Shown here piece after piece: positions 1-64,000 of a stretch of 64,000 nt of DNA; position 1 is the stretch's first letter; each line of letters begins with the position of its first letter. The DNA is taken from IMG/VR virus record IMGVR_UViG_3300037086_000360, positions 186,112-250,111 of that record. The stretch is one strand, 5' to 3'. The notes below the pieces were generated by a model. The model saw only the letters and a program-made list of their open reading frames with translations, was not told the DNA's origin and did no database searches. A program made the translations under genes and the position numbers.

Positions 1-2
1 AT

Positions 3-278
3 CATGATGGTAGAAAATACTACGAGATTCCATTTATCTCTTCTCAAGTAGATGAATGGATAGGCGGTCTTTTTACTAAGATTGTTGTTTCTGTTGATTC
101 TGAGGAAGAAGTTCTTCAGCTTCAAAAGAAAGCGGATGAAGCAGGTATCATAAACGCAGTAGTGACTGATGCCGGACTCACAGAATTCCATGGAATTCCA
201 ACCATCACTTGTATTTCAATTGGACCAGATGATCCAGAAAAAATTGACAAGATTACTGGAGAACTACCTCTTCTATGA
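3..278 (+). CDS. pth2: Peptidyl-tRNA hydrolase type 2, C-terminal part (runs off the left edge)
   Basis: Frame 3 reads ...WIGGLFTKIVVSVDSEEE...VVTDAGLTEFHGIPTITCISIGP...IDKITGELPLL*, with the Pth2 DAGxT and IGP motifs. Absent from the ORF track because its start lies upstream. Confidence 0.92.
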   Translation, partial: HDGRKYYEIPFISSQVDEWIGGLFTKIVVSVDSEEEVLQLQKKADEAGIINAVVTDAGLTEFHGIPTITCISIGPDDPEKIDKITGELPLL

Positions 279-499
279 TAGAAGAAGGGTTGGAATGGCT
301 GTCGCAGACAGATGAAGAAATTGTCGAAGAAGCCAAACGACTTTTATGTCCGTTGCCATTTACTCATTTTAACAATGTAACCGTACTTGATAAGAAGCAC
401 TTTCTTTTTTCTTTTGCCGACAATACATGCCAAATTGCAATTCTCGTAGGGGACATTGTTACGCTTGGACCAAGAATTCCGTTTGCTGAACGTACATGA
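275..499 (+). CDS. Hypothetical protein
   Basis: ATGA overlap with the pth2 stop; VEEAK.LL motif shared with 22243..22572. Confidence 0.55.
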   Translation: MIEEGLEWLSQTDEEIVEEAKRLLCPLPFTHFNNVTVLDKKHFLFSFADNTCQIAILVGDIVTLGPRIPFAERT

Positions 500-519
500 A
501 AAAAGAAAATTAAGAAGGG

Positions 520-672
520 AGATATGCAGCGGTAGATAGAGTTTCATCAACCCAAACCGGAAGTTGCCAGTTCGAATCTGGTCAAGTGAATGCATCAATA
601 AGTGGTTCACTTGTAGTTCAATTGGATAGAACGCCAGTCGTATTAGACTTTATTTAAAAAATTCGCATATTT
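520..672 (+). ncRNA. Circularly permuted tRNA-like RNA 1 (Arg-like; YrlA/Y-RNA-like architecture)
   Basis: T arm GCCAG-TTCGAAT-CTGGT (566-582) and acceptor 3' strand CAAGTGA (583-589) precede acceptor 5' strand TCACTTG (607-613) and D arm GTTC-AATTGGATA-GAAC (616-632). The ends pair: AGATATGC (520-527) with GCATATTT (665-672). Confidence 0.8.
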
Positions 673-679
673 TCTTTTA

Positions 680-916
680 ATGGACGAAGCCCTTTGTGCT
701 AAGAATCTAATGCTCGAAAGAGATTGTGCAAAATGTCGCATTGCGAGAGACACTTATCTCGATTTTGTCGATAATTGGAAACAAATCAATGAAGAGCTTC
801 AGAAGCAAGGATGCATTGGTTCATTTAAATTGAAATCAGATGGGACCGAATATGAGTTTTGGGGTCCGCAAGTTGGAGTTTGTGATCACTACATCCCTTT
901 CAAAGGGAAAGAATAA
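680..916 (+). CDS. Hypothetical Cys-containing protein
   Basis: 78-aa ORF filling the gap between the two permuted RNAs. Confidence 0.55.
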   Translation: MDEALCAKNLMLERDCAKCRIARDTYLDFVDNWKQINEELQKQGCIGSFKLKSDGTEYEFWGPQVGVCDHYIPFKGKE

Positions 917-945
917 GTGATTTCGACATAGAATAAAGATAATAC

Positions 946-1092
946 AGTATGCAGCGGGGTTAGAGTTACATCAATAGGAACCGGCGCCGTAAGGCATGTT
1001 GGTTCGAGACCAACCTCACTCAGTAATGGGTGAGTGGTGAAATTGGCAGACACACTGGTAAAAGAAAAAACTCTTTCTAGAATTCGCATACT
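946..1092 (+). ncRNA. Circularly permuted tRNA-like RNA 2 (Leu-like, long variable arm)
   Basis: Order is ACCGG, V-arm GCC-GTAA-GGC, T arm GTTGG-TTCGAGA-CCAAC, CTCACTC-A (980-1022), short loop, GGGTGAG, Leu-type D arm GTGAAATTGGCAGACAC, CTGGT (1028-1059). The ends pair: AGTATGC with GCATACT. Confidence 0.82.
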
Positions 1093-1131
1093 ATTTTATA
1101 AAGTCGCGGGAAACCGCAAAAGGAGAACAAA

Positions 1132-1398
1132 ATGTTTGACATCGTATTGGCTGCCATTTCAGCAGTCATCGCCGTCGGAGTAATCCAGTTCCTCAAGAAC
1201 GTTTGGAAGACGGCTCCTCGCTGGGTATGGCAAGTCGCTCTACCAGTCCTAGTCGTTGCACTAGTATTGGTTCTGTCACTCATTCCGGCATGGCTAGTGG
1301 TTATGCTTCTTGCTTTGGCTATTGCCCAGCTTGGGTATGAGACCATTGTCAAGTTGCTCATTAGCGTCTACCAGAAGTTTTTCCCACCAAAGGCCTAA
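1132..1398 (+). CDS. Small multi-TM membrane protein (holin-like)
   Basis: AAGGAG RBS; 88 aa with three hydrophobic segments. Confidence 0.55.
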   Translation: MFDIVLAAISAVIAVGVIQFLKNVWKTAPRWVWQVALPVLVVALVLVLSLIPAWLVVMLLALAIAQLGYETIVKLLISVYQKFFPPKA

Positions 1399-1408
1399 AT
1401 GATCATTT

Positions 1409-1440
1409 GAACTGGCTCCACACGGAGCCAGTTCTTTTCT
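1409..1440 (+). terminator. Intrinsic terminator
   Basis: GAACTGGCTCC-ACAC-GGAGCCAGTTC followed by TTTT. Confidence 0.8.
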
Positions 1441-1513
1441 CTAATAATAGTGCCCTTCAATAAGGTTGTTGAAGGCTCGTTTTATCTCCAACGTATATCG
1501 AAGGAGGTATTAC

Positions 1514-1954
1514 GTGAAAAAAATGTTTTTGTTTTTATTGCTTTTGGTAGCATCTTTTTCTTTACTGATAATGGCCTGTCCAACGACAGCCACATTAATT
1601 TCTGGATTCGTTGTCAGCGGAGCTGCCACGACGAATGGTTTCAGCATAGATTCAACTATTCCAGCCACTATATCCATAGTGGGCCCCCCAAATCTTTCTT
1701 TAAACATTCCATCTCCACCATCAACTTCAGTCTCTTATTCAGTTCCAAATGTTCCGGCCGGAACCTATTCATTCTCCATAAATCTTTCCACCGTTGGTAC
1801 GGTTGGAACTATTGGAGTTAATGAAACCATAGGTGGAGTGCCACAGAGTTATTTTACCGTTTCTCCTGGATCTCCAAATCTTACACTCATGTTATCTAGT
1901 TTAGTAATAAATTCAAACGAAACAATAAATATAAGTCTGACAAACGCGAGTTAG
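1514..1954 (+). CDS. Lipoprotein with a beta-rich (Ig-like?) domain
   Basis: AAGGAGG RBS before GTG at 1514; signal KKMFLFLLLLVASFSLLIMA-C ending in a lipobox Cys; Ser/Thr/Val-rich mature part. Confidence 0.65.
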   Translation: MKKMFLFLLLLVASFSLLIMACPTTATLISGFVVSGAATTNGFSIDSTIPATISIVGPPNLSLNIPSPPSTSVSYSVPNVPAGTYSFSINLSTVGTVGTIGVNETIGGVPQSYFTVSPGSPNLTLMLSSLVINSNETINISLTNAS

Positions 1955-2001
1955 GAGACCATAGGCGATTCGCATATTTATTTAGTAAATAGGAGGCACC
2001 T

Positions 2002-2202
2002 ATGAAAAGAGTCCTTATCAACAATATGATGTGCGATAATTGTGTGCATTTTGTCAAAAAGTCTTTGACGAAAGCTGGTGGAAACGTAACTGGTGCAGTA
2101 GTTGGAGAAGTTTTTGTCGATCGGCTTTCTGATGACCAAATAAGAAAGGCTGTAGAAGAGGACGACATCTACAAGGTCAGGGAGATTCGTGAGGTCAAGT
2201 AA
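2002..2202 (+). CDS. Heavy-metal-associated (HMA/CopZ-like) protein
   Basis: INNMMCDNCVHFVKKSL matches the MxCxxC motif; 66 aa. Confidence 0.75.
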   Translation: MKRVLINNMMCDNCVHFVKKSLTKAGGNVTGAVVGEVFVDRLSDDQIRKAVEEDDIYKVREIREVK

Positions 2203-2216
2203 AGAAAGATAACTAC

Positions 2217-2726
2217 ATGCCATTCAATCGTAAGTGCTCATGGTGTGGGGATCCTCTCACAGAGGATCCCTCTCTTTATCCTGATCAACATATAACTTCA
2301 CATGGCATTTGTGATAAATGTTCCTTTTATTTAGACGGCGAAAAAGCACGTCTTTCTGAATTTATTTCTTCTTTTGATCACCCAATCCTCGTAATGGATG
2401 CTGAAGTGAGGGCTGCTTTTGCGAACGATTCTCTTTTAAGCCTTCTTGCAAAGAGCTTAGAAAGCGTTGAAGGTAAGCTGGGTGGTGAAGTGATTGAATG
2501 TCAACATTCTCGTTCTCCAGAAAAATGTGGTAGAACTGATCATTGTTCTGGATGTGCGTTGAGAATGGCAGTTACACACACGATGAATACTGGTGAACCC
2601 CACGAGCATGTTAAATCATTTCATATCATAATGAATTCCGACAATACCACCAAGAAAGTAAATCTTTTCTTTTCTACAGAGAAAATAAACAACTATGTTT
2701 TGGTAACGATTGAAAAGATAGAATAG
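2217..2726 (+). CDS. PAS-domain protein with N-terminal Cys/His cluster
   Basis: CSWC...SHGICDKC followed by PILVMDAEVRAAFAN...GKLGGEVIEC, a PAS-like segment. Confidence 0.65.
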   Translation: MPFNRKCSWCGDPLTEDPSLYPDQHITSHGICDKCSFYLDGEKARLSEFISSFDHPILVMDAEVRAAFANDSLLSLLAKSLESVEGKLGGEVIECQHSRSPEKCGRTDHCSGCALRMAVTHTMNTGEPHEHVKSFHIIMNSDNTTKKVNLFFSTEKINNYVLVTIEKIE

Positions 2727-2737
2727 AAGGAGAAAAT

Positions 2738-3091
2738 ATGAGCACACTTGCGACGAATAATGTTGTGGAGTATCTTGAAAACATTGATGATTATGAAGAA
2801 ATGGAAACCTTGGACTATGCAGATCCAAACAATAATCGAGGGGTTCCATTTCTAGTTGAGCGACACATGTCGATTCCTTGGGCCAAGGCAGCAAATGCCA
2901 AAGAAGGATGGGTTGATGTTTATGTGGCTCTTGGAATTGATACTGGTGGTAGTTTCTTTGTTCCAGCAATCGATGCTGAGAAGAGAGAGGCGATAATCCA
3001 TAGAGTCTATGGCAACATCAAGATTTTGAAAGTAGAAGTTCAAGGGCCTCAAACTGCTGGATATGTCAAAAAGACAGCCGCTGTTGCATAG
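2738..3091 (+). CDS. Hypothetical protein
   Basis: AAGGAG RBS; 117 aa; ends GCA TAG. Confidence 0.65.
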   Translation: MSTLATNNVVEYLENIDDYEEMETLDYADPNNNRGVPFLVERHMSIPWAKAANAKEGWVDVYVALGIDTGGSFFVPAIDAEKREAIIHRVYGNIKILKVEVQGPQTAGYVKKTAAVA

Positions 3092-3097
3092 TTTTTA

Positions 3098-3286
3098 TTG
3101 ATGAAGAAAACATTTCTCATTTTGTCGTATGTTGGCGTCCTTGCTTCTCTAGCTCTTTTTATCAGAGCTATGGAAATACATATTGGTCTTTGGTGGATTC
3201 TCGGAGCTGTTCTTGTTTATTCATTATCAGCATCTTATTTGGTAAATCGAATCGCCAAACACTTCATAAAACTGGACTATCAGTAA
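3098..3286 (+). CDS. Small 2-TM membrane protein
   Basis: Two hydrophobic helices; in frame with the upstream ORF across a TAG. Confidence 0.5.
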   Translation: MMKKTFLILSYVGVLASLALFIRAMEIHIGLWWILGAVLVYSLSASYLVNRIAKHFIKLDYQ

Positions 3287-3889
3287 TGAAGAAAAGAAAA
3301 TCTCGCTACACAGATGCTCCTCCAGACGTCGCTGAAGAGATCAAAAATTCTGTTCCAATTGAAAACGATGGACCAACCCCAAATAAGATGAAGGCGATTG
3401 TTTGCACCCCTTTTGTCCATTTTCACAAAGATGGGACTGTCACATCGGGGATCCATTTGGGTTATCTGAAGGATGAAAAGTGAGTGATACAATAAACTGG
3501 GAAAAAGAATATAACGATCTTCTAGAAGGTGTTAGAACAACTCTTTCAGCTCTGTGTAGAGATTATCGAAAAAGAGAACCAGAGAAGGGCTGTAATTATC
3601 CAATGTGTCCCTTGTGCCAAAGTTTGAAAAACAAATGAGGTTTGAATGAAGTGTCCAATCTGTGGGACGAAATTAGTGATTGAAAGATTCAGTCCGCATG
3701 GTCTTAGTTGGGCATATTGTCCGCCGTGGAACTATAGTCATGCCGTTGTTGAATCTAGATTTCGAATCATTGCTGTTTTTTTGCTTTACTTGGATTGTCT
3801 AGTTCATAGACAGCACCACGTAGATCACATGTTAAAACGCTCTAGAGATTTACTTGAAGGTAAGGAGCATATTTGAATGTGTTTACCAT

Positions 3890-3965
3890 TCCCCTGTAGC
3901 TCAGTTGGTAGAGCGGCGCACTGTTAATGCGCATGTTCGGTGTTCGAGTCACCGCCGGGGAGCCA
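3890..3965 (+). tRNA. trnN: tRNA-Asn(GTT)
   Basis: Cloverleaf TCCCCTG/CCGGGGA; anticodon arm GCGCA-CTGTTAA-TGCGC; T loop TTCGAGT; encoded CCA. Confidence 0.95.
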
Positions 3966-4217
3966 CTTTCATTTTAAGGATCCTATGATGAAAATAAACA
4001 AAGCCCTAAATCAGGCCTCCACTAGATCTTCCAAGGCTATTAAAATCAAAGAAATCACAAACTATGTCTACGACAAAATGATGGAAGGTGAGACGGAACA
4101 TGATGGAGACTTCTGGGATCAAATCAATACCATCGTAAAAGAAAATTACAACGAAAAGCTAACCAAGAGAGCCTATGTCAGTATAGTAAAATCAGAGGGC
4201 TTTTTCGGAGATGATTT

Positions 4218-4574
4218 TTGAAAAAGTTGTCGAAAAGAGAACTTAAATACAGAAGAAATATGAAGAAGGCCGGTTGGAAACTCGATTATGATTCCAAGGG
4301 AAGCACCACTTGGAGTAAGCCTGTTTCCAGAGCTAATCGCAATGCCATGGCAAAAGCTAGCCTCGAAGGTGAAAAAATCAGAGCCAAGTTGGCCAAGGAA
4401 TGGCTTATAAGCTTTTTGGTTTATGTCGGATTTGTCGTTATTTTGAACTTCGTTGTTGCAGACGGAGTTTTTGGAAAGATTCCACTTAGTTGGCAAATAT
4501 TTATTGGAGGCCTTTCATTGATCAGCATTATAGGCCAAATCTTTGATCGAAAGAATAAGATTGGACTTTTATAG
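4218..4574 (+). CDS. Hypothetical membrane protein
   Basis: Basic N-terminus and two C-terminal TM segments. Confidence 0.55.
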   Translation: MKKLSKRELKYRRNMKKAGWKLDYDSKGSTTWSKPVSRANRNAMAKASLEGEKIRAKLAKEWLISFLVYVGFVVILNFVVADGVFGKIPLSWQIFIGGLSLISIIGQIFDRKNKIGLL

Positions 4575-4591
4575 TCCTTGAGGAGAAGAAG

Positions 4592-4957
4592 ATGAAGATA
4601 AGAACTGGGTTCGTGTCTAATAGTTCCACTAGTTCATTTATTGCAGTTGGTTTTAAGTTTCCTGAAAAGCCCGCCAAGATTCCAAAGAAATACAACGAAA
4701 TGGTCAGAGTCGATAGAGAGAATGAAGAATATTTCTTCATTTCAGAGATCATCGGCTGGGAATATGGTGAAGAGCATAAGCTTGATGATTACCAAAAGAA
4801 GTTCGATAAGGCAAAGACTTCTGCTGAAAGGGCCATGGCAGACTTTGATGTCGAGGCCAAGATTGCAGTCTATACAAACATGACTGATATGGGTGGAGAA
4901 TCATGGCTTCAGTATATGGACGAAGAAGACGAGGAAGAGGAAGATGAGATTTCCTAA
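4592..4957 (+). CDS. Conserved phage protein (MKIRxGFVSNSSxSSF family)
   Basis: N-terminal MKIRTGFVSNSSTSSFI motif, common in phage hypothetical proteins. Confidence 0.7.
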   Translation: MKIRTGFVSNSSTSSFIAVGFKFPEKPAKIPKKYNEMVRVDRENEEYFFISEIIGWEYGEEHKLDDYQKKFDKAKTSAERAMADFDVEAKIAVYTNMTDMGGESWLQYMDEEDEEEEDEIS

Positions 4958-5339
4958 AAAGGTTGCCTCTCTAGAGAAAATCACCCTCCTCATCAATGGT
5001 CATAAGATTCGCACAGAAGTTGCGCGAACAGACGAAGAAAAAGAACATGGTTTAATGGGAAGAAAAGACTTGGGTCCTCGAGACGCTATGCTTTTCATCG
5101 AAGATAGTCGTCCGTCTCTCTGGATGAAAGACACTCCCACAGCTCTTTCTGCTGCTTGGGTGTCTGCTAAGGGAAAGATCCTTGGCATTGTTGATATGGA
5201 GCCCCTTTCAGAAGAAATCTATGTTTCACCACTTCATACTCACTTTGCAATTGAAATGCGCCAAGGCGCTTTTGCAGCCCTTGGAATTGAAAGGGGTGCG
5301 ATGGTTATTTTTCCACTCGGATTTCAGGTAAAGAAGTAA
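4944..5339 (+). CDS. DUF192 family protein
   Basis: EVARTDEEKEHGLMGR...AMLFI...LWMKDTPTALSAAWV...AIEM pattern. Confidence 0.85.
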   Translation: MRFPKKVASLEKITLLINGHKIRTEVARTDEEKEHGLMGRKDLGPRDAMLFIEDSRPSLWMKDTPTALSAAWVSAKGKILGIVDMEPLSEEIYVSPLHTHFAIEMRQGAFAALGIERGAMVIFPLGFQVKK

Positions 5340-5568
5340 TGTGCATAGATGGCAAGAAACATTCTTTAATCGAAATCTATAGCTCTGGCAGTGACGCAGA
5401 GGCAGACGTCATAAGATGGTGTTACGAATGTGGAGCAATTGTGGTCGATACCGACTATGATGGAAGAACTAATGCTGGCGCTGTGTTTGCAATGAGACGC
5501 CCTAATAATTTTGTAAAAACGAAAAAGACGGAAACAGGCATTAATAGATAAAAAAGTAGGAGATAAAA

Positions 5569-5799
5569 ATGAGCACGCTTTCAACAGACAACATCGAATT
5601 AGTAGAAAGATTTCAAAACATGGTTTCGACACAATTGGACCTTATTGAGAGATATTCTCGAAAAGGCAGCTCGGTCGCAGGTCTCAACAATAAGCTTGAC
5701 GTCCAGCTTGGAAATCTGATTGCTGGACTTGGTAGATTTACACGCCATTTCGAGCAGAGCCCCGTGGTTGATGAAAAGAAATCTGCAAAAAAGTCGTAG
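5569..5799 (+). CDS. Hypothetical coiled-coil protein
   Basis: AGGAG RBS; 76 aa. Confidence 0.55.
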   Translation: MSTLSTDNIELVERFQNMVSTQLDLIERYSRKGSSVAGLNNKLDVQLGNLIAGLGRFTRHFEQSPVVDEKKSAKKS

Positions 5800-5838
5800 A
5801 TCTTGCATACTTCTATTCGAAAGGCAAAGATAAGAACG

Positions 5839-5961
5839 ATGTCGTAGATTTCTTCTTCTACTACTAACTCTCGCCACTCAATTCTAAATCACAACACAGA
5901 ACCGATTTTCTCACAAACCAGGAGGTTATCTATGTCATAGACATTAATGCCACCTCCTTGA
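5839..5961 (+). promoter_or_regulatory. Candidate leader with two in-frame ATG-TCN-TAG minigenes and an SD-sequestering hairpin
   Basis: ATG TCG TAG at 5839 and AGGAGG-N6-ATG TCA TAG at 5932 share one frame; AGGAGGT (5920-5926) is complementary to ACCTCCT (5952-5958). Confidence 0.45.
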
Positions 5962-6006
5962 CGTTTGTCGTCGTCTGATCACAACACAAACTAAAGGAGA
6001 AAAACA

Positions 6007-6534
6007 ATGGAAACCACCACTGTTGAAAAAAAGGTCTTCACCCCCAGGAATTACATTTGCAGCAAGGAGAAATACCTTGAGCTTAGGGCTCTTCAGAAAA
6101 AGACGATCGAAATTGGAAGACTCGATCGTCAGGCCAAGGCTGCATACATCGCTGCTCGTCGTAAGTTTTATCACGACAAGGGCATGACTGCTCCTAACCA
6201 TTGGGGCTACGATGAAAAGAAAAACGTAGCGATTGATTATGACAAGGAAAACGGGTTCAAATACGATGGACTTCAGTCTGGATTTTCCGACAAAGAGAAA
6301 GCCCGTTATTTGAACATCATTTACGGTATTGCCCGTGGAAAACCCTATGATAAAATTGAGCAAAGAATCACTGAGGGCAATGAGATCAGTGAATACCGTG
6401 TAGAGAAGTATTGTAAGCAGTTTGGAATCGATTTCTCCGCGGTAAAGGGTTTTATTTGGCCTTACAACACCGAGAAGGTTCTACCCAAAGATGGACTTGG
6501 CAAGACCACTCTCAAGATCACGAGGAAGGCATAA
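6007..6534 (+). CDS. Conserved phage hypothetical protein
   Basis: AAGGAG RBS; ARYLNIIYGIARGKPYDKIE motif. Confidence 0.65.
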   Translation: METTTVEKKVFTPRNYICSKEKYLELRALQKKTIEIGRLDRQAKAAYIAARRKFYHDKGMTAPNHWGYDEKKNVAIDYDKENGFKYDGLQSGFSDKEKARYLNIIYGIARGKPYDKIEQRITEGNEISEYRVEKYCKQFGIDFSAVKGFIWPYNTEKVLPKDGLGKTTLKITRKA

Positions 6535-6535
6535 A

Positions 6536-6898
6536 ATGGCAGATGAAGTCAAACAGGTGATTGTGGTAAATATGGCCGTTCCATTTCCTCTCGGAAGATT
6601 GATGGCTCAAATTGCTCATGCTTCCATGCTCAACATCGTTAATCGTGGAACTTGGAATGGAGACAAGTTTTCCATTGATGCGGACGATTTGGCCCTAAGA
6701 TTTTGGCTTAAGGATCATTATACAAAAGTCGTATGCAAGGCTTGGGGCAAGGAGCAGATGATGAAGATCAAAGCTGAAGCTGAGAAAAGAAAACTTTACG
6801 TTGCGCTAATGGAGGAAGAGGGGTTTATTACAGCACTCGCTATTGGTCCTGCGGATGTGAAAGATCTTTCTTTCACTGACACTTTAGCATTGGTATGA
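6536..6898 (+). CDS. Divergent Pth2-like protein
   Basis: KQVIVV...GRLMAQIAHAS...YTKVVCK...TALAIGP fits the Pth2 fold; GK is replaced by GR and DAGxT by EEEG. Confidence 0.8.
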   Translation: MADEVKQVIVVNMAVPFPLGRLMAQIAHASMLNIVNRGTWNGDKFSIDADDLALRFWLKDHYTKVVCKAWGKEQMMKIKAEAEKRKLYVALMEEEGFITALAIGPADVKDLSFTDTLALV

Positions 6899-6926
6899 AT
6901 GTGGCGGAGCTGGTCTCCGCCACGTT

Positions 6927-6999
6927 CTCGCTGTAGCTCGAATCTTGGTAGAGCACCCGGTCAGCCGGGAGGTTGGAGGTCCGAATCCTTCTGGCGAGG
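6927..6999 (+). ncRNA. tRNA-like RNA without an anticodon (4-nt loop TCAG)
   Basis: Acceptor CTCGCTG/TGGCGAG, D arm GCTC/GAGC, T arm GGAGG-TCCGAAT-CCTTC; anticodon arm is CCCGG-TCAG-CCGGG. Confidence 0.78.
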
Positions 7000-7006
7000 T
7001 TTTCTT

Positions 7007-7082
7007 TCCGCTGTAGCTCGAATTTGGCAGAGCGTCTAGTCGAAAGATTAGAAGGTTGGAGGTTCAAGTCCTTCCGGCGGAG
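7007..7082 (+). ncRNA. tRNA-like RNA without an anticodon (GAAA tetraloop)
   Basis: Acceptor TCCGCTG/CGGCGGA, D and T arms nearly identical to 6927..6999; anticodon arm is TCTAGTC-GAAA-GATTAGA. Confidence 0.78.
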
Positions 7083-7105
7083 TTATTTTGCATATGTCTT
7101 TATAT

Positions 7106-7177
7106 CTCTTCGTAGCTCAACGGTAGAGCAAGAATCCCTAAAATTCTAGGTCGCGGGCTCGACACCCGCCGGAGAGG
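7106..7177 (+). tRNA. tRNA with CTA anticodon (amber suppressor-like), atypical C33 and T loop
   Basis: CTCTTCG/CGGAGAG acceptor, G73; AGAAT-CCCTAAA-ATTCT places CTA at 7138-7140; T loop CTCGACA. Confidence 0.72.
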
Positions 7178-7181
7178 CCTT

Positions 7182-7255
7182 GGTCCTGTAGCTCAGATGG
7201 TCAGAGCAACGGATTCTAACCCCGTCGGTCGAGGGTTCGAGCCCCTCCAGGATCT
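7182..7255 (+). tRNA. tRNA with CTA anticodon (amber suppressor-like)
   Basis: GGTCCTG/CAGGATC acceptor; ACGGA-TTCTAAC-CCCGT places CTA at 7216-7218 (A31.C39 mismatch); canonical T loop. Confidence 0.72.
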
Positions 7256-7756
7256 CTAGATAGTTGGATCGTGAAGTTTTTTGATTGCGTATGAGAATGC
7301 GCTATAAAAGTCTTTTGAAGAAACCCACTTATTCCTTAGAATTACCCTTTCACTTTCTTCATCGAAGAAAACACGGATCAAATCTTTAGCATTTTTCAAC
7401 ATCCATTTATCATATCTATGAATTCGTTTTGCCAAGTATGTGTAAGCAATGTCGAACATTAGTTCATAATCTTTTTCAGTTTGTACTGGTGGTAAATCTT
7501 TTTTGACTCTATATGGTCTGAGATTTCTCCACTTACTCGTTGCACTTGGCCAATTTGTTTCAGCAGAATAGCCTCTAATCACACCCTGCGCAAATACCGT
7601 GATTTTGTCATCAGCTACATCAGGATTGCCACTGAAGTCAATGTTTCCATGACTGAGTTGGGCTGGAGTGGTAGTATCTCGCCAACCAAGAGAAATGATA
7701 TCTTTATACGATGGCAACTGTTTGATTTTTTCATGGTCAAAATTGAAATGTTTCAT
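7256..7756 (-). CDS. Hypothetical protein (start MKHFNF)
   Basis: Lone minus-strand gene; a GTAAGATA motif lies just upstream on the minus strand. Confidence 0.65.
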   Translation of the reverse strand: MKHFNFDHEKIKQLPSYKDIISLGWRDTTTPAQLSHGNIDFSGNPDVADDKITVFAQGVIRGYSAETNWPSATSKWRNLRPYRVKKDLPPVQTEKDYELMFDIAYTYLAKRIHRYDKWMLKNAKDLIRVFFDEESERVILRNKWVSSKDFYSAFSYAIKKLHDPTI

Positions 7757-7967
7757 ATGATTTATCTTACTTACTTTGAGCATATATCTTATCGTGAAAG
7801 ACCAGTTTTCTGACTTGATCAAGAACGCTCGTCGCCAAGCCCAGAGAAAGGCCAAAAAGGAAGGTGATAAAAGCCCCAATGATGGGGAAGTTGCCTCCTG
7901 GGCAAGCGGTTTCATCGAGGGTTTCGACTTCTTGGCAGAAAAACTAAACAAAGAGAAGGAGTAACTG

Positions 7968-8249
7968 ATGAGAGGTGTTCTAAAGACGCATTGGACTCGC
8001 AATGGGGAAAAGTGGGAAAGGGAGATCTTGCTCGATGAATATGACAGGAAGTTTGTCATGTCTCACGGCAGCCAGGTCTATCTCGACGTGACCAACGACG
8101 TCCCAAAGTTCTATGATCGCGACGAGCAGAGAATGAAGTCTCTCGCGAGGGCAATCCTCGAAAACAGGGGTCGCTTCATTTCTCGTAGGAAGATCGGGAA
8201 CGTCAATGGCAATCCCTACGATCTGCGCTTCAGCAACCTCAAGTTTTAG
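7968..8249 (+). CDS. Hypothetical protein
   Basis: AAGGAG RBS; 93 aa. Confidence 0.6.
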   Translation: MRGVLKTHWTRNGEKWEREILLDEYDRKFVMSHGSQVYLDVTNDVPKFYDRDEQRMKSLARAILENRGRFISRRKIGNVNGNPYDLRFSNLKF

Positions 8250-8403
8250 AGGAAGGAGGAGAGCATGAAGATTCTGGAATCGAAGATGAATAGGGTTGTT
8301 CTGGGATGTCTGATTGGTTTTGCCCTCATCTCCCAGTTCGTGATCATCGGCGCCGCAATTCTTCGCGGCCATCTCTAAGCCAATAACGGGAAAAGATTTG
8401 AAG

Positions 8404-8432
8404 AAAAGGCTCACTATTTAGTGAGCCTTTTT
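8404..8432 (+). terminator. Intrinsic terminator (possibly bidirectional)
   Basis: AAAAGGCTCACT-ATTT-AGTGAGCCTTTT. Confidence 0.8.
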
Positions 8433-8899
8433 ATCTCAAGCACGAGCAGGCGAAGATAAACAAAACTAAATACTGGAGGTAGGAGATGGAAGCAGATCTC
8501 CGTGCTCTGGGGGAAAAGTATCCCGGTCACGTCTTTACTTTAGATGGGAAGAATCTTTTATGTGATGGTCGTGTTATTACAATCATCAACCCAATCGTTT
8601 CCGCTGAAAAAATCGTAGAGAATGGAATGACGGAACAAATGTTTTTTGACAGAATAGTTGAGTTTGGTGTTCATATGCTTGAGGATTCTCACTACTATGA
8701 TTATGACGTCGTTCAAAAAAGAAAGAAACAGTGCTCAGAGCAACAATAAAATACTTAATAGATAGATCTGGAATCACAAGAGATAACATTAGAATGATTC
8801 TTGTTTTGTTTCTCATCGATGGTATTTTTTGTTTATTGATGATTGCACTAAACAGCGTCATCCCAATGCATCACATTCCAATAAAACTACCATGATTTT

Positions 8900-9004
8900 G
8901 AGATTGGGTCTGCTCATTTGGTCCTCGGACTCCGTTTCCGAACTGGCGGGTATGGTTTAAAGTCATTACGGATGACAAGCAAGCCGCTTAGAGGACCCAA
9001 TCTC
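8900..9004 (+). ncRNA. Unidentified structured RNA of about 105 nt
   Basis: Perfect 11-bp closing helix GAGATTGGGTC/GACCCAATCTC; inner GTCAT-TACGG-ATGAC hairpin; intergenic. Confidence 0.55.
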
Positions 9005-9022
9005 TTTTGCATATTTCAAATA

Positions 9023-9277
9023 AGAACAGTCGTATCGACTCCACGCTGATTCTTGGTCAGCAGCTGCGATCGAGAGTTAGAGGGAAGCTCACGACAACTC
9101 CGCTGACCGTGGGAGGTCGAAAGACCGTTATTACCACGTAGATGGTTGCAACTCAAACAGTCCTAGGGGGAAAGCGGCCCTACAATGGACGGGTTGAGGC
9201 AGTCCGCAAGGACCAGTCGAAAGACTGAGACAGATGTGGAGATAAACCAGAATCGTGGCTACGGAGACGACTGTTCT
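9023..9277 (+). ncRNA. rnpB: Compact RNase P RNA (M1-like)
   Basis: P1 AGAACAGTCGT/ACGACTGTTCT; P2 CTCCAC/GTGGAG; P4-like AGC-(U)-CACGA in GGGAAGCTCACGA pairing with CAGAATCGTGGCT; GTTGCAACTCAAAC resembles the conserved GUGCAACAGA segment. Confidence 0.8.
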
Positions 9278-9494
9278 CTTTTTAGAAAGGAGAGGTGGAA
9301 GGTGTATGGTGCATGGCAAGGCAGGAAGTTTTTTGCTGGTCTTCACTACCTCGGAATAGGAAGCGGATACACTAACAGCATTCATATTCTTCCAATGATC
9401 GAAATCTATCCTTCATGCAAAATAGTATTTTTTGGATGGCTTTTGTTCCGGTGGCGTTGGGGTTGGAATAAAGAAGACAAGAGAAGATGAGACC

Positions 9495-9704
9495 ATGGCA
9501 AATATTTCTTTGAATTATGGTGCCATTGATCCTCAAATCTCATTTCCAGAAACACCGGGTACTATAGGCCTTCTTTACATCAAGGATGGCCGCTTCTTTA
9601 TAAAGATGCATCAAAAATCTATCTATGGCGAAATTGAAGACATAGAAATACCTACATCTGACGATCTTCTATCTATTTTCGCAAAGATTCTCCTCAATCA
9701 ATAA
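9495..9704 (+). CDS. Small protein of the IGLLYIKDG...IAK family
   Basis: PGTIGLLYIKDG is nearly identical to a segment of 41564..42073. Confidence 0.6.
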   Translation: MANISLNYGAIDPQISFPETPGTIGLLYIKDGRFFIKMHQKSIYGEIEDIEIPTSDDLLSIFAKILLNQ

Positions 9705-9732
9705 ACCACTGTTCTAAGTAAGATAATCTCAT

Positions 9733-10752
9733 ATGGGACACTCTATGGACTACAAGAAGTTTCTGTCTGGAATAAATCTCGAACTCAACAAACAATTGAG
9801 GATACAAGAAGACTTCACTGATCAGCTTTCAACTGCCATGGCCAAGAAGCAATCTGTTTGGGATGCTGAAGAGGAGCAAGAGAAGGCCGCAAAAAACGCA
9901 GCTCAAACAGCTTCTCAATCACCAGATCAAACAACTTCTCAACAAAATTCAAAACCAGAAGATTCTGGCAGAACGACTACTCCGTTGATCTTTTTCAAAG
10001 ACAAAACTACTTATACTTTGCAACAATTTCTAAATGTAAGAAATTTGATTCTATATGATTTGGGAAGACCAAAGAAACTTCCGGAAATCAAATATACCCC
10101 ACAACAAGACAAAGAACAACAGACAGCAGAACACAGATCGCGTCAAACTGCTGCAACTCTTAAGCCATTAGAGGTCAAATTTTTGGAATGGATAAAAAGA
10201 GAGGCGAACAATGGTCCAAAGTCTGATATAGACAGCTTCTTACGAAAACAGGATGGTACTTTTAATGAAGATGGCATCAAGCAGCTTCGACAAATGTTCC
10301 TTACATATGTAGGTAGTCAATATAACGCCAGAGTAGTTAAAAATCCAAAAAATGAAAATCCAGTTCTCGCTAAGGCTATAGAAACTTTTGGTCAAAAGTA
10401 TGAACTGAACACTCCTCAAACAAAAGGACAAACAGTAGCAATTGGGCTTCATGCCCCTAGTCCAGGAACAGCTGACCAAATAAAGCAAAATGTTTTGAAT
10501 GGAATAGCTTTTGGAGGTGGATATGAGGGTAACACCCCGTTGAAAAATGGGCAAATCGCCCAGTGGTGGAAAGAAGTTCAGCCCTATCTAGATAGATTTA
10601 CAGACACTAAAAAGGCCCTCAATTTTGGCATTCAATATGCTGGTTTCAAAAAGGGGATTGAAGGAGTAATCGATCCAACCATTGCTCTTCAACAAGAACA
10701 GTCCATTAACAACTCTTTCATTCAGAAACTTCGTTCTCAATTGTTAGCATAA
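9733..10752 (+). CDS. Hypothetical protein, 339 aa
   Basis: Long ORF preceded by the GTAAGATAAT motif. Confidence 0.7.
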   Translation: MGHSMDYKKFLSGINLELNKQLRIQEDFTDQLSTAMAKKQSVWDAEEEQEKAAKNAAQTASQSPDQTTSQQNSKPEDSGRTTTPLIFFKDKTTYTLQQFLNVRNLILYDLGRPKKLPEIKYTPQQDKEQQTAEHRSRQTAATLKPLEVKFLEWIKREANNGPKSDIDSFLRKQDGTFNEDGIKQLRQMFLTYVGSQYNARVVKNPKNENPVLAKAIETFGQKYELNTPQTKGQTVAIGLHAPSPGTADQIKQNVLNGIAFGGGYEGNTPLKNGQIAQWWKEVQPYLDRFTDTKKALNFGIQYAGFKKGIEGVIDPTIALQQEQSINNSFIQKLRSQLLA

Positions 10753-10761
10753 TTCCTTTAT

Positions 10762-12594
10762 ATGAATCAACCAACTCCCAAAGCTCCCAACATGCGTAAA
10801 AATATCGCTATTGTGGCCATACTGCTAATAGGCTATTTTGTTTTTCAGTTTTTTATTGGAGGTGGAACTACTCCAGAAATCAGCTATAGTACTTTTAAAA
10901 AGGCCCTAATTGACGGTAGGATCCAACAAGTTTCTGTTTCAACTACTGAGATCCGTGGAGTAATGAAAGATAAAGAAATTGAGAAGCAGTTTTCAACCAT
11001 TCGCGTAGATGATCCAGAATTGACGAAATTACTCGAATCCAAAAATGTTCAATACTCTGGAAAAATCCAGAGCAACTTCTTATCCAATCTTTTATGGATC
11101 ATAATTCCTTTTGCTCTTCTATATTTCTTTTTCATGCGACAAACTGGTGGAGCGGGCACTAATGTTCTCTCATTTGGAAAGAGTAGGGCGAAACTCAACC
11201 AACCTCTGATTGGAAAAAAGATCTCATTTAAAGATGTCGCTGGAGTTGATGAGGCGAAAGAAGAGCTTCAAGAGGTTGTAGATTTTCTGAAGACTCCCCA
11301 GCGCTTTCAGCAATTGGGTGGAAGAATCCCTCGTGGAATCCTTTTAATTGGAGCTCCTGGCACCGGCAAGACACTTCTTGCAAGGGCGGTCGCCGGAGAG
11401 GCTGGGGTTCCATTTTTCAGTATTTCTGGATCTGAGTTTGTTGAAATGTTTGTAGGAGTTGGAGCTGCGAGAGTAAGAGATCTCTTCGCTCAAGCGATGT
11501 CAAAAGCCCCTTGTATCGTTTTTATCGACGAACTTGATGCCCTGGGAAGAGCTCGAGGATTTTCTCCAGTTGGTGGATTTGATGAGAGAGAGCAAACTCT
11601 CAACCAACTCCTTACAGAGATGGATGGTTTTGATACTCGAGTTGGCATCATCATCATGGCTGCTACGAACAGACCGGAGATTCTTGACTCAGCTCTCATG
11701 AGACCTGGAAGATTTGACCGACAGGTTCTTGTTGATAGGCCAGATCTTGTTGGTCGAGAAGCCATTCTCAAGGTTCATTCAGAAGGGATCAAGATGGCTG
11801 AGAACGTTGATCTCAAAACCATTGCTCAGAGAACTCCAGGATTTGTCGGAGCAGATCTCGCCAACATCATGAATGAGGCAGCCCTTCTTGCTGCAAGACG
11901 CAACAAGACTGAAGTTATGATGGATGAGTTTAGTGAGGCTATCGATCGTGTTGTTGCTGGTCTAGAAAAGAAAAAAAGGCTGATCAGTCCATCAGAGAAG
12001 AAAATTGTGGCTTATCACGAGGCTGGTCATGCCATTGTTTCCCATTTCTCTGGAAAGGGTGATGAAGTCCATAAGATTTCCATTATTCCTCGTGGAATTG
12101 CTGCTCTTGGCTACACAATCAATCTTCCTACAGAAGATCGTTACTTGATGACTCAGAAAGAGCTTGAAGCAAGGCTCGCTACTCTTCTTGGTGGAAGAGT
12201 CGCGGAAGAGCTCTTCATTCAGGACGTTTCCACTGGAGCCTCAAGTGACCTGATGAAGGCAACAGAGATTGCGAAAGCTATGGTCAAAGAATATGGAATG
12301 AGCTCTCTTGGACTTTCTTCTTATGAGAGACCATCAAATCCATTTCTCAAAGATAATTCTTTCTTCCCTTCTGAAAAAGATTATTCAGAAAAAGTAGCGG
12401 CACAAATTGATGAAGAAGTTAAAAACATGCTCATTAAAGCACACGATAAAGCTGTGGTTATCCTTAACACCAAGAAACAGCTTATGGAAGACTTGTCGAA
12501 ACTTCTTCTTGAAAAAGAAGTCGTAGAGAAAGATGAGTTTATAAAACTCATGACAGAAGAGAAGCTGGAAGAATTGCCGCGCGCAGAAGCATAG
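10762..12594 (+). CDS. ftsH: ATP-dependent zinc metalloprotease FtsH
   Basis: Two TM segments, Walker A GAPGTGKT, Walker [37 protein letters not shown]. Confidence 0.98.
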
Positions 12595-12602
12595 TTTATG
12601 CT

Positions 12603-12986
12603 ATGCGTGATGAAAAACCGCATGGCGAATATGTCTCGATGAAGCTCAGAAAGGAGTATGAAACGGACTTTCAGTCCATGATCGATAAGTGGTATGAGGT
12701 CAATTTAAGCTCAAACCGCTTCCTTGTTTGTATTGAGGGATTTGAGTGGAATGATTGGCATAAAGACTATTTGCTTCATGGCCATATTATCAACTACAAT
12801 AACAATAAAGCAGCAATGGTAGTCAGTGATTTTGGTAGATACTACTCCGAAATTAGAGAATCGTTTCCACTATGGAAACGCAAAAAAGTAAAGGACAAGA
12901 AGCTTCTAAAAGCGATCAATGTCGCCTTTTATGCTCAAACAGCAAAAGCTCTCTTGGGTGAAAGACATGAGCGAGAAACCTATTAA
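12603..12986 (+). CDS. Hypothetical protein
   Basis: 127-aa ORF abutting ftsH. Confidence 0.55.
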   Translation: MRDEKPHGEYVSMKLRKEYETDFQSMIDKWYEVNLSSNRFLVCIEGFEWNDWHKDYLLHGHIINYNNNKAAMVVSDFGRYYSEIRESFPLWKRKKVKDKKLLKAINVAFYAQTAKALLGERHERETY

Positions 12987-13656
12987 TCTTTTTGATGGAG
13001 CGTGGAAGAAGCGCCCAAATGGTTTCTTCGAACTTGATCATGATCGAGTAGAAGAAAATGAAAAAAAAGCTAAGGCTCAGAGAGGATCTCCTCTTCTCGA
13101 AAAAATATATGAGAGACATAAGAGTGAAATCTATCACGCCAAAAAGAACTTCAATTGGTTCAGAAAAATGAGAAGCAGGCTTGAGCGTCTCAATAATATG
13201 CACCCAAAACAAATCTATATTTGGGGCCACACTGATATTGAAGGAACTAAGGCTGAGGGTTGTAAATACGCTTGGGAAGACGTTGAAATAGCTCTTCCAA
13301 CTATTTTCAGACGTCTCCATATGAGATGGATCACAACCATTCTGGCTGAATCTTGTTTCAAATCTGATTTGGACGAAGCCATTCGTTTTGGAAGTGAGTG
13401 CCCAGTTCTTGAACCTGAATATCCTCAGGACAACTTTGACGTTATGTATGTCAAGGGAAAAGAAGAATTCAATGATGAGAATGACGTCATCGAAGCTTTC
13501 AAGAAGTGGAGAGACTTCTTCCTTCCTAATCTCAAGAATGTTCCTATTGTTTGGAAGGAAATGAGTCCCAACTCGCTCACTTGGTCGATCTTCAAGTCGA
13601 AGAGTTTTCCAAGAATACGAATGTTGCTTGCCAATCTAAAACGAAAAACTTCCTGA
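12967..13656 (+). CDS. Hypothetical protein
   Basis: Long ORF; likely start MSEKP. Confidence 0.6.
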   Translation: MSEKPINLFDGAWKKRPNGFFELDHDRVEENEKKAKAQRGSPLLEKIYERHKSEIYHAKKNFNWFRKMRSRLERLNNMHPKQIYIWGHTDIEGTKAEGCKYAWEDVEIALPTIFRRLHMRWITTILAESCFKSDLDEAIRFGSECPVLEPEYPQDNFDVMYVKGKEEFNDENDVIEAFKKWRDFFLPNLKNVPIVWKEMSPNSLTWSIFKSKSFPRIRMLLANLKRKTS

Positions 13657-13738
13657 AAAACAAAAATGAATTCGACACTCGTGCAAGATACTATCTATAA
13701 GACTATACACCACCCATGTGGGAGGAGAAAGCAACTAA

Positions 13739-14836
13739 ATGGATGAATCTGACAAACAAGACCAGGAGTTCCCTCCAGGTACAGTGCCATCGGACCAGTG
13801 GAATGACTGGCGATGGCAAATGCGGAATCGAGTTAAAAACATTGAAGACATTAAGACATTGGGATTATGGAAAGATGACACATTGCCTAATCCAAAGCGT
13901 CTTCCCTTCACGGTAACCCCTTATTATTTGAAAGTCGCTCTCAATTCGAAAGCTCTTCAAAAAACTTTCGTGCCGAACATGAGTGAAAACATTGTGACAT
14001 CTGACTGTACGGATGATCCTCTTGCAGAAGAACATGACTCTCCTGTCAAATGCATCGTACATCGATATCCAGACAGAGTTCTGTTCCTTGCAACAGATCT
14101 TTGTGCTACTTATTGTCGCTATTGTACAAGAAGCCGAGTGATAGAGCAAAATGGATTTACTAAGTCTGAGTGGGAAAAGGGATTCGAATACATCAGAGAA
14201 CACGAAGAAGTTCGAGACGTTCTTATCTCTGGTGGAGACCCTCTCACATATGACGATGATAATCTTGAGTATTTGATTTCAAGCATTAGAGCAATTTCTC
14301 ATGTCGAAATCATAAGAATTGGTACCAAAGTTCCAGTCGTTCTTCCCCAAAGAATAACCCCAGAACTGGTGGCAATGCTTAAGAAGTATCATCCGTTATT
14401 CATGAGCATTCATTTCACCCATCCCGACGAACTCACAGAGGAATGTAAGACTGCATGCTTAATGCTTGCTGATGCAGGAATCCCTCTCGGAAGTCAAACA
14501 GTTTTGTTGAATGATGTGAATGATAATCTCTATATTCTGAAAGCTCTGTTCCAGGGTCTGTTAAAGATTAGAGTTCGCCCCTATTATCTCTATCAGTGTG
14601 ATGTTGTTCAAGGAGCTGCCCATTTTAGAACTCCTTTGGACGTGGGCATCAGGATGATTGAGGGATTAAGAGGATGGACTTCTGGATATGCTGTTCCACA
14701 ATTTGTAATTGACTTACCGAATGGTGGTGGAAAAACACCGGTCATTCCAAATTATGTGGTTGGAACTGAAGGAAAGAACATTGTCTTCAGAAATTATGAG
14801 GGCCAATCCTATCTCTTTCCCGATATAGCATCATGA
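13739..14836 (+). CDS. kamA: KamA-family radical SAM enzyme (lysine 2,3-aminomutase-like)
   Basis: WNDWRWQ, HRYPDR, CATYCRYC (CxxxCxxC), SGGDPL and the PLP-lysine motif GGGKTP. Confidence 0.93.
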   Translation: MDESDKQDQEFPPGTVPSDQWNDWRWQMRNRVKNIEDIKTLGLWKDDTLPNPKRLPFTVTPYYLKVALNSKALQKTFVPNMSENIVTSDCTDDPLAEEHDSPVKCIVHRYPDRVLFLATDLCATYCRYCTRSRVIEQNGFTKSEWEKGFEYIREHEEVRDVLISGGDPLTYDDDNLEYLISSIRAISHVEIIRIGTKVPVVLPQRITPELVAMLKKYHPLFMSIHFTHPDELTEECKTACLMLADAGIPLGSQTVLLNDVNDNLYILKALFQGLLKIRVRPYYLYQCDVVQGAAHFRTPLDVGIRMIEGLRGWTSGYAVPQFVIDLPNGGGKTPVIPNYVVGTEGKNIVFRNYEGQSYLFPDIAS

Positions 14837-14904
14837 AATATGGTGGTAGTATAACGGAACATGTCATAGCATAGTGGAACATGCCGTAGCATAATTTATT
14901 CATA

Positions 14905-15063
14905 ATGATTTACACCTATGAACTCTATTGTAAAAGATGTGATAGGATAGTTATCCTTGAGACTGATGTACGGGTAGGAAAAAAACCAAATTGTCCGAGT
15001 TGCAATCATAAGTTGCACGAGAAGAAAGATAATTTGGTTGCCTCTACAGGAGAAAACGAATGA
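14905..15063 (+). CDS. Small zinc-ribbon protein (52 aa, not in the ORF track)
   Basis: MIYTYELYCKRC...PNCPSC; ends in an ATGA overlap with the next gene. Confidence 0.65.
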   Translation: MIYTYELYCKRCDRIVILETDVRVGKKPNCPSCNHKLHEKKDNLVASTGENE

Positions 15064-15596
15064 AAAAATTCATTGTTATATTGTTGGCTCTTTTGTTTAT
15101 TGCGCCATTTGCAATGGCTGATTTTAAGATTGGAATTTCGGGAAATTTTGAATTTACGACAAATTCCCAATTGCAGTCATTGCAGTCGGGAGATCTCACC
15201 AAACTCATCAGACCTGGAATATATTTGGAACTATATGACCCAATGGGTTTTGGAATCGATTTAACGGCAGTTACCACACTCCCAGATTCAAGCAACAACA
15301 TTGTATGGTTTGCCACTATTGATCCAACATTCCATTTTCTGAATCTCAAGATCATTGATTTATCAATTTTTGCAGGACTTGGAGTAACTGGAGAAAATGC
15401 CACGGACTTTAGTAAGATAAATGCAGCAGCGTGGTTTTTTCAAATTGGTGGTGGTCCCTCGCTTCTGTTAGGACCACTATTTGTTCAAGCAAGAGCAGCA
15501 GTTAGATTTCAAATTGGAAATGGACAATTGGGATCTATAGCACCACTAAGTTTCGATGATATTGAATTAGCGCTTATAGCGGGCCTCAAACTGTAA
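15060..15596 (+). CDS. Secreted or outer-membrane beta-barrel-like protein
   Basis: Signal peptide APFAMA; alternating amphipathic strands; C-terminal ALIAGLKL. Confidence 0.6.
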   Translation: MKKFIVILLALLFIAPFAMADFKIGISGNFEFTTNSQLQSLQSGDLTKLIRPGIYLELYDPMGFGIDLTAVTTLPDSSNNIVWFATIDPTFHFLNLKIIDLSIFAGLGVTGENATDFSKINAAAWFFQIGGGPSLLLGPLFVQARAAVRFQIGNGQLGSIAPLSFDDIELALIAGLKL

Positions 15597-15601
15597 AGAA
15601 C

Positions 15602-15624
15602 AGGGGGCTTACGCCCCCTTTTTT
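15602..15624 (+). terminator. Intrinsic terminator
   Basis: AGGGGGC-TTAC-GCCCCCT followed by TTTTT. Confidence 0.8.
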
Positions 15625-15922
15625 ATTACTGGAGCCACTATGAAAAAAGTAATTATTAACTTTAGAAAGAAGAAAATTGATATTTCGTTTGGTAGATGGG
15701 ATCCAAAATTGAACTACTATGATCTCAAACGTACTGATGGTGATAATGAATATGAGGTCAAACCACCTCGACATTGTTTCTTCTACCACAAGTATGAATG
15801 GGGTGAAAAGGAAGTGTATATTGAATTTTTAAGATTTCACTTATCAATTAGCATACTTGATAACGATAGTGCCAAGTCTCAAATAGGCAGGAAAAAGGAT
15901 TCTTAAAAAAATCCAAATTTAT

Positions 15923-16009
15923 GGAGTCCGGGCAGGCCGGTAATGCAGCAGATTGCTAATCTGTACAACCCTTCATCGGGTTGACCGAGTTCGATTCTCG
16001 GGGGCTCCG
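15923..16009 (+). tRNA. trnS: tRNA-Ser(GCT)
   Basis: GGAGTCC/GGGCTCC acceptor, GCAGA-TTGCTAA-TCTGT, long variable arm, G73. Confidence 0.9.
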
Positions 16010-16053
16010 CTCAATTGGAAGGATTGTGGAGACCTTCCGGAAAGGATTTTATC

Positions 16054-16698
16054 ATGGAGGACGTGCTCTCTCTCAATGTTCTTGTCTTGAACAGGTCTTA
16101 CAAGCCTATCAAGATCATCTCAGCCAAGAAGGCTCTTATTCTGCTCTACAAAACAGTGGCAGAAGTTATTCAGGTCGAGGATGGTAATTATTCCAACTAC
16201 GACTTTAATAGCTGGGCTGAGGTGTCTGCTTATAGGAGAGCATATGAAGACAATCCAGAGATGGACTGGATTTTCACGCCGCAGCTGACGATCAATGTTC
16301 CTCGCGTCATCAGAGTTTTGACGTTCGACAAGTTTGTCAAGTACAACGTCAAGTTGAACCGCAGAAACATCTATGCTCGTGATGGAGACACTTGTCAGTA
16401 CTGTGGTAAGAAGCACCAGAAGAAGCACTTGAACATCGACCACGTTGTGCCAAAGGTGGCGGGTGGTAAGACGATTTGGGAAAACCTCGTTGTCTCTTGT
16501 TTCAAGTGCAACACCAAAAAGGGTGGTAGGACTCCTAAGGAAGCGGGCATGACCTTGCTCAAGTCACCTAAGAAGCCAGACTTCACTCCATCCCTCAGGA
16601 TCCACATCGGAAACAAGAAATATGAAAGTTGGCGTCAGTTTGTAAACGATGCATATTGGTTGGTCTCTATCGAGGATGAGAAGATTGAAGAGGAATAA
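16054..16698 (+). CDS. HNH endonuclease
   Basis: VLVLNRSY...NRRNIYARDGDTCQYCG...IDHVVP...WENLVVSCFKCNTKKG. Confidence 0.92.
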   Translation: MEDVLSLNVLVLNRSYKPIKIISAKKALILLYKTVAEVIQVEDGNYSNYDFNSWAEVSAYRRAYEDNPEMDWIFTPQLTINVPRVIRVLTFDKFVKYNVKLNRRNIYARDGDTCQYCGKKHQKKHLNIDHVVPKVAGGKTIWENLVVSCFKCNTKKGGRTPKEAGMTLLKSPKKPDFTPSLRIHIGNKKYESWRQFVNDAYWLVSIEDEKIEEE

Positions 16699-17117
16699 TG
16701 CGACGATGGCTTACAGCATGGACACCTGAGTTAGCAAGAAAAGAAATGATAGCCAGGGAGCTTAGAAGAACTAGGCCCCTGGTTTCTTTTCCGCTTCTCA
16801 AAAAAGTGTACGACAAATTTGGAATCTTTTGGGTGACAATGCACCATGTTGAAGATATGGATGAACATCTCTGGAGTAAAATGCATGATCTAAATAGACA
16901 TGGACTCTTAGAGCTTTCTGAGTGGAAAAAAGAAATCAATCCAACTCCCTCAAGAGGTCAAAAACTTGCAAACTATTGGAGAGTAACTCCACTTGGTTTG
17001 ATAGCCCTTACAAAATTTTATAGTGTCAAAGATGAAGACGTACACAAAGTTAGCAAATATTTGTTGGACCCAGAAGGAGATAAGAATGAGGCGACTGTCT
17101 TGGCAAAACGATATTGA
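16698..17117 (+). CDS. Hypothetical protein
   Basis: Coupled to the HNH stop. Confidence 0.55.
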   Translation: MRRWLTAWTPELARKEMIARELRRTRPLVSFPLLKKVYDKFGIFWVTMHHVEDMDEHLWSKMHDLNRHGLLELSEWKKEINPTPSRGQKLANYWRVTPLGLIALTKFYSVKDEDVHKVSKYLLDPEGDKNEATVLAKRY

Positions 17118-17697
17118 ACCCGAGATTCCAGACAGAAAATTACCGATAAACAACAATAAAAAAGATGATGATCAACAATTGGTCGAACACATTGATGGTC
17201 ACATTTACTTTTATTCAGATGTGACTTCCCTATCAGTAATTAAACTCAACAAAGTAATAAGAGAAATCACAAACAATATGCTTCCATATAAAGAAGATGG
17301 ATTGGTGTTGAAGCTTCATATCAACAGTGATGGTGGAGTTCTTCTTGATGGACTTGCCGCTCTCGATTCAATTATTTCTAATGCACTTCCCATCCATACC
17401 TATGTAGAAGGTGGAGCTGCCTCAGCCGCCACTCTTATTTCAGTCGCAGGTAAAAAAAGATTCATGCACAGACACTCTTTCATGCTTATCCACCAAATGT
17501 CAAGCAGACTGTGGGGCAAGTATGAGGAGATAAAAGACGACAAAGAAAACTGTGATCGATTCATGAAAATGATCAAGGATATTTACAAGGAATATACAAA
17601 AGTTCCTATGAAAAAGATAGATGAAATTCTCAAACATGATTTGTGGTTTGACGCAGATCAATGTCTTGAATATGGGATGATAGATGAGATAGTCTAG
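17086..17697 (+). CDS. ClpP-like serine protease
   Basis: INSDGG, GGAASAATLI (catalytic Ser), MLIHQ (His), DLWFDADQCLEYGMIDEI. Confidence 0.9.
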   Translation: MRRLSWQNDIEPEIPDRKLPINNNKKDDDQQLVEHIDGHIYFYSDVTSLSVIKLNKVIREITNNMLPYKEDGLVLKLHINSDGGVLLDGLAALDSIISNALPIHTYVEGGAASAATLISVAGKKRFMHRHSFMLIHQMSSRLWGKYEEIKDDKENCDRFMKMIKDIYKEYTKVPMKKIDEILKHDLWFDADQCLEYGMIDEIV

Positions 17698-17790
17698 AGA
17701 TTTTATGCGACAGACGGATAAGATAACTAACTCAGGCTTCACGTGAAGCCAAAATTAAGCATATTTCTATTTACCTTATAGGAGGAATGA

Positions 17791-18279
17791 ATGAAACGTC
17801 TATTTCTTATCTTGGCCCTTGCCTTGATTGGCACATTGGCTTTCGCTGCAACAACGGGAACTATTACTCTCAATGGAATAGTTGCAGCCAGCACAAACAT
17901 TACAGTTACACCACAGGCTGGGTTCAATACTCTTGATCTCACCACAACTGCAACTAATGTCTTGGTGGCAATAATCAATGAACAGACCAACGACCATAGT
18001 GGATATACGGTTACAGTTGCCTCGGCCAACTTGGCAGGAGCCGGAACTGCGCCTTTCTTAAAAGATGTTGCTAGTGGAAATACTTGGCTTTATACACTTC
18101 AATATAATGCAGTCGCCGTAGTGTTTGCAAGTGGAGTATCAACAATATCAAATACTGTCGCAATGACTGTACCAGCGGGAGTTAATAAGAACCTCAACAT
18201 ATCATATGTTGGAACCAATACCCTTGCTGCGAGCAACGCTTACGCCGATACTCTTACGTTTACAATTGCAGGAAAATAA
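17791..18279 (+). CDS. Major pilin (Csu/spore-coat-U-like)
   Basis: Signal peptide TLAFA; Thr/Ala/Gly-rich beta protein; C-terminal YADTLTFTI. Confidence 0.75.
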   Translation: MKRLFLILALALIGTLAFAATTGTITLNGIVAASTNITVTPQAGFNTLDLTTTATNVLVAIINEQTNDHSGYTVTVASANLAGAGTAPFLKDVASGNTWLYTLQYNAVAVVFASGVSTISNTVAMTVPAGVNKNLNISYVGTNTLAASNAYADTLTFTIAGK

Positions 18280-19013
18280 TGAAACTCAATAGAAATAGCC
18301 AGGCTGGTTTGACTAGTCTGGCATTTTTGTTCTTCTTTTTGGTGAGTGTTGGTGTAGCCTCTGCCTTCAGTTTTTCACCAATCAGTTTAAGTTTCTCTCC
18401 ATCTGGTGAAAACACAATCCAAAGTTTCAAGCTTACCAATACCTCAGATGTCACAGTAGCAATCAAAGTTACCATGGTATCTCGTGAAATGGCTGTCGAT
18501 GGAACTGAGACTTTGAAACCAACCGATTTATTTGCCATCTATCCATCAAGAATTATTCTCGACGCAAGCTCGGTCCAAATTGTAAAGGTTCAGTGGAAGG
18601 GACCATTTGATGTTTCAATGGAACAAAACTTCAGGATCATTGCTGAACAAGTTCCTGTTGATTTCAATGGCCCAAAGCCAGTAAATATTAGAATCCTTAT
18701 CCGCTATATGGGAGCCATTTATATTACTCCCTCAAATGCCGTTCCAAACGTTGTCCTAGACTCAGTCAAACACGACACACAGAACCTTGCTATTACACTC
18801 TACAATAAAGGAAATGCCCATGTTCTTATGAGCAACTTGACACTTCAAGTCAAGACAAGTGAGTCCTTTAAAATTTATTCTCCCGAGGAACTAAAGGGCT
18901 TCAATGGAGAGAATATGCTTGCAGGTTTGAAGAGAACCTTTGTTGTCCCTCTCCCTCCAGACATGAAGGGCGAAGATTTTAGTGTCACGTTTAAGTTTGA
19001 TTCGATTCGTTAG
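18279..19013 (+). CDS. Periplasmic fimbrial chaperone (PapD/CsuC-like)
   Basis: FSPISL...FKLTN...IYPSRIIL...EQNFRIIAEQVP...N.GNAH. Confidence 0.88.
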   Translation: MKLNRNSQAGLTSLAFLFFFLVSVGVASAFSFSPISLSFSPSGENTIQSFKLTNTSDVTVAIKVTMVSREMAVDGTETLKPTDLFAIYPSRIILDASSVQIVKVQWKGPFDVSMEQNFRIIAEQVPVDFNGPKPVNIRILIRYMGAIYITPSNAVPNVVLDSVKHDTQNLAITLYNKGNAHVLMSNLTLQVKTSESFKIYSPEELKGFNGENMLAGLKRTFVVPLPPDMKGEDFSVTFKFDSIR

Positions 19014-21306
19014 AATCATATTCTTTCTTCTCACAATCTCATCTTTTTCAGCCCAAAGCTCGAATATTGTTCCTCTTGATTTTACTATTAATGAACAATC
19101 TCAAAAAACAATCAACTGCATCATTGTTGATAACCAACTATTGTCTATAGATAGAACAAAGTTGATTGAAGTTGTTCGTCCCATTCTAGATGAATCAACC
19201 TTCTTTAAGCTTCAAAATGAAATAGCAAACAAAGATTTCGTGCCTCCAAAAGATTTAGAGAAATATGGTATTATATCAAAATATGATTCCAATTTGTTGA
19301 AGCTGGAACTAAATATTCCTATTCAAGAACAAAGGGTTCAAGTCCTTAGAATGCCTGGCAGCTCGATTCCAAACTATGTTGCCGCAACTCCAGCAGATTT
19401 CAGTGTCTACCTTAATATGAGAACAACCATGAATCTGCAGACAGCATATGATATCCAAAACTCTATAACCTTGCCCACTCAGCTTATCCTTCAACCTGTG
19501 ATTAACTACAAAGGATGGGTTCTTGATACCAGCGTGACAAGTAGTGTCATTGAGTACCCTAGCATCAGCCTCGATTACGCTAGAGTTGTTCATGATTTTC
19601 CAGACAACTCACAACGACTCACTATTGGTTCCGTCTTTTTCCCAACTACTGCTTTTATGGCACCATTTCCTGCTTATGGAGTTGAGTTCACGCGCAATCC
19701 AATCATGACTCAAGCTCTTCGAAGTCCATATCTCATTCGACAAAGCTTTGAACTTTCTCAGCCATCTGCAGTAAGTATCATACTCAACGATAGAACTCTG
19801 GAGTCCTATCAATTGAATTCAGGCAAATATGTCCTTCCAGATATTCCTTTCATTGGAGGGTTAAATGACTTAGTCATAAATACAAATGGCCAAATAACCC
19901 ATACTGAAGTTTCGTATGATGCGAGACTTCTCGTTGAAAATGACATGTCGTATTCTGTGAACGTAGCAATTCCACAATGGGAGCTACAAGTTCCAATATT
20001 TTCAGGCTATTTCCTGTATGGAATCCTTCCATTTCTAACTGTTGGTGTCAATATGCAGGCAGGACTTGGCCGTCAAATGGAAGGAGTTGAGGCTGTTTAT
20101 TCTACTCCATATGGAAGTGTTCATGGACAGTTTGGATTGAGTGAAAGTCCAATCGATTTTGCGGCAGAAATCGACTATCGACTTGTATTTGCATATGGAA
20201 ATCTCCGTCCTACCGTGACCTTCAGCGCCCAATACACTGGACAAAACTTCTTACTCCCAGGTTTTGATTACAACAGCAACATTTACGCCTGGCTTTTTTC
20301 TGCAAGCTACGGTCAATCTCTTCCATATGGCATTGGGCTTAGCTTGGGGGTTGGATACCAAGTGGGATTGAGTCCAAACCCCGATCAAGCAAGTGCGAAT
20401 ATTACTCTCACAAAACAAATCTTCAAAGATACAAACATAAGTTTGATGTTCACAGTTGCCTACCAAGCAGGCAATCCATTGAAGTTTGAAGGATATTTTG
20501 GTCTAGCTTCTGTTGCACTTGGAGGTAAAGAGACCACCAACTTCAACTCCCAGCTTGATGGGCAATCAGCCTCAGTAAATGCCACCTATCAGCCAAATCA
20601 GAGTCTTCCGATGTTTTCAACTTTCTTGGCAAAGAGTCCAGATTTGAATGGGGCTATTTCGGCGAACTATAATGTGCCATTCACTGAAAGTTCATTGACA
20701 GAATCTTTTTCACCAACAACAAACAGTCTCGTTCTCTCTGCCGGTGTGGCGATTGTAATGGTCGAAGGTCATTTTGGAATCACAAGACCAATCTCAGATA
20801 GTTTTGCTCTCATTATTCCTCAAGACAATATGGCTGGTCAAACTGTCGTTGCAAACAAGCAGGCTGAAACCTATGATGGCATGGCTATGAAAAACTTCAA
20901 CATTGGTCTTTCACAGTTGCCATCCTATACCTTAGATCTAGTGACCCTTAGTTCTCCTACCGCCCCTATAGATACGAACGTGGGAGACAGTATAAGAGTC
21001 ATGAAGCCAACTTACAAGAGTGGAATCGCTCTATTTGTTGGAACAAAGGCAGCAATTTCCATAAAAGGAAAGCTCACATTTAATGGACAGCCTTTCACTT
21101 ATCAATCAGGACAAATCAAAGGAAATACTAGTGTCACCTTTTTCACAGATGAAAATGGAGATTTCGAAGCCTACGGTTTGAGTCCAGGAGATTATCAACT
21201 CACCATCAATGATCTTGAGGGATACAGTCAGAAAATTACAATCCCAATAGCAGCCCCGGCTTCTTATAATATAGGAACGATTGTTGTTCAGGAGAAAAAG
21301 CAATGA
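18982..21306 (+). CDS. Fimbrial usher
   Basis: 774-aa beta-rich protein with usher-like segments (RLTIGS..F, GL.PG.YQL), located between chaperone and adhesin. Confidence 0.85.
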   Translation: MSRLSLIRFVRIIFFLLTISSFSAQSSNIVPLDFTINEQSQKTINCIIVDNQLLSIDRTKLIEVVRPILDESTFFKLQNEIANKDFVPPKDLEKYGIISKYDSNLLKLELNIPIQEQRVQVLRMPGSSIPNYVAATPADFSVYLNMRTTMNLQTAYDIQNSITLPTQLILQPVINYKGWVLDTSVTSSVIEYPSISLDYARVVHDFPDNSQRLTIGSVFFPTTAFMAPFPAYGVEFTRNPIMTQALRSPYLIRQSFELSQPSAVSIILNDRTLESYQLNSGKYVLPDIPFIGGLNDLVINTNGQITHTEVSYDARLLVENDMSYSVNVAIPQWELQVPIFSGYFLYGILPFLTVGVNMQAGLGRQMEGVEAVYSTPYGSVHGQFGLSESPIDFAAEIDYRLVFAYGNLRPTVTFSAQYTGQNFLLPGFDYNSNIYAWLFSASYGQSLPYGIGLSLGVGYQVGLSPNPDQASANITLTKQIFKDTNISLMFTVAYQAGNPLKFEGYFGLASVALGGKETTNFNSQLDGQSASVNATYQPNQSLPMFSTFLAKSPDLNGAISANYNVPFTESSLTESFSPTTNSLVLSAGVAIVMVEGHFGITRPISDSFALIIPQDNMAGQTVVANKQAETYDGMAMKNFNIGLSQLPSYTLDLVTLSSPTAPIDTNVGDSIRVMKPTYKSGIALFVGTKAAISIKGKLTFNGQPFTYQSGQIKGNTSVTFFTDENGDFEAYGLSPGDYQLTINDLEGYSQKITIPIAAPASYNIGTIVVQEKKQ

Positions 21307-22214
21307 AATCACGAATCATTTTAATCTTGTTGATGTTTATGTCTCTTTCAATTGGAGCCCAGACATTAACTTTTTCAGTTCCTCCAGGAAATCCTACTGG
21401 AACCTATTCTCCTGATACTGGTGTTACTATAGTTAGCACAATGACTATTCGGCATACTGGAGCCGCTTGTAGCTATTTTATCACTTTTGCTTCTGGATCA
21501 TCTGGAACCTTCACATCAAGAACAGCAAAAAGTGGTGCCAACATTCTCAACTATCAAATCTATGACAACATAACCAATAAAAATGTTCTCGAGGATTTGA
21601 CAGCGAGTCCAACATCTGCAAATGTGTTGAGTGGTTCTTTCGCAGCAGGAACTGCGACTCAGGTCCAAACATTCACAAGCTATGTTGCAACAACACAACT
21701 TCCTCCGGTTGGAACCTACACAGATGCTATAAGAATGGACATTTATATTGGAACAATAGCCGCTCACGGGGCATCTGTCAGAAATCGTACCTTCACAGAA
21801 ACCATGACTGTTCCAACTCTTCTCGACATATGCCTCGTTCCAACCGGTTCGTCCTTCAATGTTGCAAGCACTTCTACCACTTTCAACTTTGGAACTCTTT
21901 CAACTGGACAAAATCTTGGTGATGATTTCATGGTGAGATCTAATGGATTAAACACAGTGAAGGTCACTTCTACAAATGGACAAGTGTTAAAGAATGCTAT
22001 TAGTGGAGATATTAGTTCAGTTCCATATATCTTTGCTGTTAATGCTGTTGCATACACACTACCAGCCGCCACTGCTGTAACCATCATAGCGAGTCAACCA
22101 GCAACTGTAGCGACTGGAAAGCGATACCCAATTCTAGTAACCATAGGCACCATAGGGTGGGTCAGTGCGGCCACATATACAGACACGATCACTTTTACCG
22201 CAACTGCAAACTAG
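21303..22214 (+). CDS. Two-domain tip pilin/adhesin (CsuE-like)
   Basis: Signal peptide; LNYQIYD, PVGTYTDAI and ATYTDTITF spore-coat-U-like motifs in two domains. Confidence 0.8.
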   Translation: MKSRIILILLMFMSLSIGAQTLTFSVPPGNPTGTYSPDTGVTIVSTMTIRHTGAACSYFITFASGSSGTFTSRTAKSGANILNYQIYDNITNKNVLEDLTASPTSANVLSGSFAAGTATQVQTFTSYVATTQLPPVGTYTDAIRMDIYIGTIAAHGASVRNRTFTETMTVPTLLDICLVPTGSSFNVASTSTTFNFGTLSTGQNLGDDFMVRSNGLNTVKVTSTNGQVLKNAISGDISSVPYIFAVNAVAYTLPAATAVTIIASQPATVATGKRYPILVTIGTIGWVSAATYTDTITFTATAN

Positions 22215-22657
22215 CATACTTTAGATAAATTCATAGAAAGAATTGTTGATGACTAAGAAAACTCTCGAAAGATATGCATCCCAGATTAATGCTCCACAAT
22301 TAGACGATGATAAAGATTTGGTAGAAGAAGCCAAAATGCTTCTCGGCGACACAACATTCAGAATGTTGCCCAGGAGCAGTAGAATTTATTACATGCGACT
22401 CTTCGTAAAACATCGCTTTTTCAAAGTTAGATGTCACAAATGCAGAAAAAGAGTCAATGATTTATATGATTTCATTCAATTCAAAAATCCTACATGGTGT
22501 ATGGACTGTATGAGAAATGAGAGTCCAAATACTCTCTTTGAAATCAAGGAAAGCGTAGAGGAATTCATTTAGATTTTGCATATTTCTAAACACATGAATA
22601 TTCGGAAGTGAATGATATTTCTAAGAGAATGTTGAAAAAGAAAATAGGAGAAAATAA

Positions 22658-23500
22658 ATGGGAATAATTCGCACACACTGCGCACTCATCCTCGATAAAA
22701 GCGGGTCGATGGGCGGTATCAAGGATTCTGCTCTCAACAATTTTAACGAGCAGATCCAGACTCTAAAAACAGAGTCAAATTCACCAGATGCCATTGCCAA
22801 GAAGATGTTGATAAGTGGTGGAAATCCAACGGGAGTTGAGACATATGTCACTCTCGTAGCATTCAACGACAATGTCGAATTTTTGAACTTTGATCAGAAC
22901 ATTAATGACATTGAAGAGTTTCCAGCTGAAAAATACGCACCAAACGGCTCAACAGCACTCTTTGATGCCATTGGAATGACGATTGACCGTTTTACCAGCG
23001 AGATCCAAGGACTTGATGATCCAGATACTGGAATGTTGTTCATCATTATCACTGATGGACAGGAAAATGCCTCTAAGTCCTGGGGACAGGAAGATGGAAG
23101 AAAGAAGCTGAAGTCAAGAATAGAAGAGCTTCAAAACTCAAAGAAATGGACTTTCACATTCATTGGTTCTGAAAAGGTCATGGAGACCGCCGTTGATCAT
23201 CTGGGTCTCTATGCTGGAAACACCGCTTCCTTTGCAGCTACCGCTGGTGGGATCAGGGGCGCTTCAGTTCAAATGTCTGCTGGAACTAGAAGCTACATGT
23301 CAGCAAGAATGCTACATAAGACCTCTATAGATTCATATTACAGTGGCGATGATGACGCTACTGGTCCTACAGTTGTTCCACCAGTTGATCCTCTCACCGG
23401 AATTGACGTAGCAAAGATCAAGTTGATGGAAGAAGCCATCAAAAAGAGTGCACTGAAGAAACAAACAACAGTTTCCGAAGAAGATAAAGAAGAAGCATAA
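22658..23500 (+). CDS. vWA-domain protein
   Basis: LILDKSGSM (DxSxS), GSTALFDAIG, IITDGQEN. Confidence 0.92.
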   Translation: MGIIRTHCALILDKSGSMGGIKDSALNNFNEQIQTLKTESNSPDAIAKKMLISGGNPTGVETYVTLVAFNDNVEFLNFDQNINDIEEFPAEKYAPNGSTALFDAIGMTIDRFTSEIQGLDDPDTGMLFIIITDGQENASKSWGQEDGRKKLKSRIEELQNSKKWTFTFIGSEKVMETAVDHLGLYAGNTASFAATAGGIRGASVQMSAGTRSYMSARMLHKTSIDSYYSGDDDATGPTVVPPVDPLTGIDVAKIKLMEEAIKKSALKKQTTVSEEDKEEA

Positions 23501-23693
23501 AATATGACTCTGATTGAAATGAGAGAAGTTCGAAAGCGAAGAATGCAGAGAACTCGTATTTTTCGTAGAGGACCTAGCATATATAAAAGCGTTGAGAACA
23601 ATAGTGAAGTGAATTCACCAGGGGAGGCGATAGATAATGATTCACTTCACCAGCACAACAACGCTGCTGCATGTGTAGCAGCGGTACTTTGAA

Positions 23694-23968
23694 GGGGCCG
23701 TAAAGGTTTCGACTGAACAGTGTTGGGCTTAGCCGAAGTTTTTCTACAAAATAGACGCGAATAACTTCGCTCTCGCGGCATAGCCGCTCACCTAACGGCA
23801 TTTAGTTTTTTGCTTCTAGCTGTTGGGTAACAAAAAGCAAAGAACGGGTTCATTCAATGAAACTCCCGTAAAAAAGCGAATTGTGGTATTTAGAATCCAC
23901 CACTCTACGGTTCTACGGCAGGCGAAGGTCCTTTGTTCAGGACGGGATTTCGATTATCCCCGGCTCCA
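23694..23968 (+). ncRNA. ssrA: tmRNA, 275 nt, tag (A)ANNFALAA*
   Basis: GGGGCCG...TTCGAC 5' end; GGGAT-TTCGATT-ATCCC-CGGCTCC-A 3' end with G3.U70; AAAATAGAC upstream of GCG AAT AAC TTC GCT CTC GCG GCA TAG (23757-23783). Confidence 0.92.
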
Positions 23969-23977
23969 TTTCCAGAC

Positions 23978-24010
23978 ACCTCCAGCACATAGTATGTTGG
24001 AGGTTTTTTT
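23978..24010 (+). terminator. Terminator downstream of ssrA
   Basis: ACCTCCAGCA...TGTTGGAGGT followed by TTTTTT. Confidence 0.8.
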
Positions 24011-24275
24011 GATCATTTTCACGGAAATGATTGATAAGATAGTTGAAGTTATACTTTTCTAGAGGAGTCTGATTTGACGCGCACTAAAACCTTGAAGAGA
24101 TATGTTGTTATCTACAAAAAATCGCAAAAAACAGATGACCCCACAGAACAGGAAGATCTTCTAGCTAAACTTGATGATCTATATTATGAGCTGAGCGACG
24201 AAGATATGGAGTACGTTGAAAGACACGAAATGCTGCCTTAGTGTAAGATAAATATAAAACTGTGGGAGAAAAAGA

Positions 24276-24704
24276 TTGCAGCTCAATGAAAGTGTTTTCG
24301 ATGTCATCGGCAGAGATTCGCTGAATCTTGTCATTTTTAGATACCAACTGACAGATACTCCCACTGTTCAATGGACTGCTATTTTTAATCGTTGGGGTGA
24401 ACCATTTAGGGTTCATTCTTTCAAAAACACCAAATACATTGTAATTAAAGTGACTTCCAACCAGGCTAAAACCTTAGATGCCAAAGGGCTTGTCAAGAAA
24501 TTAATTGCCAATGCCAGTCAAGACTATGAGCGGGAAGTCCAAAAAAGTGCTACATTATTAAAAATTGCCACAAGATCAACACATCCCTTACCCAGAGGGC
24601 TAGTCATTGTTCATAACAACTTATCACATTCTATAGGTCCAAACGGTATTTCTGAATACGAGGACTATTTGAACAAAGTGATAACGAGAGTGAGCAACCT
24701 ATAA
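24276..24704 (+). CDS. Hypothetical protein
   Basis: ORF preceded by GTAAGATA. Confidence 0.55.
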   Translation: MQLNESVFDVIGRDSLNLVIFRYQLTDTPTVQWTAIFNRWGEPFRVHSFKNTKYIVIKVTSNQAKTLDAKGLVKKLIANASQDYEREVQKSATLLKIATRSTHPLPRGLVIVHNNLSHSIGPNGISEYEDYLNKVITRVSNL

Positions 24705-24754
24705 AGATATAGATGTAATTTCTTTTTACTATTCAAAAAGGAGAGGTAAAAACT

Positions 24755-25261
24755 ATGAGTATGGATTTCAATAAGTTTGTTGAAAACCTTGAGAAGAAAG
24801 CTGGTGGAGCTCTGTTTGAGCAGGGTCCAGGAGCAGGAGCTGGTCGTATTATTCCAGCTGACCAAGTCATTTCTGACGGAGCTGGTGGATGGTTCTATGT
24901 TCCAAAGCAGACCTTTCTAAGCAAGTCAATGAAAGTAGCTGTCCATGAGATCGACAAAGACAAGTGGCAGATTTTCTATATGGCACCACTATCTGGAGCT
25001 TCTGAAAAGGCAAGATCCGGAGCTGCCAAGTTGGCTTCTAGAGGCGCTGCTAAGGCTGAGGAACCAGAAACTGCAACTGAAGAGATCATGAGATATACGA
25101 GAATGCTCAATGAAAACATCGAAGGCGATTCAAAGTCACTTCCAAATTGGTTTGTGAAGGTAAAGTCTCCTGAAATGTCTTTCGAAGATTGCATTAAGAC
25201 TTGCGTGGATTTGGTAAAGGGAAAGGCTGACGCAATTCCAACTGCATTCAAGAGAGCATAA
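24755..25261 (+). CDS. Hypothetical protein
   Basis: GGAGAGG RBS; 168 aa. Confidence 0.7.
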   Translation: MSMDFNKFVENLEKKAGGALFEQGPGAGAGRIIPADQVISDGAGGWFYVPKQTFLSKSMKVAVHEIDKDKWQIFYMAPLSGASEKARSGAAKLASRGAAKAEEPETATEEIMRYTRMLNENIEGDSKSLPNWFVKVKSPEMSFEDCIKTCVDLVKGKADAIPTAFKRA

Positions 25262-25287
25262 CTCTACACTAGAAAAGGTGGTCTCAA

Positions 25288-27687
25288 ATGGACGTCCTCT
25301 TAGAAAAGCTCAGATCTGAGATACTAAAAGAGGGACTGCCCCATGATGAGGTTAGCTTGGAGTATCTGCTCGAGAATTACGAAAGTCTCGATGAGGATAT
25401 GAAAAAGTTTGCAGCTTGGGGAAGAATTGCCTTAAAAAAGGTTTCACAGTTCCTCGGCAAAGTGAAGATCTTCTTCCAAACGGTTGGAGATAAGACTTTT
25501 GCCATGTATAGAAAGGGAAATGAAGAGGGAATCATTGACCCAGTGACGATGAAAGTCGCCATTAAGTGGGGTAGTGGTACTCCACACTCAATGACAATTC
25601 TTTTAAATCCCGATGTATATGGTGTCCCACCAACGCATGCCCCAATACCAGAGGGTAAGACAAAAAAAGTATCATTAGAAACTTTACTCGAGGATGAAAC
25701 TCAAGCTGATTTTCAAAAGGCTTTGGGTAAGAGGACTTCTGAACTCGACATTCCATTAGACACGGGTGAATTAGATCAAGACGAAGCATCTAAACAACTT
25801 TCTTCACATAAAGATGTTGAAGAGATTGTCAAACTTCTAAAGCGATTTGCACGACAAGCTCTTGACAGAAAATCAATTAATGAAAGAGTACCTTCCATCT
25901 TGATTCAGGGACCTCCGGGTGGAGGCAAGACAACCATAGCAAAACAATTTGTTGAAACTATGGCAACTGAATGGCATTATAGTATTCTAGAGATTGCTTC
26001 TCTCTACAAAGAAATCTTGGGTGGATTCCCTGTTGTCACGAGATCACTTAGTCCAAATGATGAGAGCATTAGAGATCTTATGAAGAAAAAACTCTCTTCT
26101 CTTACATCTGAAGAGAGAAAAACAATCGAAGAATTCCAAAAAGAAATGCAGAGATTTGAAGAAGTTGTATTGAAGCCAGCAAACATTCTTCCACCAAGTG
26201 GAGCTCCAGGAAATTATGTTCTTTTCCTTGATGAGTTCAACAGGGAAGAAGAAAAGATGGCTGCAGCTATGAACCTCTGTCTCTCAGGAAGTATTGGAAA
26301 TACATATACACTTCCAGTTCATTCACTAGTCATTGCTGCTGGAAACGTTGGAAAGCCAGTCGATACTGTTGATGTTGCAAAGATGGATAGTGCAACCTTC
26401 TCAAGGTTTGGTGCAACAGTATATCTTGGATATGACTGGTTAGCTTGGGTCGATTATGCTAACACTAGAGAGTTTGCCGATAAACATATTGGAAAGGCCC
26501 CGGCAATTGTAACCAATTGGGTATTGGAAAAAACCGCACAAGAAAAGACAAGAGACTGGACAGTTCCTCTGAAGCAATTTACTACAAAGGGAGAAGGCCA
26601 GTTTAATCCAAGAATGATGTCAAACGTTGTTGCTCAGATGATCTCTGCGGCGGCGACACACTGGGAAGACAACACCCTGCTTGGCAAGAAACCAAAAGAC
26701 TACTATGAGAAAGGTTTCAAATCTGCCGGTTACCCCAATGCATTGGCGTATTATTTACACTACAATCAAAAACAATTATTTGCAGAAATCGCTGGGACTT
26801 CTCTCGGCGCGGCTCCAGAAGCAGTAGCTCATGAGATTTTGGGATCATTCGAGAACGCCCAACAGCAAAAGCGTACATTGGCACCTGAAGACATCTTGCT
26901 AACTTGGGTTTCAATGTCCGAGAAAAAGAGAAAAGCAGCAAATGCTGGAATGGCTAAATTGTTTGTAGTAAAAATTCCATTCTTCATTCAAGATCACGAA
27001 ACCATGGCATCTATTCAGAAGTACATTAAAGAACACGATTTGAAAATACCTGAGGAAGACCTCAAGGAAGTAAATGGTGATCTCGCAATGTATATTGCAG
27101 CCAACATCGCAGGCTTTACTGATTATGTTGGTATGAGAGCTGATGATGCTGGTGGATTGTTTAAAGCATTGTCGGAAATCAGAGCTGGTCGAGCATTGGA
27201 AGCGGATGAAGAGGAAGAGGAAGATGATTCCAAGCCTGCAAAGGGAAAGAAGAAAGCCGCTCCTAAGCAGAAGGCTGCTAAATACACTTCTGAAGTTGGA
27301 AAAGAAGCAATTGCTAACGAATTCGCAGATAGAATCATGACTCGTTTGATTGAGGTTTCTGAAACCTATAGCAATATCCAAAATGTGGCTATTGAGCATG
27401 CAAAGAAAACTGAAGGAAAGACTAGCAAATTCATTCAAGCATTTTCTCATGCACAAAGAGGCGAACTTATTGATGGTGGCGAACCACCTTCATATGCTGT
27501 TCATCACTTGAAGGGAAAAAACCTGACGAATTATTTGACTATTTTGAACATGCAAATGCTTGGACGAAACATCATCAACCCAATTCTCAAGAAAGCTCCA
27601 AAAGTAACAGAACTTGGTGCTGAAGAGCCACCGAGAGAAAATCCAGTTGAAGAGGGACTAAGAAGACTATTCTCAAGGATGCTATAA
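25288..27687 (+). CDS. MoxR-like AAA+ ATPase with long N- and C-terminal extensions (system 1)
   Basis: GPPGGGKT, LFLDEFNR, VIAAGN, D.ATFSRF, NPR. Confidence 0.88.
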   Translation: MDVLLEKLRSEILKEGLPHDEVSLEYLLENYESLDEDMKKFAAWGRIALKKVSQFLGKVKIFFQTVGDKTFAMYRKGNEEGIIDPVTMKVAIKWGSGTPHSMTILLNPDVYGVPPTHAPIPEGKTKKVSLETLLEDETQADFQKALGKRTSELDIPLDTGELDQDEASKQLSSHKDVEEIVKLLKRFARQALDRKSINERVPSILIQGPPGGGKTTIAKQFVETMATEWHYSILEIASLYKEILGGFPVVTRSLSPNDESIRDLMKKKLSSLTSEERKTIEEFQKEMQRFEEVVLKPANILPPSGAPGNYVLFLDEFNREEEKMAAAMNLCLSGSIGNTYTLPVHSLVIAAGNVGKPVDTVDVAKMDSATFSRFGATVYLGYDWLAWVDYANTREFADKHIGKAPAIVTNWVLEKTAQEKTRDWTVPLKQFTTKGEGQFNPRMMSNVVAQMISAAATHWEDNTLLGKKPKDYYEKGFKSAGYPNALAYYLHYNQKQLFAEIAGTSLGAAPEAVAHEILGSFENAQQQKRTLAPEDILLTWVSMSEKKRKAANAGMAKLFVVKIPFFIQDHETMASIQKYIKEHDLKIPEEDLKEVNGDLAMYIAANIAGFTDYVGMRADDAGGLFKALSEIRAGRALEADEEEEEDDSKPAKGKKKAAPKQKAAKYTSEVGKEAIANEFADRIMTRLIEVSETYSNIQNVAIEHAKKTEGKTSKFIQAFSHAQRGELIDGGEPPSYAVHHLKGKNLTNYLTILNMQMLGRNIINPILKKAPKVTELGAEEPPRENPVEEGLRRLFSRML

Positions 27688-27688
27688 A

Positions 27689-28576
27689 ATGAAGAGTTTG
27701 AAGCAACTGAATGAGAAGCTTCTTCAAAAGAGAGTCCTTTTGGAAGATGGTGATGCTCCTCCTAAGATTATTCAAGAGCTCTTGTTCAAAATCTCTTATG
27801 TAAATCCATTTATTTCAAATCTTCTCAGTAGTTCCCATACTGATTGGTATGAAGAACCTGGTATAGAAACTGCTGGAGTCACTGTCAGATTTGGCAAGAT
27901 CCATTTCTTCTACAATCCTGAATTTATAGCTTCACTGTCTGAACCAGAACTCGTTTTTTTGTTGTTGCATGAACTCTATCACATTTTTAAGCAACACACC
28001 ATCAGAGGAAAAATGGCTGGTGGTGATCCAGAAAAGGCCCACTTATTCAATGTTGCAGCCGACGCGATCATCAACGATGAAGTTGAAAAAGATGGTGGTC
28101 CAGGTGGAAGACCAATAAAAGTAATTGATCACGCTTGGTTCATCAAACCTCGTGGTACTTCTGGACAATATGGAAGTGTAGAAAAAGAATTTCAAAACGA
28201 TCCAAAAGATGACTATAAGGGACAGGAACTTACTGAAGAACTTTACAAATGGATGTTGGATCGAAAGAAAAACTATGCACCACCTCCACCTAAGCCTGGT
28301 AGTGGAAAGGGCAATCCTTATGTTCCAAAAGTTGGTGATGTGGTTTGGAACGAAAAAACTCAAGAATATGGAAAAGTATCTTCAATCGCTGGCAAGAAGA
28401 TTTCTGTAGAGACCATGACAGAAAAAGAAGCTGAAGCCGCATTGAAGGCCAAACAAGGAACGCAAACTTCTAGTCCTGTTGGACAAACAACTTCATTTTC
28501 TCAAAATCCTGCTCAACTGAGCCATCTTGAACAAGAAATGGCCAAAATGCAGCAATCAAAAGCTGGAAAGAAATAA
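27689..28576 (+). CDS. DUF2201 N-terminal metallopeptidase-like protein (system 1)
   Basis: TAGV...FFYNPEF...LLHELYH (HExxH)...NVAADAIIN; C-terminal KOW/SH3-like PKVGDVVW. Confidence 0.85.
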   Translation: MKSLKQLNEKLLQKRVLLEDGDAPPKIIQELLFKISYVNPFISNLLSSSHTDWYEEPGIETAGVTVRFGKIHFFYNPEFIASLSEPELVFLLLHELYHIFKQHTIRGKMAGGDPEKAHLFNVAADAIINDEVEKDGGPGGRPIKVIDHAWFIKPRGTSGQYGSVEKEFQNDPKDDYKGQELTEELYKWMLDRKKNYAPPPPKPGSGKGNPYVPKVGDVVWNEKTQEYGKVSSIAGKKISVETMTEKEAEAALKAKQGTQTSSPVGQTTSFSQNPAQLSHLEQEMAKMQQSKAGKK

Positions 28577-28577
28577 T

Positions 28578-30101
28578 ATGGGCCTAGAGTTTTTAGACCG
28601 TCTTTCAAAAGAAATTGTCGAACAAGTAAAGACAGCAACCTGGGATCAGCCCGATGTTCTTCCTGTTGGACTACCCCCACCATCTGGCGGTCAGCCTGGA
28701 AAACCAGGCGGTCAAAAAGGAAAAATAATAGGCAAGCAACCACCCCCTCCTCCAGGTGGAAAACCAGGACAACCTCAACCATCACAACCGCCTCAACCAG
28801 GTGGAAAACCACCAAAGGGCGGAGAACCTCAGGGTTCTCCATCTCCAGGAGATAAAAAGGGCGGAGAACTTACTAAGGGCAAAGATGCTATTGGAGATTT
28901 TGAGAATAAGGGAAAAGAAGGCAAGAAACCAGTTGCTGGAAAAGAGGGTGAGAGCACGAAGGGAAAAGAGAAGATGGAAACTGGTGAGGGAGAAGATGAG
29001 GGGAATAAAAAAGACTCTGATAAAAACAATGGAAAAGAGTGGATGGATGATCATTCCAAGTTGGCAGACAGTGATGGAAGTGCTAAGGGTTTGATTGAGA
29101 GAGCTTATAGAGAAGTCGAAGCAGATATGAAGAAAATAGAGGCTCGTTCTACTATGGCTGGAAAAGAATCTGGTGGTTTTTTTGCTCGTCTGAAAGAGTT
29201 CATGAAAGAAGAGTTTGACATCTCTCAAATCTTAGATAGACTTAGAGAGTATAAGATCGAAATCAACAAGCATATCAAAAAGAGAGAAACCTATCAAGCT
29301 GGAGTTTTTAATCCAGTAACTCATAGTGGAAGCATTCTCGCTCCAGGATCTCCTAAGCTCCCTATTTATGAGAAAAATGCTGCTATTTTGATTTTTGCTC
29401 TTGACACATCAGGATCTATCACCGCTGAAGATTGGTCTTCAGCACTTGGATATATGAACAGCATCGCTCGCCAATTTGAAGAACAAGAACATGGAATCAA
29501 GGGCAAAGTCTATTACATAAACTGGGACACTGAAGTCCATCCACCAATCAGAAAGTGGAACTATATGACTGAGTTGAAGCCTAAAAAAGAAATGACACCA
29601 GAAGAAAGAGAACAAATGGCAGTCATGGGAATGGGTGGAACCGACATTCAGTCTCTCTTTGATTTCCTTGATGAACACTTTGTCAGAGTGGTTGATGGAA
29701 AGCCATATTTCGTTTGGTCCGAGAAGATGGCACCGTTCATTTCAGATCCAAAAGAAAGATCGAAGGCGGCCAAAGAAAAAACTCTTCCGGACGATTCAGT
29801 TCAAGTAGAAATCGAACCACCAGATCCAAAGAACTATAAATATCGTGTTGGTGAGTATAAGAAGGAAATGTCGGATAAGGCAAAGCAGGGAAAACTTCAA
29901 TTGGATGTTGGCGGAGTTCAACCGGTTCCATATCTTCTTATCTATACTGATGGTTTCTTTGGAAAACCAGATGTAGCAAAAAGCAAACTCTTCGGCAGAG
30001 AGCCTGGAAACATTCTCTATATCATTACAAGCAGGGCTGGAATCGCCAACATCAATCCACCAAACTACGTGTATCACAACCTCCATAACGATAAACTCTA
30101 G
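28578..30101 (+). CDS. vWA-like protein with Pro/Gly/Lys-rich N-terminus (system 1)
   Basis: ALDTSGS, GMGGT, IYTDG; PPPPGGKPGQPQP low-complexity tract. Confidence 0.82.
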   Translation: MGLEFLDRLSKEIVEQVKTATWDQPDVLPVGLPPPSGGQPGKPGGQKGKIIGKQPPPPPGGKPGQPQPSQPPQPGGKPPKGGEPQGSPSPGDKKGGELTKGKDAIGDFENKGKEGKKPVAGKEGESTKGKEKMETGEGEDEGNKKDSDKNNGKEWMDDHSKLADSDGSAKGLIERAYREVEADMKKIEARSTMAGKESGGFFARLKEFMKEEFDISQILDRLREYKIEINKHIKKRETYQAGVFNPVTHSGSILAPGSPKLPIYEKNAAILIFALDTSGSITAEDWSSALGYMNSIARQFEEQEHGIKGKVYYINWDTEVHPPIRKWNYMTELKPKKEMTPEEREQMAVMGMGGTDIQSLFDFLDEHFVRVVDGKPYFVWSEKMAPFISDPKERSKAAKEKTLPDDSVQVEIEPPDPKNYKYRVGEYKKEMSDKAKQGKLQLDVGGVQPVPYLLIYTDGFFGKPDVAKSKLFGREPGNILYIITSRAGIANINPPNYVYHNLHNDKL

Positions 30102-31245
30102 GAGTTGGGATGGCTGAGAAGATCTATGCCCATGAATACATGCTTTTAGATCTCGCCCGCGCATCTCAGTGGCACTGGTCCCTTTTTAGCACACTTGCTA
30201 GTGGTTCTCTCACCGCAAAATCGTACATCTATAAATGCAGGGGTCTTCTTCAAATTCAAAGAGCATCGTCTGTCATGCATTTCCTGCATGGATCCGATAT
30301 TAATTCAAATGCAGCTGGTTTAAGACTTGAAGGATTCAAATTTCTTCTCAAACATTTTCCAAAGGATCCAGTGATTCAGAAAATGAAACTAGAATTGTTT
30401 GACTCCATCTTTGGTGATGGATCAACTTATCGAATGGTTCTCGCTCGAGCCAAGGGGTATGGTGGAAGAAACAAGAGTGTCTTTGACAGCTCTGAGTTTG
30501 ACCTAGCATAATTTTTAGTATGAGATGTCTCGAACCTGCATGTAAAACCCCAGCCAGAAAAGACAGCAACTATTGTGATCAACATCATCCCACCAGATGG
30601 GTTCGTAATAAAAGAACTGGTGAACTCACCAGACCTTGGCACAAGAAACAGTTGATTTTAGAGGTGATAGAGGGAAGAGGTATAATTGATTCATGATAGT
30701 AAAAGATGCTCTCAGGTCCTATAAGCACATTCAAGGACTCTTCACTCAGGATGTTGGAGTGAGACGCGAAGATCTTCCCAAGGAAATCAATGGCGTCAAA
30801 GTGGAAACACTCAATCCGGTGGAATTTCCTGATGAATCCCTTCAAACTCGGATTCAGATGGTGGCCAAGGAAACCGTTCACAGTCCGGTCCAGTTCGACA
30901 AGAACTTAGGAACTAAAATCAACATTCTCGTTCAGTAAGCATAGTTCTCTATATGGACAACACCCAAAAGCAGGCATTGCTGGCGAAGTACCACTTGATG
31001 TTCGATAGGCCTTCTATCGACGGGTTCTTGCTTTTTTCCATGGCACAAGCCAAGGAAGAAAATGGAAAGTTGAAAGTGTATTTGCCTCGAGCAAAAAAGC
31101 TTTTCATGGTGATGGTGAGATACTTTCCAACCGATAAGTTGAAGAAGTATTTTCCACGGTCTTGGAAAAACTCCAAGAGTAATCGATCCATCTTCCTCGA
31201 GAGATGTGAACAGTATTTTGAAGCCAAAACTATAAGGAGACGTCG

Positions 31246-31599
31246 TTGAAAGTTTTGATCTTCGAGGATGATGCTGAGAGGATAAAAACCTTTCAGAGAA
31301 TTCTCAAAAATCACGACCTTTACTTTTTCGACAAAGTAGATGAGGCCAAGAAAGCATTTGATCTTCTTGGCCCCTTTGATTTTATTTTCCTCGATCATGA
31401 TATGGACGGAAAAGTCTTTGTCCCATCAGAGGAAGAGAACACTGGCTATCAGCTCGCCAAACACATTGCTAAAATGGGAACGAAGGCAGAGATTGTTGTC
31501 CATAGTATGAACATGCCCGGAGTTGAGAAAATATTGGGCGTCTTGCCACAGGCAAAGAATGTCTCATTTCCTATTCTCATCCAACATCTCAAAGGATGA
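31246..31599 (+). CDS. Stand-alone receiver-like domain (cyclic-phosphate-processing type)
   Basis: IFEDDAERI...FLDHDM...TGY.LAK...VHSMN..G. Confidence 0.75.
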   Translation: MKVLIFEDDAERIKTFQRILKNHDLYFFDKVDEAKKAFDLLGPFDFIFLDHDMDGKVFVPSEEENTGYQLAKHIAKMGTKAEIVVHSMNMPGVEKILGVLPQAKNVSFPILIQHLKG

Positions 31600-33312
31600 A
31601 AATGGAACCCGATAAAAAGGCAAAAATACTTCTGGAATACGGAAGTATGATTGTATATCTCAGAGAAAAACTCATTGATGTTGGAATCGACGATTCAGAA
31701 GTTGAAGAACGCCTTACGACTTCTTTCTTTGATTTCATAGAACCAGAACAGGTGAGAGAGTCATACGATTCTGAAGAGCTTTCAGGTGATCCAGAAGAAG
31801 CCACCTATGAAACATGGCATGATGCCTGGGAAGATAACAGTGATCCTCTTTGTCATAGACTTGCTGAAGAATACTCTCTAATGGTTTTCGACAGTGATGG
31901 AGACATGGAAGATGAATTAGTAAAATACATCATGAAGGTGGCTGTTGGTATTTCTGTGGATGGTGGTCCAAATGAATGAAGATAACTCTACAAGACCTCA
32001 TCAATCACGCAAAATCCTCTGACATAAAATGGCTCTATGAGATCAAGACTGTAAGTTGGCTCAAGGGGCTTCTCAACAATAAACTTGACGAAGTCACAAT
32101 CAGATTTCTTTGGAACAGAAATGACATTCATTGGGACATCGTCAGATACCAAAAGATTCCTTCTGACATGGTAAAAGATTTATTTGAAGATTATATGGGC
32201 ATGAGAAAGAAGAAGGGTGTCAATGCTGCCACTTTCAAACAAGCTATAGTCAGTCAAAATATAACTCCAGAGATTGTCAAGCTGACCGAAGACGTCAATA
32301 ATTTTCCCAATGAAGCCTACTTCATGTTATGGAGTACTATTCCTGAAAAAATGGTTAAGATGGCCGACATCACAACTTTCATCAATAACATCAGTGATGT
32401 CACATATAAGGATTTTGGTTTCTATGTAAAGGAATCTCTCATAGCTCTTGTGAGAGAAGTTCCAGAGACCATGGTCACTGTGATGGAAAAGGTACTGGTT
32501 TCGAAAGATTTGTGTGAAGAAATCATTCCAACTCTTGGTAAGTTAGTGTTCTTCGATGATGAGACTATAGAACTCATTCGTCAAACAGTTGGAGTCATGA
32601 CGTTTTATACATTCATGGAGCATCTCATTAGCAGAGACCATTGTTCTGTGAGTGCAAAAGCAAAATATCTTCTGAGTAAATAGATGAGTGTATTGAAAGT
32701 TATTGGTGAAGCATTGGAAAATAGATGGTTTGAAGTTCCTGAAAAAGATGGAATAGTATATGTTCGTCTTTCTGTAATCAACGACTATCTTGGAAGAGAA
32801 AAAATCACCTATTTCAGTGTTGCGTTTGATAAAGATCATAAGTTGTTTATGCCTCTGTTTTATAGAGGTCATGATTTTGAATACTTCGCACAATTCAACG
32901 AAGTAGAAGATCAAGAGTTAGTTGTACAATTCACAGCCTTTGAAGCCAAATATTTACTTGGAGGAAAAGAATGACCACCGCTTTGGATCTAATATATGAA
33001 GCATTAAAAGACAAGTGGTTTGCTTCTAGGGCAGTTGATTTCTATTATGACATCTATCATGATCCAAAAAAAACTAAGATCTACCAAAGAGTTGAAATGG
33101 ATTCAGACAAGAGTCTTCGATGGGTCTTTATCGTTGTAAATAAAACTGGACTAAACTCAGAAGTCTCGTCTTCATATGAAGATTTTACTTCTGATGAAAC
33201 AGCCGATAAGCTTAGAGAAGTGAAAGATGACAGAATGATTAGAAAGCTTACAGCAATAGAAGCTCTTTATGCACTGAGTGAAGAAGATGAAGACGATGAT
33301 GACTGCGTGTAG
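31596..33312 (+). other. Run of four coupled hypothetical genes; 32684 and 32971 are paralogs
   Basis: Overlapping start/stop codons; shared EAL..(R/K)WF and TA.EA.Y.L motifs. Confidence 0.55.
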
Positions 33313-33363
33313 TCATTTTAGAGAGTATATTTTTTGTAGTACAATGATTATGGAGGAAGAACC

Positions 33364-33705
33364 ATGCGAATACTCGGTTCTGACAACGACGGAGTGACCG
33401 ACATCAGCCTAGAAGCTCTCGAAGCATTTCATGAAAAGGGCAAGGAGCTTGTGGCAGTTGGAATCCATAGCGATTCAACAAGTGAAGTAGTTTGTACTTT
33501 CTATTTCAAGAATGATGAGATCTATAACGCTTCTGGATTTTCCATCGGCTACAGTGGAACTGGACCTCATGGACTCTACAAAGCTATCAAGATGTGGGAC
33601 CCAAAAATTGGTCCTTTCGAAGACACCAAAATTTCTTCAATGGATACCAACAAGAGTTGGATGTGGTTTCCTATTGGTGGATTCAGAGAAGCCGAATTCA
33701 AGTAG
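33364..33705 (+). CDS. Conserved phage hypothetical protein
   Basis: SGFSIGYSGTGPHGL motif. Confidence 0.6.
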   Translation: MRILGSDNDGVTDISLEALEAFHEKGKELVAVGIHSDSTSEVVCTFYFKNDEIYNASGFSIGYSGTGPHGLYKAIKMWDPKIGPFEDTKISSMDTNKSWMWFPIGGFREAEFK

Positions 33706-33776
33706 GGAGAAAAGAACGTGCATACTTATTTGCATAGTCTTCCAAAACACATTGTTACATTAGGAAGGAGAGGTAA

Positions 33777-34883
33777 ATGCCGATTACGATCAAGGAACTA
33801 AAAGTCAATCTCAAGCTCGTCCTCAAAAAGGGAACGAAACAGCCTATCACCCCATATATTTGGGGAAAGCCGGGTATCGGAAAGTCGCAAGCTGTCAAGC
33901 AGATCGCCGATGAAATGGGAATTGGTTTCATCGACCTTCGTCTTTCACAGCTTGAATCTTCGGACCTTCGTGGTATCCCTGTTCCTGATATGGTGGCGGG
34001 TATCGCTCGTTGGCTTCCGCCCGAATTCATCCCCTTTCAGGGTGTAAAGGTTTACCAAAATACTTCCGGCATTCTCCTTCTCGACGAATTGAACCGTGCA
34101 AGAACCGACGTTCTTCAGGCCGCCTTCCAGCTTGTTCTCGACCGCCAGGTCGGTATGCACAAGCTCATGGATTCCTGGTACATCGTTGCCGCCGGCAACC
34201 TCGGTATGGAAGACAAGACTGACGTCAATGAGTTCGACTCTGCCCTCAAGAACAGGTTCATCCACTTCACAGTGGATGTCAATCTCGACACTTGGGTGAC
34301 ATGGGCCCAGAAGGCGAATGTTCATCCTGATGTCATCAACTATCTCCAGGGAAAGCCCAATCACCTTTTCTACACGGTGAAGGAAGATGACAATGTGTTC
34401 GTCACTCCTCGTTCTTGGGAAAAGTTTTCCGACATTCTCAAGCAGAATCCGGATGTCGATCCCAAGGAAATCACCCAGGCCATCGGTTCCGCAATCATCA
34501 ATGGTTGTGCCGGCCACTTCATCAAGTACCTCGAGTCCAAGGAGATCATCTCTCCGAAAGACATCATCGACAAATATGACGAGGTGAAAAACAAGATCAA
34601 AGCACTTCAGCGTGATCAGGTTTACCAGCTCAACACCGAGTTGGCTTCCTACATCGTGAAGAGTTTGAATAAGGACGCCAACAAACCTCGCAGGACCAAG
34701 GCCCTCGAGTCCGTCCATCAGTACTGTCATGATCACCTGGAGAAGGACATCTACATCGCGTTCCTCCAGTCTCTCACCAAGTCGTGCAATGGAGCTTCTC
34801 CGGTGAATGACTTCATGGACCTCTACCTGAAGAAATACATCGAGGATTCCAAACTGGTCATCAGCATCCTCAAGAAGAACTAA
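33777..34883 (+). CDS. MoxR-like AAA+ ATPase (system 2)
   Basis: WGKPGIGKS, IDLRLSQ, LLLDELNR, IVAAGN, ALKNRF, TPRSW. Confidence 0.93.
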   Translation: MPITIKELKVNLKLVLKKGTKQPITPYIWGKPGIGKSQAVKQIADEMGIGFIDLRLSQLESSDLRGIPVPDMVAGIARWLPPEFIPFQGVKVYQNTSGILLLDELNRARTDVLQAAFQLVLDRQVGMHKLMDSWYIVAAGNLGMEDKTDVNEFDSALKNRFIHFTVDVNLDTWVTWAQKANVHPDVINYLQGKPNHLFYTVKEDDNVFVTPRSWEKFSDILKQNPDVDPKEITQAIGSAIINGCAGHFIKYLESKEIISPKDIIDKYDEVKNKIKALQRDQVYQLNTELASYIVKSLNKDANKPRRTKALESVHQYCHDHLEKDIYIAFLQSLTKSCNGASPVNDFMDLYLKKYIEDSKLVISILKKN

Positions 34884-34892
34884 CCTCAAGCC

Positions 34893-34918
34893 GGGAGGGA
34901 GTTTAGAGACTCCCTCCC
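34893..34918 (+). terminator. Hairpin, probable terminator
   Basis: GGGAGGGAGT-TTAGAG-ACTCCCTCCC followed by TTGTTGT. Confidence 0.65.
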
Positions 34919-34946
34919 TTGTTGTATAATCTACATAGAGGTATTC

Positions 34947-35312
34947 ATGAAGCCGACAAAGAGATTTTCTCCAACCGATTTTTTCGAGACGTATATTGTT
35001 GGAGATTCTGCCGACCAAGCAAAAATACTTCTTCTTCTGACAGCGATGAATGAGGAAGAACTTGCAAAGTTTGCTACTAGGATTTCTTCTTATGTCGTCA
35101 AAAGCAAAGATATTGAAGAAACTGAACACGAGAAGTATTCTCTTGTTCTCCATCGATTTTGTGAGGATCTGAACGATTTTTACTTTAACAAGCTTTTGCG
35201 AGCGCTTATCCAAGCATGTCATTCGTCAAATCCTGTAAATCCATTTGTAGAGCATTATCTTAGCAAGTTTTCTGACGATGCAAAACGAGTTGTAATGACT
35301 CTCAAGGCATAG
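34947..35312 (+). CDS. Stand-alone paralog of the system-2 ATPase C-terminal helical domain
   Basis: SPTDFFETY vs SPKDIIDKY; SSYVVKS vs ASYIVKS; PVNPFVEHYLSKF vs PVNDFMDLYLKKY. Confidence 0.8.
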   Translation: MKPTKRFSPTDFFETYIVGDSADQAKILLLLTAMNEEELAKFATRISSYVVKSKDIEETEHEKYSLVLHRFCEDLNDFYFNKLLRALIQACHSSNPVNPFVEHYLSKFSDDAKRVVMTLKA

Positions 35313-35331
35313 TTGATATAAAGAGGAAATA

Positions 35332-37143
35332 ATGGCAGTCACCAAAGAACAAATCAAAGAAAACGCCAAGAAGATGATTTCAGTCATCGACAAGCTGACT
35401 AAGGTCAAGAGGGTCCGTCTCCCGGCTCGCGTTGAAGCAGTGTCGGTGAAGTGGGTTCGTGATGCTCCTTTCTTCTCGGAGTTCTTGATGAGGTTCAACT
35501 ACTTTGAGACTGAAGCAATTCCTACAATGGGAGTTAATTGCGTCAAGGGACGTATCAACCTCTATATCAACACTACGTTTATGAATGGTGGTGGTGAGTT
35601 CTACAAGTTTGACAAAGAAGGCAAACCCATTCTCAAGATGAAGGGTGGAAAACCACTTCTTGACGATCAGGGAAATGTCATCTACGAGATGGAGCCTTGG
35701 AAGGGTCTCAATGATGACCAGCTTGAGGCAGTTCTTCTTCACGAAATCATGCATCTCATTCGTTGTCACCATGAGAGGACGCTTGAAGACCCTTATGTTT
35801 TCAACGTCGCTGGGGACATGCTTATCAATGACGATTTGAAAACAATGCAGATCGGAAATCGTAAACCAACACTTCCTGACGGCGCCGTCTATCTCGACAT
35901 GGCAAAGAAGGAAGGGTATAAGGATGAGCCCATCACTGAAAAGGTGTATGTGTGGCTCATTGATCAGCGTCAGAAATACATGAATGCAATGCAGGACCTG
36001 ATGAAACAGCAGGGAAAGCAGAGCGGCCAAAAACAGCAGTGTTCTCATTGTGGTGGTTCAGGAAAAGTTGATCAGGAATGCTCTGAGTGCGGTGGAAAGG
36101 GAACTACGAAGCCGAAGTGCCCAACCTGTGGTGGAACTGGCCAGAAGCAACAAAACCAGGGAAATCAGAAGCAGGATGGAAAGGGAAAGGGCAAAGATCA
36201 GAAAGATAAGGGCGACGGAAACCAACAGGGAGAAGGCCAAGGTCAGGGTGATCAGAAACAGGATCAGCAGGGTAGTGGTCAGGGACAGGGAGATCAGGAA
36301 GGTGATGGACAGGGAAGCTCTTGCCCCGACTGCCATGGAACTGGAAAAGACCAGAGCGGACAGGAAGTTCCTTGTCCAAGCTGCGGTGGAGGCGGTCACG
36401 AAGAAGGAAAATGCCCTCACTGTGGCGGAAGCGGCAATCAACGCGGTTCCGACTTGTTTGATGCAATGTACGGTTCCAAGATCGATGACCACTCTTCAAT
36501 GGAACAGAATGATGAACTGACTGAGGCAACTATTAGGGAAATCATCGAAACTGGAAAGATCCGCGGATGGGGCAACATTAGCGGAGAAGCGGTCGAGAAA
36601 CTCGAAGAACTGACAAAACCATCCAAGATCTCTTGGAAGCAGATTCTCCGAAGGTATCTCACTGCGGCCATCCATGACGTTGGAAACATCTACGAAAACT
36701 CTTGGTCCAAGAGAAACAGAAGGCAGCTTCCACTTCCTGGAATCAAGAAGCTCAACAACCGTGTCATCATCGGAATTGATACGTCTGGATCCATTGGTAA
36801 GAAGGAATTTCAGATGTTCTTCACCGAAGTCGAGAGGATTGTCAAAGACACGTCCAACATCATTCTTCTCCAGTGGGATACGGAAATCAAAGATGTGAAA
36901 CTTGGCTACAAGAAGGGCGACTGGAAGAAAATCGCAATCAAGGGCAGAGGAGGCACGGACGTCCAGAAGACTTTCGACTGGATGGTCGAAGAGAAATACA
37001 CCACGTATCCACTCATCATGTTTACGGACGGTTATTTTGACCACAACTTCGACACTCGTGCTGTCAAGGTCGTATGGTGTGTCACCCAGAGCGAGAATAA
37101 GATCCCCGGGGGAGACAATATCTACATCGACATAGATGAATAG
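35332..37143 (+). CDS. DUF2201 metallopeptidase-vWA protein with inserted CxxCxGxG zinc-finger repeats (system 2)
   Basis: LLHEIMH, NVAGDMLIN, six CxxCxGxG repeats, IDTSGS, GRGGT, MFTDG. Confidence 0.9.
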   Translation: MAVTKEQIKENAKKMISVIDKLTKVKRVRLPARVEAVSVKWVRDAPFFSEFLMRFNYFETEAIPTMGVNCVKGRINLYINTTFMNGGGEFYKFDKEGKPILKMKGGKPLLDDQGNVIYEMEPWKGLNDDQLEAVLLHEIMHLIRCHHERTLEDPYVFNVAGDMLINDDLKTMQIGNRKPTLPDGAVYLDMAKKEGYKDEPITEKVYVWLIDQRQKYMNAMQDLMKQQGKQSGQKQQCSHCGGSGKVDQECSECGGKGTTKPKCPTCGGTGQKQQNQGNQKQDGKGKGKDQKDKGDGNQQGEGQGQGDQKQDQQGSGQGQGDQEGDGQGSSCPDCHGTGKDQSGQEVPCPSCGGGGHEEGKCPHCGGSGNQRGSDLFDAMYGSKIDDHSSMEQNDELTEATIREIIETGKIRGWGNISGEAVEKLEELTKPSKISWKQILRRYLTAAIHDVGNIYENSWSKRNRRQLPLPGIKKLNNRVIIGIDTSGSIGKKEFQMFFTEVERIVKDTSNIILLQWDTEIKDVKLGYKKGDWKKIAIKGRGGTDVQKTFDWMVEEKYTTYPLIMFTDGYFDHNFDTRAVKVVWCVTQSENKIPGGDNIYIDIDE

Positions 37144-37187
37144 AAGTTAGACTGCGTTGAAAGATAAGGGTATAGGAGAATGAACTC

Positions 37188-37715
37188 ATGTCATTCAATT
37201 CCGAATACTTCGACTCTTTCAATGCAGCCAAAAAAGACTTAGTCTTAACTGGAAATCACGCCAATGGTGATGATGTTTTAGTCATTATAGCTAATGGCAT
37301 CATGGATACTTACAACTCACCAGACGCCTGTAAAGCAATCTTACAAACCGTTACATCAGATACAGGAAAAAACATTGTTCTTGATCTTGAACAGTTGACT
37401 TATGTCTCTTCTACAGGAGTTGGTACATTGGTAGAAATTTTGAAGACATCAACTATTCTTGACAAGAGCCTTTTTCTTTTAAACATGAACACTAAAGTGA
37501 AGGAAGTCATGGATCTTCTTGGATTTTTGCAGATGTTCTTGGTAGTTTCAACTATAGAAGAGGTAAAAACTATTGGAAAATCCTCAATTTTTCCAATGAA
37601 TATCAAGTGTCTCTCCTGTTCAGCCAAGTTGAGAATTCCAAAGGCCGGAAGATTCAAATGCTCTCAGTGTAAAAAAGTTATAGAAGCAAATAAGGATGGA
37701 AAACTGACAATATGA
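37188..37715 (+). CDS. STAS anti-sigma-factor antagonist with C-terminal Zn ribbon
   Basis: VLDLEQLTYVSSTGVG (phospho-Ser motif), V.EVMDLLGF, CLSC...AGRFKCSQC. Confidence 0.88.
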   Translation: MSFNSEYFDSFNAAKKDLVLTGNHANGDDVLVIIANGIMDTYNSPDACKAILQTVTSDTGKNIVLDLEQLTYVSSTGVGTLVEILKTSTILDKSLFLLNMNTKVKEVMDLLGFLQMFLVVSTIEEVKTIGKSSIFPMNIKCLSCSAKLRIPKAGRFKCSQCKKVIEANKDGKLTI

Positions 37716-37931
37716 AAATAGAAGATTTTTTCGATAATCTGAATGTGGTTTTTGGTGACAGTGAGGGCGAGTTTGCAGATGTTGTTTCAAACGTCTATAG
37801 AGATGAAGATGGTAAAATAACTGAGATTCGTGTTTTCAATAGGGAATACGATGAGTTTCTAGTTATTGAGAGAGATGGAACATCTTATGCGATTAGCGTA
37901 CCTGGTGAAAAAGATTTAGCCAAAAAATAAT

Positions 37932-38618
37932 ATGACACGAAGAATTATTCCGATTTTCGCCATGATTTTGGGGATGTTGGGATTGGTTCTCTTTTTGTTA
38001 GCTGCTGAGATATTACCAGACACTACTAAAGAGATCGTGTCTGAAGCCTCAAATTGGTTTGATAAAGCCCGCTATGAAAAATCTCTAACAGATACTAGTA
38101 AATACTATACTGGTTTTCAAATTAATGAACAAATAGCGCGATTGTATAATCAAGTCAATTTTGTAGATTTTTATAACCAATTTATTCCAGACAGAGAGTT
38201 GATAAAAGCAACACTGCAGTATGGATTGAAATATAATGCTCCAATTAACTCTGCCTTCGCGCTTTGTAAGGGAGAGAGCCAGTTTAATCCAATGGCTTTT
38301 AATCGTAATACTAATGGAACAGTAGATAGAAGCTACTGGCAACTAAACAATGGTCATAGAAGAAATTGGAAGGTGGCTGATTTTTACAACGTTTGGAAAG
38401 CTACTCCAGAAGCTCTTCGCCAATTCAGAGATTCAATTAATTTTGCCAACGACATTACTTTTGCATGGTTGACGTATAATATGGGAATGGGAGGAGCCAG
38501 GCCGTGGATAGCGGTCAAACAAATACCAGAGTTCAGAAAAGATTACATCAATGAAATTTCGGATTTTGAAGACATGCTCAATAAGGCTTTTAACGACGGA
38601 TTGAAGAGATGGAATTAG
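37932..38618 (+). CDS. Lytic transglycosylase (SLT-like) with N-terminal TM
   Basis: ALCKGESQFNP.A.N.N.NGTVD...WQLN; YNMG. Confidence 0.8.
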   Translation: MTRRIIPIFAMILGMLGLVLFLLAAEILPDTTKEIVSEASNWFDKARYEKSLTDTSKYYTGFQINEQIARLYNQVNFVDFYNQFIPDRELIKATLQYGLKYNAPINSAFALCKGESQFNPMAFNRNTNGTVDRSYWQLNNGHRRNWKVADFYNVWKATPEALRQFRDSINFANDITFAWLTYNMGMGGARPWIAVKQIPEFRKDYINEISDFEDMLNKAFNDGLKRWN

Positions 38619-38878
38619 CAGTTGGAGACGTGATAAAAATCTCTGGTGCTATCTATATGATCGCCGCCATAAATACGAAGAAATCGTTAAAGAACCCGAC
38701 TGTCACTATAATGGGTTTAGATGGTCAATATGAGGCGCACTATAAGTCTGTTTTGTCTGATGTCAGGGCTCGACACGTTATAGGAGAAAACAATATAGCT
38801 AAGTGCTTGTTGATGTTTCGTAAAAAATGACAAGAAGCATATTTATGTGTAGTAATAATGTCCGCACAGGAGTAAGGA

Positions 38879-38959
38879 ATGCTTCTAAACAAGTTTAAGG
38901 GTCGCTTAGTGATCTTCGAAGGAGAAGATCATTGCGGATTGAATAATTCTGATTCCTGA
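38879..38959 (+). pseudogene. tmk: Orphaned 5' fragment of thymidylate kinase
   Basis: AGGAGTAAGG RBS; MLLNKFKGRLVIFEGEDHCG then LNNSDS*, versus MLLNKFKGKLICLEGQDHCGKTT at 39913. Confidence 0.85.
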
Positions 38960-38986
38960 GCAAGATAATATCATGAGGAGATTCCA

Positions 38987-39922
38987 ATGATATTATCTGA
39001 GTTGAAAAAAGTAAATTCAAAATACAAACCCCAACTTAAAGACAAAATTCAAATCACCCAATTCGTAAAAATAAAATGTGACAATAAAGAGTGCGGAAAG
39101 GAATGGGAAATATCATACTCTTACGTCTTGAAGGGACGAGAAACATATGGTAGAGATCTTTGCTATTCTTGTAAATTGAAAGAACAATATAAAAGGGGTT
39201 TGAGAGAAGAGCAGAGAATAAAGTTAGCAGAAAGAAATGTTGAAAACTCTGGAAAAACATACGAAGAAATTTATGGTACAAAGAAGGCTGAAAAATTCAA
39301 GAAAAAATTATCGAATTCAAATTCTGGAGAAAATAATCCTAATTTTGGTGGTCTTTATTCACATGGGTTTAGAGATAGGCCCCTCAACATAAAAGGTAAA
39401 TCATTCGAAGAAATATATGGTGATGAAAGAGCTGGTGAATATAAGAAAAAACTTTCAAAAGCTTCTTCGGGTGAGAACAATGGAATGTATGGAAAACCAT
39501 CTCCACAAGGTTCTGGAAATGGTTGGTCTGGGTGGTACAAAGCAAAGTATTTCAGAAGTCTTTTAGAGCTTTCATTTATAGTCAATGTGTTAGAAAAACA
39601 GAAATTACTATGGGACACTGGAGAAATAGCTAAATACAATATTCCATATGTAGATTACAAAGGAACTAATAGGAGTTATTATCCAGATTTTGTAATAGAG
39701 AATAGTGTTGTTGTTGAAATAAAACCCCACAATCTGAGAAATAGTAAAGATATATTGTTGAAGGAAGAGGCTGCAAAAAAGTGGTGTAAAAAGCATAATT
39801 TTGAATATAGAATCATAGACGAAGTGGAACGCCTTTCTGATGAAGAAATTAGAACACTTCATGATAATGAGTTAGTTAGATTCATAGATCGATATGAGGA
39901 GAAATTCAAAAGATGCTATTAA
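38987..39922 (+). mobile_element. Free-standing homing endonuclease (NUMOD-like repeats plus PD-(D/E)XK/TnsA-like domain)
   Basis: SGENNPNFG and SGENNGMYG repeats; FRSLLEL...YYPDF...VEIKP. Confidence 0.78.
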
Positions 39923-40560
39923 ACAAGTTCAAGGGTAAATTAATTTGTCTAGAGGGTCAAGATCACTGTGGGAAAACTACCGTAGGAAAGCTCTTGAATC
40001 AAGCTTTGAATGATGCCGGTATCAAATCCATCTTTACATTTCAGCCAGGAGATCCAGCTTATGGTTCTCATGCAGAACTGATTGATAAGTTTTGCACCAA
40101 GAAAGAGTATCCATTAGATCCACTGTCAAATCTCTTTGCATTTTTGTTGGATAGATCTGAACACACTTCTAAGATCGTAATTCCAGCTTTGAAAAATGGC
40201 ATCACTGTTATTTCTGATAGATGGTGGTATTCAACAATTGCTTACCAATTCTATGGTAAACAGCTTTTAGAAAAGTACTTCCTAGATAAGAAATTTGCAG
40301 GGTGGATGAATATTCTTGCATCTCACTATATGCAACCTGATATTTCATTTTATTTTCAAAGGCAGCAACAATTAATTGATAACGACAAAAACGATGAATC
40401 AGATCAATTTGAAACTGCTGATGAAGCATTCAAAAGAAGAGTCAAGAATGCTTATTTGGATATGGTCAACGACAAAATCTTTGTTAAGATTGATGTATCG
40501 AGCGATCCAAATGAGACTCTTCAAAGAGTTTTAAACGCTGATTTTTATGTAGATCAATAA
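39913..40560 (+). CDS. tmk: Thymidylate kinase
   Basis: EGQDHCGKTT P-loop, DRSEH, ISDRWWYSTIAYQ. Confidence 0.93.
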   Translation: MLLNKFKGKLICLEGQDHCGKTTVGKLLNQALNDAGIKSIFTFQPGDPAYGSHAELIDKFCTKKEYPLDPLSNLFAFLLDRSEHTSKIVIPALKNGITVISDRWWYSTIAYQFYGKQLLEKYFLDKKFAGWMNILASHYMQPDISFYFQRQQQLIDNDKNDESDQFETADEAFKRRVKNAYLDMVNDKIFVKIDVSSDPNETLQRVLNADFYVDQ

Positions 40561-40862
40561 ATGAACTTGGACGAAAAAGACATTCTAGAATCTAAGAATG
40601 ATTTTGATAAATGGCTCGAGGAAATGCGTCAAGAAAGTGTTGATAGAGTTGAAAAGAATCGTCTTGAATACGAGGCCTATCTCGCTGCTGGTGGTTGTGC
40701 TCATAGCAAATGCATACCAATTTATGACAGTGAGAGAGTTAGAAAAAAAATTATGAGTGCTGAAGAGGTGAGAAGACTTTATCCTCGTTTTTTTGGCAAT
40801 TGTCCAGACTGCGGACAACAACTCATTCAATATGCTTCATTTGAACACTATTTGGCTGGTGA

Positions 40863-43067
40863 TTGGTGATGTTCGATTGCAGGCAGAAGGACTGTCCAAA
40901 TCATCCTGAATATGTTTCGGAACCAGCAAATCTTGAAAATGAAACGAATTTCAAACATAAATTCAGAGAAGCTGCATTGAAAAACCATTATAGTAATCAA
41001 ACATTGAGTTGGGAAAATCTATCAGAAGCTGCTGGATGGATTAAGTTGGATGGGATCAGAATCTCCACCGAATGTTTGATTTGTGTGCATTGTCCAAAAA
41101 TAGATGTTCGTGAAATCAAAATCGCAGCATTAGCAAAAGATTATCTAAGAAAATGAAAATACTAGAATGTGATAAAATGGACTGTCCAGCTCATTCAAAA
41201 TATGTAAATCCTGAACCACCGGTAGTTCCAACTGGAATCTATTCGAGTACTACTGGAACATATTCTGCTGCGGTTGGTGGCGGAGGTGCAGGTTCAGGTG
41301 GTTTGATGGGCGTGGTCGTTGGTGGAGGTGGGGGTGCTGGAGTCATGACAATTAATGGTGTTCCATCATACGTCAGTAGCTTATCTTGGCCACAAATATC
41401 CGCAGTTCCACAAGAAAAACAAATATATCTCTGTTTTGGAGAAATCAGAGTCCATCCTGCCTGTCTTATGTGTTCCAATCTTCCAAAAATGGATATGAGA
41501 GAGGTTCAAATAGCCGAAAAAGCTAAGACAATGTTGGAGAGATGACCTCTTGGAGAAAATAAAATGTCGAATACAAATAGTAATACGCCTTCCTATTCTG
41601 TTTCTATTGGTGCTTCCATACTTGGTGGTGTTACAAACAGTGCTTCTTCTTCACTCAATGTTGGAGTCGATTATGCCTCCGGTAGTAGTCAATCTGACTA
41701 TACGACATACACGACTACGACTACTAATACCACCAATGTAATTTATGGTCAACAGGTTGGTGGTGGATGGCAGTGGCAACAGACTGGTTCAACAATATGG
41801 CCGTACAATCCTTCAACCACTCAACCAATTATCACAATAACTCCAGGAGTCATTTCAATTCCTTCTGTTTGGCCTCTACCTCCAAAATGGCCTGAAAATC
41901 TTCCTGATACAATTGGTCTCCTTTACATAAAAGATGGAAAGCTAATGATGATGACGGAAGAGGGTGTGGAAGTAGAACTTCTTGACCTATCTACTGCAGA
42001 AGGTGAAACTGCTCAAATTCTCATAGCCATTGCAGCCAAGAAAAAACTTTCCGAAGGAACTCCAGCAAAATAATGAGCTATAAGGATAATTGGCCGAAGG
42101 ACGCCATTGCCTGGGGAGACATCAATTCAGACGACAACTCCTACAACGTAAGGGTTCATTATTTGCCAAGTAGAAATATTTTTGTGATTTCTCCAGATCC
42201 TATGTATGCTGTGCCAATTATTGATTTAAACAAGGATCCTGACAACGAAGTGGCAAAAAGACTATTGGCCCTCATAGCAAAAAGAGTGATCAATCAATCA
42301 AATGAGAAGACATAAAGTTCACTGGTATGAATCAAATTCTTGGTGGTACGCCGAAGTTAAAGGCAGACTCCAAAAAAATCTAATTGGTGAGATTTTCTTT
42401 GAAAATGGTTATGTTGTACTATATCACGACAATCCTCGACAGAAAATAGTCCTTGGCAAGATAGAAAATGATAGTGGGATTGCAAAGAAGCTTACCACTC
42501 ACATCGCAAAAACGATGTTGGAAAAAAACGAATGAAACTAAAAGAGTATGTCAAATCGCTTCAAAAGGATCCGTCTAGTGATATACCTACGATGGGTGAT
42601 CCTTCTCCAGAAGGATTGGGCTCTATATTCACAATAGCAGGAAAGTTGTGTATGATCAATCATGATGAGGTAACTGAAATAGGTGATATAGAAGACATAG
42701 ATGAAACGATAGAAAATTTGACCGTGTATATTGCGAAAGAGCTACTGAAGGGAAAGAAAAGAAATTGAGCAGAAAATTACCACAGCCACTGCCTGGAGGC
42801 ATAAGGAAACCAACACCTCCACCTGCCCCTCCAAGAACTGTAACTCCAAAGAACATGAAAAAGAACCCATGGCTGCTCAAATTTAATGAATTACATGATC
42901 CAAGCTATTTAGGAGAGCTCCATTTTGAAAATGGACATCTTATTCTGCATCAACCGGATCACCCATACGCAGAAGAAGTAAAAATAGATTTAGGTGATCT
43001 TAATAATTCTGAGGGCATGCAACAGGTCCTCACTACTGTTATAGCAAAAAGACTGTTGATAAAGTAA
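40863..43067 (+). other. Array of seven small related genes ending in an IA(A)K..L helix
   Basis: C-termini LAKDYL, KAKTML, IAAKKKL, IAKRVI, IAKTML, IAKELL, IAKRLL; shared G.(L/I)....G beta segment. Confidence 0.6.
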
Positions 43068-43094
43068 TCATATAAAAAATCACAGGAGAGAGTA

Positions 43095-43322
43095 ATGAAT
43101 AATGAACAAATCAGGTTAGCGATACGCGACCTGTCTAAAGCCCTTCAGGAAGACGAGGGAGACATAGAGTTTTTAGGAGCAACAGAGAATGGAATTGTCA
43201 ATATACGACTTATCGGACAATGCGCTGGCTGTTCATCAAGATTAATGGTAAAGAACTTCATTGAGTTGAATTTGAAAAGAAAGTTTCCAGAAGTCGAAAG
43301 AGTTGTTGCGGTCCGAGCATAA
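43095..43322 (+). CDS. NifU/NfuA C-terminal-like Fe-S scaffold domain
   Basis: LQEDEGDIEF...VNIRLIGQCAGC...FPEVERVVAV. Confidence 0.85.
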   Translation: MNNEQIRLAIRDLSKALQEDEGDIEFLGATENGIVNIRLIGQCAGCSSRLMVKNFIELNLKRKFPEVERVVAVRA

Positions 43323-43354
43323 TTCTTTCCATAATAGAGTTCAAGGAGAAAAAG

Positions 43355-43615
43355 ATGGCCGACCTTTCCTTCAATAAAGAAGCAATTGCTGATATTAAGA
43401 AAACCTTCAAATCCCTGAAGATGCTTCAGGAACAAAAGAAATCAATTTCAGAAGACATCCGCGAAGAAAAGCTCGAATGCTCAAAGAAAACTGGTATGGC
43501 AATCAAGGATATCAACAACATCATGAAGGTCCTGCACGCCCGTGAGAAGGGCGACTATTCCGAGGACTACACGAAAATTGCCAAGGCGGTAGAAGGTATT
43601 CTAGACGCAGAGTAA
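43355..43615 (+). CDS. GapR/DUF2312/T4 DsbA-like dsDNA-binding protein
   Basis: LQEQKKSISEDIRE...KTG...K.IN.IMK...REK helical pattern. Confidence 0.7.
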   Translation: MADLSFNKEAIADIKKTFKSLKMLQEQKKSISEDIREEKLECSKKTGMAIKDINNIMKVLHAREKGDYSEDYTKIAKAVEGILDAE

Positions 43616-43683
43616 TGGGCTACGGGGGGCGTCGTTGACGTCTGAAATGGTCCATAAATAATACTCCTCCATTTCCTCCATTT

Positions 43684-43709
43684 AGCGCTCGGAAACGAGC
43701 GCTTTTTTT
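43684..43709 (+). terminator. Intrinsic terminator
   Basis: AGCGCTCG-GAAA-CGAGCGCT followed by a T run. Confidence 0.85.
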
Positions 43710-44044
43710 ATCCCTGAGGCCCATCTTCTGTAAGATAATAGAAATGAGCAAGTTCTACAAGTGGCTGAAGAGCGATACCTTGTATAATTCTAAGGGCAGG
43801 ATCGATCAGCCTATTTGGTGGTATCTGATAGGAACAGGGATACAGTCAAATACTGGTTGGGCAATAGCTGTTGGGTGGGTGTTTGGTGGAAGTAGGGGAG
43901 AGGGGCCACTAGGATTCGACAAGAAATTGCTCAAATTAAAAGTAGTACAACCAAAAGATCACCAACGATTTGAAAAAAGAATGATAACAGATGTCTTTGA
44001 GAGAGGCAAGACGTTGTGGCCTGAAGGCATAAGGAGCATAAAGT

Positions 44045-45518
44045 ATGAGCGATAATCAAGATCTTACGAAATACCTCGTTCAAGGTAGAGTAGATGAAGA
44101 ACTCGATAAAGAAGTTGATCAGGCTCTGGAGCCAGCAAAGAAACCAGAACCTCCAAAAACTACTCAGCCTGGTAAGATTGTACCAGCCGTCCTGGTAGAT
44201 GAGAATCAATTGAAACTATCATTGGTCAAGAAGATGGTAGAAGCCCTGACTGAGCAAAGCATGTATGGACCAACTGGCACTGGCACTGATGAAACGGACC
44301 CCAAGATCAAGGTTTCAAGAGCACTGACTCAAACTGTTTCAGATGCTCTTTGGAAGATCAGTGATTTCGATAGAAAGGGATCTGATATGGACGATCTCAA
44401 TGCAGAGATTCAGAAAGAGTTGAAGATGAGTTACAACAAAGTTCTTCGCCTTGCTGTCAAGAAGCTCTATGACACGTGGTGGGGTGGAGACAGTGAAGAA
44501 GAAAAGAAAGAACCAGAGAAGAAAGAACCAGAAAAAGAAGAGCCCAAACTTCAACTTCAGATAATTCCAAATGAACAAATCAAGTCTCCTACTGGAGAGA
44601 CATTGAAGATTGAAGAGATCCTGGGTGATAAGGTTAAGCTTCAAAAGGCCAATGGAGAATTCGTTCTAGCAGATCTTGATTCAGTAAAGAAGTGGGCAGG
44701 ATTAATTAAATAGAACTAAGGAGTAAAAAATGGCAAGTGAGTTTGCAAACAACTTTCTCGATAGAATGATACGTGAAACGTCTGACGAACCACAAAAGGA
44801 AGCAACAAGGGCTGAGCTTATCAGAGTTACAAGAGATGTACCAGTCCAGAGAACACAGTCAAAGCCCAAGCCAAGACCAATACCACAACCAAAAGAAGAG
44901 CCCGTAGAAGAGGAATTCGGCACAGTAGAGAAAAAAGTAGAAGAAGAACAGCTTGAAGAGGATTTTGTTGAAAAGGCCCTTAATTACGCTAGTGTTGTCA
45001 TGAGAACTGTGAAGAAAACATTCGAATCGTCAAAAGAAAGAGAAATTGTCTTGGAAGCTCTTTATAGTACTCTAAAGCTTCATTTCAAGACCAAAGGGAG
45101 AGAGCTTGTGGAAGAAACCACCACCCATAGGGCTGCTCCAGTTCATTCAGTTGGTGTTGCTTCTCAACTTTCTCCCCAATCCACCGCTCCTGTCAAACAA
45201 ATCGACAAAACAAATCTGCATCCTGGTGGAACGATGTCAGAACGTGATTGGATGAAGATCCCAACCATTTCTTACACTGATTACGAAACCTTTGATCCTG
45301 CTGCAGTTGAGGCCGAAGCTGGAAAAGAAGAGGCGAGAATAGTCGCACCACAACCAATTGCTCCCACCCCAGCAGTTCGCAAATCTAGTGAGACATATGA
45401 TCCAAAGCAGGTTGCGGCGCCAATAGTAGTCAATAATGATGGATTACCAACTCTAGACGTTAATTCAATGAGTCAAGAATCCATACATGCTTTGAGAGTT
45501 TTAGCGGGGATAGAATAA
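44045..45518 (+). other. Two hypothetical acidic/Pro-rich proteins (44045..44713, 44730..45518)
   Basis: Long ORFs with RBS and no recognisable motif. Confidence 0.6.
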
Positions 45519-46733
45519 TGGATGAACAAAGGCTTTTCAATTTACTAGAAGAAATGAACAAAACTCTCAAAGAGGTGGTTTCACAGTTAGAAGAAGTGAA
45601 TTCAAGATTTGCAAGATACGAAAATGAACTTGCAGATTCTGATGAAATGAAGAGAATAAAAGAGGGATAAATAGACCACTTGGAAAATTCAAATGAGAGT
45701 GGTGTTCCATGATTTTCAGAGAACCTTTAGAACAATACGTCGGAAGTTGGTTGCATTTCATCGAAGATGAACATGTAAATTCGACTAGAGGTTTGATTGC
45801 TGGTCTAGAACGTCGCATCTATTTTCCAATCGTTTTCATCGACATAAAAAACCAACAGCTAAGATACCGTTATTTTAGAGTTATTCATGATGATGGCAGC
45901 CCAATTCTCTATTCAGTAGAACAATACTTTCCAACTGATGACGAACTAGTTACATTATCTAAGCATTTACTAGCTTCTGCATATTTCTTTTCAGATGTGC
46001 AAAGCTACTGCGACGATAGAAACCGATAATAAAATCGACGGCAATACTCTCTATCAAACAATTCATATAGTCCCCTCAAAGCGAACGGATCTCAAATACT
46101 TCATCCATGATAGATACAAGGCGGCTCGAGCAGTTGACGACATTTTGTCAAAGCTTTATTTTGGTGATGGTCAGACAATAGTGTTTCGAGAAAAACAGCG
46201 TTTTAGAAATCTCATCACAATCAAGTATGAGATGATGGAAGGCGCTAAGCCAGATATGACACCTAAGAAATTTCATATCTCTGCTGAGGTGCCCTGTTTT
46301 GATGGATGTGATTATTGTGTTCAATTGAGACAGTCTAAAAAAGGCATGGACAATTGCCTATATTACAAATGCTTCTTGCCGAGACATAAGAGAAGTTGTA
46401 TTGATTTTTGCGAAAGGGATTAAGCATGTTCGATAAAAAAATAGAAATCGCTTGGCGTCGGACTGGAAAGAAACAATACCCCTTACAGAGTCAAGTTTGT
46501 CTCATCTACTTCGCTCATACTGGATTCAGCGTTAGCGAGTATGAAGAACAACCTGATTCTATCGATTATGGAGATGGAAATAAATACACAGTACATGTTT
46601 TTGTAGATCTGGGTGGTTGGCTGGGTGATGAAGATCTTCTTTGGATTCCGATCGCCGAGCTTCCAGCAGTAGGATCATTTCAACACATTGTGATACCGGA
46701 AGATTATTCGAGAGACTGTGCCCGTGAGAAGGA

Positions 46734-47891
46734 TTAAAAACCAAACAGCGTCTGGATTGCGAACTGCATATCTAAAGAAGTGATTTCATTAGCATCAGAG
46801 TGAATTTGGTCCCAATTTGGCTTGTAAGAAAGATCCCTATTGACTCTAGTTTCTTCTTTAGATATGATGTAAAGATGGTATCGAACTAAATGTGGTTCAA
46901 CTGCTTTTATGAAATAAACAAACGCACTATAGCTTTCTTCTACTGTTTTATTGACGAAAAGATATAGTGTCATTCCTGGTTTGAGTTGTCCAAATTTCAT
47001 TTAATTCTATCCATTCTTATCGAATAATGATGTGATTACTACTCGCATTTGTCCAGTTTGGATTTCTTTTGCTGAACCATTCGTCAAAATCCACCCCTTT
47101 ACCCACGCTTTTTCATTGAAGGTTTGAGTTATTCTCTTAGGAGAGTCCACCTCATGCCCATTATTGATTATGATGCGATCATAGACTACATATTCTGAGG
47201 TCTTTTCTTTAATGAATTCGAGATAGAGAATGTAACCGCTCGTGATTGTTGAGTTATCAACTAGATCATAGAGAATCATTCCTGGGCTTAGATCTTTGAA
47301 GTTTATCATGTGGTACTATCGAAAATTGCTTTCACTGCGAACCTACAGTCTCTATTATCAGCCTCTTCTGCTGTTCCATGATCTATGTTCCAATGCATGT
47401 GGTCTGCCATACTATTGGGATTTACCGTAATGTATTGAGGAAGATTGAAGCCTTTTCCAGTGACGCCATTGCTGACTATATATTGATTATATGTGGCTAT
47501 ATCAACTGTTTTCTTTTTGATGAAATACAAATAGATCTTATAGCCGCCAGTAGTTGCAGCATGGTCTATTGTATCAATTAGTACCATTCTAGATTTCAAT
47601 TCGTTAAATTTCATAATCTCCAAAAACACCTTTGATTATGATTTTGTATTTTTCAGGAACAAGCGGCACTAATCGCAACATTCTGTCATTCCATACTTTG
47701 ATTTCTGATTCAGGTTCATCTGAGAGCGATTGTTCATGATAAATTGTTAGGAAATACCCCCAAACGAGATGCGCTTCTGAATGTTTTCTTTTCACGAAAA
47801 AAACATTAGCCCAAGCTAAAGTTTTAGTTTCTTTGTCTAAGTATTGTGAATACCAAAGAATCATTCCTGGTTTCACTTCTTTGAATTTCAT
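46734..47891 (-). other. Array of four small paralogs starting MKF..LKPGM
   Basis: MKFGQLKPGM, MINFKDLSPGM, MKFNELKSRM, MKFKEVKPGM; all end with an I..(L/V/I)F helix. Confidence 0.75.
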
Positions 47892-48433
47892 TATGGTTCA
47901 TAAACCTCAATCTTGTTTCTAAATTTGTCGATTCCATTAATCTTCTGAACATAATCCCTCAAGAAACAAGTCAAAGCATAGGCATCTACGCAGTTGTCAT
48001 CGGGTAGGATAACTCCACCCTTATATTTCTTTGATGGGATGTCGAGATTCATCTGTACTGCTCTCGCAATCATCATATCCTTACCAGCATTTCCCTTGCC
48101 AGTCCAATATTGTTTCACCACTGTTGGTGGAACAACCATAAAATTGATGGCTTCCTTGATAAACATTTCTCTAATCATGTATGCTAAAGCACCCAATTCA
48201 GCGATTCTGCCGTGAGAACCAAACGAAATTCCCTCCATGGCAGCCCAATTGACTCCAGATGTCTTGCAGAGATCTCTAATTTCGTCTCTAATCTCCATAA
48301 GTCTGAAAGTGTAGTCAATGCTTCTTTCTTCGTCTGGATCTTTTGATGTTGCAAAAATTGAAAAACGAGGTGGATCGGAATAAATGCAGCAGCCCGTTCC
48401 TGAAAGACTCTGATCGACGCCGAGAAGTATCAT
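47891..48433 (-). CDS. RuvC-like Holliday junction resolvase
   Basis: LGVDQSLSGTG, AMEG, PPTVVKQYWTGKGNAGK, DNCVDAYAL. Confidence 0.88.
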   Translation of the reverse strand: MILLGVDQSLSGTGCCIYSDPPRFSIFATSKDPDEERSIDYTFRLMEIRDEIRDLCKTSGVNWAAMEGISFGSHGRIAELGALAYMIREMFIKEAINFMVVPPTVVKQYWTGKGNAGKDMMIARAVQMNLDIPSKKYKGGVILPDDNCVDAYALTCFLRDYVQKINGIDKFRNKIEVYEP

Positions 48434-48461
48434 GTTGTCACCTTTCTTTTGAGACATATAG

Positions 48462-48486
48462 ATTACCTTTACCCGGTAAAGATAAT
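48462..48486. promoter_or_regulatory. Back-to-back divergent promoter-like motifs
   Basis: ATTACCTTTAC-CCG-GTAAAGATAAT is an imperfect inverted repeat at the strand switch. Confidence 0.6.
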
Positions 48487-48509
48487 AGAAGTAGGAAAGC
48501 AGAAACAAA

Positions 48510-49481
48510 ATGGAAAAACATGAAATTCCAAGAGCCAAAGTTGGTCAGTATTATGTGGAAATGAGATCAGGAGAAGTGGCTCGAGAGTTCTATGTAATAG
48601 ACATGGACGGCAGTAGAATCTACGGAATTATGATAGCGCACGTTCCAACTCACGTTTTGAATGCTACCATTCAACCGCGGACTCTTATAGACTTCCACGA
48701 TTCTATGGATTACGAGGGAGGCTGGAGGAAGGGCCAGACTGTTTTTACAGGTCAGCATGGTGAAAAGAGACCATTTCCAGAGGATTTCAACCATAGAATA
48801 ATCAGAGCAGTTTTTAATTACACCATCATCAATGGTGAGAATATTTCATTGGGGAACAAATGAAGTTTGAACCGCCTTTTGAAAAATACTTGGGAATTTT
48901 TTTGACGACCCATCGCACCATGGGAAAAGACACGGTGGTTTATTTGACACATAAAAAAATTGAAAAACAACGGAAATTTGGAACAGAAGCATATGAAAGC
49001 GAGTATACTATAGCGTTTATCTTCTATTTCAACGATCCCGACATATTCACCACAGATGAGATTTTTGATTTTGAAAATGAAAACACTAACGTTGGTCAAA
49101 AATCCGAATGGCACGAAATGACTTCTTCTGAAATAAATCTCATAACTAAAAAAATGGTAGAAGCCTTATTTGAAAATCGATGGAAAGAGCACTTATAATA
49201 TGAAATTTGAAGAGCCCTACAATAAATATATAGGAAAGTTTTTCCAAACAACCCATGCTCCTGGTAAGAATGTAATGGTTACATTTATCCTAAAGATGCA
49301 TGAATCAAAATCAGATACTGCTGATGCCACCATGCTTTGGGATGCCGAGGATGTGAGAGACGAAGTGAGTCTCACAACCTTCAATTTCAAGGTCGAAAGC
49401 AACACTGATCAGCCATGGATGGAAGTTGAACAGCCTCTTTCTTACCCAAAGAGAATGATAAAAGGACTGTTCAAAGCATAA
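48510..49481 (+). other. Three small genes related to the minus-strand array
   Basis: MKFEPPFEKYLG and MKFEEPYNKYIG; C-terminal IRAVF, VEALF, IKGLF. Confidence 0.6.
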
Positions 49482-49491
49482 TTTAAGTTAA

Positions 49492-50172
49492 ATGAATAGG
49501 TACTCAGCCTCCAAAATAAAAACGTTTGAGACATGTAGACTGCAATTCAAACTACACTATATTGAAAACATCGAAGTAGAAAAACCAGTCTCACCAGACA
49601 CAGAATTTGGTTCTCTCATCCACAAAGCAGCAGAGATTTATAATGGATCCAATCTCACTGAAGTGGTAAAGCTTACAAGAGATTACCATCTCAATGAAGC
49701 ATACAAGAGAGAAATAGCCCACACATTAAGAAATCTTTTTGTGTTCAGTCAGAAATACAAACACGTCGATGAAAAAAGAGAGCTTGAAATTGAATGGAAA
49801 ACGGATGACATTTGGTTATATGGCTTTGCCGACAAGTTGATCGATAATAACCAACTCATTTGCATTGACTACAAAACAGCAAAATACGCCGACACTTCAA
49901 GATTCATGTTCCAAATGAGACTCTATAATCTCATCCTCTCTCACGTCTATCAAAAAGATCCCGACAAAATCAGATTTGTTGTCTATTTTCCAAGAATAGA
50001 TACTGAAGAGAAGATTCTTTTTTCAAAGAAGGAAATCATTCTCTTTGAGAGTGACATAAGGAAAAAGATCACTACAATAGAATCTAACACCGATTGGAAC
50101 CCAGCTCCTGGATACCATTGTAGATGGTGTCAATACTGTAAAGGCACCAATTGTGATGTTGGAAAGTGTTAG
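49492..50172 (+). CDS. PD-(D/E)XK nuclease (RecB/Cas4-like)
   Basis: SASKIKTFETC...GFADKL...IDYKT...QMRLY...CRWCQYC...C. Confidence 0.88.
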   Translation: MNRYSASKIKTFETCRLQFKLHYIENIEVEKPVSPDTEFGSLIHKAAEIYNGSNLTEVVKLTRDYHLNEAYKREIAHTLRNLFVFSQKYKHVDEKRELEIEWKTDDIWLYGFADKLIDNNQLICIDYKTAKYADTSRFMFQMRLYNLILSHVYQKDPDKIRFVVYFPRIDTEEKILFSKKEIILFESDIRKKITTIESNTDWNPAPGYHCRWCQYCKGTNCDVGKC

Positions 50173-50181
50173 GAGAACAAA

Positions 50182-50865
50182 ATGACTCAGAATCCTATAA
50201 CAACAGCGACACTTATTCGTAATAAACTTGCCTCGATGGATGAATCCACGATTCAATGGTTCCATGAAAAGGGGATTATGGTAAGTGGAGACGGAAATGG
50301 TGTTTTTTTTCTGAAAGCAGACGTTGGAGCCCACACTTCTGAACTTACTACTATTTGTGGAAAAGGGCTCGTATATTCTGTCCCTCATCTCGTTATCTTC
50401 TCAGGTACGAAACCGGCAAAATTGACCCTTGAAGAGGCAAAGGTTCTTCCATGGTTCATATGGAATGATAAGGTTATGTTCTTTCAGCATATTCCAGGTC
50501 AGCCAGTATATATGGGATGGGATCCAATCAAAAAGGATTGGTTATTTTCTGACGACAAGTCGTATACGACGCCCTATGAATCCATAATCAAAGACTCTCT
50601 TTACAATCGACAAGCTGCTGAATATAACTTCACATTCTGTTTTAAACTAGCTGTGAATGGGCACATTTTTCTTGAGAGTGTCTATAATAACAAGACTTGC
50701 AGGTCTATTCCACTAGATCAAACTCAATTCTATGCCTATAAGTTTAAGATTGAATACCCAAATATGTACGCATTTGAGGGTTTTGAAAAGCTTGAAGAAG
50801 GAGATTTTCCTCTTATTGCTAGAGATATGTCGGAAAATATGATCCATTTGACGAGTATGAAATGA
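50182..50865 (+). CDS. Hypothetical protein, possibly a degenerate RNA ligase 1 fold
   Basis: CGKGLVY, W.FS, FTFCFKL and FLESVYNNKT echo Rnl1 spacing, but there is no KxDG. Confidence 0.4.
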   Translation: MTQNPITTATLIRNKLASMDESTIQWFHEKGIMVSGDGNGVFFLKADVGAHTSELTTICGKGLVYSVPHLVIFSGTKPAKLTLEEAKVLPWFIWNDKVMFFQHIPGQPVYMGWDPIKKDWLFSDDKSYTTPYESIIKDSLYNRQAAEYNFTFCFKLAVNGHIFLESVYNNKTCRSIPLDQTQFYAYKFKIEYPNMYAFEGFEKLEEGDFPLIARDMSENMIHLTSMK

Positions 50866-51614
50866 AATTTGTCAAAGCTTCAGACCAGCCTCTCCACGAA
50901 CACTTGCCTCCAAAGCTGCTGAAGCAAATGAATGGTAGCATTAATAGTCTTATGGACATAAAGCTTTATCCAAATGTGGCTATATATCTCATGAAGCCTG
51001 GAACCAAGGGCTATTTCAAATATATTGCAACTTTAGCAAACAATGGAATTGAGGCCGCTAGCTGGTCAATTAGGGTGTTTTTTACAAACAATTGTTGGAC
51101 TTTGCAGGTAGCCCCACATCCAGAGATAGATCCTCATCAAATAACAATTAACCTTTATGAAATTTTAGAAAATGTTAAAGATGATACTGTAAAAACTTAT
51201 GGTAATTTACATTTTGCCTCAATGACAACCACCACCAAATCAAAAATTGAAACAGTTGTTAATCTCTTCGTTGAAAAATTAGCGACTTGTAAAATACCTG
51301 GAGTTGAGTCCCAGCCAATCGATAAAAAATACTCAATGTCTTTTAGTAACTCTAAGTATCGAATACACTATAACCCTGTTGTTGTCAACCCTTTCAATGA
51401 AAAAAATGTAGCTAAATATAATGCTATACTAAGGGCATTAAAAAATAAGGCTCTTGATGAAAACGAATTGAAGTTTATCAATCGAATTTCAAAGAAGTTG
51501 GAGAGTGGAAAACCGCTCATAAAAAAAGAGCATAGATTATTTAATGAGATGAGTCAAGATCATCTCTCCCAAAATGAGAAGATAAAGATCGCATTAGCTT
51601 TTTTAACGGAGTAG
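50862..51614 (+). CDS. Hypothetical protein
   Basis: 250-aa coupled ORF. Confidence 0.6.
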   Translation: MKFVKASDQPLHEHLPPKLLKQMNGSINSLMDIKLYPNVAIYLMKPGTKGYFKYIATLANNGIEAASWSIRVFFTNNCWTLQVAPHPEIDPHQITINLYEILENVKDDTVKTYGNLHFASMTTTTKSKIETVVNLFVEKLATCKIPGVESQPIDKKYSMSFSNSKYRIHYNPVVVNPFNEKNVAKYNAILRALKNKALDENELKFINRISKKLESGKPLIKKEHRLFNEMSQDHLSQNEKIKIALAFLTE

Positions 51615-51624
51615 AAGATACCCT

Positions 51625-52386
51625 ATGAAAGGGATTTATAAAATAACGAATCTGATCAACGGCAAGGTCTATATTGGTAAAAGTGAAGTATCAATAGAAG
51701 ATAGATGGAAATATGCCGGAACTACTAACGAACATTTTGCCAACGCTATAAAGAAATATGGGATCAATAATTTCAAGTTCGAAGTTCTGATTGAAACTGA
51801 TCAACACCTGAATGAATTAGAGACACAATATATTCTAGAATACAAGTCGAATGATCAGCATTTTGGTTACAATAAGACTCTTGGCGGTGACGGCTGTCTA
51901 GCAACTGAAGAAACTAAGAAGAAAATGAGTGAGAATTGGACACCGAGAGAGCCTTGGAACAAAGGAAAGAAGACAAAGCCCCATTCTTCTGAAACAAAGC
52001 TAAGAATGAGTGCGTCTCACAAGGGAAAGACCACTGGCCCACATTCAGAAGAGAGAAAACGAAAGAATAGTGAATCACATATAGGCATATTTCCATCAGT
52101 AGAGACCCGTGCTAAGCAAAGTGCTTCTATGAGGGGTAAAAATACTGGTCCTAAGTCACTGGAGCATAGAAAAAGGCTTAGTGAGTCACACAAAGGTATT
52201 CCGACTTGGAATAAGGGCTTAAAAGCCTCTGAAGAGTTGAGAAAAACACTTAGTGAGGCCCACATGGGAATAAAAAATGACTACGAAGAGAGAATCTGTC
52301 CCTATTGTGGTAAAAAAGGTAAGGGTGGGGTGATGGTGAGATGGCATTTTGATAATTGCAAGTTGAAGGGAGCCGTGAGTGACTAA
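51625..52386 (+). mobile_element. GIY-YIG homing endonuclease with NUMOD3-like repeats
   Basis: GIYKITNLINGKVYIGKS, GYN.T.GG, repeated HSEE.K.K.S.(S/A)H.G. Confidence 0.9.
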
Positions 52387-53311
52387 TCTAATCATCGACA
52401 GCAATAATGTTTCCAGCATTTCCTATTTCAAAGCCAAGAGTATGGCCCATATGCGTGGAAATCTGACTGAGGATGAGGCCGGAAGACAGCGATTGTCCAA
52501 TTTTTCAACCTATCTCTATTTTCAAATGATTCATAGTTATATTAGCCAATTCAATCCTTCCAAAATGTACGTGGTGTGGGACGGCCCCTCTGGCAGCACA
52601 TGGAGGAAGGCGGCTTACCCAGATTACAAGGCAGGAAGGGATCATTCTGGTGACAATTTCTACAGACAATTCCAGGGCTCATGTGAGCAAGAAAGGTTGA
52701 TTTTATCAGCATATCCCATTTATCAGCTTCAAGTCGACGAGGCAGAAGCTGATGATTTGATATACTCGGTGTGTAAAATCTTATCCGCGGATGCTAAAAA
52801 TGATCAAATTGTGGTATCTGGGGATGGAGACATGCTTCAGCTTCCTCAGCATTTTTCTAATACCAAGATATGGAATCCCCGCAACAAACAATTCCAGGAC
52901 ACTCCAGCCTATGATGTTATTCTCTATAAGTCGATCACTGGAGACGGTAGCGATAGAATCACCGGCATTCCAGGCTTTGGAGCCAAAAGAGGCTTGAAAC
53001 TAATGGAAGACATGAAGAATGGCTCTGCTAAGGTGACTGATGAACAACTTGCCATTATCGCCAAGTTTAGGAACCTTGTCGATCTCTCTGCCAACCCATT
53101 TGAAGAGAAAAACAGAAACTCCATTATCGAACTGTTGGACAAAACTAAGATAACACTAGATCAAGATAGAATCCAACAGCTTTTCGTGAGGTATGAACTT
53201 AACGGCTTCATGAAGAGGTGGGCGTATATAAGAAAATTGCTCACGCAACTAGAAACGGAGGCAGCAAATGGAGGGGCAACAGAAAGTGAATCTGATCAAT
53301 TTCGGTGCTGA
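52379..53311 (+). CDS. 5'-3' exonuclease / T4 RNase H (FEN family)
   Basis: IIDSNN, VVWDG, WRK..YPDYKAGR, EADDLI, SGDGDMLQL, GDGSD.I.GIPG.G.KR. Confidence 0.93.
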   Translation: MTNLIIDSNNVSSISYFKAKSMAHMRGNLTEDEAGRQRLSNFSTYLYFQMIHSYISQFNPSKMYVVWDGPSGSTWRKAAYPDYKAGRDHSGDNFYRQFQGSCEQERLILSAYPIYQLQVDEAEADDLIYSVCKILSADAKNDQIVVSGDGDMLQLPQHFSNTKIWNPRNKQFQDTPAYDVILYKSITGDGSDRITGIPGFGAKRGLKLMEDMKNGSAKVTDEQLAIIAKFRNLVDLSANPFEEKNRNSIIELLDKTKITLDQDRIQQLFVRYELNGFMKRWAYIRKLLTQLETEAANGGATESESDQFRC

Positions 53312-53708
53312 ATTACACGAAGATGTGATCAAGGAGATAGAAGAGAAGCATAATGTAAAACTTAAGATGGTGTCTATCAAAGCATCTTTGAATCTAAAGA
53401 AGCATAGTACATATATTCAAGCTCACGATATTATTGAAAAAAATAAAAATTATTTTTGTGAAAATGATTTCTCTATCATCAATCTACCAGGACTTCCAAT
53501 CTTTGCGGCGTTCTTAATAACAGAAATCCATGCTCTGACAGGACGCTTTCCAATCATCGTGGAATGTCTAAAAGACTATTCACAAGATGGAATCTTCTCC
53601 CACTATAAATTCAAAAGACTCTATGATCTTGATAGAGAGCGAGTCCAATCACGTGAATATTTCAAGACGAGTTGCAAAGAACCTCGACAAGATTTAGAAG
53701 ATAAATAA
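53268..53708 (+). CDS. Csx15-like protein (stand-alone)
   Basis: LINF..EL, INLPGLPIFAAFLITEIHALTGRFP and Y....LYDL...R..SR match, from recall, the Csx15 pattern LLNFSHPL...VNxP....AAxLLAELHGRxGxFP. Confidence 0.75.
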   Translation: MEGQQKVNLINFGAELHEDVIKEIEEKHNVKLKMVSIKASLNLKKHSTYIQAHDIIEKNKNYFCENDFSIINLPGLPIFAAFLITEIHALTGRFPIIVECLKDYSQDGIFSHYKFKRLYDLDRERVQSREYFKTSCKEPRQDLEDK

Positions 53709-54640
53709 ATGGACGTCTTAGAGTTTTTCGATAAGGTGCGAGCCAATGGCTGGCGCAATAATATAGAAGCCGAAATCTCATACAGCTTTGACAAGCTATT
53801 GGAGAAACTTTCTGCGTCCAAGACCGAAATCGTAGAGAAAACTGCCAAACAGCTCGAAATCTTGGATCAATTCAAGAAAGAAGAGAAAGAAGAAATGACT
53901 TATTCTATCTTCGAGAAATGGATTGAGAGATTTATACGCAACACGATCATTGAAAGATTCGACAATAAGGAAAACGAAGAGTGAAAACGTTCAACGATTT
54001 TTCAAAAAAACTTGAAGAGACATCTGGTAGAGCTAAGGCTGCTTATGATAGAACTCATTGGAATATGGCGATTGGAGTAGTGACTCAGGTTGTTTTTGAC
54101 GACAAGGATGACGAAGCTATTGAAAAAGTCGCCCAAGAATCTGGATACGATCCAACTATCACAAAACTCGCTAAAGAAGTTTATAAAGAACTTAAGAACG
54201 ATCTCAAAAATATGAGAAAGTAAATGTTTTATTACATGACTCTCTATGACTATACAAAACCCAAACCATATCATCAACCAAAATTTGGAAAGAAAGAGGG
54301 GATAATTTGGATTGGTAAAAATCCAAACGAAGGATATAGGCCTGCTGGCCACGATGCTTTAAGTGAAGAACAGATGATTAAATCATATTTCAAATATATC
54401 TCACAAGGATATGTCTTTGAAATCAGAAAATAGGGGGAATACAAAAATGTGGAAAAAAGTATTAGGATGGATCTTGGCAGTTGTTCTTGGGCCACTACAC
54501 ATCGGTCTTTCATTTATCAGCAAGGCGGCTCAGAAGCTTTGGGGAGAATTGCTCCCTGAAATTCATGATGTTGAAGCTGCAATCAAGAAGTTTTTCAACC
54601 TTCCATAAGGAATAGGGCCCTTGAGGGCCCTTTTAACTAT

Positions 54641-55439
54641 AATGAACTTCACAGATTACATCGCCAAAACAGTCATTCAAAAACAAATCATCAAAAACAA
54701 CCCTCAAGATTTAAAGCCTATGATACCGGTCATGCAAAAGACTCGATCATATAAAGAAGTTGAAACTGTAAAACCAAAACAAAAGCTTAATCTTACTCTC
54801 ATGAGACATCGATTCGGAGAAGAAAAGGGCGAATGGAAGATGAAGTGGTACGTCCAATGGCCGTTCTTCACTCCTATAGATAAGTCGCTTTCTGCTGAAC
54901 AAGTTAAGGCTTTTGCTGAGGACTATCTTCATACGAGCAGCGAAAGAGGAGACGATAAATATATCCAAGTCGAATCTGCCGACAAAAACTATGTAATTTA
55001 TAAGTGGGACGTTGAAAGGTGGCTCAGTGATAACTTCAGATCTGTCGTTGTCAAATACCATCCACCGACCACTCTAGCCTACAAATTTAAAATCTCGGTC
55101 CCACTCTTCATTTTCAGTCATGCCTCTCCTTCCGATCTCTCTAGGTTTATCGGTGATAGATTCTCGAAATGGTTAGGCTCTCACAAATCAAAATTTGAAA
55201 CTAAATGGTTCGCTTTTCTCAAGAAAGTAACTCCTGATCTGTTTGACTGGACAACAGATTTCCAAATGGGTGAAATCAGAGCCTCCCTCAAATACTCCAT
55301 TATTCTTACCTCTCTCGCAGCCTACATGTTGTTCTTCCACAAGAAGAGTTTTGCTCCAAAGGAATTCAGCGGACTCAAAAAACAACTTACCAAACTCAGT
55401 TCCGTTGATGATTTGGAGAAAAATCTGAAAAATCTCTAA
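54641..55439 (+). CDS. Hypothetical protein
   Basis: Long ORF downstream of a GGGCCC hairpin. Confidence 0.6.
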
Positions 55440-55496
55440 CAACACAATCCAATCGAGTCTGAAAGATAAACTAAACATAAGGAAAGGGGGTGAGTT

Positions 55497-56012
55497 ATAC
55501 CACTGACGATCTACAAAGACAGTCGTTTTGTATACGCTAAGACATTCCATCCGAATGTCAAAAGGGACCGTCATAGGAAAGCACAAGAACTGAAGAGAAA
55601 GCAGTTACTTTATACTGAGAATTGGGATGAGATTCGACATAAAGTCTATGAGCGCGACGGCCATCGTTGTGTGATTTGTGGGAAGAGGGGCAAGCTACAT
55701 GCGCATCATATCGTTCCAGTCAAGTTGAGTCATGATAATAGCATGACCAACCTTGTGACCTTGTGCAATAAACACCACCTGAAATTGGAAAAGATTGGCT
55801 TTGCCATACTAGAAAGAGGCGGAGGAAGAACAGATGTAAGAAGGACAGAGCTTCAAATAATTATGGAAGCGAGAAAAGAACGCTTTCAAAAGCTGATCGA
55901 GAATCGTGATAAAATAGAGTCAAAGGAGAAAATACTTGAGCGACCAGTTGCAAATGAAAGCGATGCTTCAGATCATAAAGACGCTGAAGGAAATGTCGCA
56001 GAAAATGGATAA
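55497..56012 (+). CDS. HNH endonuclease with a probable non-ATG start
   Basis: W..IR..V.ERDGHRCVICG...HAHHIVP...NLVTLCNKHH; the frame is open back to 55494 with no ATG. Confidence 0.8.
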   Translation: MPLTIYKDSRFVYAKTFHPNVKRDRHRKAQELKRKQLLYTENWDEIRHKVYERDGHRCVICGKRGKLHAHHIVPVKLSHDNSMTNLVTLCNKHHLKLEKIGFAILERGGGRTDVRRTELQIIMEARKERFQKLIENRDKIESKEKILERPVANESDASDHKDAEGNVAENG

Positions 56013-56084
56013 CATTGCGGAGGTCATGGATACTTTGCTTGATATTGAAGTCAAGAAGGTCGAGGCCGAAAAAAGAGGATTCTA

Positions 56085-57791
56085 ATGAAAATAGAAAAAC
56101 TTGTAAGCCATCTCGCTGAGAAAGAAGCGCTCGAACTCAAAAACATCGTCGATGACATTAGAGACGAAAAAACTCTTTTGAAGGTTGTGGCCGACGTTGC
56201 AAAAATTTACGATGATTGCTGCATGGCCAAAAATCGCAATTTGATAGAGTCGACGTGCGTGCATAATAGAGCTCGAAAGTATTTGGATGGGAATAAGGAG
56301 GACTAAATGAATACTGAAGAAAATAGAGAGCTAAAAAATTTGGATGAGTATTTGAATGAACTCGAATACGTCGATTTTCAGGGAGATCCAGATCCAGCTA
56401 AACAAATGAAGGCTCAACTAATCAAGAATATTGGTCTCGAGGGACTCACGGTGAAGGAACTACCAGATGAACAGTATCAATTGACCTGGAAAGGAAAAAC
56501 AGAAACCTACGATTTCGAAAATCTTTTGAAAAAATTGATTGAGCTTGCTAAAACCACTACTGCCGCTGAGCGCAAGGCACAAGCCCAGCCAACACCTCCG
56601 TCTCCAGCACCGGCTCCAGTAAAGGCGAACGTACCGGCTCAAGTTCAGGTATAAGAAATGGAACTAGATAATTTGATCGAGAAGATAAAGGAACAACCCT
56701 TTATCACCTACAAAAAAATTGTTGGTGAGATCAAGGACGAAGCAACTCTCAAAAAGATTATCACAGATCTTTCTAAAATCTATGACGATTGTTGCATGGC
56801 TGTTGCTTTGAGGCCAGTGAATCCTGATTGCATTCACATCAAAGCTCGCAAAGCTCTTGCTGAAGAGGAGGGCAAATAAGATGGAATTAGATAGATTTTC
56901 CACTCATCTTGAAAAGATGGATGAGTTCATAGATCCAATGGTTGCCGGAGAACTTATAGGTACAGCCATAAGTCTACCTCTCTGTGCTTTGCTTGGTTTT
57001 GTTCTTGGGGCATATGGCCGCGCAAATCTATTAAAAAAAGATGATGTGACGGCTACAGCATATCTCAAAGATGCTATCAAGACATTTTTTCAAAAGGGAG
57101 ATCTCAGAAAACACATGAAGAATGTAGATAAAGAGACTCTTACACAGATGACTAAAAAGCATAGGAAACTTGCTGACAGTATGCGAACATATATTAAGAA
57201 GCCTAACGATTATGATCTGTACGAAATGGCTGGATATCTCCAGCGCATGAGCAAAGAAGATCGAGAAGAAGCGATGAATATGATTAAAGGAAAAAGCTAA
57301 TGAACCTTAGTTTGGATCAAATAGTAAATGGTGCTATTGATAAAAAGGCACTAGAAAGACAGAGAAAGATTATCGCTCGACACGATTACACCAACCCAAA
57401 GAAAGTTGTTGAACCTATCAACTCCAACATTTCAGAGGAATTGGTTGGTGCCCCAGTGGGATTGCCCATTGCAGCACTAATCGATTATGTAAATAAGTGG
57501 GTTAGTGAATCAGCACTTCGAAAGAAGGATGATGTGACTACTATGGCCTATCTCAAAGAACGAATTCAAACATTCTTTGAAGAGGAGACATTGAAGAAGT
57601 ATATTAAGGAGCTTGATAAGGTTGCTATTATGAGAATAGCTGAGAAACATCAGAAACTTGGATCATCTATAAAATCGTATATTAAGGAACAAAACGAGGA
57701 CGCTCTGGAAGGAATGGTGAAATACTTTTTAAAAATGACTAAAGAAGAGCGTCGAGAAACTATGAAACTGATTAGAGGAGAAAGTAAATGA
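56085..57791 (+). other. Two paralog pairs (56085/56658 and 56857/57300) plus 56307
   Basis: KIYDDCCM...C.H..ARK shared by the first pair; KKDDVT..AYLK..I.TFF shared by the second. Confidence 0.7.
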
Positions 57792-58201
57792 ACCTAGAAG
57801 AATTGTTGAACAGTGTTCTTGGCGAAGCTATGGGAAAGAAGGAGAAGAAGGGCAAGAAGGATCATTGTGAGTGTGGTGAGAAGATGGGAAAAGATGGAAA
57901 ATGTCCAAAGTGTGACGGCGACGAAGACGAAAAGTAAATATATAACTAACGGAGAACTCTAATGGCAGAAGACAACAAGGGCGTTGTCGCGCAGTACAAT
58001 AAAAGTCCTGTCACTCAGCGTGATTATTACTATGATTACGAAACGACTGATAAGGAAGCAAAAGATAAGTATGCGGACAGTATGTTTAATCTCAAGAAAA
58101 CAAATGATGGACTCAAGAAAGAACTCGAGTCTGAGAAGGCTGCAAAGTGGAAAGAAGAAAAAGTTGAGGTAGAACAAAAGCCCATTACGAAAAAGTAGTA
58201 A

Positions 58202-58819
58202 ATGAATGTTTTATATAATGCTTTGGTACAAACCCTCAGAAAGCAATATGGCGCTAACTCGAGGGTTGTGCCGTTCGCTTTAGGAAGAGTCTATGAATGT
58301 GCCTACAGAAACTGGAAACACGATCCTAGCCCTCTTGTTTTTATAGTAGGCTCGGACGCATTTCACACAATAGGCATCAACATTCACTATGTAAGGGGTT
58401 TTGAAACAAATCTGATACAGTTTATAATGTTGCTCAGAAACTCTCAAGCACTGATCAATGGTCTTACATTGTACCAGCTCCTAAAAACAAGAATTCCTAT
58501 GATCCCCCAACTTGCATGCAGAATGTATTTTACTGCAATGTTGAGAGGAAGATTGGTTAGTGATGGAATTTCCCAGATTCCATCTCCCAATGTAGCAACC
58601 TTTATAAGAGATCCTTGGGTGAGAAGATTAAATAATTTGATCAGACCAAGGATTTTTTCCTTTAGAAAAACTGAAGTGAATCCGCAGGATGCAGCATCAA
58701 TAAGAAGTCAAGCTATTCAAACTCAATATAATGCCGACGCGGCAAAACCTTTTGCAAATAGAAATCAAGGAAATATAGTTCAGTATCTGCCTCCTGAAGA
58801 AGGAGAGGGGAATAAGTAA
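58202..58819 (+). CDS. DNA end protector-like protein (T4 gp2 family)
   Basis: Y..Y...K.D..PLVF......IGINIHY...R.Y motif. Confidence 0.6.
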   Translation: MNVLYNALVQTLRKQYGANSRVVPFALGRVYECAYRNWKHDPSPLVFIVGSDAFHTIGINIHYVRGFETNLIQFIMLLRNSQALINGLTLYQLLKTRIPMIPQLACRMYFTAMLRGRLVSDGISQIPSPNVATFIRDPWVRRLNNLIRPRIFSFRKTEVNPQDAASIRSQAIQTQYNADAAKPFANRNQGNIVQYLPPEEGEGNK

Positions 58820-60552
58820 TGGCTCTCAAAGACCCAGCTCCATGTAATTGGCTTGATGAAGGTAGAATCACGGCGAATTCTTATCCATATCTCGAGGTCA
58901 CCTTTGGACAAAGTGAAGATATGGATAAGGATCCACCGAAGGGCGCCACCCGTTGGCCGCGCTTTACAATTTCTAGTGAATTTTACAAAAATGCAACTCA
59001 AAATGACAAAATGACTGGTGGCGCGGGCATCATCGATGCTGAAATTGAAGGATTCTCTCCAGGAGCAAGAAACGGTCACATCTCAATCATCGATCCAACT
59101 GGAGCTTGGGCGAGCGCTATTCAGAAAATCACATCACAAGATTATTCTATGATGGGATATGCACCAGGAGCCAATATTCATCTAACCTATGGATGGAAAT
59201 ATTTGGCTCTCGGACCAAATATGGAAGGAAAACAAGATCGAGATTATTTAGCACACTTAGATGCCCTGTATTTAGACTCTGCATTTGATTTAACTGATGA
59301 TGGTGTTATGACGGTTAAAATTAACTTTGTTGAATTCGCTTCTCGAATTGTTGATATGATCAAATTTTCAAGTCCAGATGATATGATGGTTGGAAACACC
59401 CATAGTCTTTTTGATGGTGGTAAAAGCGATATTAAAGATCATGTGCCCCAAAATCTAATGAAGTATTTGCTCAACACCGACAGCCAAAATACTAGTGCCG
59501 CGAAAGCGTTATTCAAACATAATGTTGAGATTGTTTTTTTGGGGGCAAATGAAACAAAGGAAATGAACAAGGATAAGTGGCCAGACATCAGATTTTCCAC
59601 CACGCTTACCAGTTGGATTAATGCTCTTACTTCGATAATGGAAAGAAAAGATGCACCAGCGAGCAGTTCTCCTGAGAAATTTACATATTCATATGAAAAA
59701 TTTTTGACCATCAAGTGGTCAAAAAACTTAAAAAATTCATCCATGGATGCAATTGCTGGTAAAATAGGAGATCTCAATTTAAAAGAGGGCTTTAATTACG
59801 TTTTCTATGATTGGAGAGCTTCTCCAGAGGATGCAGGAGATACAAAAGATCAAAACTCTCCCATCATTCCAAATGCCATGATAATGTGGGCTGGCCCCAC
59901 TCTCTTATATAAAGGGATGAGAAAAAAGGGAAGTGAAAAGGTATTGTTGGGGTGGACGTCTGATCTATCATCTTATCCAGCTATTCTCCAACTTCTAGGT
60001 ACAACTCTAAATTCTACGATGAAAACTTATGTAGAAGATGATTGGAAGAATCTTGAATCAGCATTGAACAAGGGGTATATCGAGAATAATACTAGCAAAC
60101 ATACAACTCCATATATTGCTTCCCAGACGGCGGCCTATGCAGTAGGCGATGGAGGTGCGGGTGAAGTAGATACTCAAGCTGCTCTGAAAATGATAAATAG
60201 TTTGGGTTCATCTACAGATCAACAAAATGGTGCAATGTTATCTATGAATTCAAATGCACAGATCAGATCTGTTATTAGAAATAATCTTTTCAACGCTACG
60301 GCCACAATAATGGGTGATCCATCAATGGGGTATTTATTTATACCGATGAGTAGTGTTCTTGTTACAGACTTTAGTGCAGTGAGTGCTTTGGCTTCCGATT
60401 TTTTTAGTAGAGGATGGTATTTGGGAACTTCAACTCATAAGTTTGAAGCTGGAAAATATACAACCGAATTGAAAATTGTAGGATTCCCCAGTGTGAATTC
60501 GCCGGTAGGTGATAAGGATGCTGAGAAATTGTGGGAAATGCAACATACTTGA
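58819..60552 (+). CDS. Putative baseplate hub / tail structural protein
   Basis: C-terminal ATIMGDPS...WY...STHKFEAGKYTTELKI resembles hub proteins; adjacent to the tape measure. Confidence 0.5.
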   Translation: MALKDPAPCNWLDEGRITANSYPYLEVTFGQSEDMDKDPPKGATRWPRFTISSEFYKNATQNDKMTGGAGIIDAEIEGFSPGARNGHISIIDPTGAWASAIQKITSQDYSMMGYAPGANIHLTYGWKYLALGPNMEGKQDRDYLAHLDALYLDSAFDLTDDGVMTVKINFVEFASRIVDMIKFSSPDDMMVGNTHSLFDGGKSDIKDHVPQNLMKYLLNTDSQNTSAAKALFKHNVEIVFLGANETKEMNKDKWPDIRFSTTLTSWINALTSIMERKDAPASSSPEKFTYSYEKFLTIKWSKNLKNSSMDAIAGKIGDLNLKEGFNYVFYDWRASPEDAGDTKDQNSPIIPNAMIMWAGPTLLYKGMRKKGSEKVLLGWTSDLSSYPAILQLLGTTLNSTMKTYVEDDWKNLESALNKGYIENNTSKHTTPYIASQTAAYAVGDGGAGEVDTQAALKMINSLGSSTDQQNGAMLSMNSNAQIRSVIRNNLFNATATIMGDPSMGYLFIPMSSVLVTDFSAVSALASDFFSRGWYLGTSTHKFEAGKYTTELKIVGFPSVNSPVGDKDAEKLWEMQHT

Positions 60553-60561
60553 AGAAATTAA

Positions 60562-63500
60562 ATGCCTAAAATAGCTTTGGAATTCAATCTAGCTTTTAGA
60601 ACCTCAACAAAAGAACTTCAAAAAGGTTTGAAGACTGCCTCTAGTATGATGAGTGATCTGACAAAGTCAGCAGGACAATTGATTAGTGAATTTGGCGGTG
60701 GACTCGAGAAGAAAATTATTGATGAATTTGGTGCCCATGGTCCAATGATAGGCACCTTTAAGCAAAGTATTGCTGAAATAGGAAAGAATTTAAAAGACAC
60801 TGTCGCTTCTTCTACAAAAGGAATTAGTGCTGGAGCGACCGACATTTTACAGAAAGCTCAATTTATTCACGTTTCAGAGGGAATAGAAAGCATTAATAAG
60901 GCCATGGGAAGAATGGTCGAGGGATTTGGTGTTGCTGGAGCAGAGGGCCAAAAAATGATGGTTGAAATGACAGCCGCCATGGCAGGTTTGACATCTAAAG
61001 ACAATATTCAATACTTCAATCAATTCGTAAAACAATCTGAAAATCTGCGACGGAATATGGACGACTTTACTCCACAGCGTTTTGGAAAAATAGCCGGAAA
61101 TTTTGAAAAAATACAAACAGCATCACATATAATTGCTGAACTTCAGAAGAAAATATCACTATCAACTGGAATAGAAAAGAAAAATCTCGAAGAGACTCTC
61201 ACCGCCCAACAAAAATCCATTAAAAATCTCATAAGAGAGAATGATGCTTTGGCAAAACAGGGTGAGATGATTAATCGAATCAAAGAAAAAGCAAAAGATC
61301 TTTTTGGGAAACTAAAAATGCTCGCTGGAGTTGCCAGTCTTGCCGACATTGTGAAACGTGCGGCAGAGGCTCAAAACAATGCAGCTAGAATAGCTTTCAA
61401 AACTGGAATCAATGGCATCGCAGCTGTAGATGATGCCATGGGTCAATTTGTCAAAACTAATCAGAATTACTCTGATCAAGTTGGTCGAGCATCATTATTA
61501 ATGGGAAATGCCATGACTCAAGCCGCTGGGGAAGTGAGCGCCAATACTGCTGATATCGCTGAAAGTTGGGGCGAGTTGGCCTCTCTAAGAGTGAGAGGAC
61601 CCATTAGTGAGATGAAGGATTTGACTGAAATCAGTTATCAAATGCAAAAAGCATTTGGTATTTCTTCTGGAGAAGCTGCTAATTTTATTCGTGACTTGAA
61701 GGTTATTGGAGGTCTTGGAACAAAAGAAATTAAATCTGCTGCCGAAGGTTTGCTCGGAGTTCAGAGAGAACTTGGTCTCATGCCTGGTGAGGCAAGAGAA
61801 GTTAGTGCTACTGTCGGTGTCGTGATGCGACAAATAAGAGCGTTTGGTGGATCTGCAAAAAACATTAGCGTAGTCACAAAGGAAATTGGAAAATTGGTGG
61901 CCACGTTTGGAGACGTGGGTCTTGAAGCCTCTGATGCTACGAAAATGATTGAACAGATGATGGACCCATCTAAGATTAATGACAATATTATGCTGTGGCA
62001 TGGATTAGGAATGACGGCTCAAGAGGGAATGCAAATGGCAATGGGTGAGGGTAAAAATATGGCTGGAATGACCACTAAAATGGTTGGTTTGGCTAAAAGT
62101 TTGAAAGCCCAGGCCGGTGGTAACTATATAGTGTTAGATTCTTTAGCCAAAATGTATGGAATGACATATCAACAGGTCATGGCATTGACTCAAGCTGAGG
62201 TAAAAAGAACTGATAAACAAATAGCTGATGCGAAATTACAAGAAGCCGCCGCAGCGGCACAGAGAGGTATTCTCGATCAATTAAAGCGCGCGTGGAATAG
62301 TATCGCGGTCATAGTTGATAAAGCTGTACTTCCAGCCATAAGCGGTATCAGTTGGGTATTAGAAAAAGTATTGCCCCTTGTCACAAAACTTGCCGGTGCC
62401 TTTGATACCACTAAAGAAAAAGCAGGATCATTCGGAATGATTTGGAAATGGATTGGAAAAATTGGAATTCCAGTAGTGGCATTTGGGATGTTCAAGCTGA
62501 TCAAAAATGGAAAACTTCTTGCTGGTGTTTTTGGTGAAAAGGGTCTTCTTAAATCTTTCGGAGCCTTGATCAAAAGAGCTCCAATCCTAAATAAGTTGTT
62601 CAAAAACATAAAGGTTCCTGAGGTACCGGGCGGAGCAGTTGGGACTAAGGGCGGAGGCATCTTCAAAGGCATCGCTGATGCACTCAAAGGTATTAAACCC
62701 GCTCAATTGCTAGCAATTGGTGCGGCCATCTTTTTCATAGCTGCCGGTATTGCACTTATCGTGTTTTCGGTTTCATTGTTGGCCAAAGCGCTTAAAGACT
62801 TGAATCTGGATCAATTGAATGCTCTTGTTCAAATCATGGCTATCACCATGGGTGGAATGATTGCAATCATGATTGTATTTGCAGTTGTTATATTCTTGTT
62901 GGGATCAGCCGGATTGGCCGCCGCACCGGGTATTTTGGCCATTGGTGCCGCAATTTTCTTGATCGCAGCTGGTGTTGCTCTGATGATGTTTGCAATGGTT
63001 CTACTTATAAGAGAAATAGCTGGATTGGGTAAGAATATAATGCCTGCTGCTGTGGCTTTTGGAATGATGATTGTAATGTTGGCCGCCCTAACTATTGCTC
63101 TGTATTTCTTAATACCTGCAGTCATTGGACTAGGAGCTGCGGGATATGCATCAGCGGTAGGAATACTTGCTATTGGTGTTGCCATTTTTCTAATGGGAGC
63201 TGGGGCTGCTCTTGCTGGATTTGGTGTATTATTGATGGCTAAGGGTATGGTTCTGTTGGGACAGAATGCAGAAGCTGCGGTAAAAGGCGCCATGGCTCTC
63301 GTTGTTGCTCTTGCTGCCACTGCTCTTGCTTTATTTATTTTCATGAAAGCAGTGGGACCAGCGATTATAGCAATTGCTCTTTTGGCTGGCATGGCTTTGG
63401 TATTCTTCCTAGCAGGAAAGGCCGCACTTTGGCTTGCAGTTCCACTTGGAATAATTGCGCTATCATTAACCGCAATAGTTGGCATGACAGATTTGGCAGT

Positions 63501-63900
63501 TACGGCGTTAGGAAGGCTTGCCACCACTCTCAAGAGTCTTCCTAAAGGATTTGGTGTTAATTTTGCAGCTGAAATCAATATGATGACTATGGCTCTTTTG
63601 AAATTTGCTGCTGTTGGAGCAATAGCTGCTCCAATTATGGCGATTACAGCTATTTTTGGAATTAAGGGAGCAGCTCCTGCAGGAGCTACGACTGGAACAG
63701 CTGGTAGTAGTGGTGCCGTTGTAAGTGAATTACAAACCAGTAACCAGCATCTAGCTCTCATTGAAAAATACACTAGTATAACAAATGATAAATTGGATGC
63801 AGTCGTAAATGCTCTTAAGACAACAGTGTCCAATACTCGACGCTCTAATATGTATGGTGTTGATAAGTCACTAGGAGCGACTGCTCCAGTTTCTAGATAA
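60562..63900 (+). CDS. Tail tape measure protein
   Basis: 1112 aa, helical and Ala/Gly-rich with a long hydrophobic C-terminal region. Confidence 0.82.
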   Translation: MPKIALEFNLAFRTSTKELQKGLKTASSMMSDLTKSAGQLISEFGGGLEKKIIDEFGAHGPMIGTFKQSIAEIGKNLKDTVASSTKGISAGATDILQKAQFIHVSEGIESINKAMGRMVEGFGVAGAEGQKMMVEMTAAMAGLTSKDNIQYFNQFVKQSENLRRNMDDFTPQRFGKIAGNFEKIQTASHIIAELQKKISLSTGIEKKNLEETLTAQQKSIKNLIRENDALAKQGEMINRIKEKAKDLFGKLKMLAGVASLADIVKRAAEAQNNAARIAFKTGINGIAAVDDAMGQFVKTNQNYSDQVGRASLLMGNAMTQAAGEVSANTADIAESWGELASLRVRGPISEMKDLTEISYQMQKAFGISSGEAANFIRDLKVIGGLGTKEIKSAAEGLLGVQRELGLMPGEAREVSATVGVVMRQIRAFGGSAKNISVVTKEIGKLVATFGDVGLEASDATKMIEQMMDPSKINDNIMLWHGLGMTAQEGMQMAMGEGKNMAGMTTKMVGLAKSLKAQAGGNYIVLDSLAKMYGMTYQQVMALTQAEVKRTDKQIADAKLQEAAAAAQRGILDQLKRAWNSIAVIVDKAVLPAISGISWVLEKVLPLVTKLAGAFDTTKEKAGSFGMIWKWIGKIGIPVVAFGMFKLIKNGKLLAGVFGEKGLLKSFGALIKRAPILNKLFKNIKVPEVPGGAVGTKGGGIFKGIADALKGIKPAQLLAIGAAIFFIAAGIALIVFSVSLLAKALKDLNLDQLNALVQIMAITMGGMIAIMIVFAVVIFLLGSAGLAAAPGILAIGAAIFLIAAGVALMMFAMVLLIREIAGLGKNIMPAAVAFGMMIVMLAALTIALYFLIPAVIGLGAAGYASAVGILAIGVAIFLMGAGAALAGFGVLLMAKGMVLLGQNAEAAVKGAMALVVALAATALALFIFMKAVGPAIIAIALLAGMALVFFLAGKAALWLAVPLGIIALSLTAIVGMTDLAVTALGRLATTLKSLPKGFGVNFAAEINMMTMALLKFAAVGAIAAPIMAITAIFGIKGAAPAGATTGTAGSSGAVVSELQTSNQHLALIEKYTSITNDKLDAVVNALKTTVSNTRRSNMYGVDKSLGATAPVSR

Positions 63901-64000
63901 TTGTAAAGATATAGTATGGACCTAATTTTTGGCAAATGGTTGAGAAATGAATCTTGGGAGCATGAAGAAGAGTATAATGATTTTCAGAGAGTCTATTTGA

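What the first reader, a model, noticed from the sequence alone, without database searches (positions are those of the whole stretch)
38879..39981. Homing endonuclease inserted in the tmk P-loop with a replacement N-terminus
Seen: the first 20 codons of tmk occur twice: at 38879 (own RBS, ending at HCG and stopping 6 codons later) and at 39913 (continuing into KTT). The copies differ at many synonymous positions. Between them lie an AAGATA motif, an RBS and the endonuclease, with no room for an intron core. Inference: the element invaded the most conserved motif and restored the gene by supplying a recoded, cleavage-resistant 5' end, without splicing.
Basis: partly seen in the sequence, partly recalled or inferred. 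Interest (0 to 1): 0.7.

Follow-up and report, generated by a model that had tools for sequence, protein, structure and literature searches.

The report
Endonuclease cassette splitting a kinase P-loop
A selfish endonuclease gene in a giant peat-soil phage sits inside the ATP-binding-loop coding sequence of the thymidylate kinase gene and keeps that gene working by bringing its own spare copy of the first 20 codons; relatives of this endonuclease show the same arrangement in many different ATP-binding genes.

Summary
Window 38879-38938 and 39913-39972 both encode the first 20 residues of thymidylate kinase (41/60 nt and 15/20 aa identical). The first copy stops six codons later. The second runs into a complete 215-aa tmk.

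Between them lie a 48-nt spacer and a 311-aa endonuclease: zinc ribbon, two NUMOD3 motifs and a TnsA/T7-endonuclease-I-like PD-(D/E)xK domain. Its stop codon overlaps the tmk start. There is no intron, intein or splice signal.

A relative whose tmk is 92% identical has the same leader and one intact tmk, with no nuclease and no duplication.

The arrangement is a family trait. Among 62 clusters of homologous endonuclease genes from viral contigs, 38 sit directly 5' of a P-loop gene (tmk, AAA_28, AAA_33, PNK and others; Fisher p = 7e-27). In 16 of them a significant remnant N-terminus lies upstream. That remnant breaks off at the Gly/Lys codon boundary of Walker A, as in the window.

It is the N-terminal, phage mirror image of the fungal mitochondrial mobile ORFs that carry a foreign C-terminus. 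Cleavage, resistance of the second copy and mobility remain untested.

The parts
38831..38878 (+). Native tmk leader with Shine-Dalgarno AGGAG (38868-38872). It now drives only the truncated copy A.
   Evidence: The conserved block AAGCATATTTATGT...CAGGAGTAAnGA directly precedes the ATG in the window, in nuclease-free L026 and in L031.
38879..38938 (+). Copy A: the resident first 20 codons of tmk (beta-strand 1 and Walker A up to the Gly before Lys), cut off at the insertion point.
   Evidence: 17/20 aa and 44/60 nt identical to the L026 tmk. Nine of the differing codons are synonymous and three are conservative replacements. Homology with L026 ends at GGA, 38936-38938.
38939..38986 (+). Left end of the inserted cassette: an A/T-rich spacer. 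It holds the out-of-frame tail and stop of copy A (TGA 38957-38959) and the nuclease Shine-Dalgarno GAGGAG (38975-38980).
   Evidence: No significant match to tmk (p 0.97) or elsewhere in the window. It begins with TTGAATAA; related loci begin with a similar GAAT(A/T) type of sequence at the same junction.
38987..39922 (+). Homing-endonuclease gene, 311 aa. Parts: N-terminal CxxC...CxxC zinc ribbon (C31, C36, C59, C62), two NUMOD3 motifs (about residues 103-121 and 155-175), and a C-terminal PD-(D/E)xK nuclease (residues about 186-280; E194, D234, E244, K246).
   Evidence: Pfam NUMOD3 35 bits (cut-off 20.4) and Tn7_TnsA-like_N 31.8 bits (cut-off 26.5). The profile aligns to T7 endonuclease I with FRSxxE, PDF and ExK in register. 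The AF2 model has pLDDT 89, and its top Foldseek hits are TnsA with probability 1.0. There are 835 homologues at E <= 0.001.
39896..39901 (+). Shine-Dalgarno GAGGAG for the replacement tmk start, embedded in the codons of the nuclease's conserved C-terminal RYEEK motif.
   Evidence: Read directly from the sequence. R302 and Y303 are (nearly) invariant in the family alignment. The dual role is an inference.
39913..39972 (+). Copy B: the cassette-borne replacement of tmk codons 1-20. Its ATG overlaps the nuclease stop codon.
   Evidence: Codons 2-3 (CTA TTA) are fixed by the overlapping nuclease stop and are shared with the nuclease-bearing L031 allele (CTA TTG), not with L026 or copy A (CTT CTA).
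39913..40560 (+). Functional-looking thymidylate kinase gene (215 aa). Walker A GQDHCGKT is at residues 15-22 (39955-39978).
   Evidence: Pfam PF02223 93 bits. 92% identical to P0001/L026 and 86.5% to L031.

Best explanation
The 1034-bp segment 38939-39972 is a mobile homing-endonuclease cassette. It is inserted inside tmk, between the Gly and Lys codons of the Walker A (P-loop) motif. It has three parts: an A/T-rich spacer with a ribosome-binding site, the nuclease gene, and, overlapping the nuclease's 3' end, a new ribosome-binding site, start codon and substitute copy of tmk codons 1-20.

The resident 5' end (copy A) stays behind the native leader as a 26-codon dead end. Tmk is instead translated from copy B, probably coupled to nuclease translation, with no RNA or protein splicing.

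Inferred mechanism:
- The nuclease cuts nuclease-free alleles at or next to the GGN|AAA junction in the P-loop DNA.
- The break is repaired from a cassette-bearing genome, using copy A plus the leader as the left homology arm and the tmk body as the right arm. This copies the whole cassette in.
- Insertion splits the recognition site, so occupied alleles would no longer be cut.

The trick is cheap because in these kinases the P-loop lies only 10-20 codons from the start.

Shown: the anatomy, the empty allele, the nuclease fold and catalytic residues, the family-wide recurrence of the same junction, and colinear RNA/DNA contigs. Inferred: the cleavage position, resistance of site B, and mobility.
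For: Anatomy.

Empty site: L026 carries a tmk 92% identical, with the same 74-aa upstream ORF and leader, one intact tmk and no nuclease.

Occupancy is sporadic. The nuclease lies directly 5' of tmk, with its 3' end overlapping the tmk start, in the window, L031, L027, L028 and L055/56. About 28 other tmk loci lack it.

Nuclease: NUMOD3 and TnsA_N score above the Pfam cut-offs. The four T7 endonuclease I catalytic positions are conserved. The fold matches TnsA.

Family-wide pattern:
- 39 of 67 related loci have Walker A coding DNA within 200 nt after the nuclease stop, against 7 of 291 background ORFs (p = 7e-27).
- After clustering at 70% identity this is 38 of 62 clusters.
- The Lys codon lies mostly 29-37 nt after the stop.
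- The targets are different P-loop families.
- Upstream remnants of the matching N-terminus are significant in 14 loci at p <= 0.01 and in 16 at p <= 0.05, out of 40.
- In about 20 loci the remnant ends at the Gly codon preceding Lys, within about 2 nt, followed by an A/T-rich spacer and the nuclease ATG.

Copy A differs from L026 mainly at synonymous sites, so it was under coding selection until recently.

No intron was found. Contigs from independent DNA and RNA runs are colinear over both junctions, with no joints.
Against: - No biochemical evidence that the protein cuts DNA, or where it cuts.
- No near-identical occupied/empty pair is available. The window, L026 and L031 are all about 80% identical in DNA, so conversion tracts and the right-hand boundary of the cassette cannot be mapped.
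- Near the junction, copy B is not clearly 'recoded'. In the window only 3 wobble changes fall in the last 12 nt, and in L027 there are none in the last 10 nt. Self-resistance is therefore unexplained.
- L031, the closest nuclease-bearing relative, has no copy A. Its leader drives an unrelated 144-aa ORF instead.
- About 24 of 62 clusters have no P-loop gene downstream.
- The RNA evidence comes from low-depth contigs of metatranscriptome libraries that may contain DNA.
Confidence: 0.7

Rival explanations
1. One-off accident. The nuclease is an ordinary free-standing, intergenic homing endonuclease that normally lives just upstream of tmk. In this phage alone, a single 'one-sided' illegitimate double-strand-break repair joined the recipient's broken left end, cut in the P-loop, to donor DNA 48 nt upstream of the nuclease. 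That left a meaningless duplicated stump.
For: L031 (nuclease 82% identical) has the nuclease upstream of tmk without a tmk stump. One-sided illegitimate repair at microhomologies is documented for T4 intron homing (Parker et al. 1999, as summarised in PMC2988022). This may well be how each lineage of the cassette first arose.
Against: The same stump, ending at the same Gly/Lys boundary, lies upstream of the nuclease in at least 16 independent clusters inserted in different P-loop gene families. Even L027 keeps ...FESVDHS followed by GAATTTATCT, and L031 keeps the same GAATTTATCT left end. A unique accident in the window is therefore unlikely.
Confidence: 0.15
2. The nuclease gene lies in a self-splicing intron, or is an intein. 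Copy A is the true 5' exon, joined to the KTT... exon at the RNA or protein level, and copy B is irrelevant.
For: Homing endonucleases in conserved motifs are usually intron- or intein-borne, and inteins are known to favour P-loops (PMC5050341, own knowledge). The break in copy A falls exactly at a codon boundary.
Against: No Rfam intron family matched at E <= 10. Only 48 nt lie before the nuclease ORF and 0 nt after it. Copy A's frame hits a stop 6 codons on, and the nuclease is in a separate ORF with its own ribosome-binding site, so it is not an intein. Copy B has a start, a ribosome-binding site and conserved coding sequence. RNA-library contigs run colinear through 38938/38939, and no joint was reported.
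Confidence: 0.03
3. Copy A is retained because it has a function of its own. For example, it could be an upstream short ORF whose translation delivers ribosomes to the nuclease start, throttling or timing nuclease expression from the tmk promoter.
For: Copy A keeps its leader, Shine-Dalgarno sequence, ATG and open frame, and stops 27 nt before the nuclease ATG. Most related loci also end the stump with a stop shortly before the nuclease start. T4 free-standing endonuclease genes are known to be tightly regulated (PMC2988022).
Against: Stumps in other loci are decayed to different degrees, and some lack a start or are fused to other ORFs (L027, L031, L128). This fits neutral decay better than selection. 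No expression data resolve the question. The idea adds to the main explanation rather than replacing it.
Confidence: 0.1
4. Assembly or chimera artefact of a metagenomic contig.
For: The window comes from a metagenome-assembled viral contig, and repeats can cause mis-joins.
Against: The two copies are only 68% identical, too different to mislead an assembler. Independent runs from other studies and years give identical contigs across both junctions (X9, X2, X3, X7). Related contigs show the same architecture.
Confidence: 0.01

Closest known systems
Fungal mitochondrial mobile endonuclease ORFs (mORFs) that carry a foreign gene end (Allomyces macrogynus atp6; Glomus atp6, atp9, cox2, nad3; PMC3630166)
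   Same: An endonuclease ORF is inserted inside a protein-coding gene without an intron. The element brings a diverged substitute for the gene segment it displaces. The native segment stays as a nearby remnant. The two copies are far less alike in DNA (64-81% there, 68% here) than the native one is to close relatives. The hybrid gene is the one expressed.
   Different: There the replaced end is the C-terminus and the remnant lies downstream. The nucleases are LAGLIDADG or GIY-YIG, and the hosts are mitochondria. Here the replaced end is the N-terminus, including a new start and ribosome-binding site. The nuclease is PD-(D/E)xK with NUMOD3, the host is a jumbo phage, and the target is one structural motif (Walker A) shared by unrelated genes.
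Free-standing homing endonucleases of T4-like phages (Seg, Mob) and 'intronless homing' (PMC2988022)
   Same: A phage-encoded nuclease gene outside any intron or intein, sporadically present between conserved genes. It has a modular DNA-binding-plus-nuclease build with NUMOD-type motifs, and is presumed to spread by double-strand-break repair with co-conversion of flanks.
   Different: Seg and Mob genes sit in intergenic regions and cut hundreds to thousands of bp away. They are GIY-YIG or HNH enzymes and leave no duplicated gene end. Here the insertion point lies inside the coding motif and apparently coincides with the target.
mobE in Aeromonas phage Aeh1 nrdA ('genes in pieces') and the mobA / gene 60 bypass cassette of T4 (cited in PMC2988022; 10.1101/2022.08.31.505936)
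   Same: A free-standing endonuclease gene has landed inside an essential gene, and the phage still makes the protein without splicing. In gene 60, an insert in the target site is thought to protect against the cassette's own nuclease.
   Different: Aeh1 makes two polypeptides that assemble, and T4 ribosomes hop over 50 nt. In the window neither is needed, because the N-terminus is simply supplied again. Some relatives of the window's nuclease do show a stop-containing insert in the P-loop codons that recalls gene 60 (see Noticed in passing).
PD-(D/E)xK-type homing endonucleases (I-Ssp6803I family) and the EDxHD enzyme I-Bth0305I; Tn7 TnsA; T7 endonuclease I
   Same: A restriction-endonuclease-like catalytic core. 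The Pfam TnsA_N hit, the T7 endonuclease I catalytic tetrad, and Foldseek hits to TnsA (probability 1.0) and to the I-Bth0305I catalytic domain (probability 0.87) support this.
   Different: The known PD-(D/E)xK and EDxHD homing enzymes are intron-encoded. None is reported, in the searches made here, with a zinc ribbon plus NUMOD3 N-terminal half, or as a free-standing cassette in P-loop genes. PMC6083498 lists the six recognised families.
One-sided, illegitimate double-strand-break repair during T4 intron homing (Parker, Belisle and Belfort 1999, via PMC2988022)
   Same: It gives a plausible origin for the first duplication: homologous repair on one side of the cut and a non-homologous join on the other.
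   Different: That was an experimental rarity. Here the product has become the standard, heritable form of a whole family of elements.

Membership tests
PD-(D/E)xK (restriction-endonuclease-like) nucleases, TnsA_N / T7 endonuclease I branch | Catalytic acidic residues and lysine in the order E ... (P)D ... (D/E)xK on the conserved core | tested here: met
   E194 (in FRSxxE), D234 (in PDF), E244 and K246 (in EIKP) are invariant or nearly invariant in 29 homologues. They align with T7 endonuclease I E20, D55, E65 and K67 (residue numbering of T7 endonuclease I from own knowledge). Pfam PF08722 scores 31.8 bits against a cut-off of 26.5.
PD-(D/E)xK (restriction-endonuclease-like) nucleases, TnsA_N / T7 endonuclease I branch | Alpha-beta-beta-beta-alpha-beta core fold | tested here: met
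   The AF2 model has mean pLDDT 89, and 93-98 over residues 180-300. The best PDB matches are TnsA 1t0f and 1f1z (probability 1.0, E 4e-3 to 1e-2), then Bax1, I-Bth0305I and restriction enzymes. TM-scores are low because only the C-terminal half aligns.
Homing endonuclease genes (free-standing) | Nuclease domain joined to sequence-tolerant DNA-binding modules | tested here: met
   Two NUMOD3 motifs (35 bits, cut-off 20.4) and a four-cysteine zinc ribbon precede the nuclease domain.
Homing endonuclease genes (free-standing) | Sporadic presence at one locus among related genomes, with an intact 'empty' allele | tested here: met
   L026 is empty. The window, L031, L027, L028 and L055 are occupied. 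About 28 further tmk loci are empty.
Homing endonuclease genes (free-standing) | Site-specific cleavage of the empty allele, and resistance of the occupied allele | not testable with these tools
   Only indirect evidence: remnants end at the Gly/Lys codon boundary of Walker A in about 20 loci.
Homing endonuclease genes (free-standing) | Transfer into empty alleles by gene conversion | not testable with these tools
   No near-identical occupied/empty pair was found. No empty form was seen in the peat runs that were laid.
Group I or II intron-encoded endonuclease | Ribozyme core flanking the ORF; spliced mRNA | tested here: not met
   No intron family in Rfam at E <= 10, apart from a 25-bit chance-level hit inside the ORF. 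Only 48 nt lie before the ORF and 0 nt after it. RNA-library contigs are colinear over the left junction.
Intein | In-frame insertion in the host protein, with Hint splicing blocks | tested here: not met
   Copy A's frame ends in TGA at 38957. The nuclease has its own start in another frame. No Hint domain appears among the Pfam hits.
Mobile endonuclease ORFs with gene-end replacement (fungal mitochondrial mORF type) | Endonuclease ORF inside a coding region, with a diverged inserted copy of the displaced gene end and a native remnant | tested here: met
   Copy B is the inserted copy and copy A the native remnant. They are 68% identical in DNA, and copy A stands behind the native leader. Compare PMC3630166.
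Mobile endonuclease ORFs with gene-end replacement (fungal mitochondrial mORF type) | Replaced end is the C-terminus; LAGLIDADG or GIY-YIG nuclease; organellar host | tested here: not met
   Here the replaced end is the N-terminus, the nuclease is PD-(D/E)xK and the host is a phage. It works like this family but is not a member by descent.
Thymidylate kinase | Full-length Thymidylate_kin domain with an N-terminal Walker A | tested here: met
   PF02223 scores 93.2 bits over residues 13-203. Walker A is GQDHCGKT. There are 71 homologues, the best 92% identical.

The most novel reading that the evidence does not exclude
This is one member of a large, undescribed family of phage homing endonucleases (835 homologues at E <= 0.001). 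The family recognises the DNA that encodes the Walker A P-loop itself. It can therefore move between unrelated P-loop kinase and ATPase genes by carrying a portable 'beta-strand-1 plus half P-loop' N-terminal module with its own translation start.

In some lineages the element-borne copy also carries a conserved 5-6-nt stop-containing insert inside the P-loop codons, preceded by a strong hairpin. That would require ribosomal hopping or frameshifting, as in T4 gene 60, and would serve as protection against the element's own nuclease.
Probability: 0.35. Interest if true: 0.85.

Novelty: new variant of a known kind. Interest (0 to 1): 0.72.

Why it matters
Homing endonucleases that invade essential coding motifs are thought to need an intron or an intein to be tolerated. 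This cassette shows a third solution in phages: bring a spare copy of the short gene end that is cut off. Until now that solution was known only as the C-terminal version in fungal mitochondria.

The family-wide link to Walker A coding DNA suggests a nuclease lineage that exploits one of the most conserved motifs in biology as a landing site across unrelated genes. That would explain chimeric N-termini and short 'orphan' ORFs upstream of nuclease genes in jumbo-phage annotations. It would also give a source of natural nucleases with a predictable target class.

The work also yields directly testable substrates: the empty allele, site A and site B.

Tried and rejected
1. My own first model was a single illegitimate repair event in this phage. 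I dropped it as the main explanation once the same junction turned up across the family.

2. I considered that the 48-nt spacer is a decayed piece of tmk codons 32-37. MAFFT had aligned TTGAATAAT with TTGAATGAT of L026. A local alignment of the spacer against the whole tmk is no better than shuffles (p 0.97), so I rejected this.

3. Looking for a conversion tract by sliding identity between the window, L026 and L031 was uninformative. All three are about 78-81% identical throughout.

4. The AAGATA motif as a signal: not enriched.

5. The sigma-70 promoter and terminator scan found nothing in the spacer, and counts were at shuffle level.

6. blastn against phage GenBank records gave no match.

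7. Searching peat runs for an empty allele or a spliced form found no joints. Contigs were too short or coverage too low to exclude either.

8. RNAalifold on the hairpins of the stop-interrupted relatives: MAFFT misaligned the two sequence versions, so the covariation counts are not usable. Single-sequence folds were used instead.

9. Literature searches for a prior description of P-loop-targeting free-standing endonucleases, or of N-terminal replacement in phages, found none. The library covers open-access papers only. One search failed on syntax, and Parker et al. 1999 is not held.
Full report
**Context**

The window is the last 64 kb of a 250,111-bp IMG/VR viral contig, estimated 88% complete. 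The same DNA occurs in peat metagenomes from several studies. No GenBank phage is similar at the DNA level. The neighbourhood is co-directional: STAS-domain gene, 72-aa ORF, SLT transglycosylase, 73-aa ORF, then the finding, then a 102-aa ORF.

**Observation**

Two stretches encode the first 20 residues of thymidylate kinase.
- Copy A (38879-38938) follows a Shine-Dalgarno AGGAG, reads MLLNKFKGRLVIFEGEDHCG, then LNNSDS and stops.
- Copy B (39913-39972) reads MLLNKFKGKLICLEGQDHCG and continues KTTVGK... as a 215-aa protein. It matches Pfam Thymidylate_kin at 93 bits.

The copies share 41/60 nt and 15/20 aa. This is far beyond chance: protein score 91 against at most 40 in shuffles, and DNA score 23 against at most 16. 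The break falls exactly between the Gly and Lys codons of the Walker A motif GQDHCG|KT.

Between the copies lie 48 nt and a 311-aa ORF whose TAA overlaps the tmk ATG. Both the ORF and copy B are preceded by GAGGAG. Five of the 20 codons differ in amino acid, so the differences are not only synonymous. The AAGATA motif is not enriched.

**The nuclease**

Pfam finds two NUMOD3 motifs and a TnsA-like endonuclease N-terminal domain, both above the curated cut-offs. A 29-sequence family profile aligns to T7 endonuclease I with FRSxxE, PDF and ExK in register. The invariant or nearly invariant E194, D234, E244 and K246 therefore match the catalytic tetrad of that enzyme. An AlphaFold model (pLDDT 89) finds TnsA as its best solved relative (probability 1.0), and also the catalytic domain of the homing endonuclease I-Bth0305I. 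The N-terminal half has a four-cysteine zinc ribbon.

This is the build of a modular homing endonuclease, with a PD-(D/E)xK cutter. The family is large: 835 proteins at E <= 0.001.

**Empty and occupied alleles**

The closest tmk (92% identical, L026) lies on a short contig. It carries the same 74-aa upstream ORF, the same 44-nt leader (AAGCATATTTATGT...CAGGAGTAAnGA) and one intact tmk, with no nuclease and no duplication. Copy A therefore stands at the native position.

Copy A differs from L026 at 16 of 60 nt. Nine of the differing codons are synonymous and three are conservative replacements. It therefore evolved as coding sequence until recently.

Four other diverged tmk loci carry a homologous nuclease directly upstream, with its 3' end overlapping the tmk start: L031 (nuclease 82% identical), L027 (55%), L028 (49%) and L055/56 (a short version). 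About 28 tmk loci have none.

In L031 the conserved leader and ATG now open an unrelated 144-aa ORF, and no tmk stump is left.

**No splicing**

- Rfam gives no intron family, even at E <= 10.
- There is no space for a ribozyme.
- Copy A's frame is closed and the nuclease is in a different ORF, so it is not an intein.
- Contigs from a metatranscriptome run (X7) run colinear from copy A through the spacer into the nuclease gene.
- DNA contigs from independent runs (X9, X2, X3) bridge both junctions without a single difference.
- No joint was reported.

These are low-depth contigs, and RNA libraries can hold DNA. This argues against splicing but does not exclude a rare spliced form.

**The decisive turn: the architecture is a family trait**

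A scan of viral contigs using only nuclease motifs returned 80 loci, with 36-53% identity to the window's protein.
- Walker A coding DNA lies within 200 nt downstream of the nuclease stop, on the same strand, in 39 of 67 non-identical loci. The background is 7 of 291 ORFs in the same loci (Fisher p = 7e-27).
- After clustering the nucleases at 70% identity, this is 38 of 62 clusters.
- The Lys codon lies mostly 29-37 nt after the stop (50 nt in the window).
- The downstream genes belong to different P-loop families: thymidylate kinase, AAA_28, APS-kinase-like, AAA_33, polynucleotide-kinase type and AAA_3/5.

Upstream of the nuclease, 14 of 40 such loci have a remnant of the matching N-terminus at p <= 0.01, and 16 at p <= 0.05. 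Many more are visible by eye.

An ungapped comparison shows that in about 20 loci the remnant ends at the Gly codon that precedes the Walker Lys, or 1-2 nt inside it. Examples: TGCGGA|TTGAATAA (window), AGTGGT|TTAAAATAA (L102), ATTGGA|TTTAGATG (L107), ACAGGA|TTTATC (L075), TCCGGA|ATTATT (L077), CCAGGT|ATTGAATGA (L114) and TCTG|AATTTATC (L027). After the break comes an A/T-rich spacer of about 16-78 nt with an early stop, then the nuclease ATG. L031 keeps the same GAATTTATCT left end as L027 although its stump is gone.

**Interpretation**

Each remnant matches its own downstream gene family, and all break at the same motif position. The common cause must therefore be an event at the Gly/Lys boundary of the P-loop DNA. 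Most simply, that is where the nuclease cuts and where the cassette sits.

The element is thus [spacer + nuclease gene + replacement 5' gene end]. Insertion splits the presumed target, as an intron does. Copy A plus the leader and the gene body then provide the homology arms for later homing.

My earlier idea, a single one-sided illegitimate repair (known from T4), probably describes how such a cassette is born. It does not describe what the window's structure is now.

The conserved C-terminal RYEEK of the nuclease is encoded by TATGAGGAGAAA, which contains the Shine-Dalgarno sequence of copy B. A dual role is plausible but is only inferred.

**What is not shown**

- Cleavage, its position, and mobility.
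- Why site B (copy B plus the gene body) would resist cutting. Differences between the copies near the junction are few in the window and absent in L027. 'Recoded, cleavage-resistant' therefore remains a hypothesis. Recognition may depend on sequence further 5', which differs more.

**Comparison with known systems**

The nearest known analogue is the fungal mitochondrial mORF. There, an endonuclease ORF is inserted in atp6, atp9, cox2 or nad3 together with a foreign C-terminal segment, leaving the native C-terminus as a downstream remnant. The hybrid gene is the one expressed (Allomyces, Glomus; PMC3630166).

The window shows the mirror image at the N-terminus, in a phage, with a different nuclease class and a motif-level target.

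It differs from T4 Seg/Mob intronless homing, where the insertion is intergenic and the cut is distant. It also differs from Aeh1 mobE (a split gene) and T4 mobA/gene 60 (ribosomal bypass).

Searches of the open literature found no description of this family, nor of N-terminal replacement in phages. That library is incomplete.

**Side observations**

In seven clusters of relatives, the copy B side of an AAA_33-type kinase carries a 5- or 6-nt insert with a stop codon inside the P-loop codons: RG(V/L)P, stop, then GSGKST. All three stop codons occur. The insert is preceded by a hairpin of -20 to -27 kcal/mol (z -3.3 to -5.0) that exists in two different sequence versions. The downstream ORF stays open for 178-279 codons.

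L084 has GAG GGG TAG followed by the P-loop in the -1 frame.

These recall T4 gene 60 and may be a second way of making the element's own site uncuttable. The window's copy B has neither a hairpin (z +0.7) nor an insert.

**Verdict**

The window holds the best-preserved example found here of a widespread, apparently undescribed kind of homing cassette. Novelty: a new variant of a known kind. Interest: 0.72.

Noticed in passing
L069-L148 (viral contigs holding homologues of the window's nuclease); window 38987-39978: The whole nuclease family sits immediately 5' of genes whose Walker A motif lies within the first 10-25 codons. This holds for 38 of 62 clusters, and the Lys codon is mostly 29-37 nt after the nuclease stop. 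The genes belong to unrelated P-loop families (tmk, AAA_28, AAA_33, PNK, APS-kinase-like, AAA_3/5).
   Followed up: yes
L099:3186-3245, L101:3144-3203, L134:3134-3193, L115:3176-3235 (6-nt insert); L093:3373-3432, L109 about 3100-3185, L114:3112-3171 (5-nt insert): In the P-loop gene downstream of the nuclease, a conserved stop-containing insert interrupts the Walker A codons: GTA CC[G TAA CC]A GGT, CC[G TAG CT]A, or CC[G TGA C]A. All three stop codons occur. A strong hairpin lies directly upstream in two different sequence versions (z -3.3 to -5.0), and the downstream ORF stays open. This may be ribosomal hopping or frameshifting, or a split gene, resembling T4 gene 60/mobA. Unexplained.
   Followed up: partly
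L084:3330-3420: The tmk-like gene after the nuclease reads MNIIVEG, then TAG, and continues VDAVGKGTQ in the -1 frame (GAG GGG TAG ...). This is a possible -1 shift on a G run before a stop, again inside the P-loop codons.
   Followed up: partly
L030:1071-1250 and L029:4833-5030 (nuclease-free tmk loci): The L030 tmk has an in-frame TAA three codons after the Walker GK (GVGK RLQ stop EKLARYLN), in place of about 8 normal codons. The L029 tmk (the same contig seen in 3 samples) needs a 1-nt frame change near codon 5. These could be scars of past nuclease attack or loss of a cassette, or sequencing errors.
   Followed up: partly
L078, L085, L113, L121 (about 100 nt upstream of the nuclease ATG, and the gene after it): A sub-group of longer nucleases (376-385 aa) sits 5' of a gene starting M..L(I/L)(I/V)DG.WNLK.NF. 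By eye this looks like a FEN/RNase H-like gene, but it was not run against any profile library. Upstream stumps by eye read ...IID or ...VILE. The N-terminal replacement trick may therefore not be limited to P-loops.
   Followed up: partly
L080, L083, L087, L105, L119, L126, L138 (upstream of the nuclease): Stumps of the type IFIIRG(L/I)(P/L) followed by (L/I/D)EYK and a stop lie upstream of the nuclease, but no P-loop gene follows on the same strand. The nucleases seem stranded after loss of the target body.
   Followed up: no
L031:4570-5004 and L031:9747-10514: In the 732-kb contig with the closest nuclease, the tmk leader and ATG drive an unrelated 144-aa ORF. Its N-terminus looks like a signal peptide by eye (not tested), and it stands where copy A should be. 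A separate GIY-YIG plus NUMOD3 endonuclease gene lies 4 kb downstream.
   Followed up: no
window 39890-39915: The nuclease's conserved C-terminal motif RYEEK is encoded by TATGAGGAGAAA, which contains the Shine-Dalgarno sequence for the replacement tmk start. The same ATGAGGAGA string precedes the nuclease start at 38973-38981.
   Followed up: partly
window 40863-41156 and 41153-41545; L026:1130-1438; L029:5465-5749: Small tandem paralogous ORFs downstream of tmk share D/KCP.H..Y near the N-terminus and CL(I/M)C...P.(I/M)D.RE near the C-terminus (likely zinc-binding). One has a long Gly-rich insert. The 102-aa ORF 40561-40869 is present in the window and L031 but absent in L026.
   Followed up: no
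G000:C1:29531-29725 (locus L002, outside the window): A second, weak (32% identity, E 3.5e-4) match to the nuclease domain lies inside a 344-aa open frame elsewhere in the same phage genome.
   Followed up: no

What the first reader, a model, noticed from the sequence alone, without database searches (positions are those of the whole stretch)
53268..53708. Stand-alone Csx15-like gene: candidate anti-type III CRISPR protein
Seen: full-length match by eye to the Csx15 pattern; no cas genes or array in the window; coupled to the RNase H/FEN gene. Known: Csx15 accompanies type III CRISPR loci and has been proposed to bind or degrade cyclic oligoadenylate, and viral ring nucleases such as AcrIII-1 defeat type III immunity. 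Inference: a host signal-clearing protein repurposed as an anti-CRISPR.
Basis: partly seen in the sequence, partly recalled or inferred. Interest (0 to 1): 0.8.

Follow-up and report, generated by a model that had tools for sequence, protein, structure and literature searches.

The report
Huge-phage Csx15-like protein without catalytic residues
A giant peat-soil phage carries a strongly conserved stand-alone copy of Csx15, a small bacterial CRISPR-associated protein that binds or destroys cyclic alarm nucleotides, but it lacks the residues needed for cutting, so it most likely soaks up the host's alarm signal; this is untested.

Summary
ORF 53268-53708 (+, 146 aa) matches NCBIfam CAS_Csx15 over its full length (36.3 bits, cutoff 35). 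Of 42 family members, 41 hit that model and nothing else. A family profile finds the CliCsx15 and PfCsx15 crystal-structure sequences and the CbCash Csx15 domain. The window is the last 64 kb of a 250 kb IMG/VR phage contig from peat. It has no CRISPR array and no Cas10, Csm/Cmr, CARF-effector or CD-NTase gene.

The gene belongs to a family of more than 100 variants, found only on phage contigs of 82-499 kb. It sits at a fixed position there and is the most conserved gene locally.

In all 103 close homologues the catalytic head histidine is Ala/Ser/Thr/Val. The catalytic third arginine is Tyr/Phe in 101 of them and never Arg. The residues needed for cA4 binding and oligomerisation (H88, Y113, R125, R129) are kept.

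I therefore favour a non-canonical, probably sequestering, anti-cyclic-oligonucleotide protein rather than a repurposed ring nuclease. Viral Csx15 was proposed as "AcrIII-3" in an October 2026 preprint, which called it rare. Nothing here has been tested biochemically, and 186 kb of the contig were not seen.

The parts
53268..53708 (+). Csx15-like gene (146 aa): stand-alone Rossmannoid domain of the CARF/SAVED superfamily
   Evidence: NCBIfam CAS_Csx15 36.3 bits against cutoff 35, full length. PADLOC Csx15 6e-7. 41 of 42 family members hit the model. PDB Csx15 chains 9teu/9tet hit by the family profile. AF2 model pLDDT 89.5, pTM 0.80, with five strands and flanking helices.
53257..53261 (+). 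GGAGG Shine-Dalgarno, 6 nt before the ATG, inside the 3' end of the FEN gene
   Evidence: Read directly from the sequence.
53298..53318 (+). Head loop after strand 1 (residues 11-17, NFGAELH). It occupies the place of the canonical NF(S)GH motif, but the catalytic His position is Ala14.
   Evidence: HMM and hhalign alignments. Among 103 homologues position 14 is A70/S17/T12/V4. His occurs at position 15 in 2 sequences and at position 17 in 28.
53385..53429 (+). Family-specific invariant block SLNLKKxSTYIQxHD (residues 40-54) in the strand 2 to helix 2 loop, with a one-residue insertion (S47). It aligns with the CbCash segment that holds R204, a cA4 contact.
   Evidence: S40, S47 and Q51 are invariant, K45 and D54 are in 102 of 103, and H53 is in 94 of 103. 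Alignment to 9ylu. R204 contact taken from PMC13462974.
53529..53531 (+). H88, equivalent to CliCsx15 H90 and PfCsx15 H82 (needed for cA4-induced oligomerisation)
   Evidence: Alignments. Present in 96 of 103. Mutant data.
53595..53666 (+). Beta hairpin and C-terminal helix carrying F110 (= CbCash F275), Y113 (= Cli Y113), K116, R117, R123, R125 (= Ha R118), R129 (= Ha R122), F132 (in place of catalytic Ha R125) and K133
   Evidence: Position 132 is Y80/F21/H1/N1 and never Arg. R125 and R129 are invariant.
52379..53311 (+). 5'-3' exonuclease/flap endonuclease gene overlapping the Csx15-like gene by 44 nt. A neighbour in the window, L004, L013 and L007, but not in L001/L011, L012, L017 or L018.
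   Evidence: Pfam 5_3_exonuc_N 1.8e-22. PHROG exonuclease 2.7e-30. tblastn synteny.
53709..53984 (+). 91-aa helical protein whose ATG follows the Csx15-like stop codon directly. Conserved downstream partner (24-34% identity), function unknown.
   Evidence: No family hit.
54621..55439 (+). 272-aa protein of unknown function, conserved downstream of the Csx15-like gene even in the 40%-identity relative L007
   Evidence: tblastn. No Pfam or Atlas lead.
49492..50172 (+). PD-(D/E)XK (Cas4-like) nuclease that opens the conserved block. It is the only 'cas-like' hit in the window and is a common phage recombination nuclease.
   Evidence: Pfam PDDEXK_1 3.6e-23. The PADLOC Cas4 hits are attributed to this ORF by inference, because its homologues carry a weak Cas_Cas4 Pfam hit.

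Best explanation
This is a phage-encoded, stand-alone member of the Csx15 family (CARF/SAVED-superfamily Rossmannoid domain). It is a core gene of a clade of huge phages (contigs of 82-499 kb; this one is from peat).

Proposed mechanism, inferred by homology: dimers stack head-to-tail and sandwich a host cyclic oligonucleotide second messenger. The most likely ligand is cA4 from type III CRISPR-Cas, and possibly cA3 or CBASS trinucleotides. The ligand would sit between the basic C-terminal helix and central His of one dimer and the loop face of the next. That would withhold the signal from cOA-activated effectors.

The canonical catalytic head His and third Arg are replaced throughout the family, while the binding and oligomerisation residues are invariant. 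Removal of the signal is therefore more likely by sequestration (a filament-forming sponge, as shown for PfCsx15) than by canonical ring-nuclease chemistry.

Shown here: homology, viral context, conservation, the residue pattern and the local absence of cas genes. Inferred: ligand binding, stacking, sequestration and an anti-defence role.
For: Homology: hhalign 99.8%, E 2.8e-28 to His-bearing Csx15-type proteins; the nearest named Atlas cluster is 'putative CRISPR-associated protein Csx15', score 0.91.

Fold: the AF2 model has pLDDT 89.5, five strands and flanking helices. The top Foldseek PDB hits are cOA sensors (TIR-SAVED with cA3, Cad1 CARF, Crn1, Cap4, Cap5, Cam1), although they are weak.

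Phage context: PHROG hits to head maturation protease, RuvC-like resolvase and thymidylate kinase. The source is a 250 kb IMG/VR contig.

No cas genes in the window or within 10 kb of the gene in a dozen relatives.

Conservation: it is the most conserved gene locally, at 76/70/67/55/40% identity against 20-61% for its neighbours. That is expected for a protein constrained by an invariant small ligand.

Residues: H88, Y113, F110, R125 and R129 are kept, and both faces are invariant. His14 and Arg132 are lost. Published mutants fit this pattern. HaCsx15 H8A and CliCsx15 H13A lose cleavage but still oligomerise on cA4. PfCsx15 acts as a sponge. The CbCash Csx15 domain lacks the head His yet binds cA4.

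Expression: RNA-library contigs from two peat metatranscriptomes lie within the ORF at 100% identity.
Against: There is no biochemical test.

Chi et al. argue that sponging is a poor strategy against type III systems, because these make large amounts of cOA.

PfCsx15 H11A lost cA4 binding, so loss of the head His could also mean loss of binding.

Anti-defence genes are usually accessory and variable, whereas this one is core and syntenic inside a replication/recombination module.

The Foldseek matches are weak (best E 3e-3, TM about 0.4), and the solved Csx15 structures were not in the fold library.

The host is unknown, so it is not known whether it has type III CRISPR or CBASS.

186 kb of the source contig were not examined.

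The RNA evidence is sparse, and DNA carry-over in those libraries cannot be excluded.
Confidence: 0.45

Rival explanations
1. It is a genuine viral ring nuclease (the 'AcrIII-3' idea). It degrades cA4 or other cOAs, but with a rebuilt active site that uses family-specific invariant residues (S40, K45, S47, H53, D54, K133) in place of the canonical head His and third Arg.
For: The family-specific polar block at residues 40-54, with its one-residue insertion, is invariant in 103 sequences and lies on the ligand face. K133 follows the lost Arg position on the same helix. Degradation is the better strategy against abundant type III signals. Klimavicius et al. propose viral Csx15 as ring nucleases.
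Against: Both residues shown to be catalytic (Ha H8, R125) are absent in all members. No alternative active-site geometry could be checked, because the tools give no model coordinates or multimer prediction. Some natural Csx15 proteins are already non-enzymatic.
Confidence: 0.2
2. It has a function unrelated to defence. It could be a nucleotide- or nucleic-acid-binding accessory protein of the phage replication/recombination module, derived from the Csx15/CARF fold but no longer concerned with cyclic oligoadenylates.
For: It is a core, syntenic gene within the block of PD-(D/E)XK nuclease, two unknown genes, FEN in some relatives, and the Csx15-like gene. It is the most conserved gene there. 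The link to FEN persists down to the 40%-identity relative L007, which also carries gp32 and SLT. The catalytic residues are lost.
Against: FEN is not a constant neighbour. The residues that remain invariant are exactly those that bind cA4 phosphates and bases in solved Csx15 and Cash structures. No DNA-binding or enzymatic motif was found.
Confidence: 0.2
3. It is an in-trans regulator (a damper) of a cyclic-oligonucleotide signalling system encoded by the huge phage itself, for example a phage-borne type III CRISPR-Cas or CBASS locus outside the window. That would be the role Csx15 plays in bacteria.
For: From general knowledge of huge-phage genomics, not tested here, huge phages are known to carry CRISPR-Cas systems. 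CsCsx15 works in trans from a distant locus. Only 64 kb of a contig of at least 250 kb were visible.
Against: No cas or CD-NTase gene lies in the 64 kb window or within 10 kb of the gene in a dozen relatives. The gene is present in every IMG/VR member of the clade that was retrieved. From general knowledge, phage-borne CRISPR systems are sporadic.
Confidence: 0.1

Closest known systems
Csx15 (NCBIfam NF040560): CRISPR-associated cA4-binding ring nuclease or sponge, e.g. CliCsx15 (PDB 9teu), PfCsx15 (9tet), HaCsx15 and CsCsx15
   Same: Same size and single-domain architecture. Full-length match to the profile. Predicted five-stranded Rossmannoid fold. Conserved NF motif, Q51, LPG loop, central His, aromatic stacking residue, and two of the three C-terminal arginines.
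   Different: The head Ser/His motif is absent (Ala14). The third, catalytic Arg is replaced by Tyr/Phe followed by Lys. There is an extra invariant block at residues 40-54 with a one-residue insertion. The gene is encoded by a phage and is never next to cas genes. Sequence identity to the solved proteins is low (profile E about 1e-6).
vCsx15 / proposed AcrIII-3 (Klimavicius et al., bioRxiv 10.64898/2026.10.26.761840)
   Same: Virus-encoded stand-alone Csx15 homologue, hypothesised to counter cOA signalling, metagenomic and untested.
   Different: That paper reports one NCBI viral protein plus 'over 20' metagenomic sequences, calls them rare and places them mostly in prophage regions. Here the family has more than 100 variants at 90% clustering, is a core gene of lytic-looking huge phages, and lacks the catalytic residues. 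Whether any of their sequences belong to this clade could not be checked, because their Figure S8 is not held.
PfCsx15 (non-enzymatic Csx15 'sponge') and the Csx15 sensor domain of CbCash (PDB 9ylu)
   Same: These are Csx15 domains that bind cA4 and form filaments without cleaving it. CbCash also lacks the head His (NFLQPL). Its cA4-stacking F275 aligns with the invariant F110 here.
   Different: PfCsx15 still has the head Ser/His and all three Arg residues and is bacterial. CbCash is fused to a Schlafen nuclease and is a defence effector, not a counter-defence protein.
AcrIII-1 (DUF1874) and AcrIII-2 (viral SAVED): viral ring nucleases
   Same: Viral proteins that neutralise type III CRISPR by removing cA4. 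AcrIII-2 and Csx15 both sandwich cA4 between stacked units. Strong conservation is expected because the target is a small molecule.
   Different: AcrIII-1 has a different fold. AcrIII-2 is a two-lobed SAVED domain with an intact His/Arg active site. There is no sequence match to either.
Phage cyclic-nucleotide sponges Acb2, Tad1, Tad2 and Acb4
   Same: The proposed mode of action is the same: stoichiometric sequestration of immune second messengers.
   Different: The folds are unrelated, and there are no Pfam or PHROG hits. None of them is known as an anti-type III protein with a Csx15 fold.

Membership tests
Csx15 (NF040560, CARF/SAVED superfamily) | Full-length match to the curated family model at or above its cutoff | tested here: met
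   36.3 bits against cutoff 35, profile positions 2-123 of 125. 41 of 42 relatives hit only this model, best E 1.6e-25. hhalign 99.8% to His-bearing homologues. The single-protein score is marginal.
Csx15 (NF040560, CARF/SAVED superfamily) | Rossmannoid fold: central five-stranded sheet flanked by helices, with a beta hairpin and a C-terminal helix | tested here: met
   The AF2 model (pLDDT 89.5) has strands at 5-11, 30-36, 69-72, 96-103 and 112-120 and helices at 18-28, 48-64, 77-91 and 121-135. Foldseek is enriched for CARF/SAVED sensors but weak. No direct superposition on 9teu or 9tet was possible.
Csx15 (NF040560, CARF/SAVED superfamily) | Head-loop Ser/His (Pf S9/H11, Cli H13, Ha H8), required for ring-nuclease activity | tested here: not met
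   The motif is NF-G-A-E. Position 14 is A/S/T/V in 103 of 103, and no His is conserved anywhere in the loop.
Csx15 (NF040560, CARF/SAVED superfamily) | Central His (Pf H82, Cli H90), needed for cA4-induced oligomerisation | tested here: met
   H88 aligns with it and is present in 96 of 103.
Csx15 (NF040560, CARF/SAVED superfamily) | C-terminal Arg triad R-x3-R-x2-R (Ha R118, R122, R125) | tested here: not met
   R125 and R129 are invariant, giving two of the three. The third, catalytic position is Y/F132 in 101 of 103 and never Arg. K133 follows it.
Csx15 (NF040560, CARF/SAVED superfamily) | Aromatic residue stacking on adenine (Cli Y113, Pf F106; CbCash F275) | tested here: met
   Y113 is Y or F in 101 of 103, and F110 is present in 101 of 103.
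Csx15 (NF040560, CARF/SAVED superfamily) | Genomic association with type III CRISPR-Cas (Cas10 nearby or in the same genome) | tested here: not met
   No Cas10, Csm or Cmr gene and no array in the 64 kb window, nor within 10 kb in relatives. The rest of the genome was not visible. About 25% of bacterial Csx15 genes are also orphans.
Csx15 (NF040560, CARF/SAVED superfamily) | cA4 binding with head-to-tail filament formation | not testable with these tools
   This needs DLS or SEC with cA4, or a multimer-plus-ligand structure prediction.
Viral ring-nuclease anti-CRISPRs (AcrIII-1, AcrIII-2, proposed AcrIII-3) | Encoded by a virus, outside any cas locus | tested here: met
   IMG/VR contig and phage structural and replication genes.
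Viral ring-nuclease anti-CRISPRs (AcrIII-1, AcrIII-2, proposed AcrIII-3) | Intact ring-nuclease active site | tested here: not met
   The Csx15-type catalytic His and Arg are absent. There is no similarity to DUF1874 or to a two-lobed SAVED domain.
Viral ring-nuclease anti-CRISPRs (AcrIII-1, AcrIII-2, proposed AcrIII-3) | Inhibits type III CRISPR immunity in vivo | not testable with these tools
   This needs a plasmid- or phage-challenge assay.
Phage nucleotide sponges (Acb2, Tad1, Tad2, Acb4) | Sequence or fold membership in one of these families | tested here: not met
   No Pfam or PHROG hit at E up to 1. The resemblance would be functional only.

The most novel reading that the evidence does not exclude
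A whole clade of huge phages has fixed, as a core gene, a Csx15-derived protein that has lost the canonical ring-nuclease residues. It would act as a filament-forming sponge, or as a nuclease with a rebuilt active site, for host cyclic oligonucleotides. That would make it the first Csx15-fold counter-defence protein with a demonstrable function. It would also show that huge phages depend on neutralising type III CRISPR or CBASS signalling, contrary to the published view that Csx15 is absent or rare in phages and unsuited to viral use.
Probability: 0.4. Interest if true: 0.7.

Novelty: new variant of a known kind. Interest (0 to 1): 0.55.

Why it matters
Csx15 was characterised only in 2026. 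One group states that it was seen in no phage genome and may be useless as an anti-CRISPR. The other found about 20 viral sequences and calls them rare.

Here a Csx15-like gene is the best-conserved gene of its neighbourhood in a clade of 82-499 kb phages, with more than 100 sequence variants. Further viral lineages, some with the catalytic histidine and some without, appear around it.

If it binds cA4 or related signals, it gives a natural series of catalytic and non-catalytic viral Csx15 proteins for studying sponge versus nuclease strategies against type III CRISPR and CBASS. It also bears on how huge phages cope with RNA-targeting type III immunity, which is known to restrict jumbo phages.

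The claim can be tested directly with assays already published for CliCsx15 and HaCsx15.

Tried and rejected
- A single-sequence phmmer search against PDB found nothing relevant. Only the family profile reached the Csx15 chains.
- Foldseek against PDB did not return any Csx15 structure. That library stops at April 2026, and it gave only weak CARF/SAVED hits. The BFVD hits were small uncharacterised viral proteins.
- DNA and protein searches of GenBank phages found no relative.
- A profile search seeded with His-bearing homologues returned no protein that a source names Csx15. Bona fide CRISPR-linked neighbours could therefore not be put into the tree, which remains unrooted.
- The contexts of P0125 and P0121 were too short to be informative.
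- The neighbour g54621 gave no Pfam or Atlas lead.
- The Atlas lead to the viral SAVED-like family Pam3_gp32 could not be followed in the literature. A review of sponge papers found no Csx15-fold sponge.
- The promoter and terminator scan around the gene showed no enrichment.
- Amber recoding, suggested by the two CTA tRNAs, was rejected for the window: 92% coding density in code 11, and TAG used as a stop.
- Reading the gene as part of a local cas operon was rejected.
- The MAG labels (Gammaproteobacteria, Thermoplasmatales) are mutually inconsistent, so they were not used as host evidence.
Full report

The ORF 53268-53708 on the + strand encodes 146 aa. A GGAGG sequence lies 6 nt before its ATG (53257-53261). 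The ESM Atlas holds the identical protein, so public gene calls use the same start.

NCBIfam's curated equivalog model CAS_Csx15 (NF040560) matches residues 9-130 over profile positions 2-123 of 125. The E-value is 5.4e-9 and the score is 36.3 bits, against a cutoff of 35. PADLOC's Csx15 model gives 6e-7. Pfam has no hit.

The single-protein score is marginal, so I checked the family:
- 41 of 42 relatives hit this model and no other, with a best E-value of 1.6e-25.
- A profile of the family finds the PDB chains 9teu and 9tet (both named Csx15) and 9ylu (CbCash, a Schlafen-Csx15 fusion) at 1e-6 to 8e-6.
- hhalign between the close family and a group of His-bearing homologues gives 99.8% probability and E 2.8e-28.
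- The Atlas's nearest named cluster is 'putative CRISPR-associated protein Csx15' at 0.91.

An AlphaFold2 model is confident (pLDDT 89.5, pTM 0.80). It has five strands with flanking helices, a hairpin and a C-terminal helix, as described for the PfCsx15 crystal structure. Foldseek hits are weak (best E 3e-3) but are dominated by cyclic-oligonucleotide sensors: TIR-SAVED with cA3, Cad1 CARF, Crn1, Cap4, Cap5 and Cam1. The fold library did not return the solved Csx15 entries.

The Csx15 similarity is therefore real.

**2. What is around the gene?**

The window is the last 64 kb of IMG/VR contig UViG_3300037086_000360, which is 250,111 bp long. It is clearly a phage:
- PHROGs find head maturation protease, RuvC-like resolvase, exonuclease, thymidylate kinase and many HNH/homing endonucleases.
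- Pfam finds FtsH, a radical-SAM aminomutase-like protein and AAA ATPases.
- There are tRNAs and a tmRNA.

No CRISPR-like array exists. PADLOC on 38 ORFs from about 160 aa up finds only a Cas4-like PD-(D/E)XK nuclease, PtuB/HNH and homing endonucleases. It finds no Cas10, Csm/Cmr, CARF effector or CD-NTase.

The gene overlaps the 3' end of a 5'-3' exonuclease/FEN gene by 44 nt.

**3. The family and its distribution**

The word-indexed search returned 105 clusters (at 90% identity) of 55-94% identical proteins. All are unannotated, and some lie on contigs of up to 388-499 kb. Exhaustive phmmer over 1.84 billion representatives found only 27 hits at E up to 1e-3.

Gene order is conserved on a 124 kb contig and on contigs of 437-480 kb. 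It runs PD-(D/E)XK nuclease, two unknown genes, FEN in some, the Csx15-like gene, a roughly 90-aa gene, a roughly 260-aa gene, HNH, and then large genes of the presumed structural module.

In IMG/VR, the contigs that carry the downstream gene g58202 are the same ones that carry the Csx15-like gene. The gene therefore behaves as core in this clade. Only two GTDB 'genomes' hold it. Both are MAG contigs with mutually inconsistent labels.

The gene is the most conserved one at every locus. It shows 76, 70, 67, 66-68, 55 and 40% identity, where FEN, the nuclease and the other neighbours show 20-61%. FEN is absent next to it in L001/L011, L012, L017 and L018, so the FEN coupling is local and not a family trait.

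More distant homologues also lie on phage-like contigs:
- 31-40% identity: next to gp32, SLT and FEN, or next to Toprim and PD-(D/E)XK genes.
- Distant, His-bearing homologues: a contig of many small ORFs without family hits; a contig with PolA, RNR, SbcCD, PhoH and Cpn10; and contigs with Peptidase_M23 or Pyr_excise genes.

PADLOC on the large ORFs flanking the gene in six further relatives finds methyltransferases and Toprim/AriA-like ATPases but no cas genes. An ML tree puts the huge-phage family in one supported clade (98/95). That clade sits inside a larger His-less group (99/96), which is separate from the His-bearing group. The tree is unrooted.

The locus recurs in peat metagenomes from 2018 to 2025. 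Read-length contigs from two independent peat metatranscriptomes lie inside the ORF at 100% identity: 53140-53426, 53186-53318 and 53468-53600. None of the three RNA runs covers the 2.1 kb upstream. This suggests expression but does not prove it.

**4. What the residues say**

Two 2026 studies define the Csx15 mechanism. Dimers stack head-to-tail and sandwich cA4.
- The 'tail' supplies an Arg triad and a central His. The 'head' supplies a Ser/His loop.
- HaCsx15 H8A and R125A abolish cleavage but not cA4-induced assembly, whereas R118A abolishes binding.
- CliCsx15 H13A abolishes cleavage with little effect on assembly, whereas H90A abolishes assembly.
- PfCsx15 is essentially a cA4 sponge.
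- The CbCash Csx15 domain is a cA4 sensor that stacks adenines on F241 and F275 and uses R204.

The numbering in the HMM alignments identifies 9teu as CliCsx15 and 9tet as PfCsx15 (my counting). The equivalences below come, and the frequencies from 103 close homologues.

| Reference residue | Role | Residue here | Frequency in family |
|---|---|---|---|
| Cli H90 / Pf H82 | cA4-induced assembly | H88 | 96 of 103 |
| Cli Y113 | stacks on adenine | Y113 | Y or F in 101 |
| CbCash F275 | stacks on adenine | F110 | 101 |
| Ha R118 | cA4 binding | R125 | 103 |
| Ha R122 | phosphate contact | R129 | 103 |
| Head His (Ha H8, Cli H13) | catalysis | A14 | A70/S17/T12/V4, never His |
| Ha R125 | catalysis | F132 | Y80/F21/H1/N1, never Arg; K133 follows in 102 |

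No other His is conserved in the head loop. Position 15 has His in 2 sequences and position 17 in 28.

The family also has its own invariant block, S40-L-N-L-K45-x-S47-T-Y-I-Q51-x-H53-D54, with a one-residue insertion. It lies in the loop that aligns with CbCash R204. Both faces of the domain are therefore under strong constraint, as expected for ligand-mediated stacking, but the published catalytic dyad is gone.

**5. Most likely mechanism**

I think the protein still binds a cyclic oligonucleotide at a head-to-tail dimer interface and removes it from circulation. cA4 is the default ligand, and cA3 or CBASS trinucleotides are possible given the breadth shown for Csx15. Sequestration is more likely than canonical hydrolysis. 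The purpose would be to blunt the host's type III CRISPR or CBASS effectors.

High conservation fits a protein whose target is an invariant small molecule.

Arguments against:
- Sponging is thought to be inefficient against the large cOA output of type III systems.
- PfCsx15 H11A lost binding.
- Core, syntenic genes in replication modules are not typical anti-defence genes.

The rivals are a ring nuclease with a rebuilt active site, a replication-module function unrelated to cOA, and an in-trans regulator of a phage-borne signalling system outside the window.

**6. Comparison with what is known, and novelty**

By homology this is a Csx15-family protein. It fails two defining functional features (head His and third Arg) and the genomic association with type III loci. 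I therefore file it as a divergent viral variant and not as a typical Csx15 ring nuclease.

The idea that viruses use Csx15 as an anti-CRISPR already exists. Klimavicius et al. named a Lokiarchaeota-virus homologue vCsx15/AcrIII-3 and found 'over 20' metagenomic viral sequences. They described these as rare and mostly in prophage regions, and none was tested. Chi et al. state that Csx15 was seen in no phage genome and may lack utility as an anti-CRISPR.

Three things are new here:
- the scale, with more than 100 variants and several viral lineages;
- the status of the gene as the best-conserved core gene of a huge-phage clade;
- the systematic loss of the catalytic residues while the binding residues are retained.

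**7. Verdict**

Homology to Csx15 is about 0.9 certain. An anti-cyclic-oligonucleotide role is roughly 0.6-0.65 certain, taking the best explanation and the nuclease rival together. The sponge reading is favoured over the nuclease reading but is unproven.

Interest is moderate to good. The finding is directly testable with published assays, and it contradicts recent statements about how rare Csx15 is in phages.

Noticed in passing
window 23694-23971 (+): Phage-encoded tmRNA (Rfam RF00023, 60.6 bits; ARAGORN tag peptide ANNFALAA).
   Followed up: partly
window 7006-7256 (+); also 3890-3965 and 15923-16010: tRNA cluster with two CTA-anticodon (amber-suppressor type) tRNAs and one odd tRNA that ARAGORN reads with a 4-nt anticodon, plus tRNA-Asn and tRNA-Ser. 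The window nevertheless reads well in the standard code: 92% coding, and TAG is the stop of 29 of 104 ORFs. Any recoding would have to lie elsewhere in the genome.
   Followed up: partly
window 10762-12594, 13739-14836, 33777-34883, 35332-37143, 21303-22214 (+): Unusual cargo for a phage: a full-length FtsH protease, a radical-SAM lysine-2,3-aminomutase-like protein, a MoxR-like AAA ATPase next to a DUF2201 VWA/metallopeptidase protein, and an SCPU (spore coat protein U) domain protein.
   Followed up: no
window 51625-52386 (+): GIY-YIG-type homing endonuclease gene between g50862 and FEN. It has no counterpart at this position in any relative, so it is probably a recent insertion. It contains three copies of a 32-nt repeat (52057-52271).
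   Followed up: partly
window 51000-56900 (RNA runs X8, X12, X19): RNA-library contigs cover 53140-53600, 53873-54701, 55488-55600 and 56411-56643, but nothing in 51000-53139. This hints at a transcript start inside the 3' end of FEN, just upstream of the Csx15-like gene. No convincing sigma-70-like promoter was found there.
   Followed up: partly
window 51428-53458 (DNA run X2): A low-depth back-joint (53458 to 51428, with 15 extra letters) and loose ends at 53429 and 51446 in an independent peat sample. This may be a rearranged variant or an assembly chimera. Unexplained.
   Followed up: no
L021 10001-10420; L019 4770-5138; L030 757-1137; L009 10001-10378: Canonical-looking Csx15 homologues that keep the head His also sit on phage-like contigs (PolA, RNR and SbcCD on a 93 kb contig; a Pyr_excise neighbour). 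Viral Csx15 genes of the catalytic type seem more common than published.
   Followed up: partly
protein P0115 (283 aa): A homologue with two tandem Csx15-like stretches. It recalls the duplicated-Csx15 cluster that Klimavicius et al. link to the origin of SAVED domains.
   Followed up: no
window 53709-53984 and 54621-55439 (+): Two proteins of unknown function always follow the Csx15-like gene. The 91-aa one starts right at its stop codon, and the 272-aa one is kept even in the 40%-identity relative L007. They may be functional partners.
   Followed up: partly
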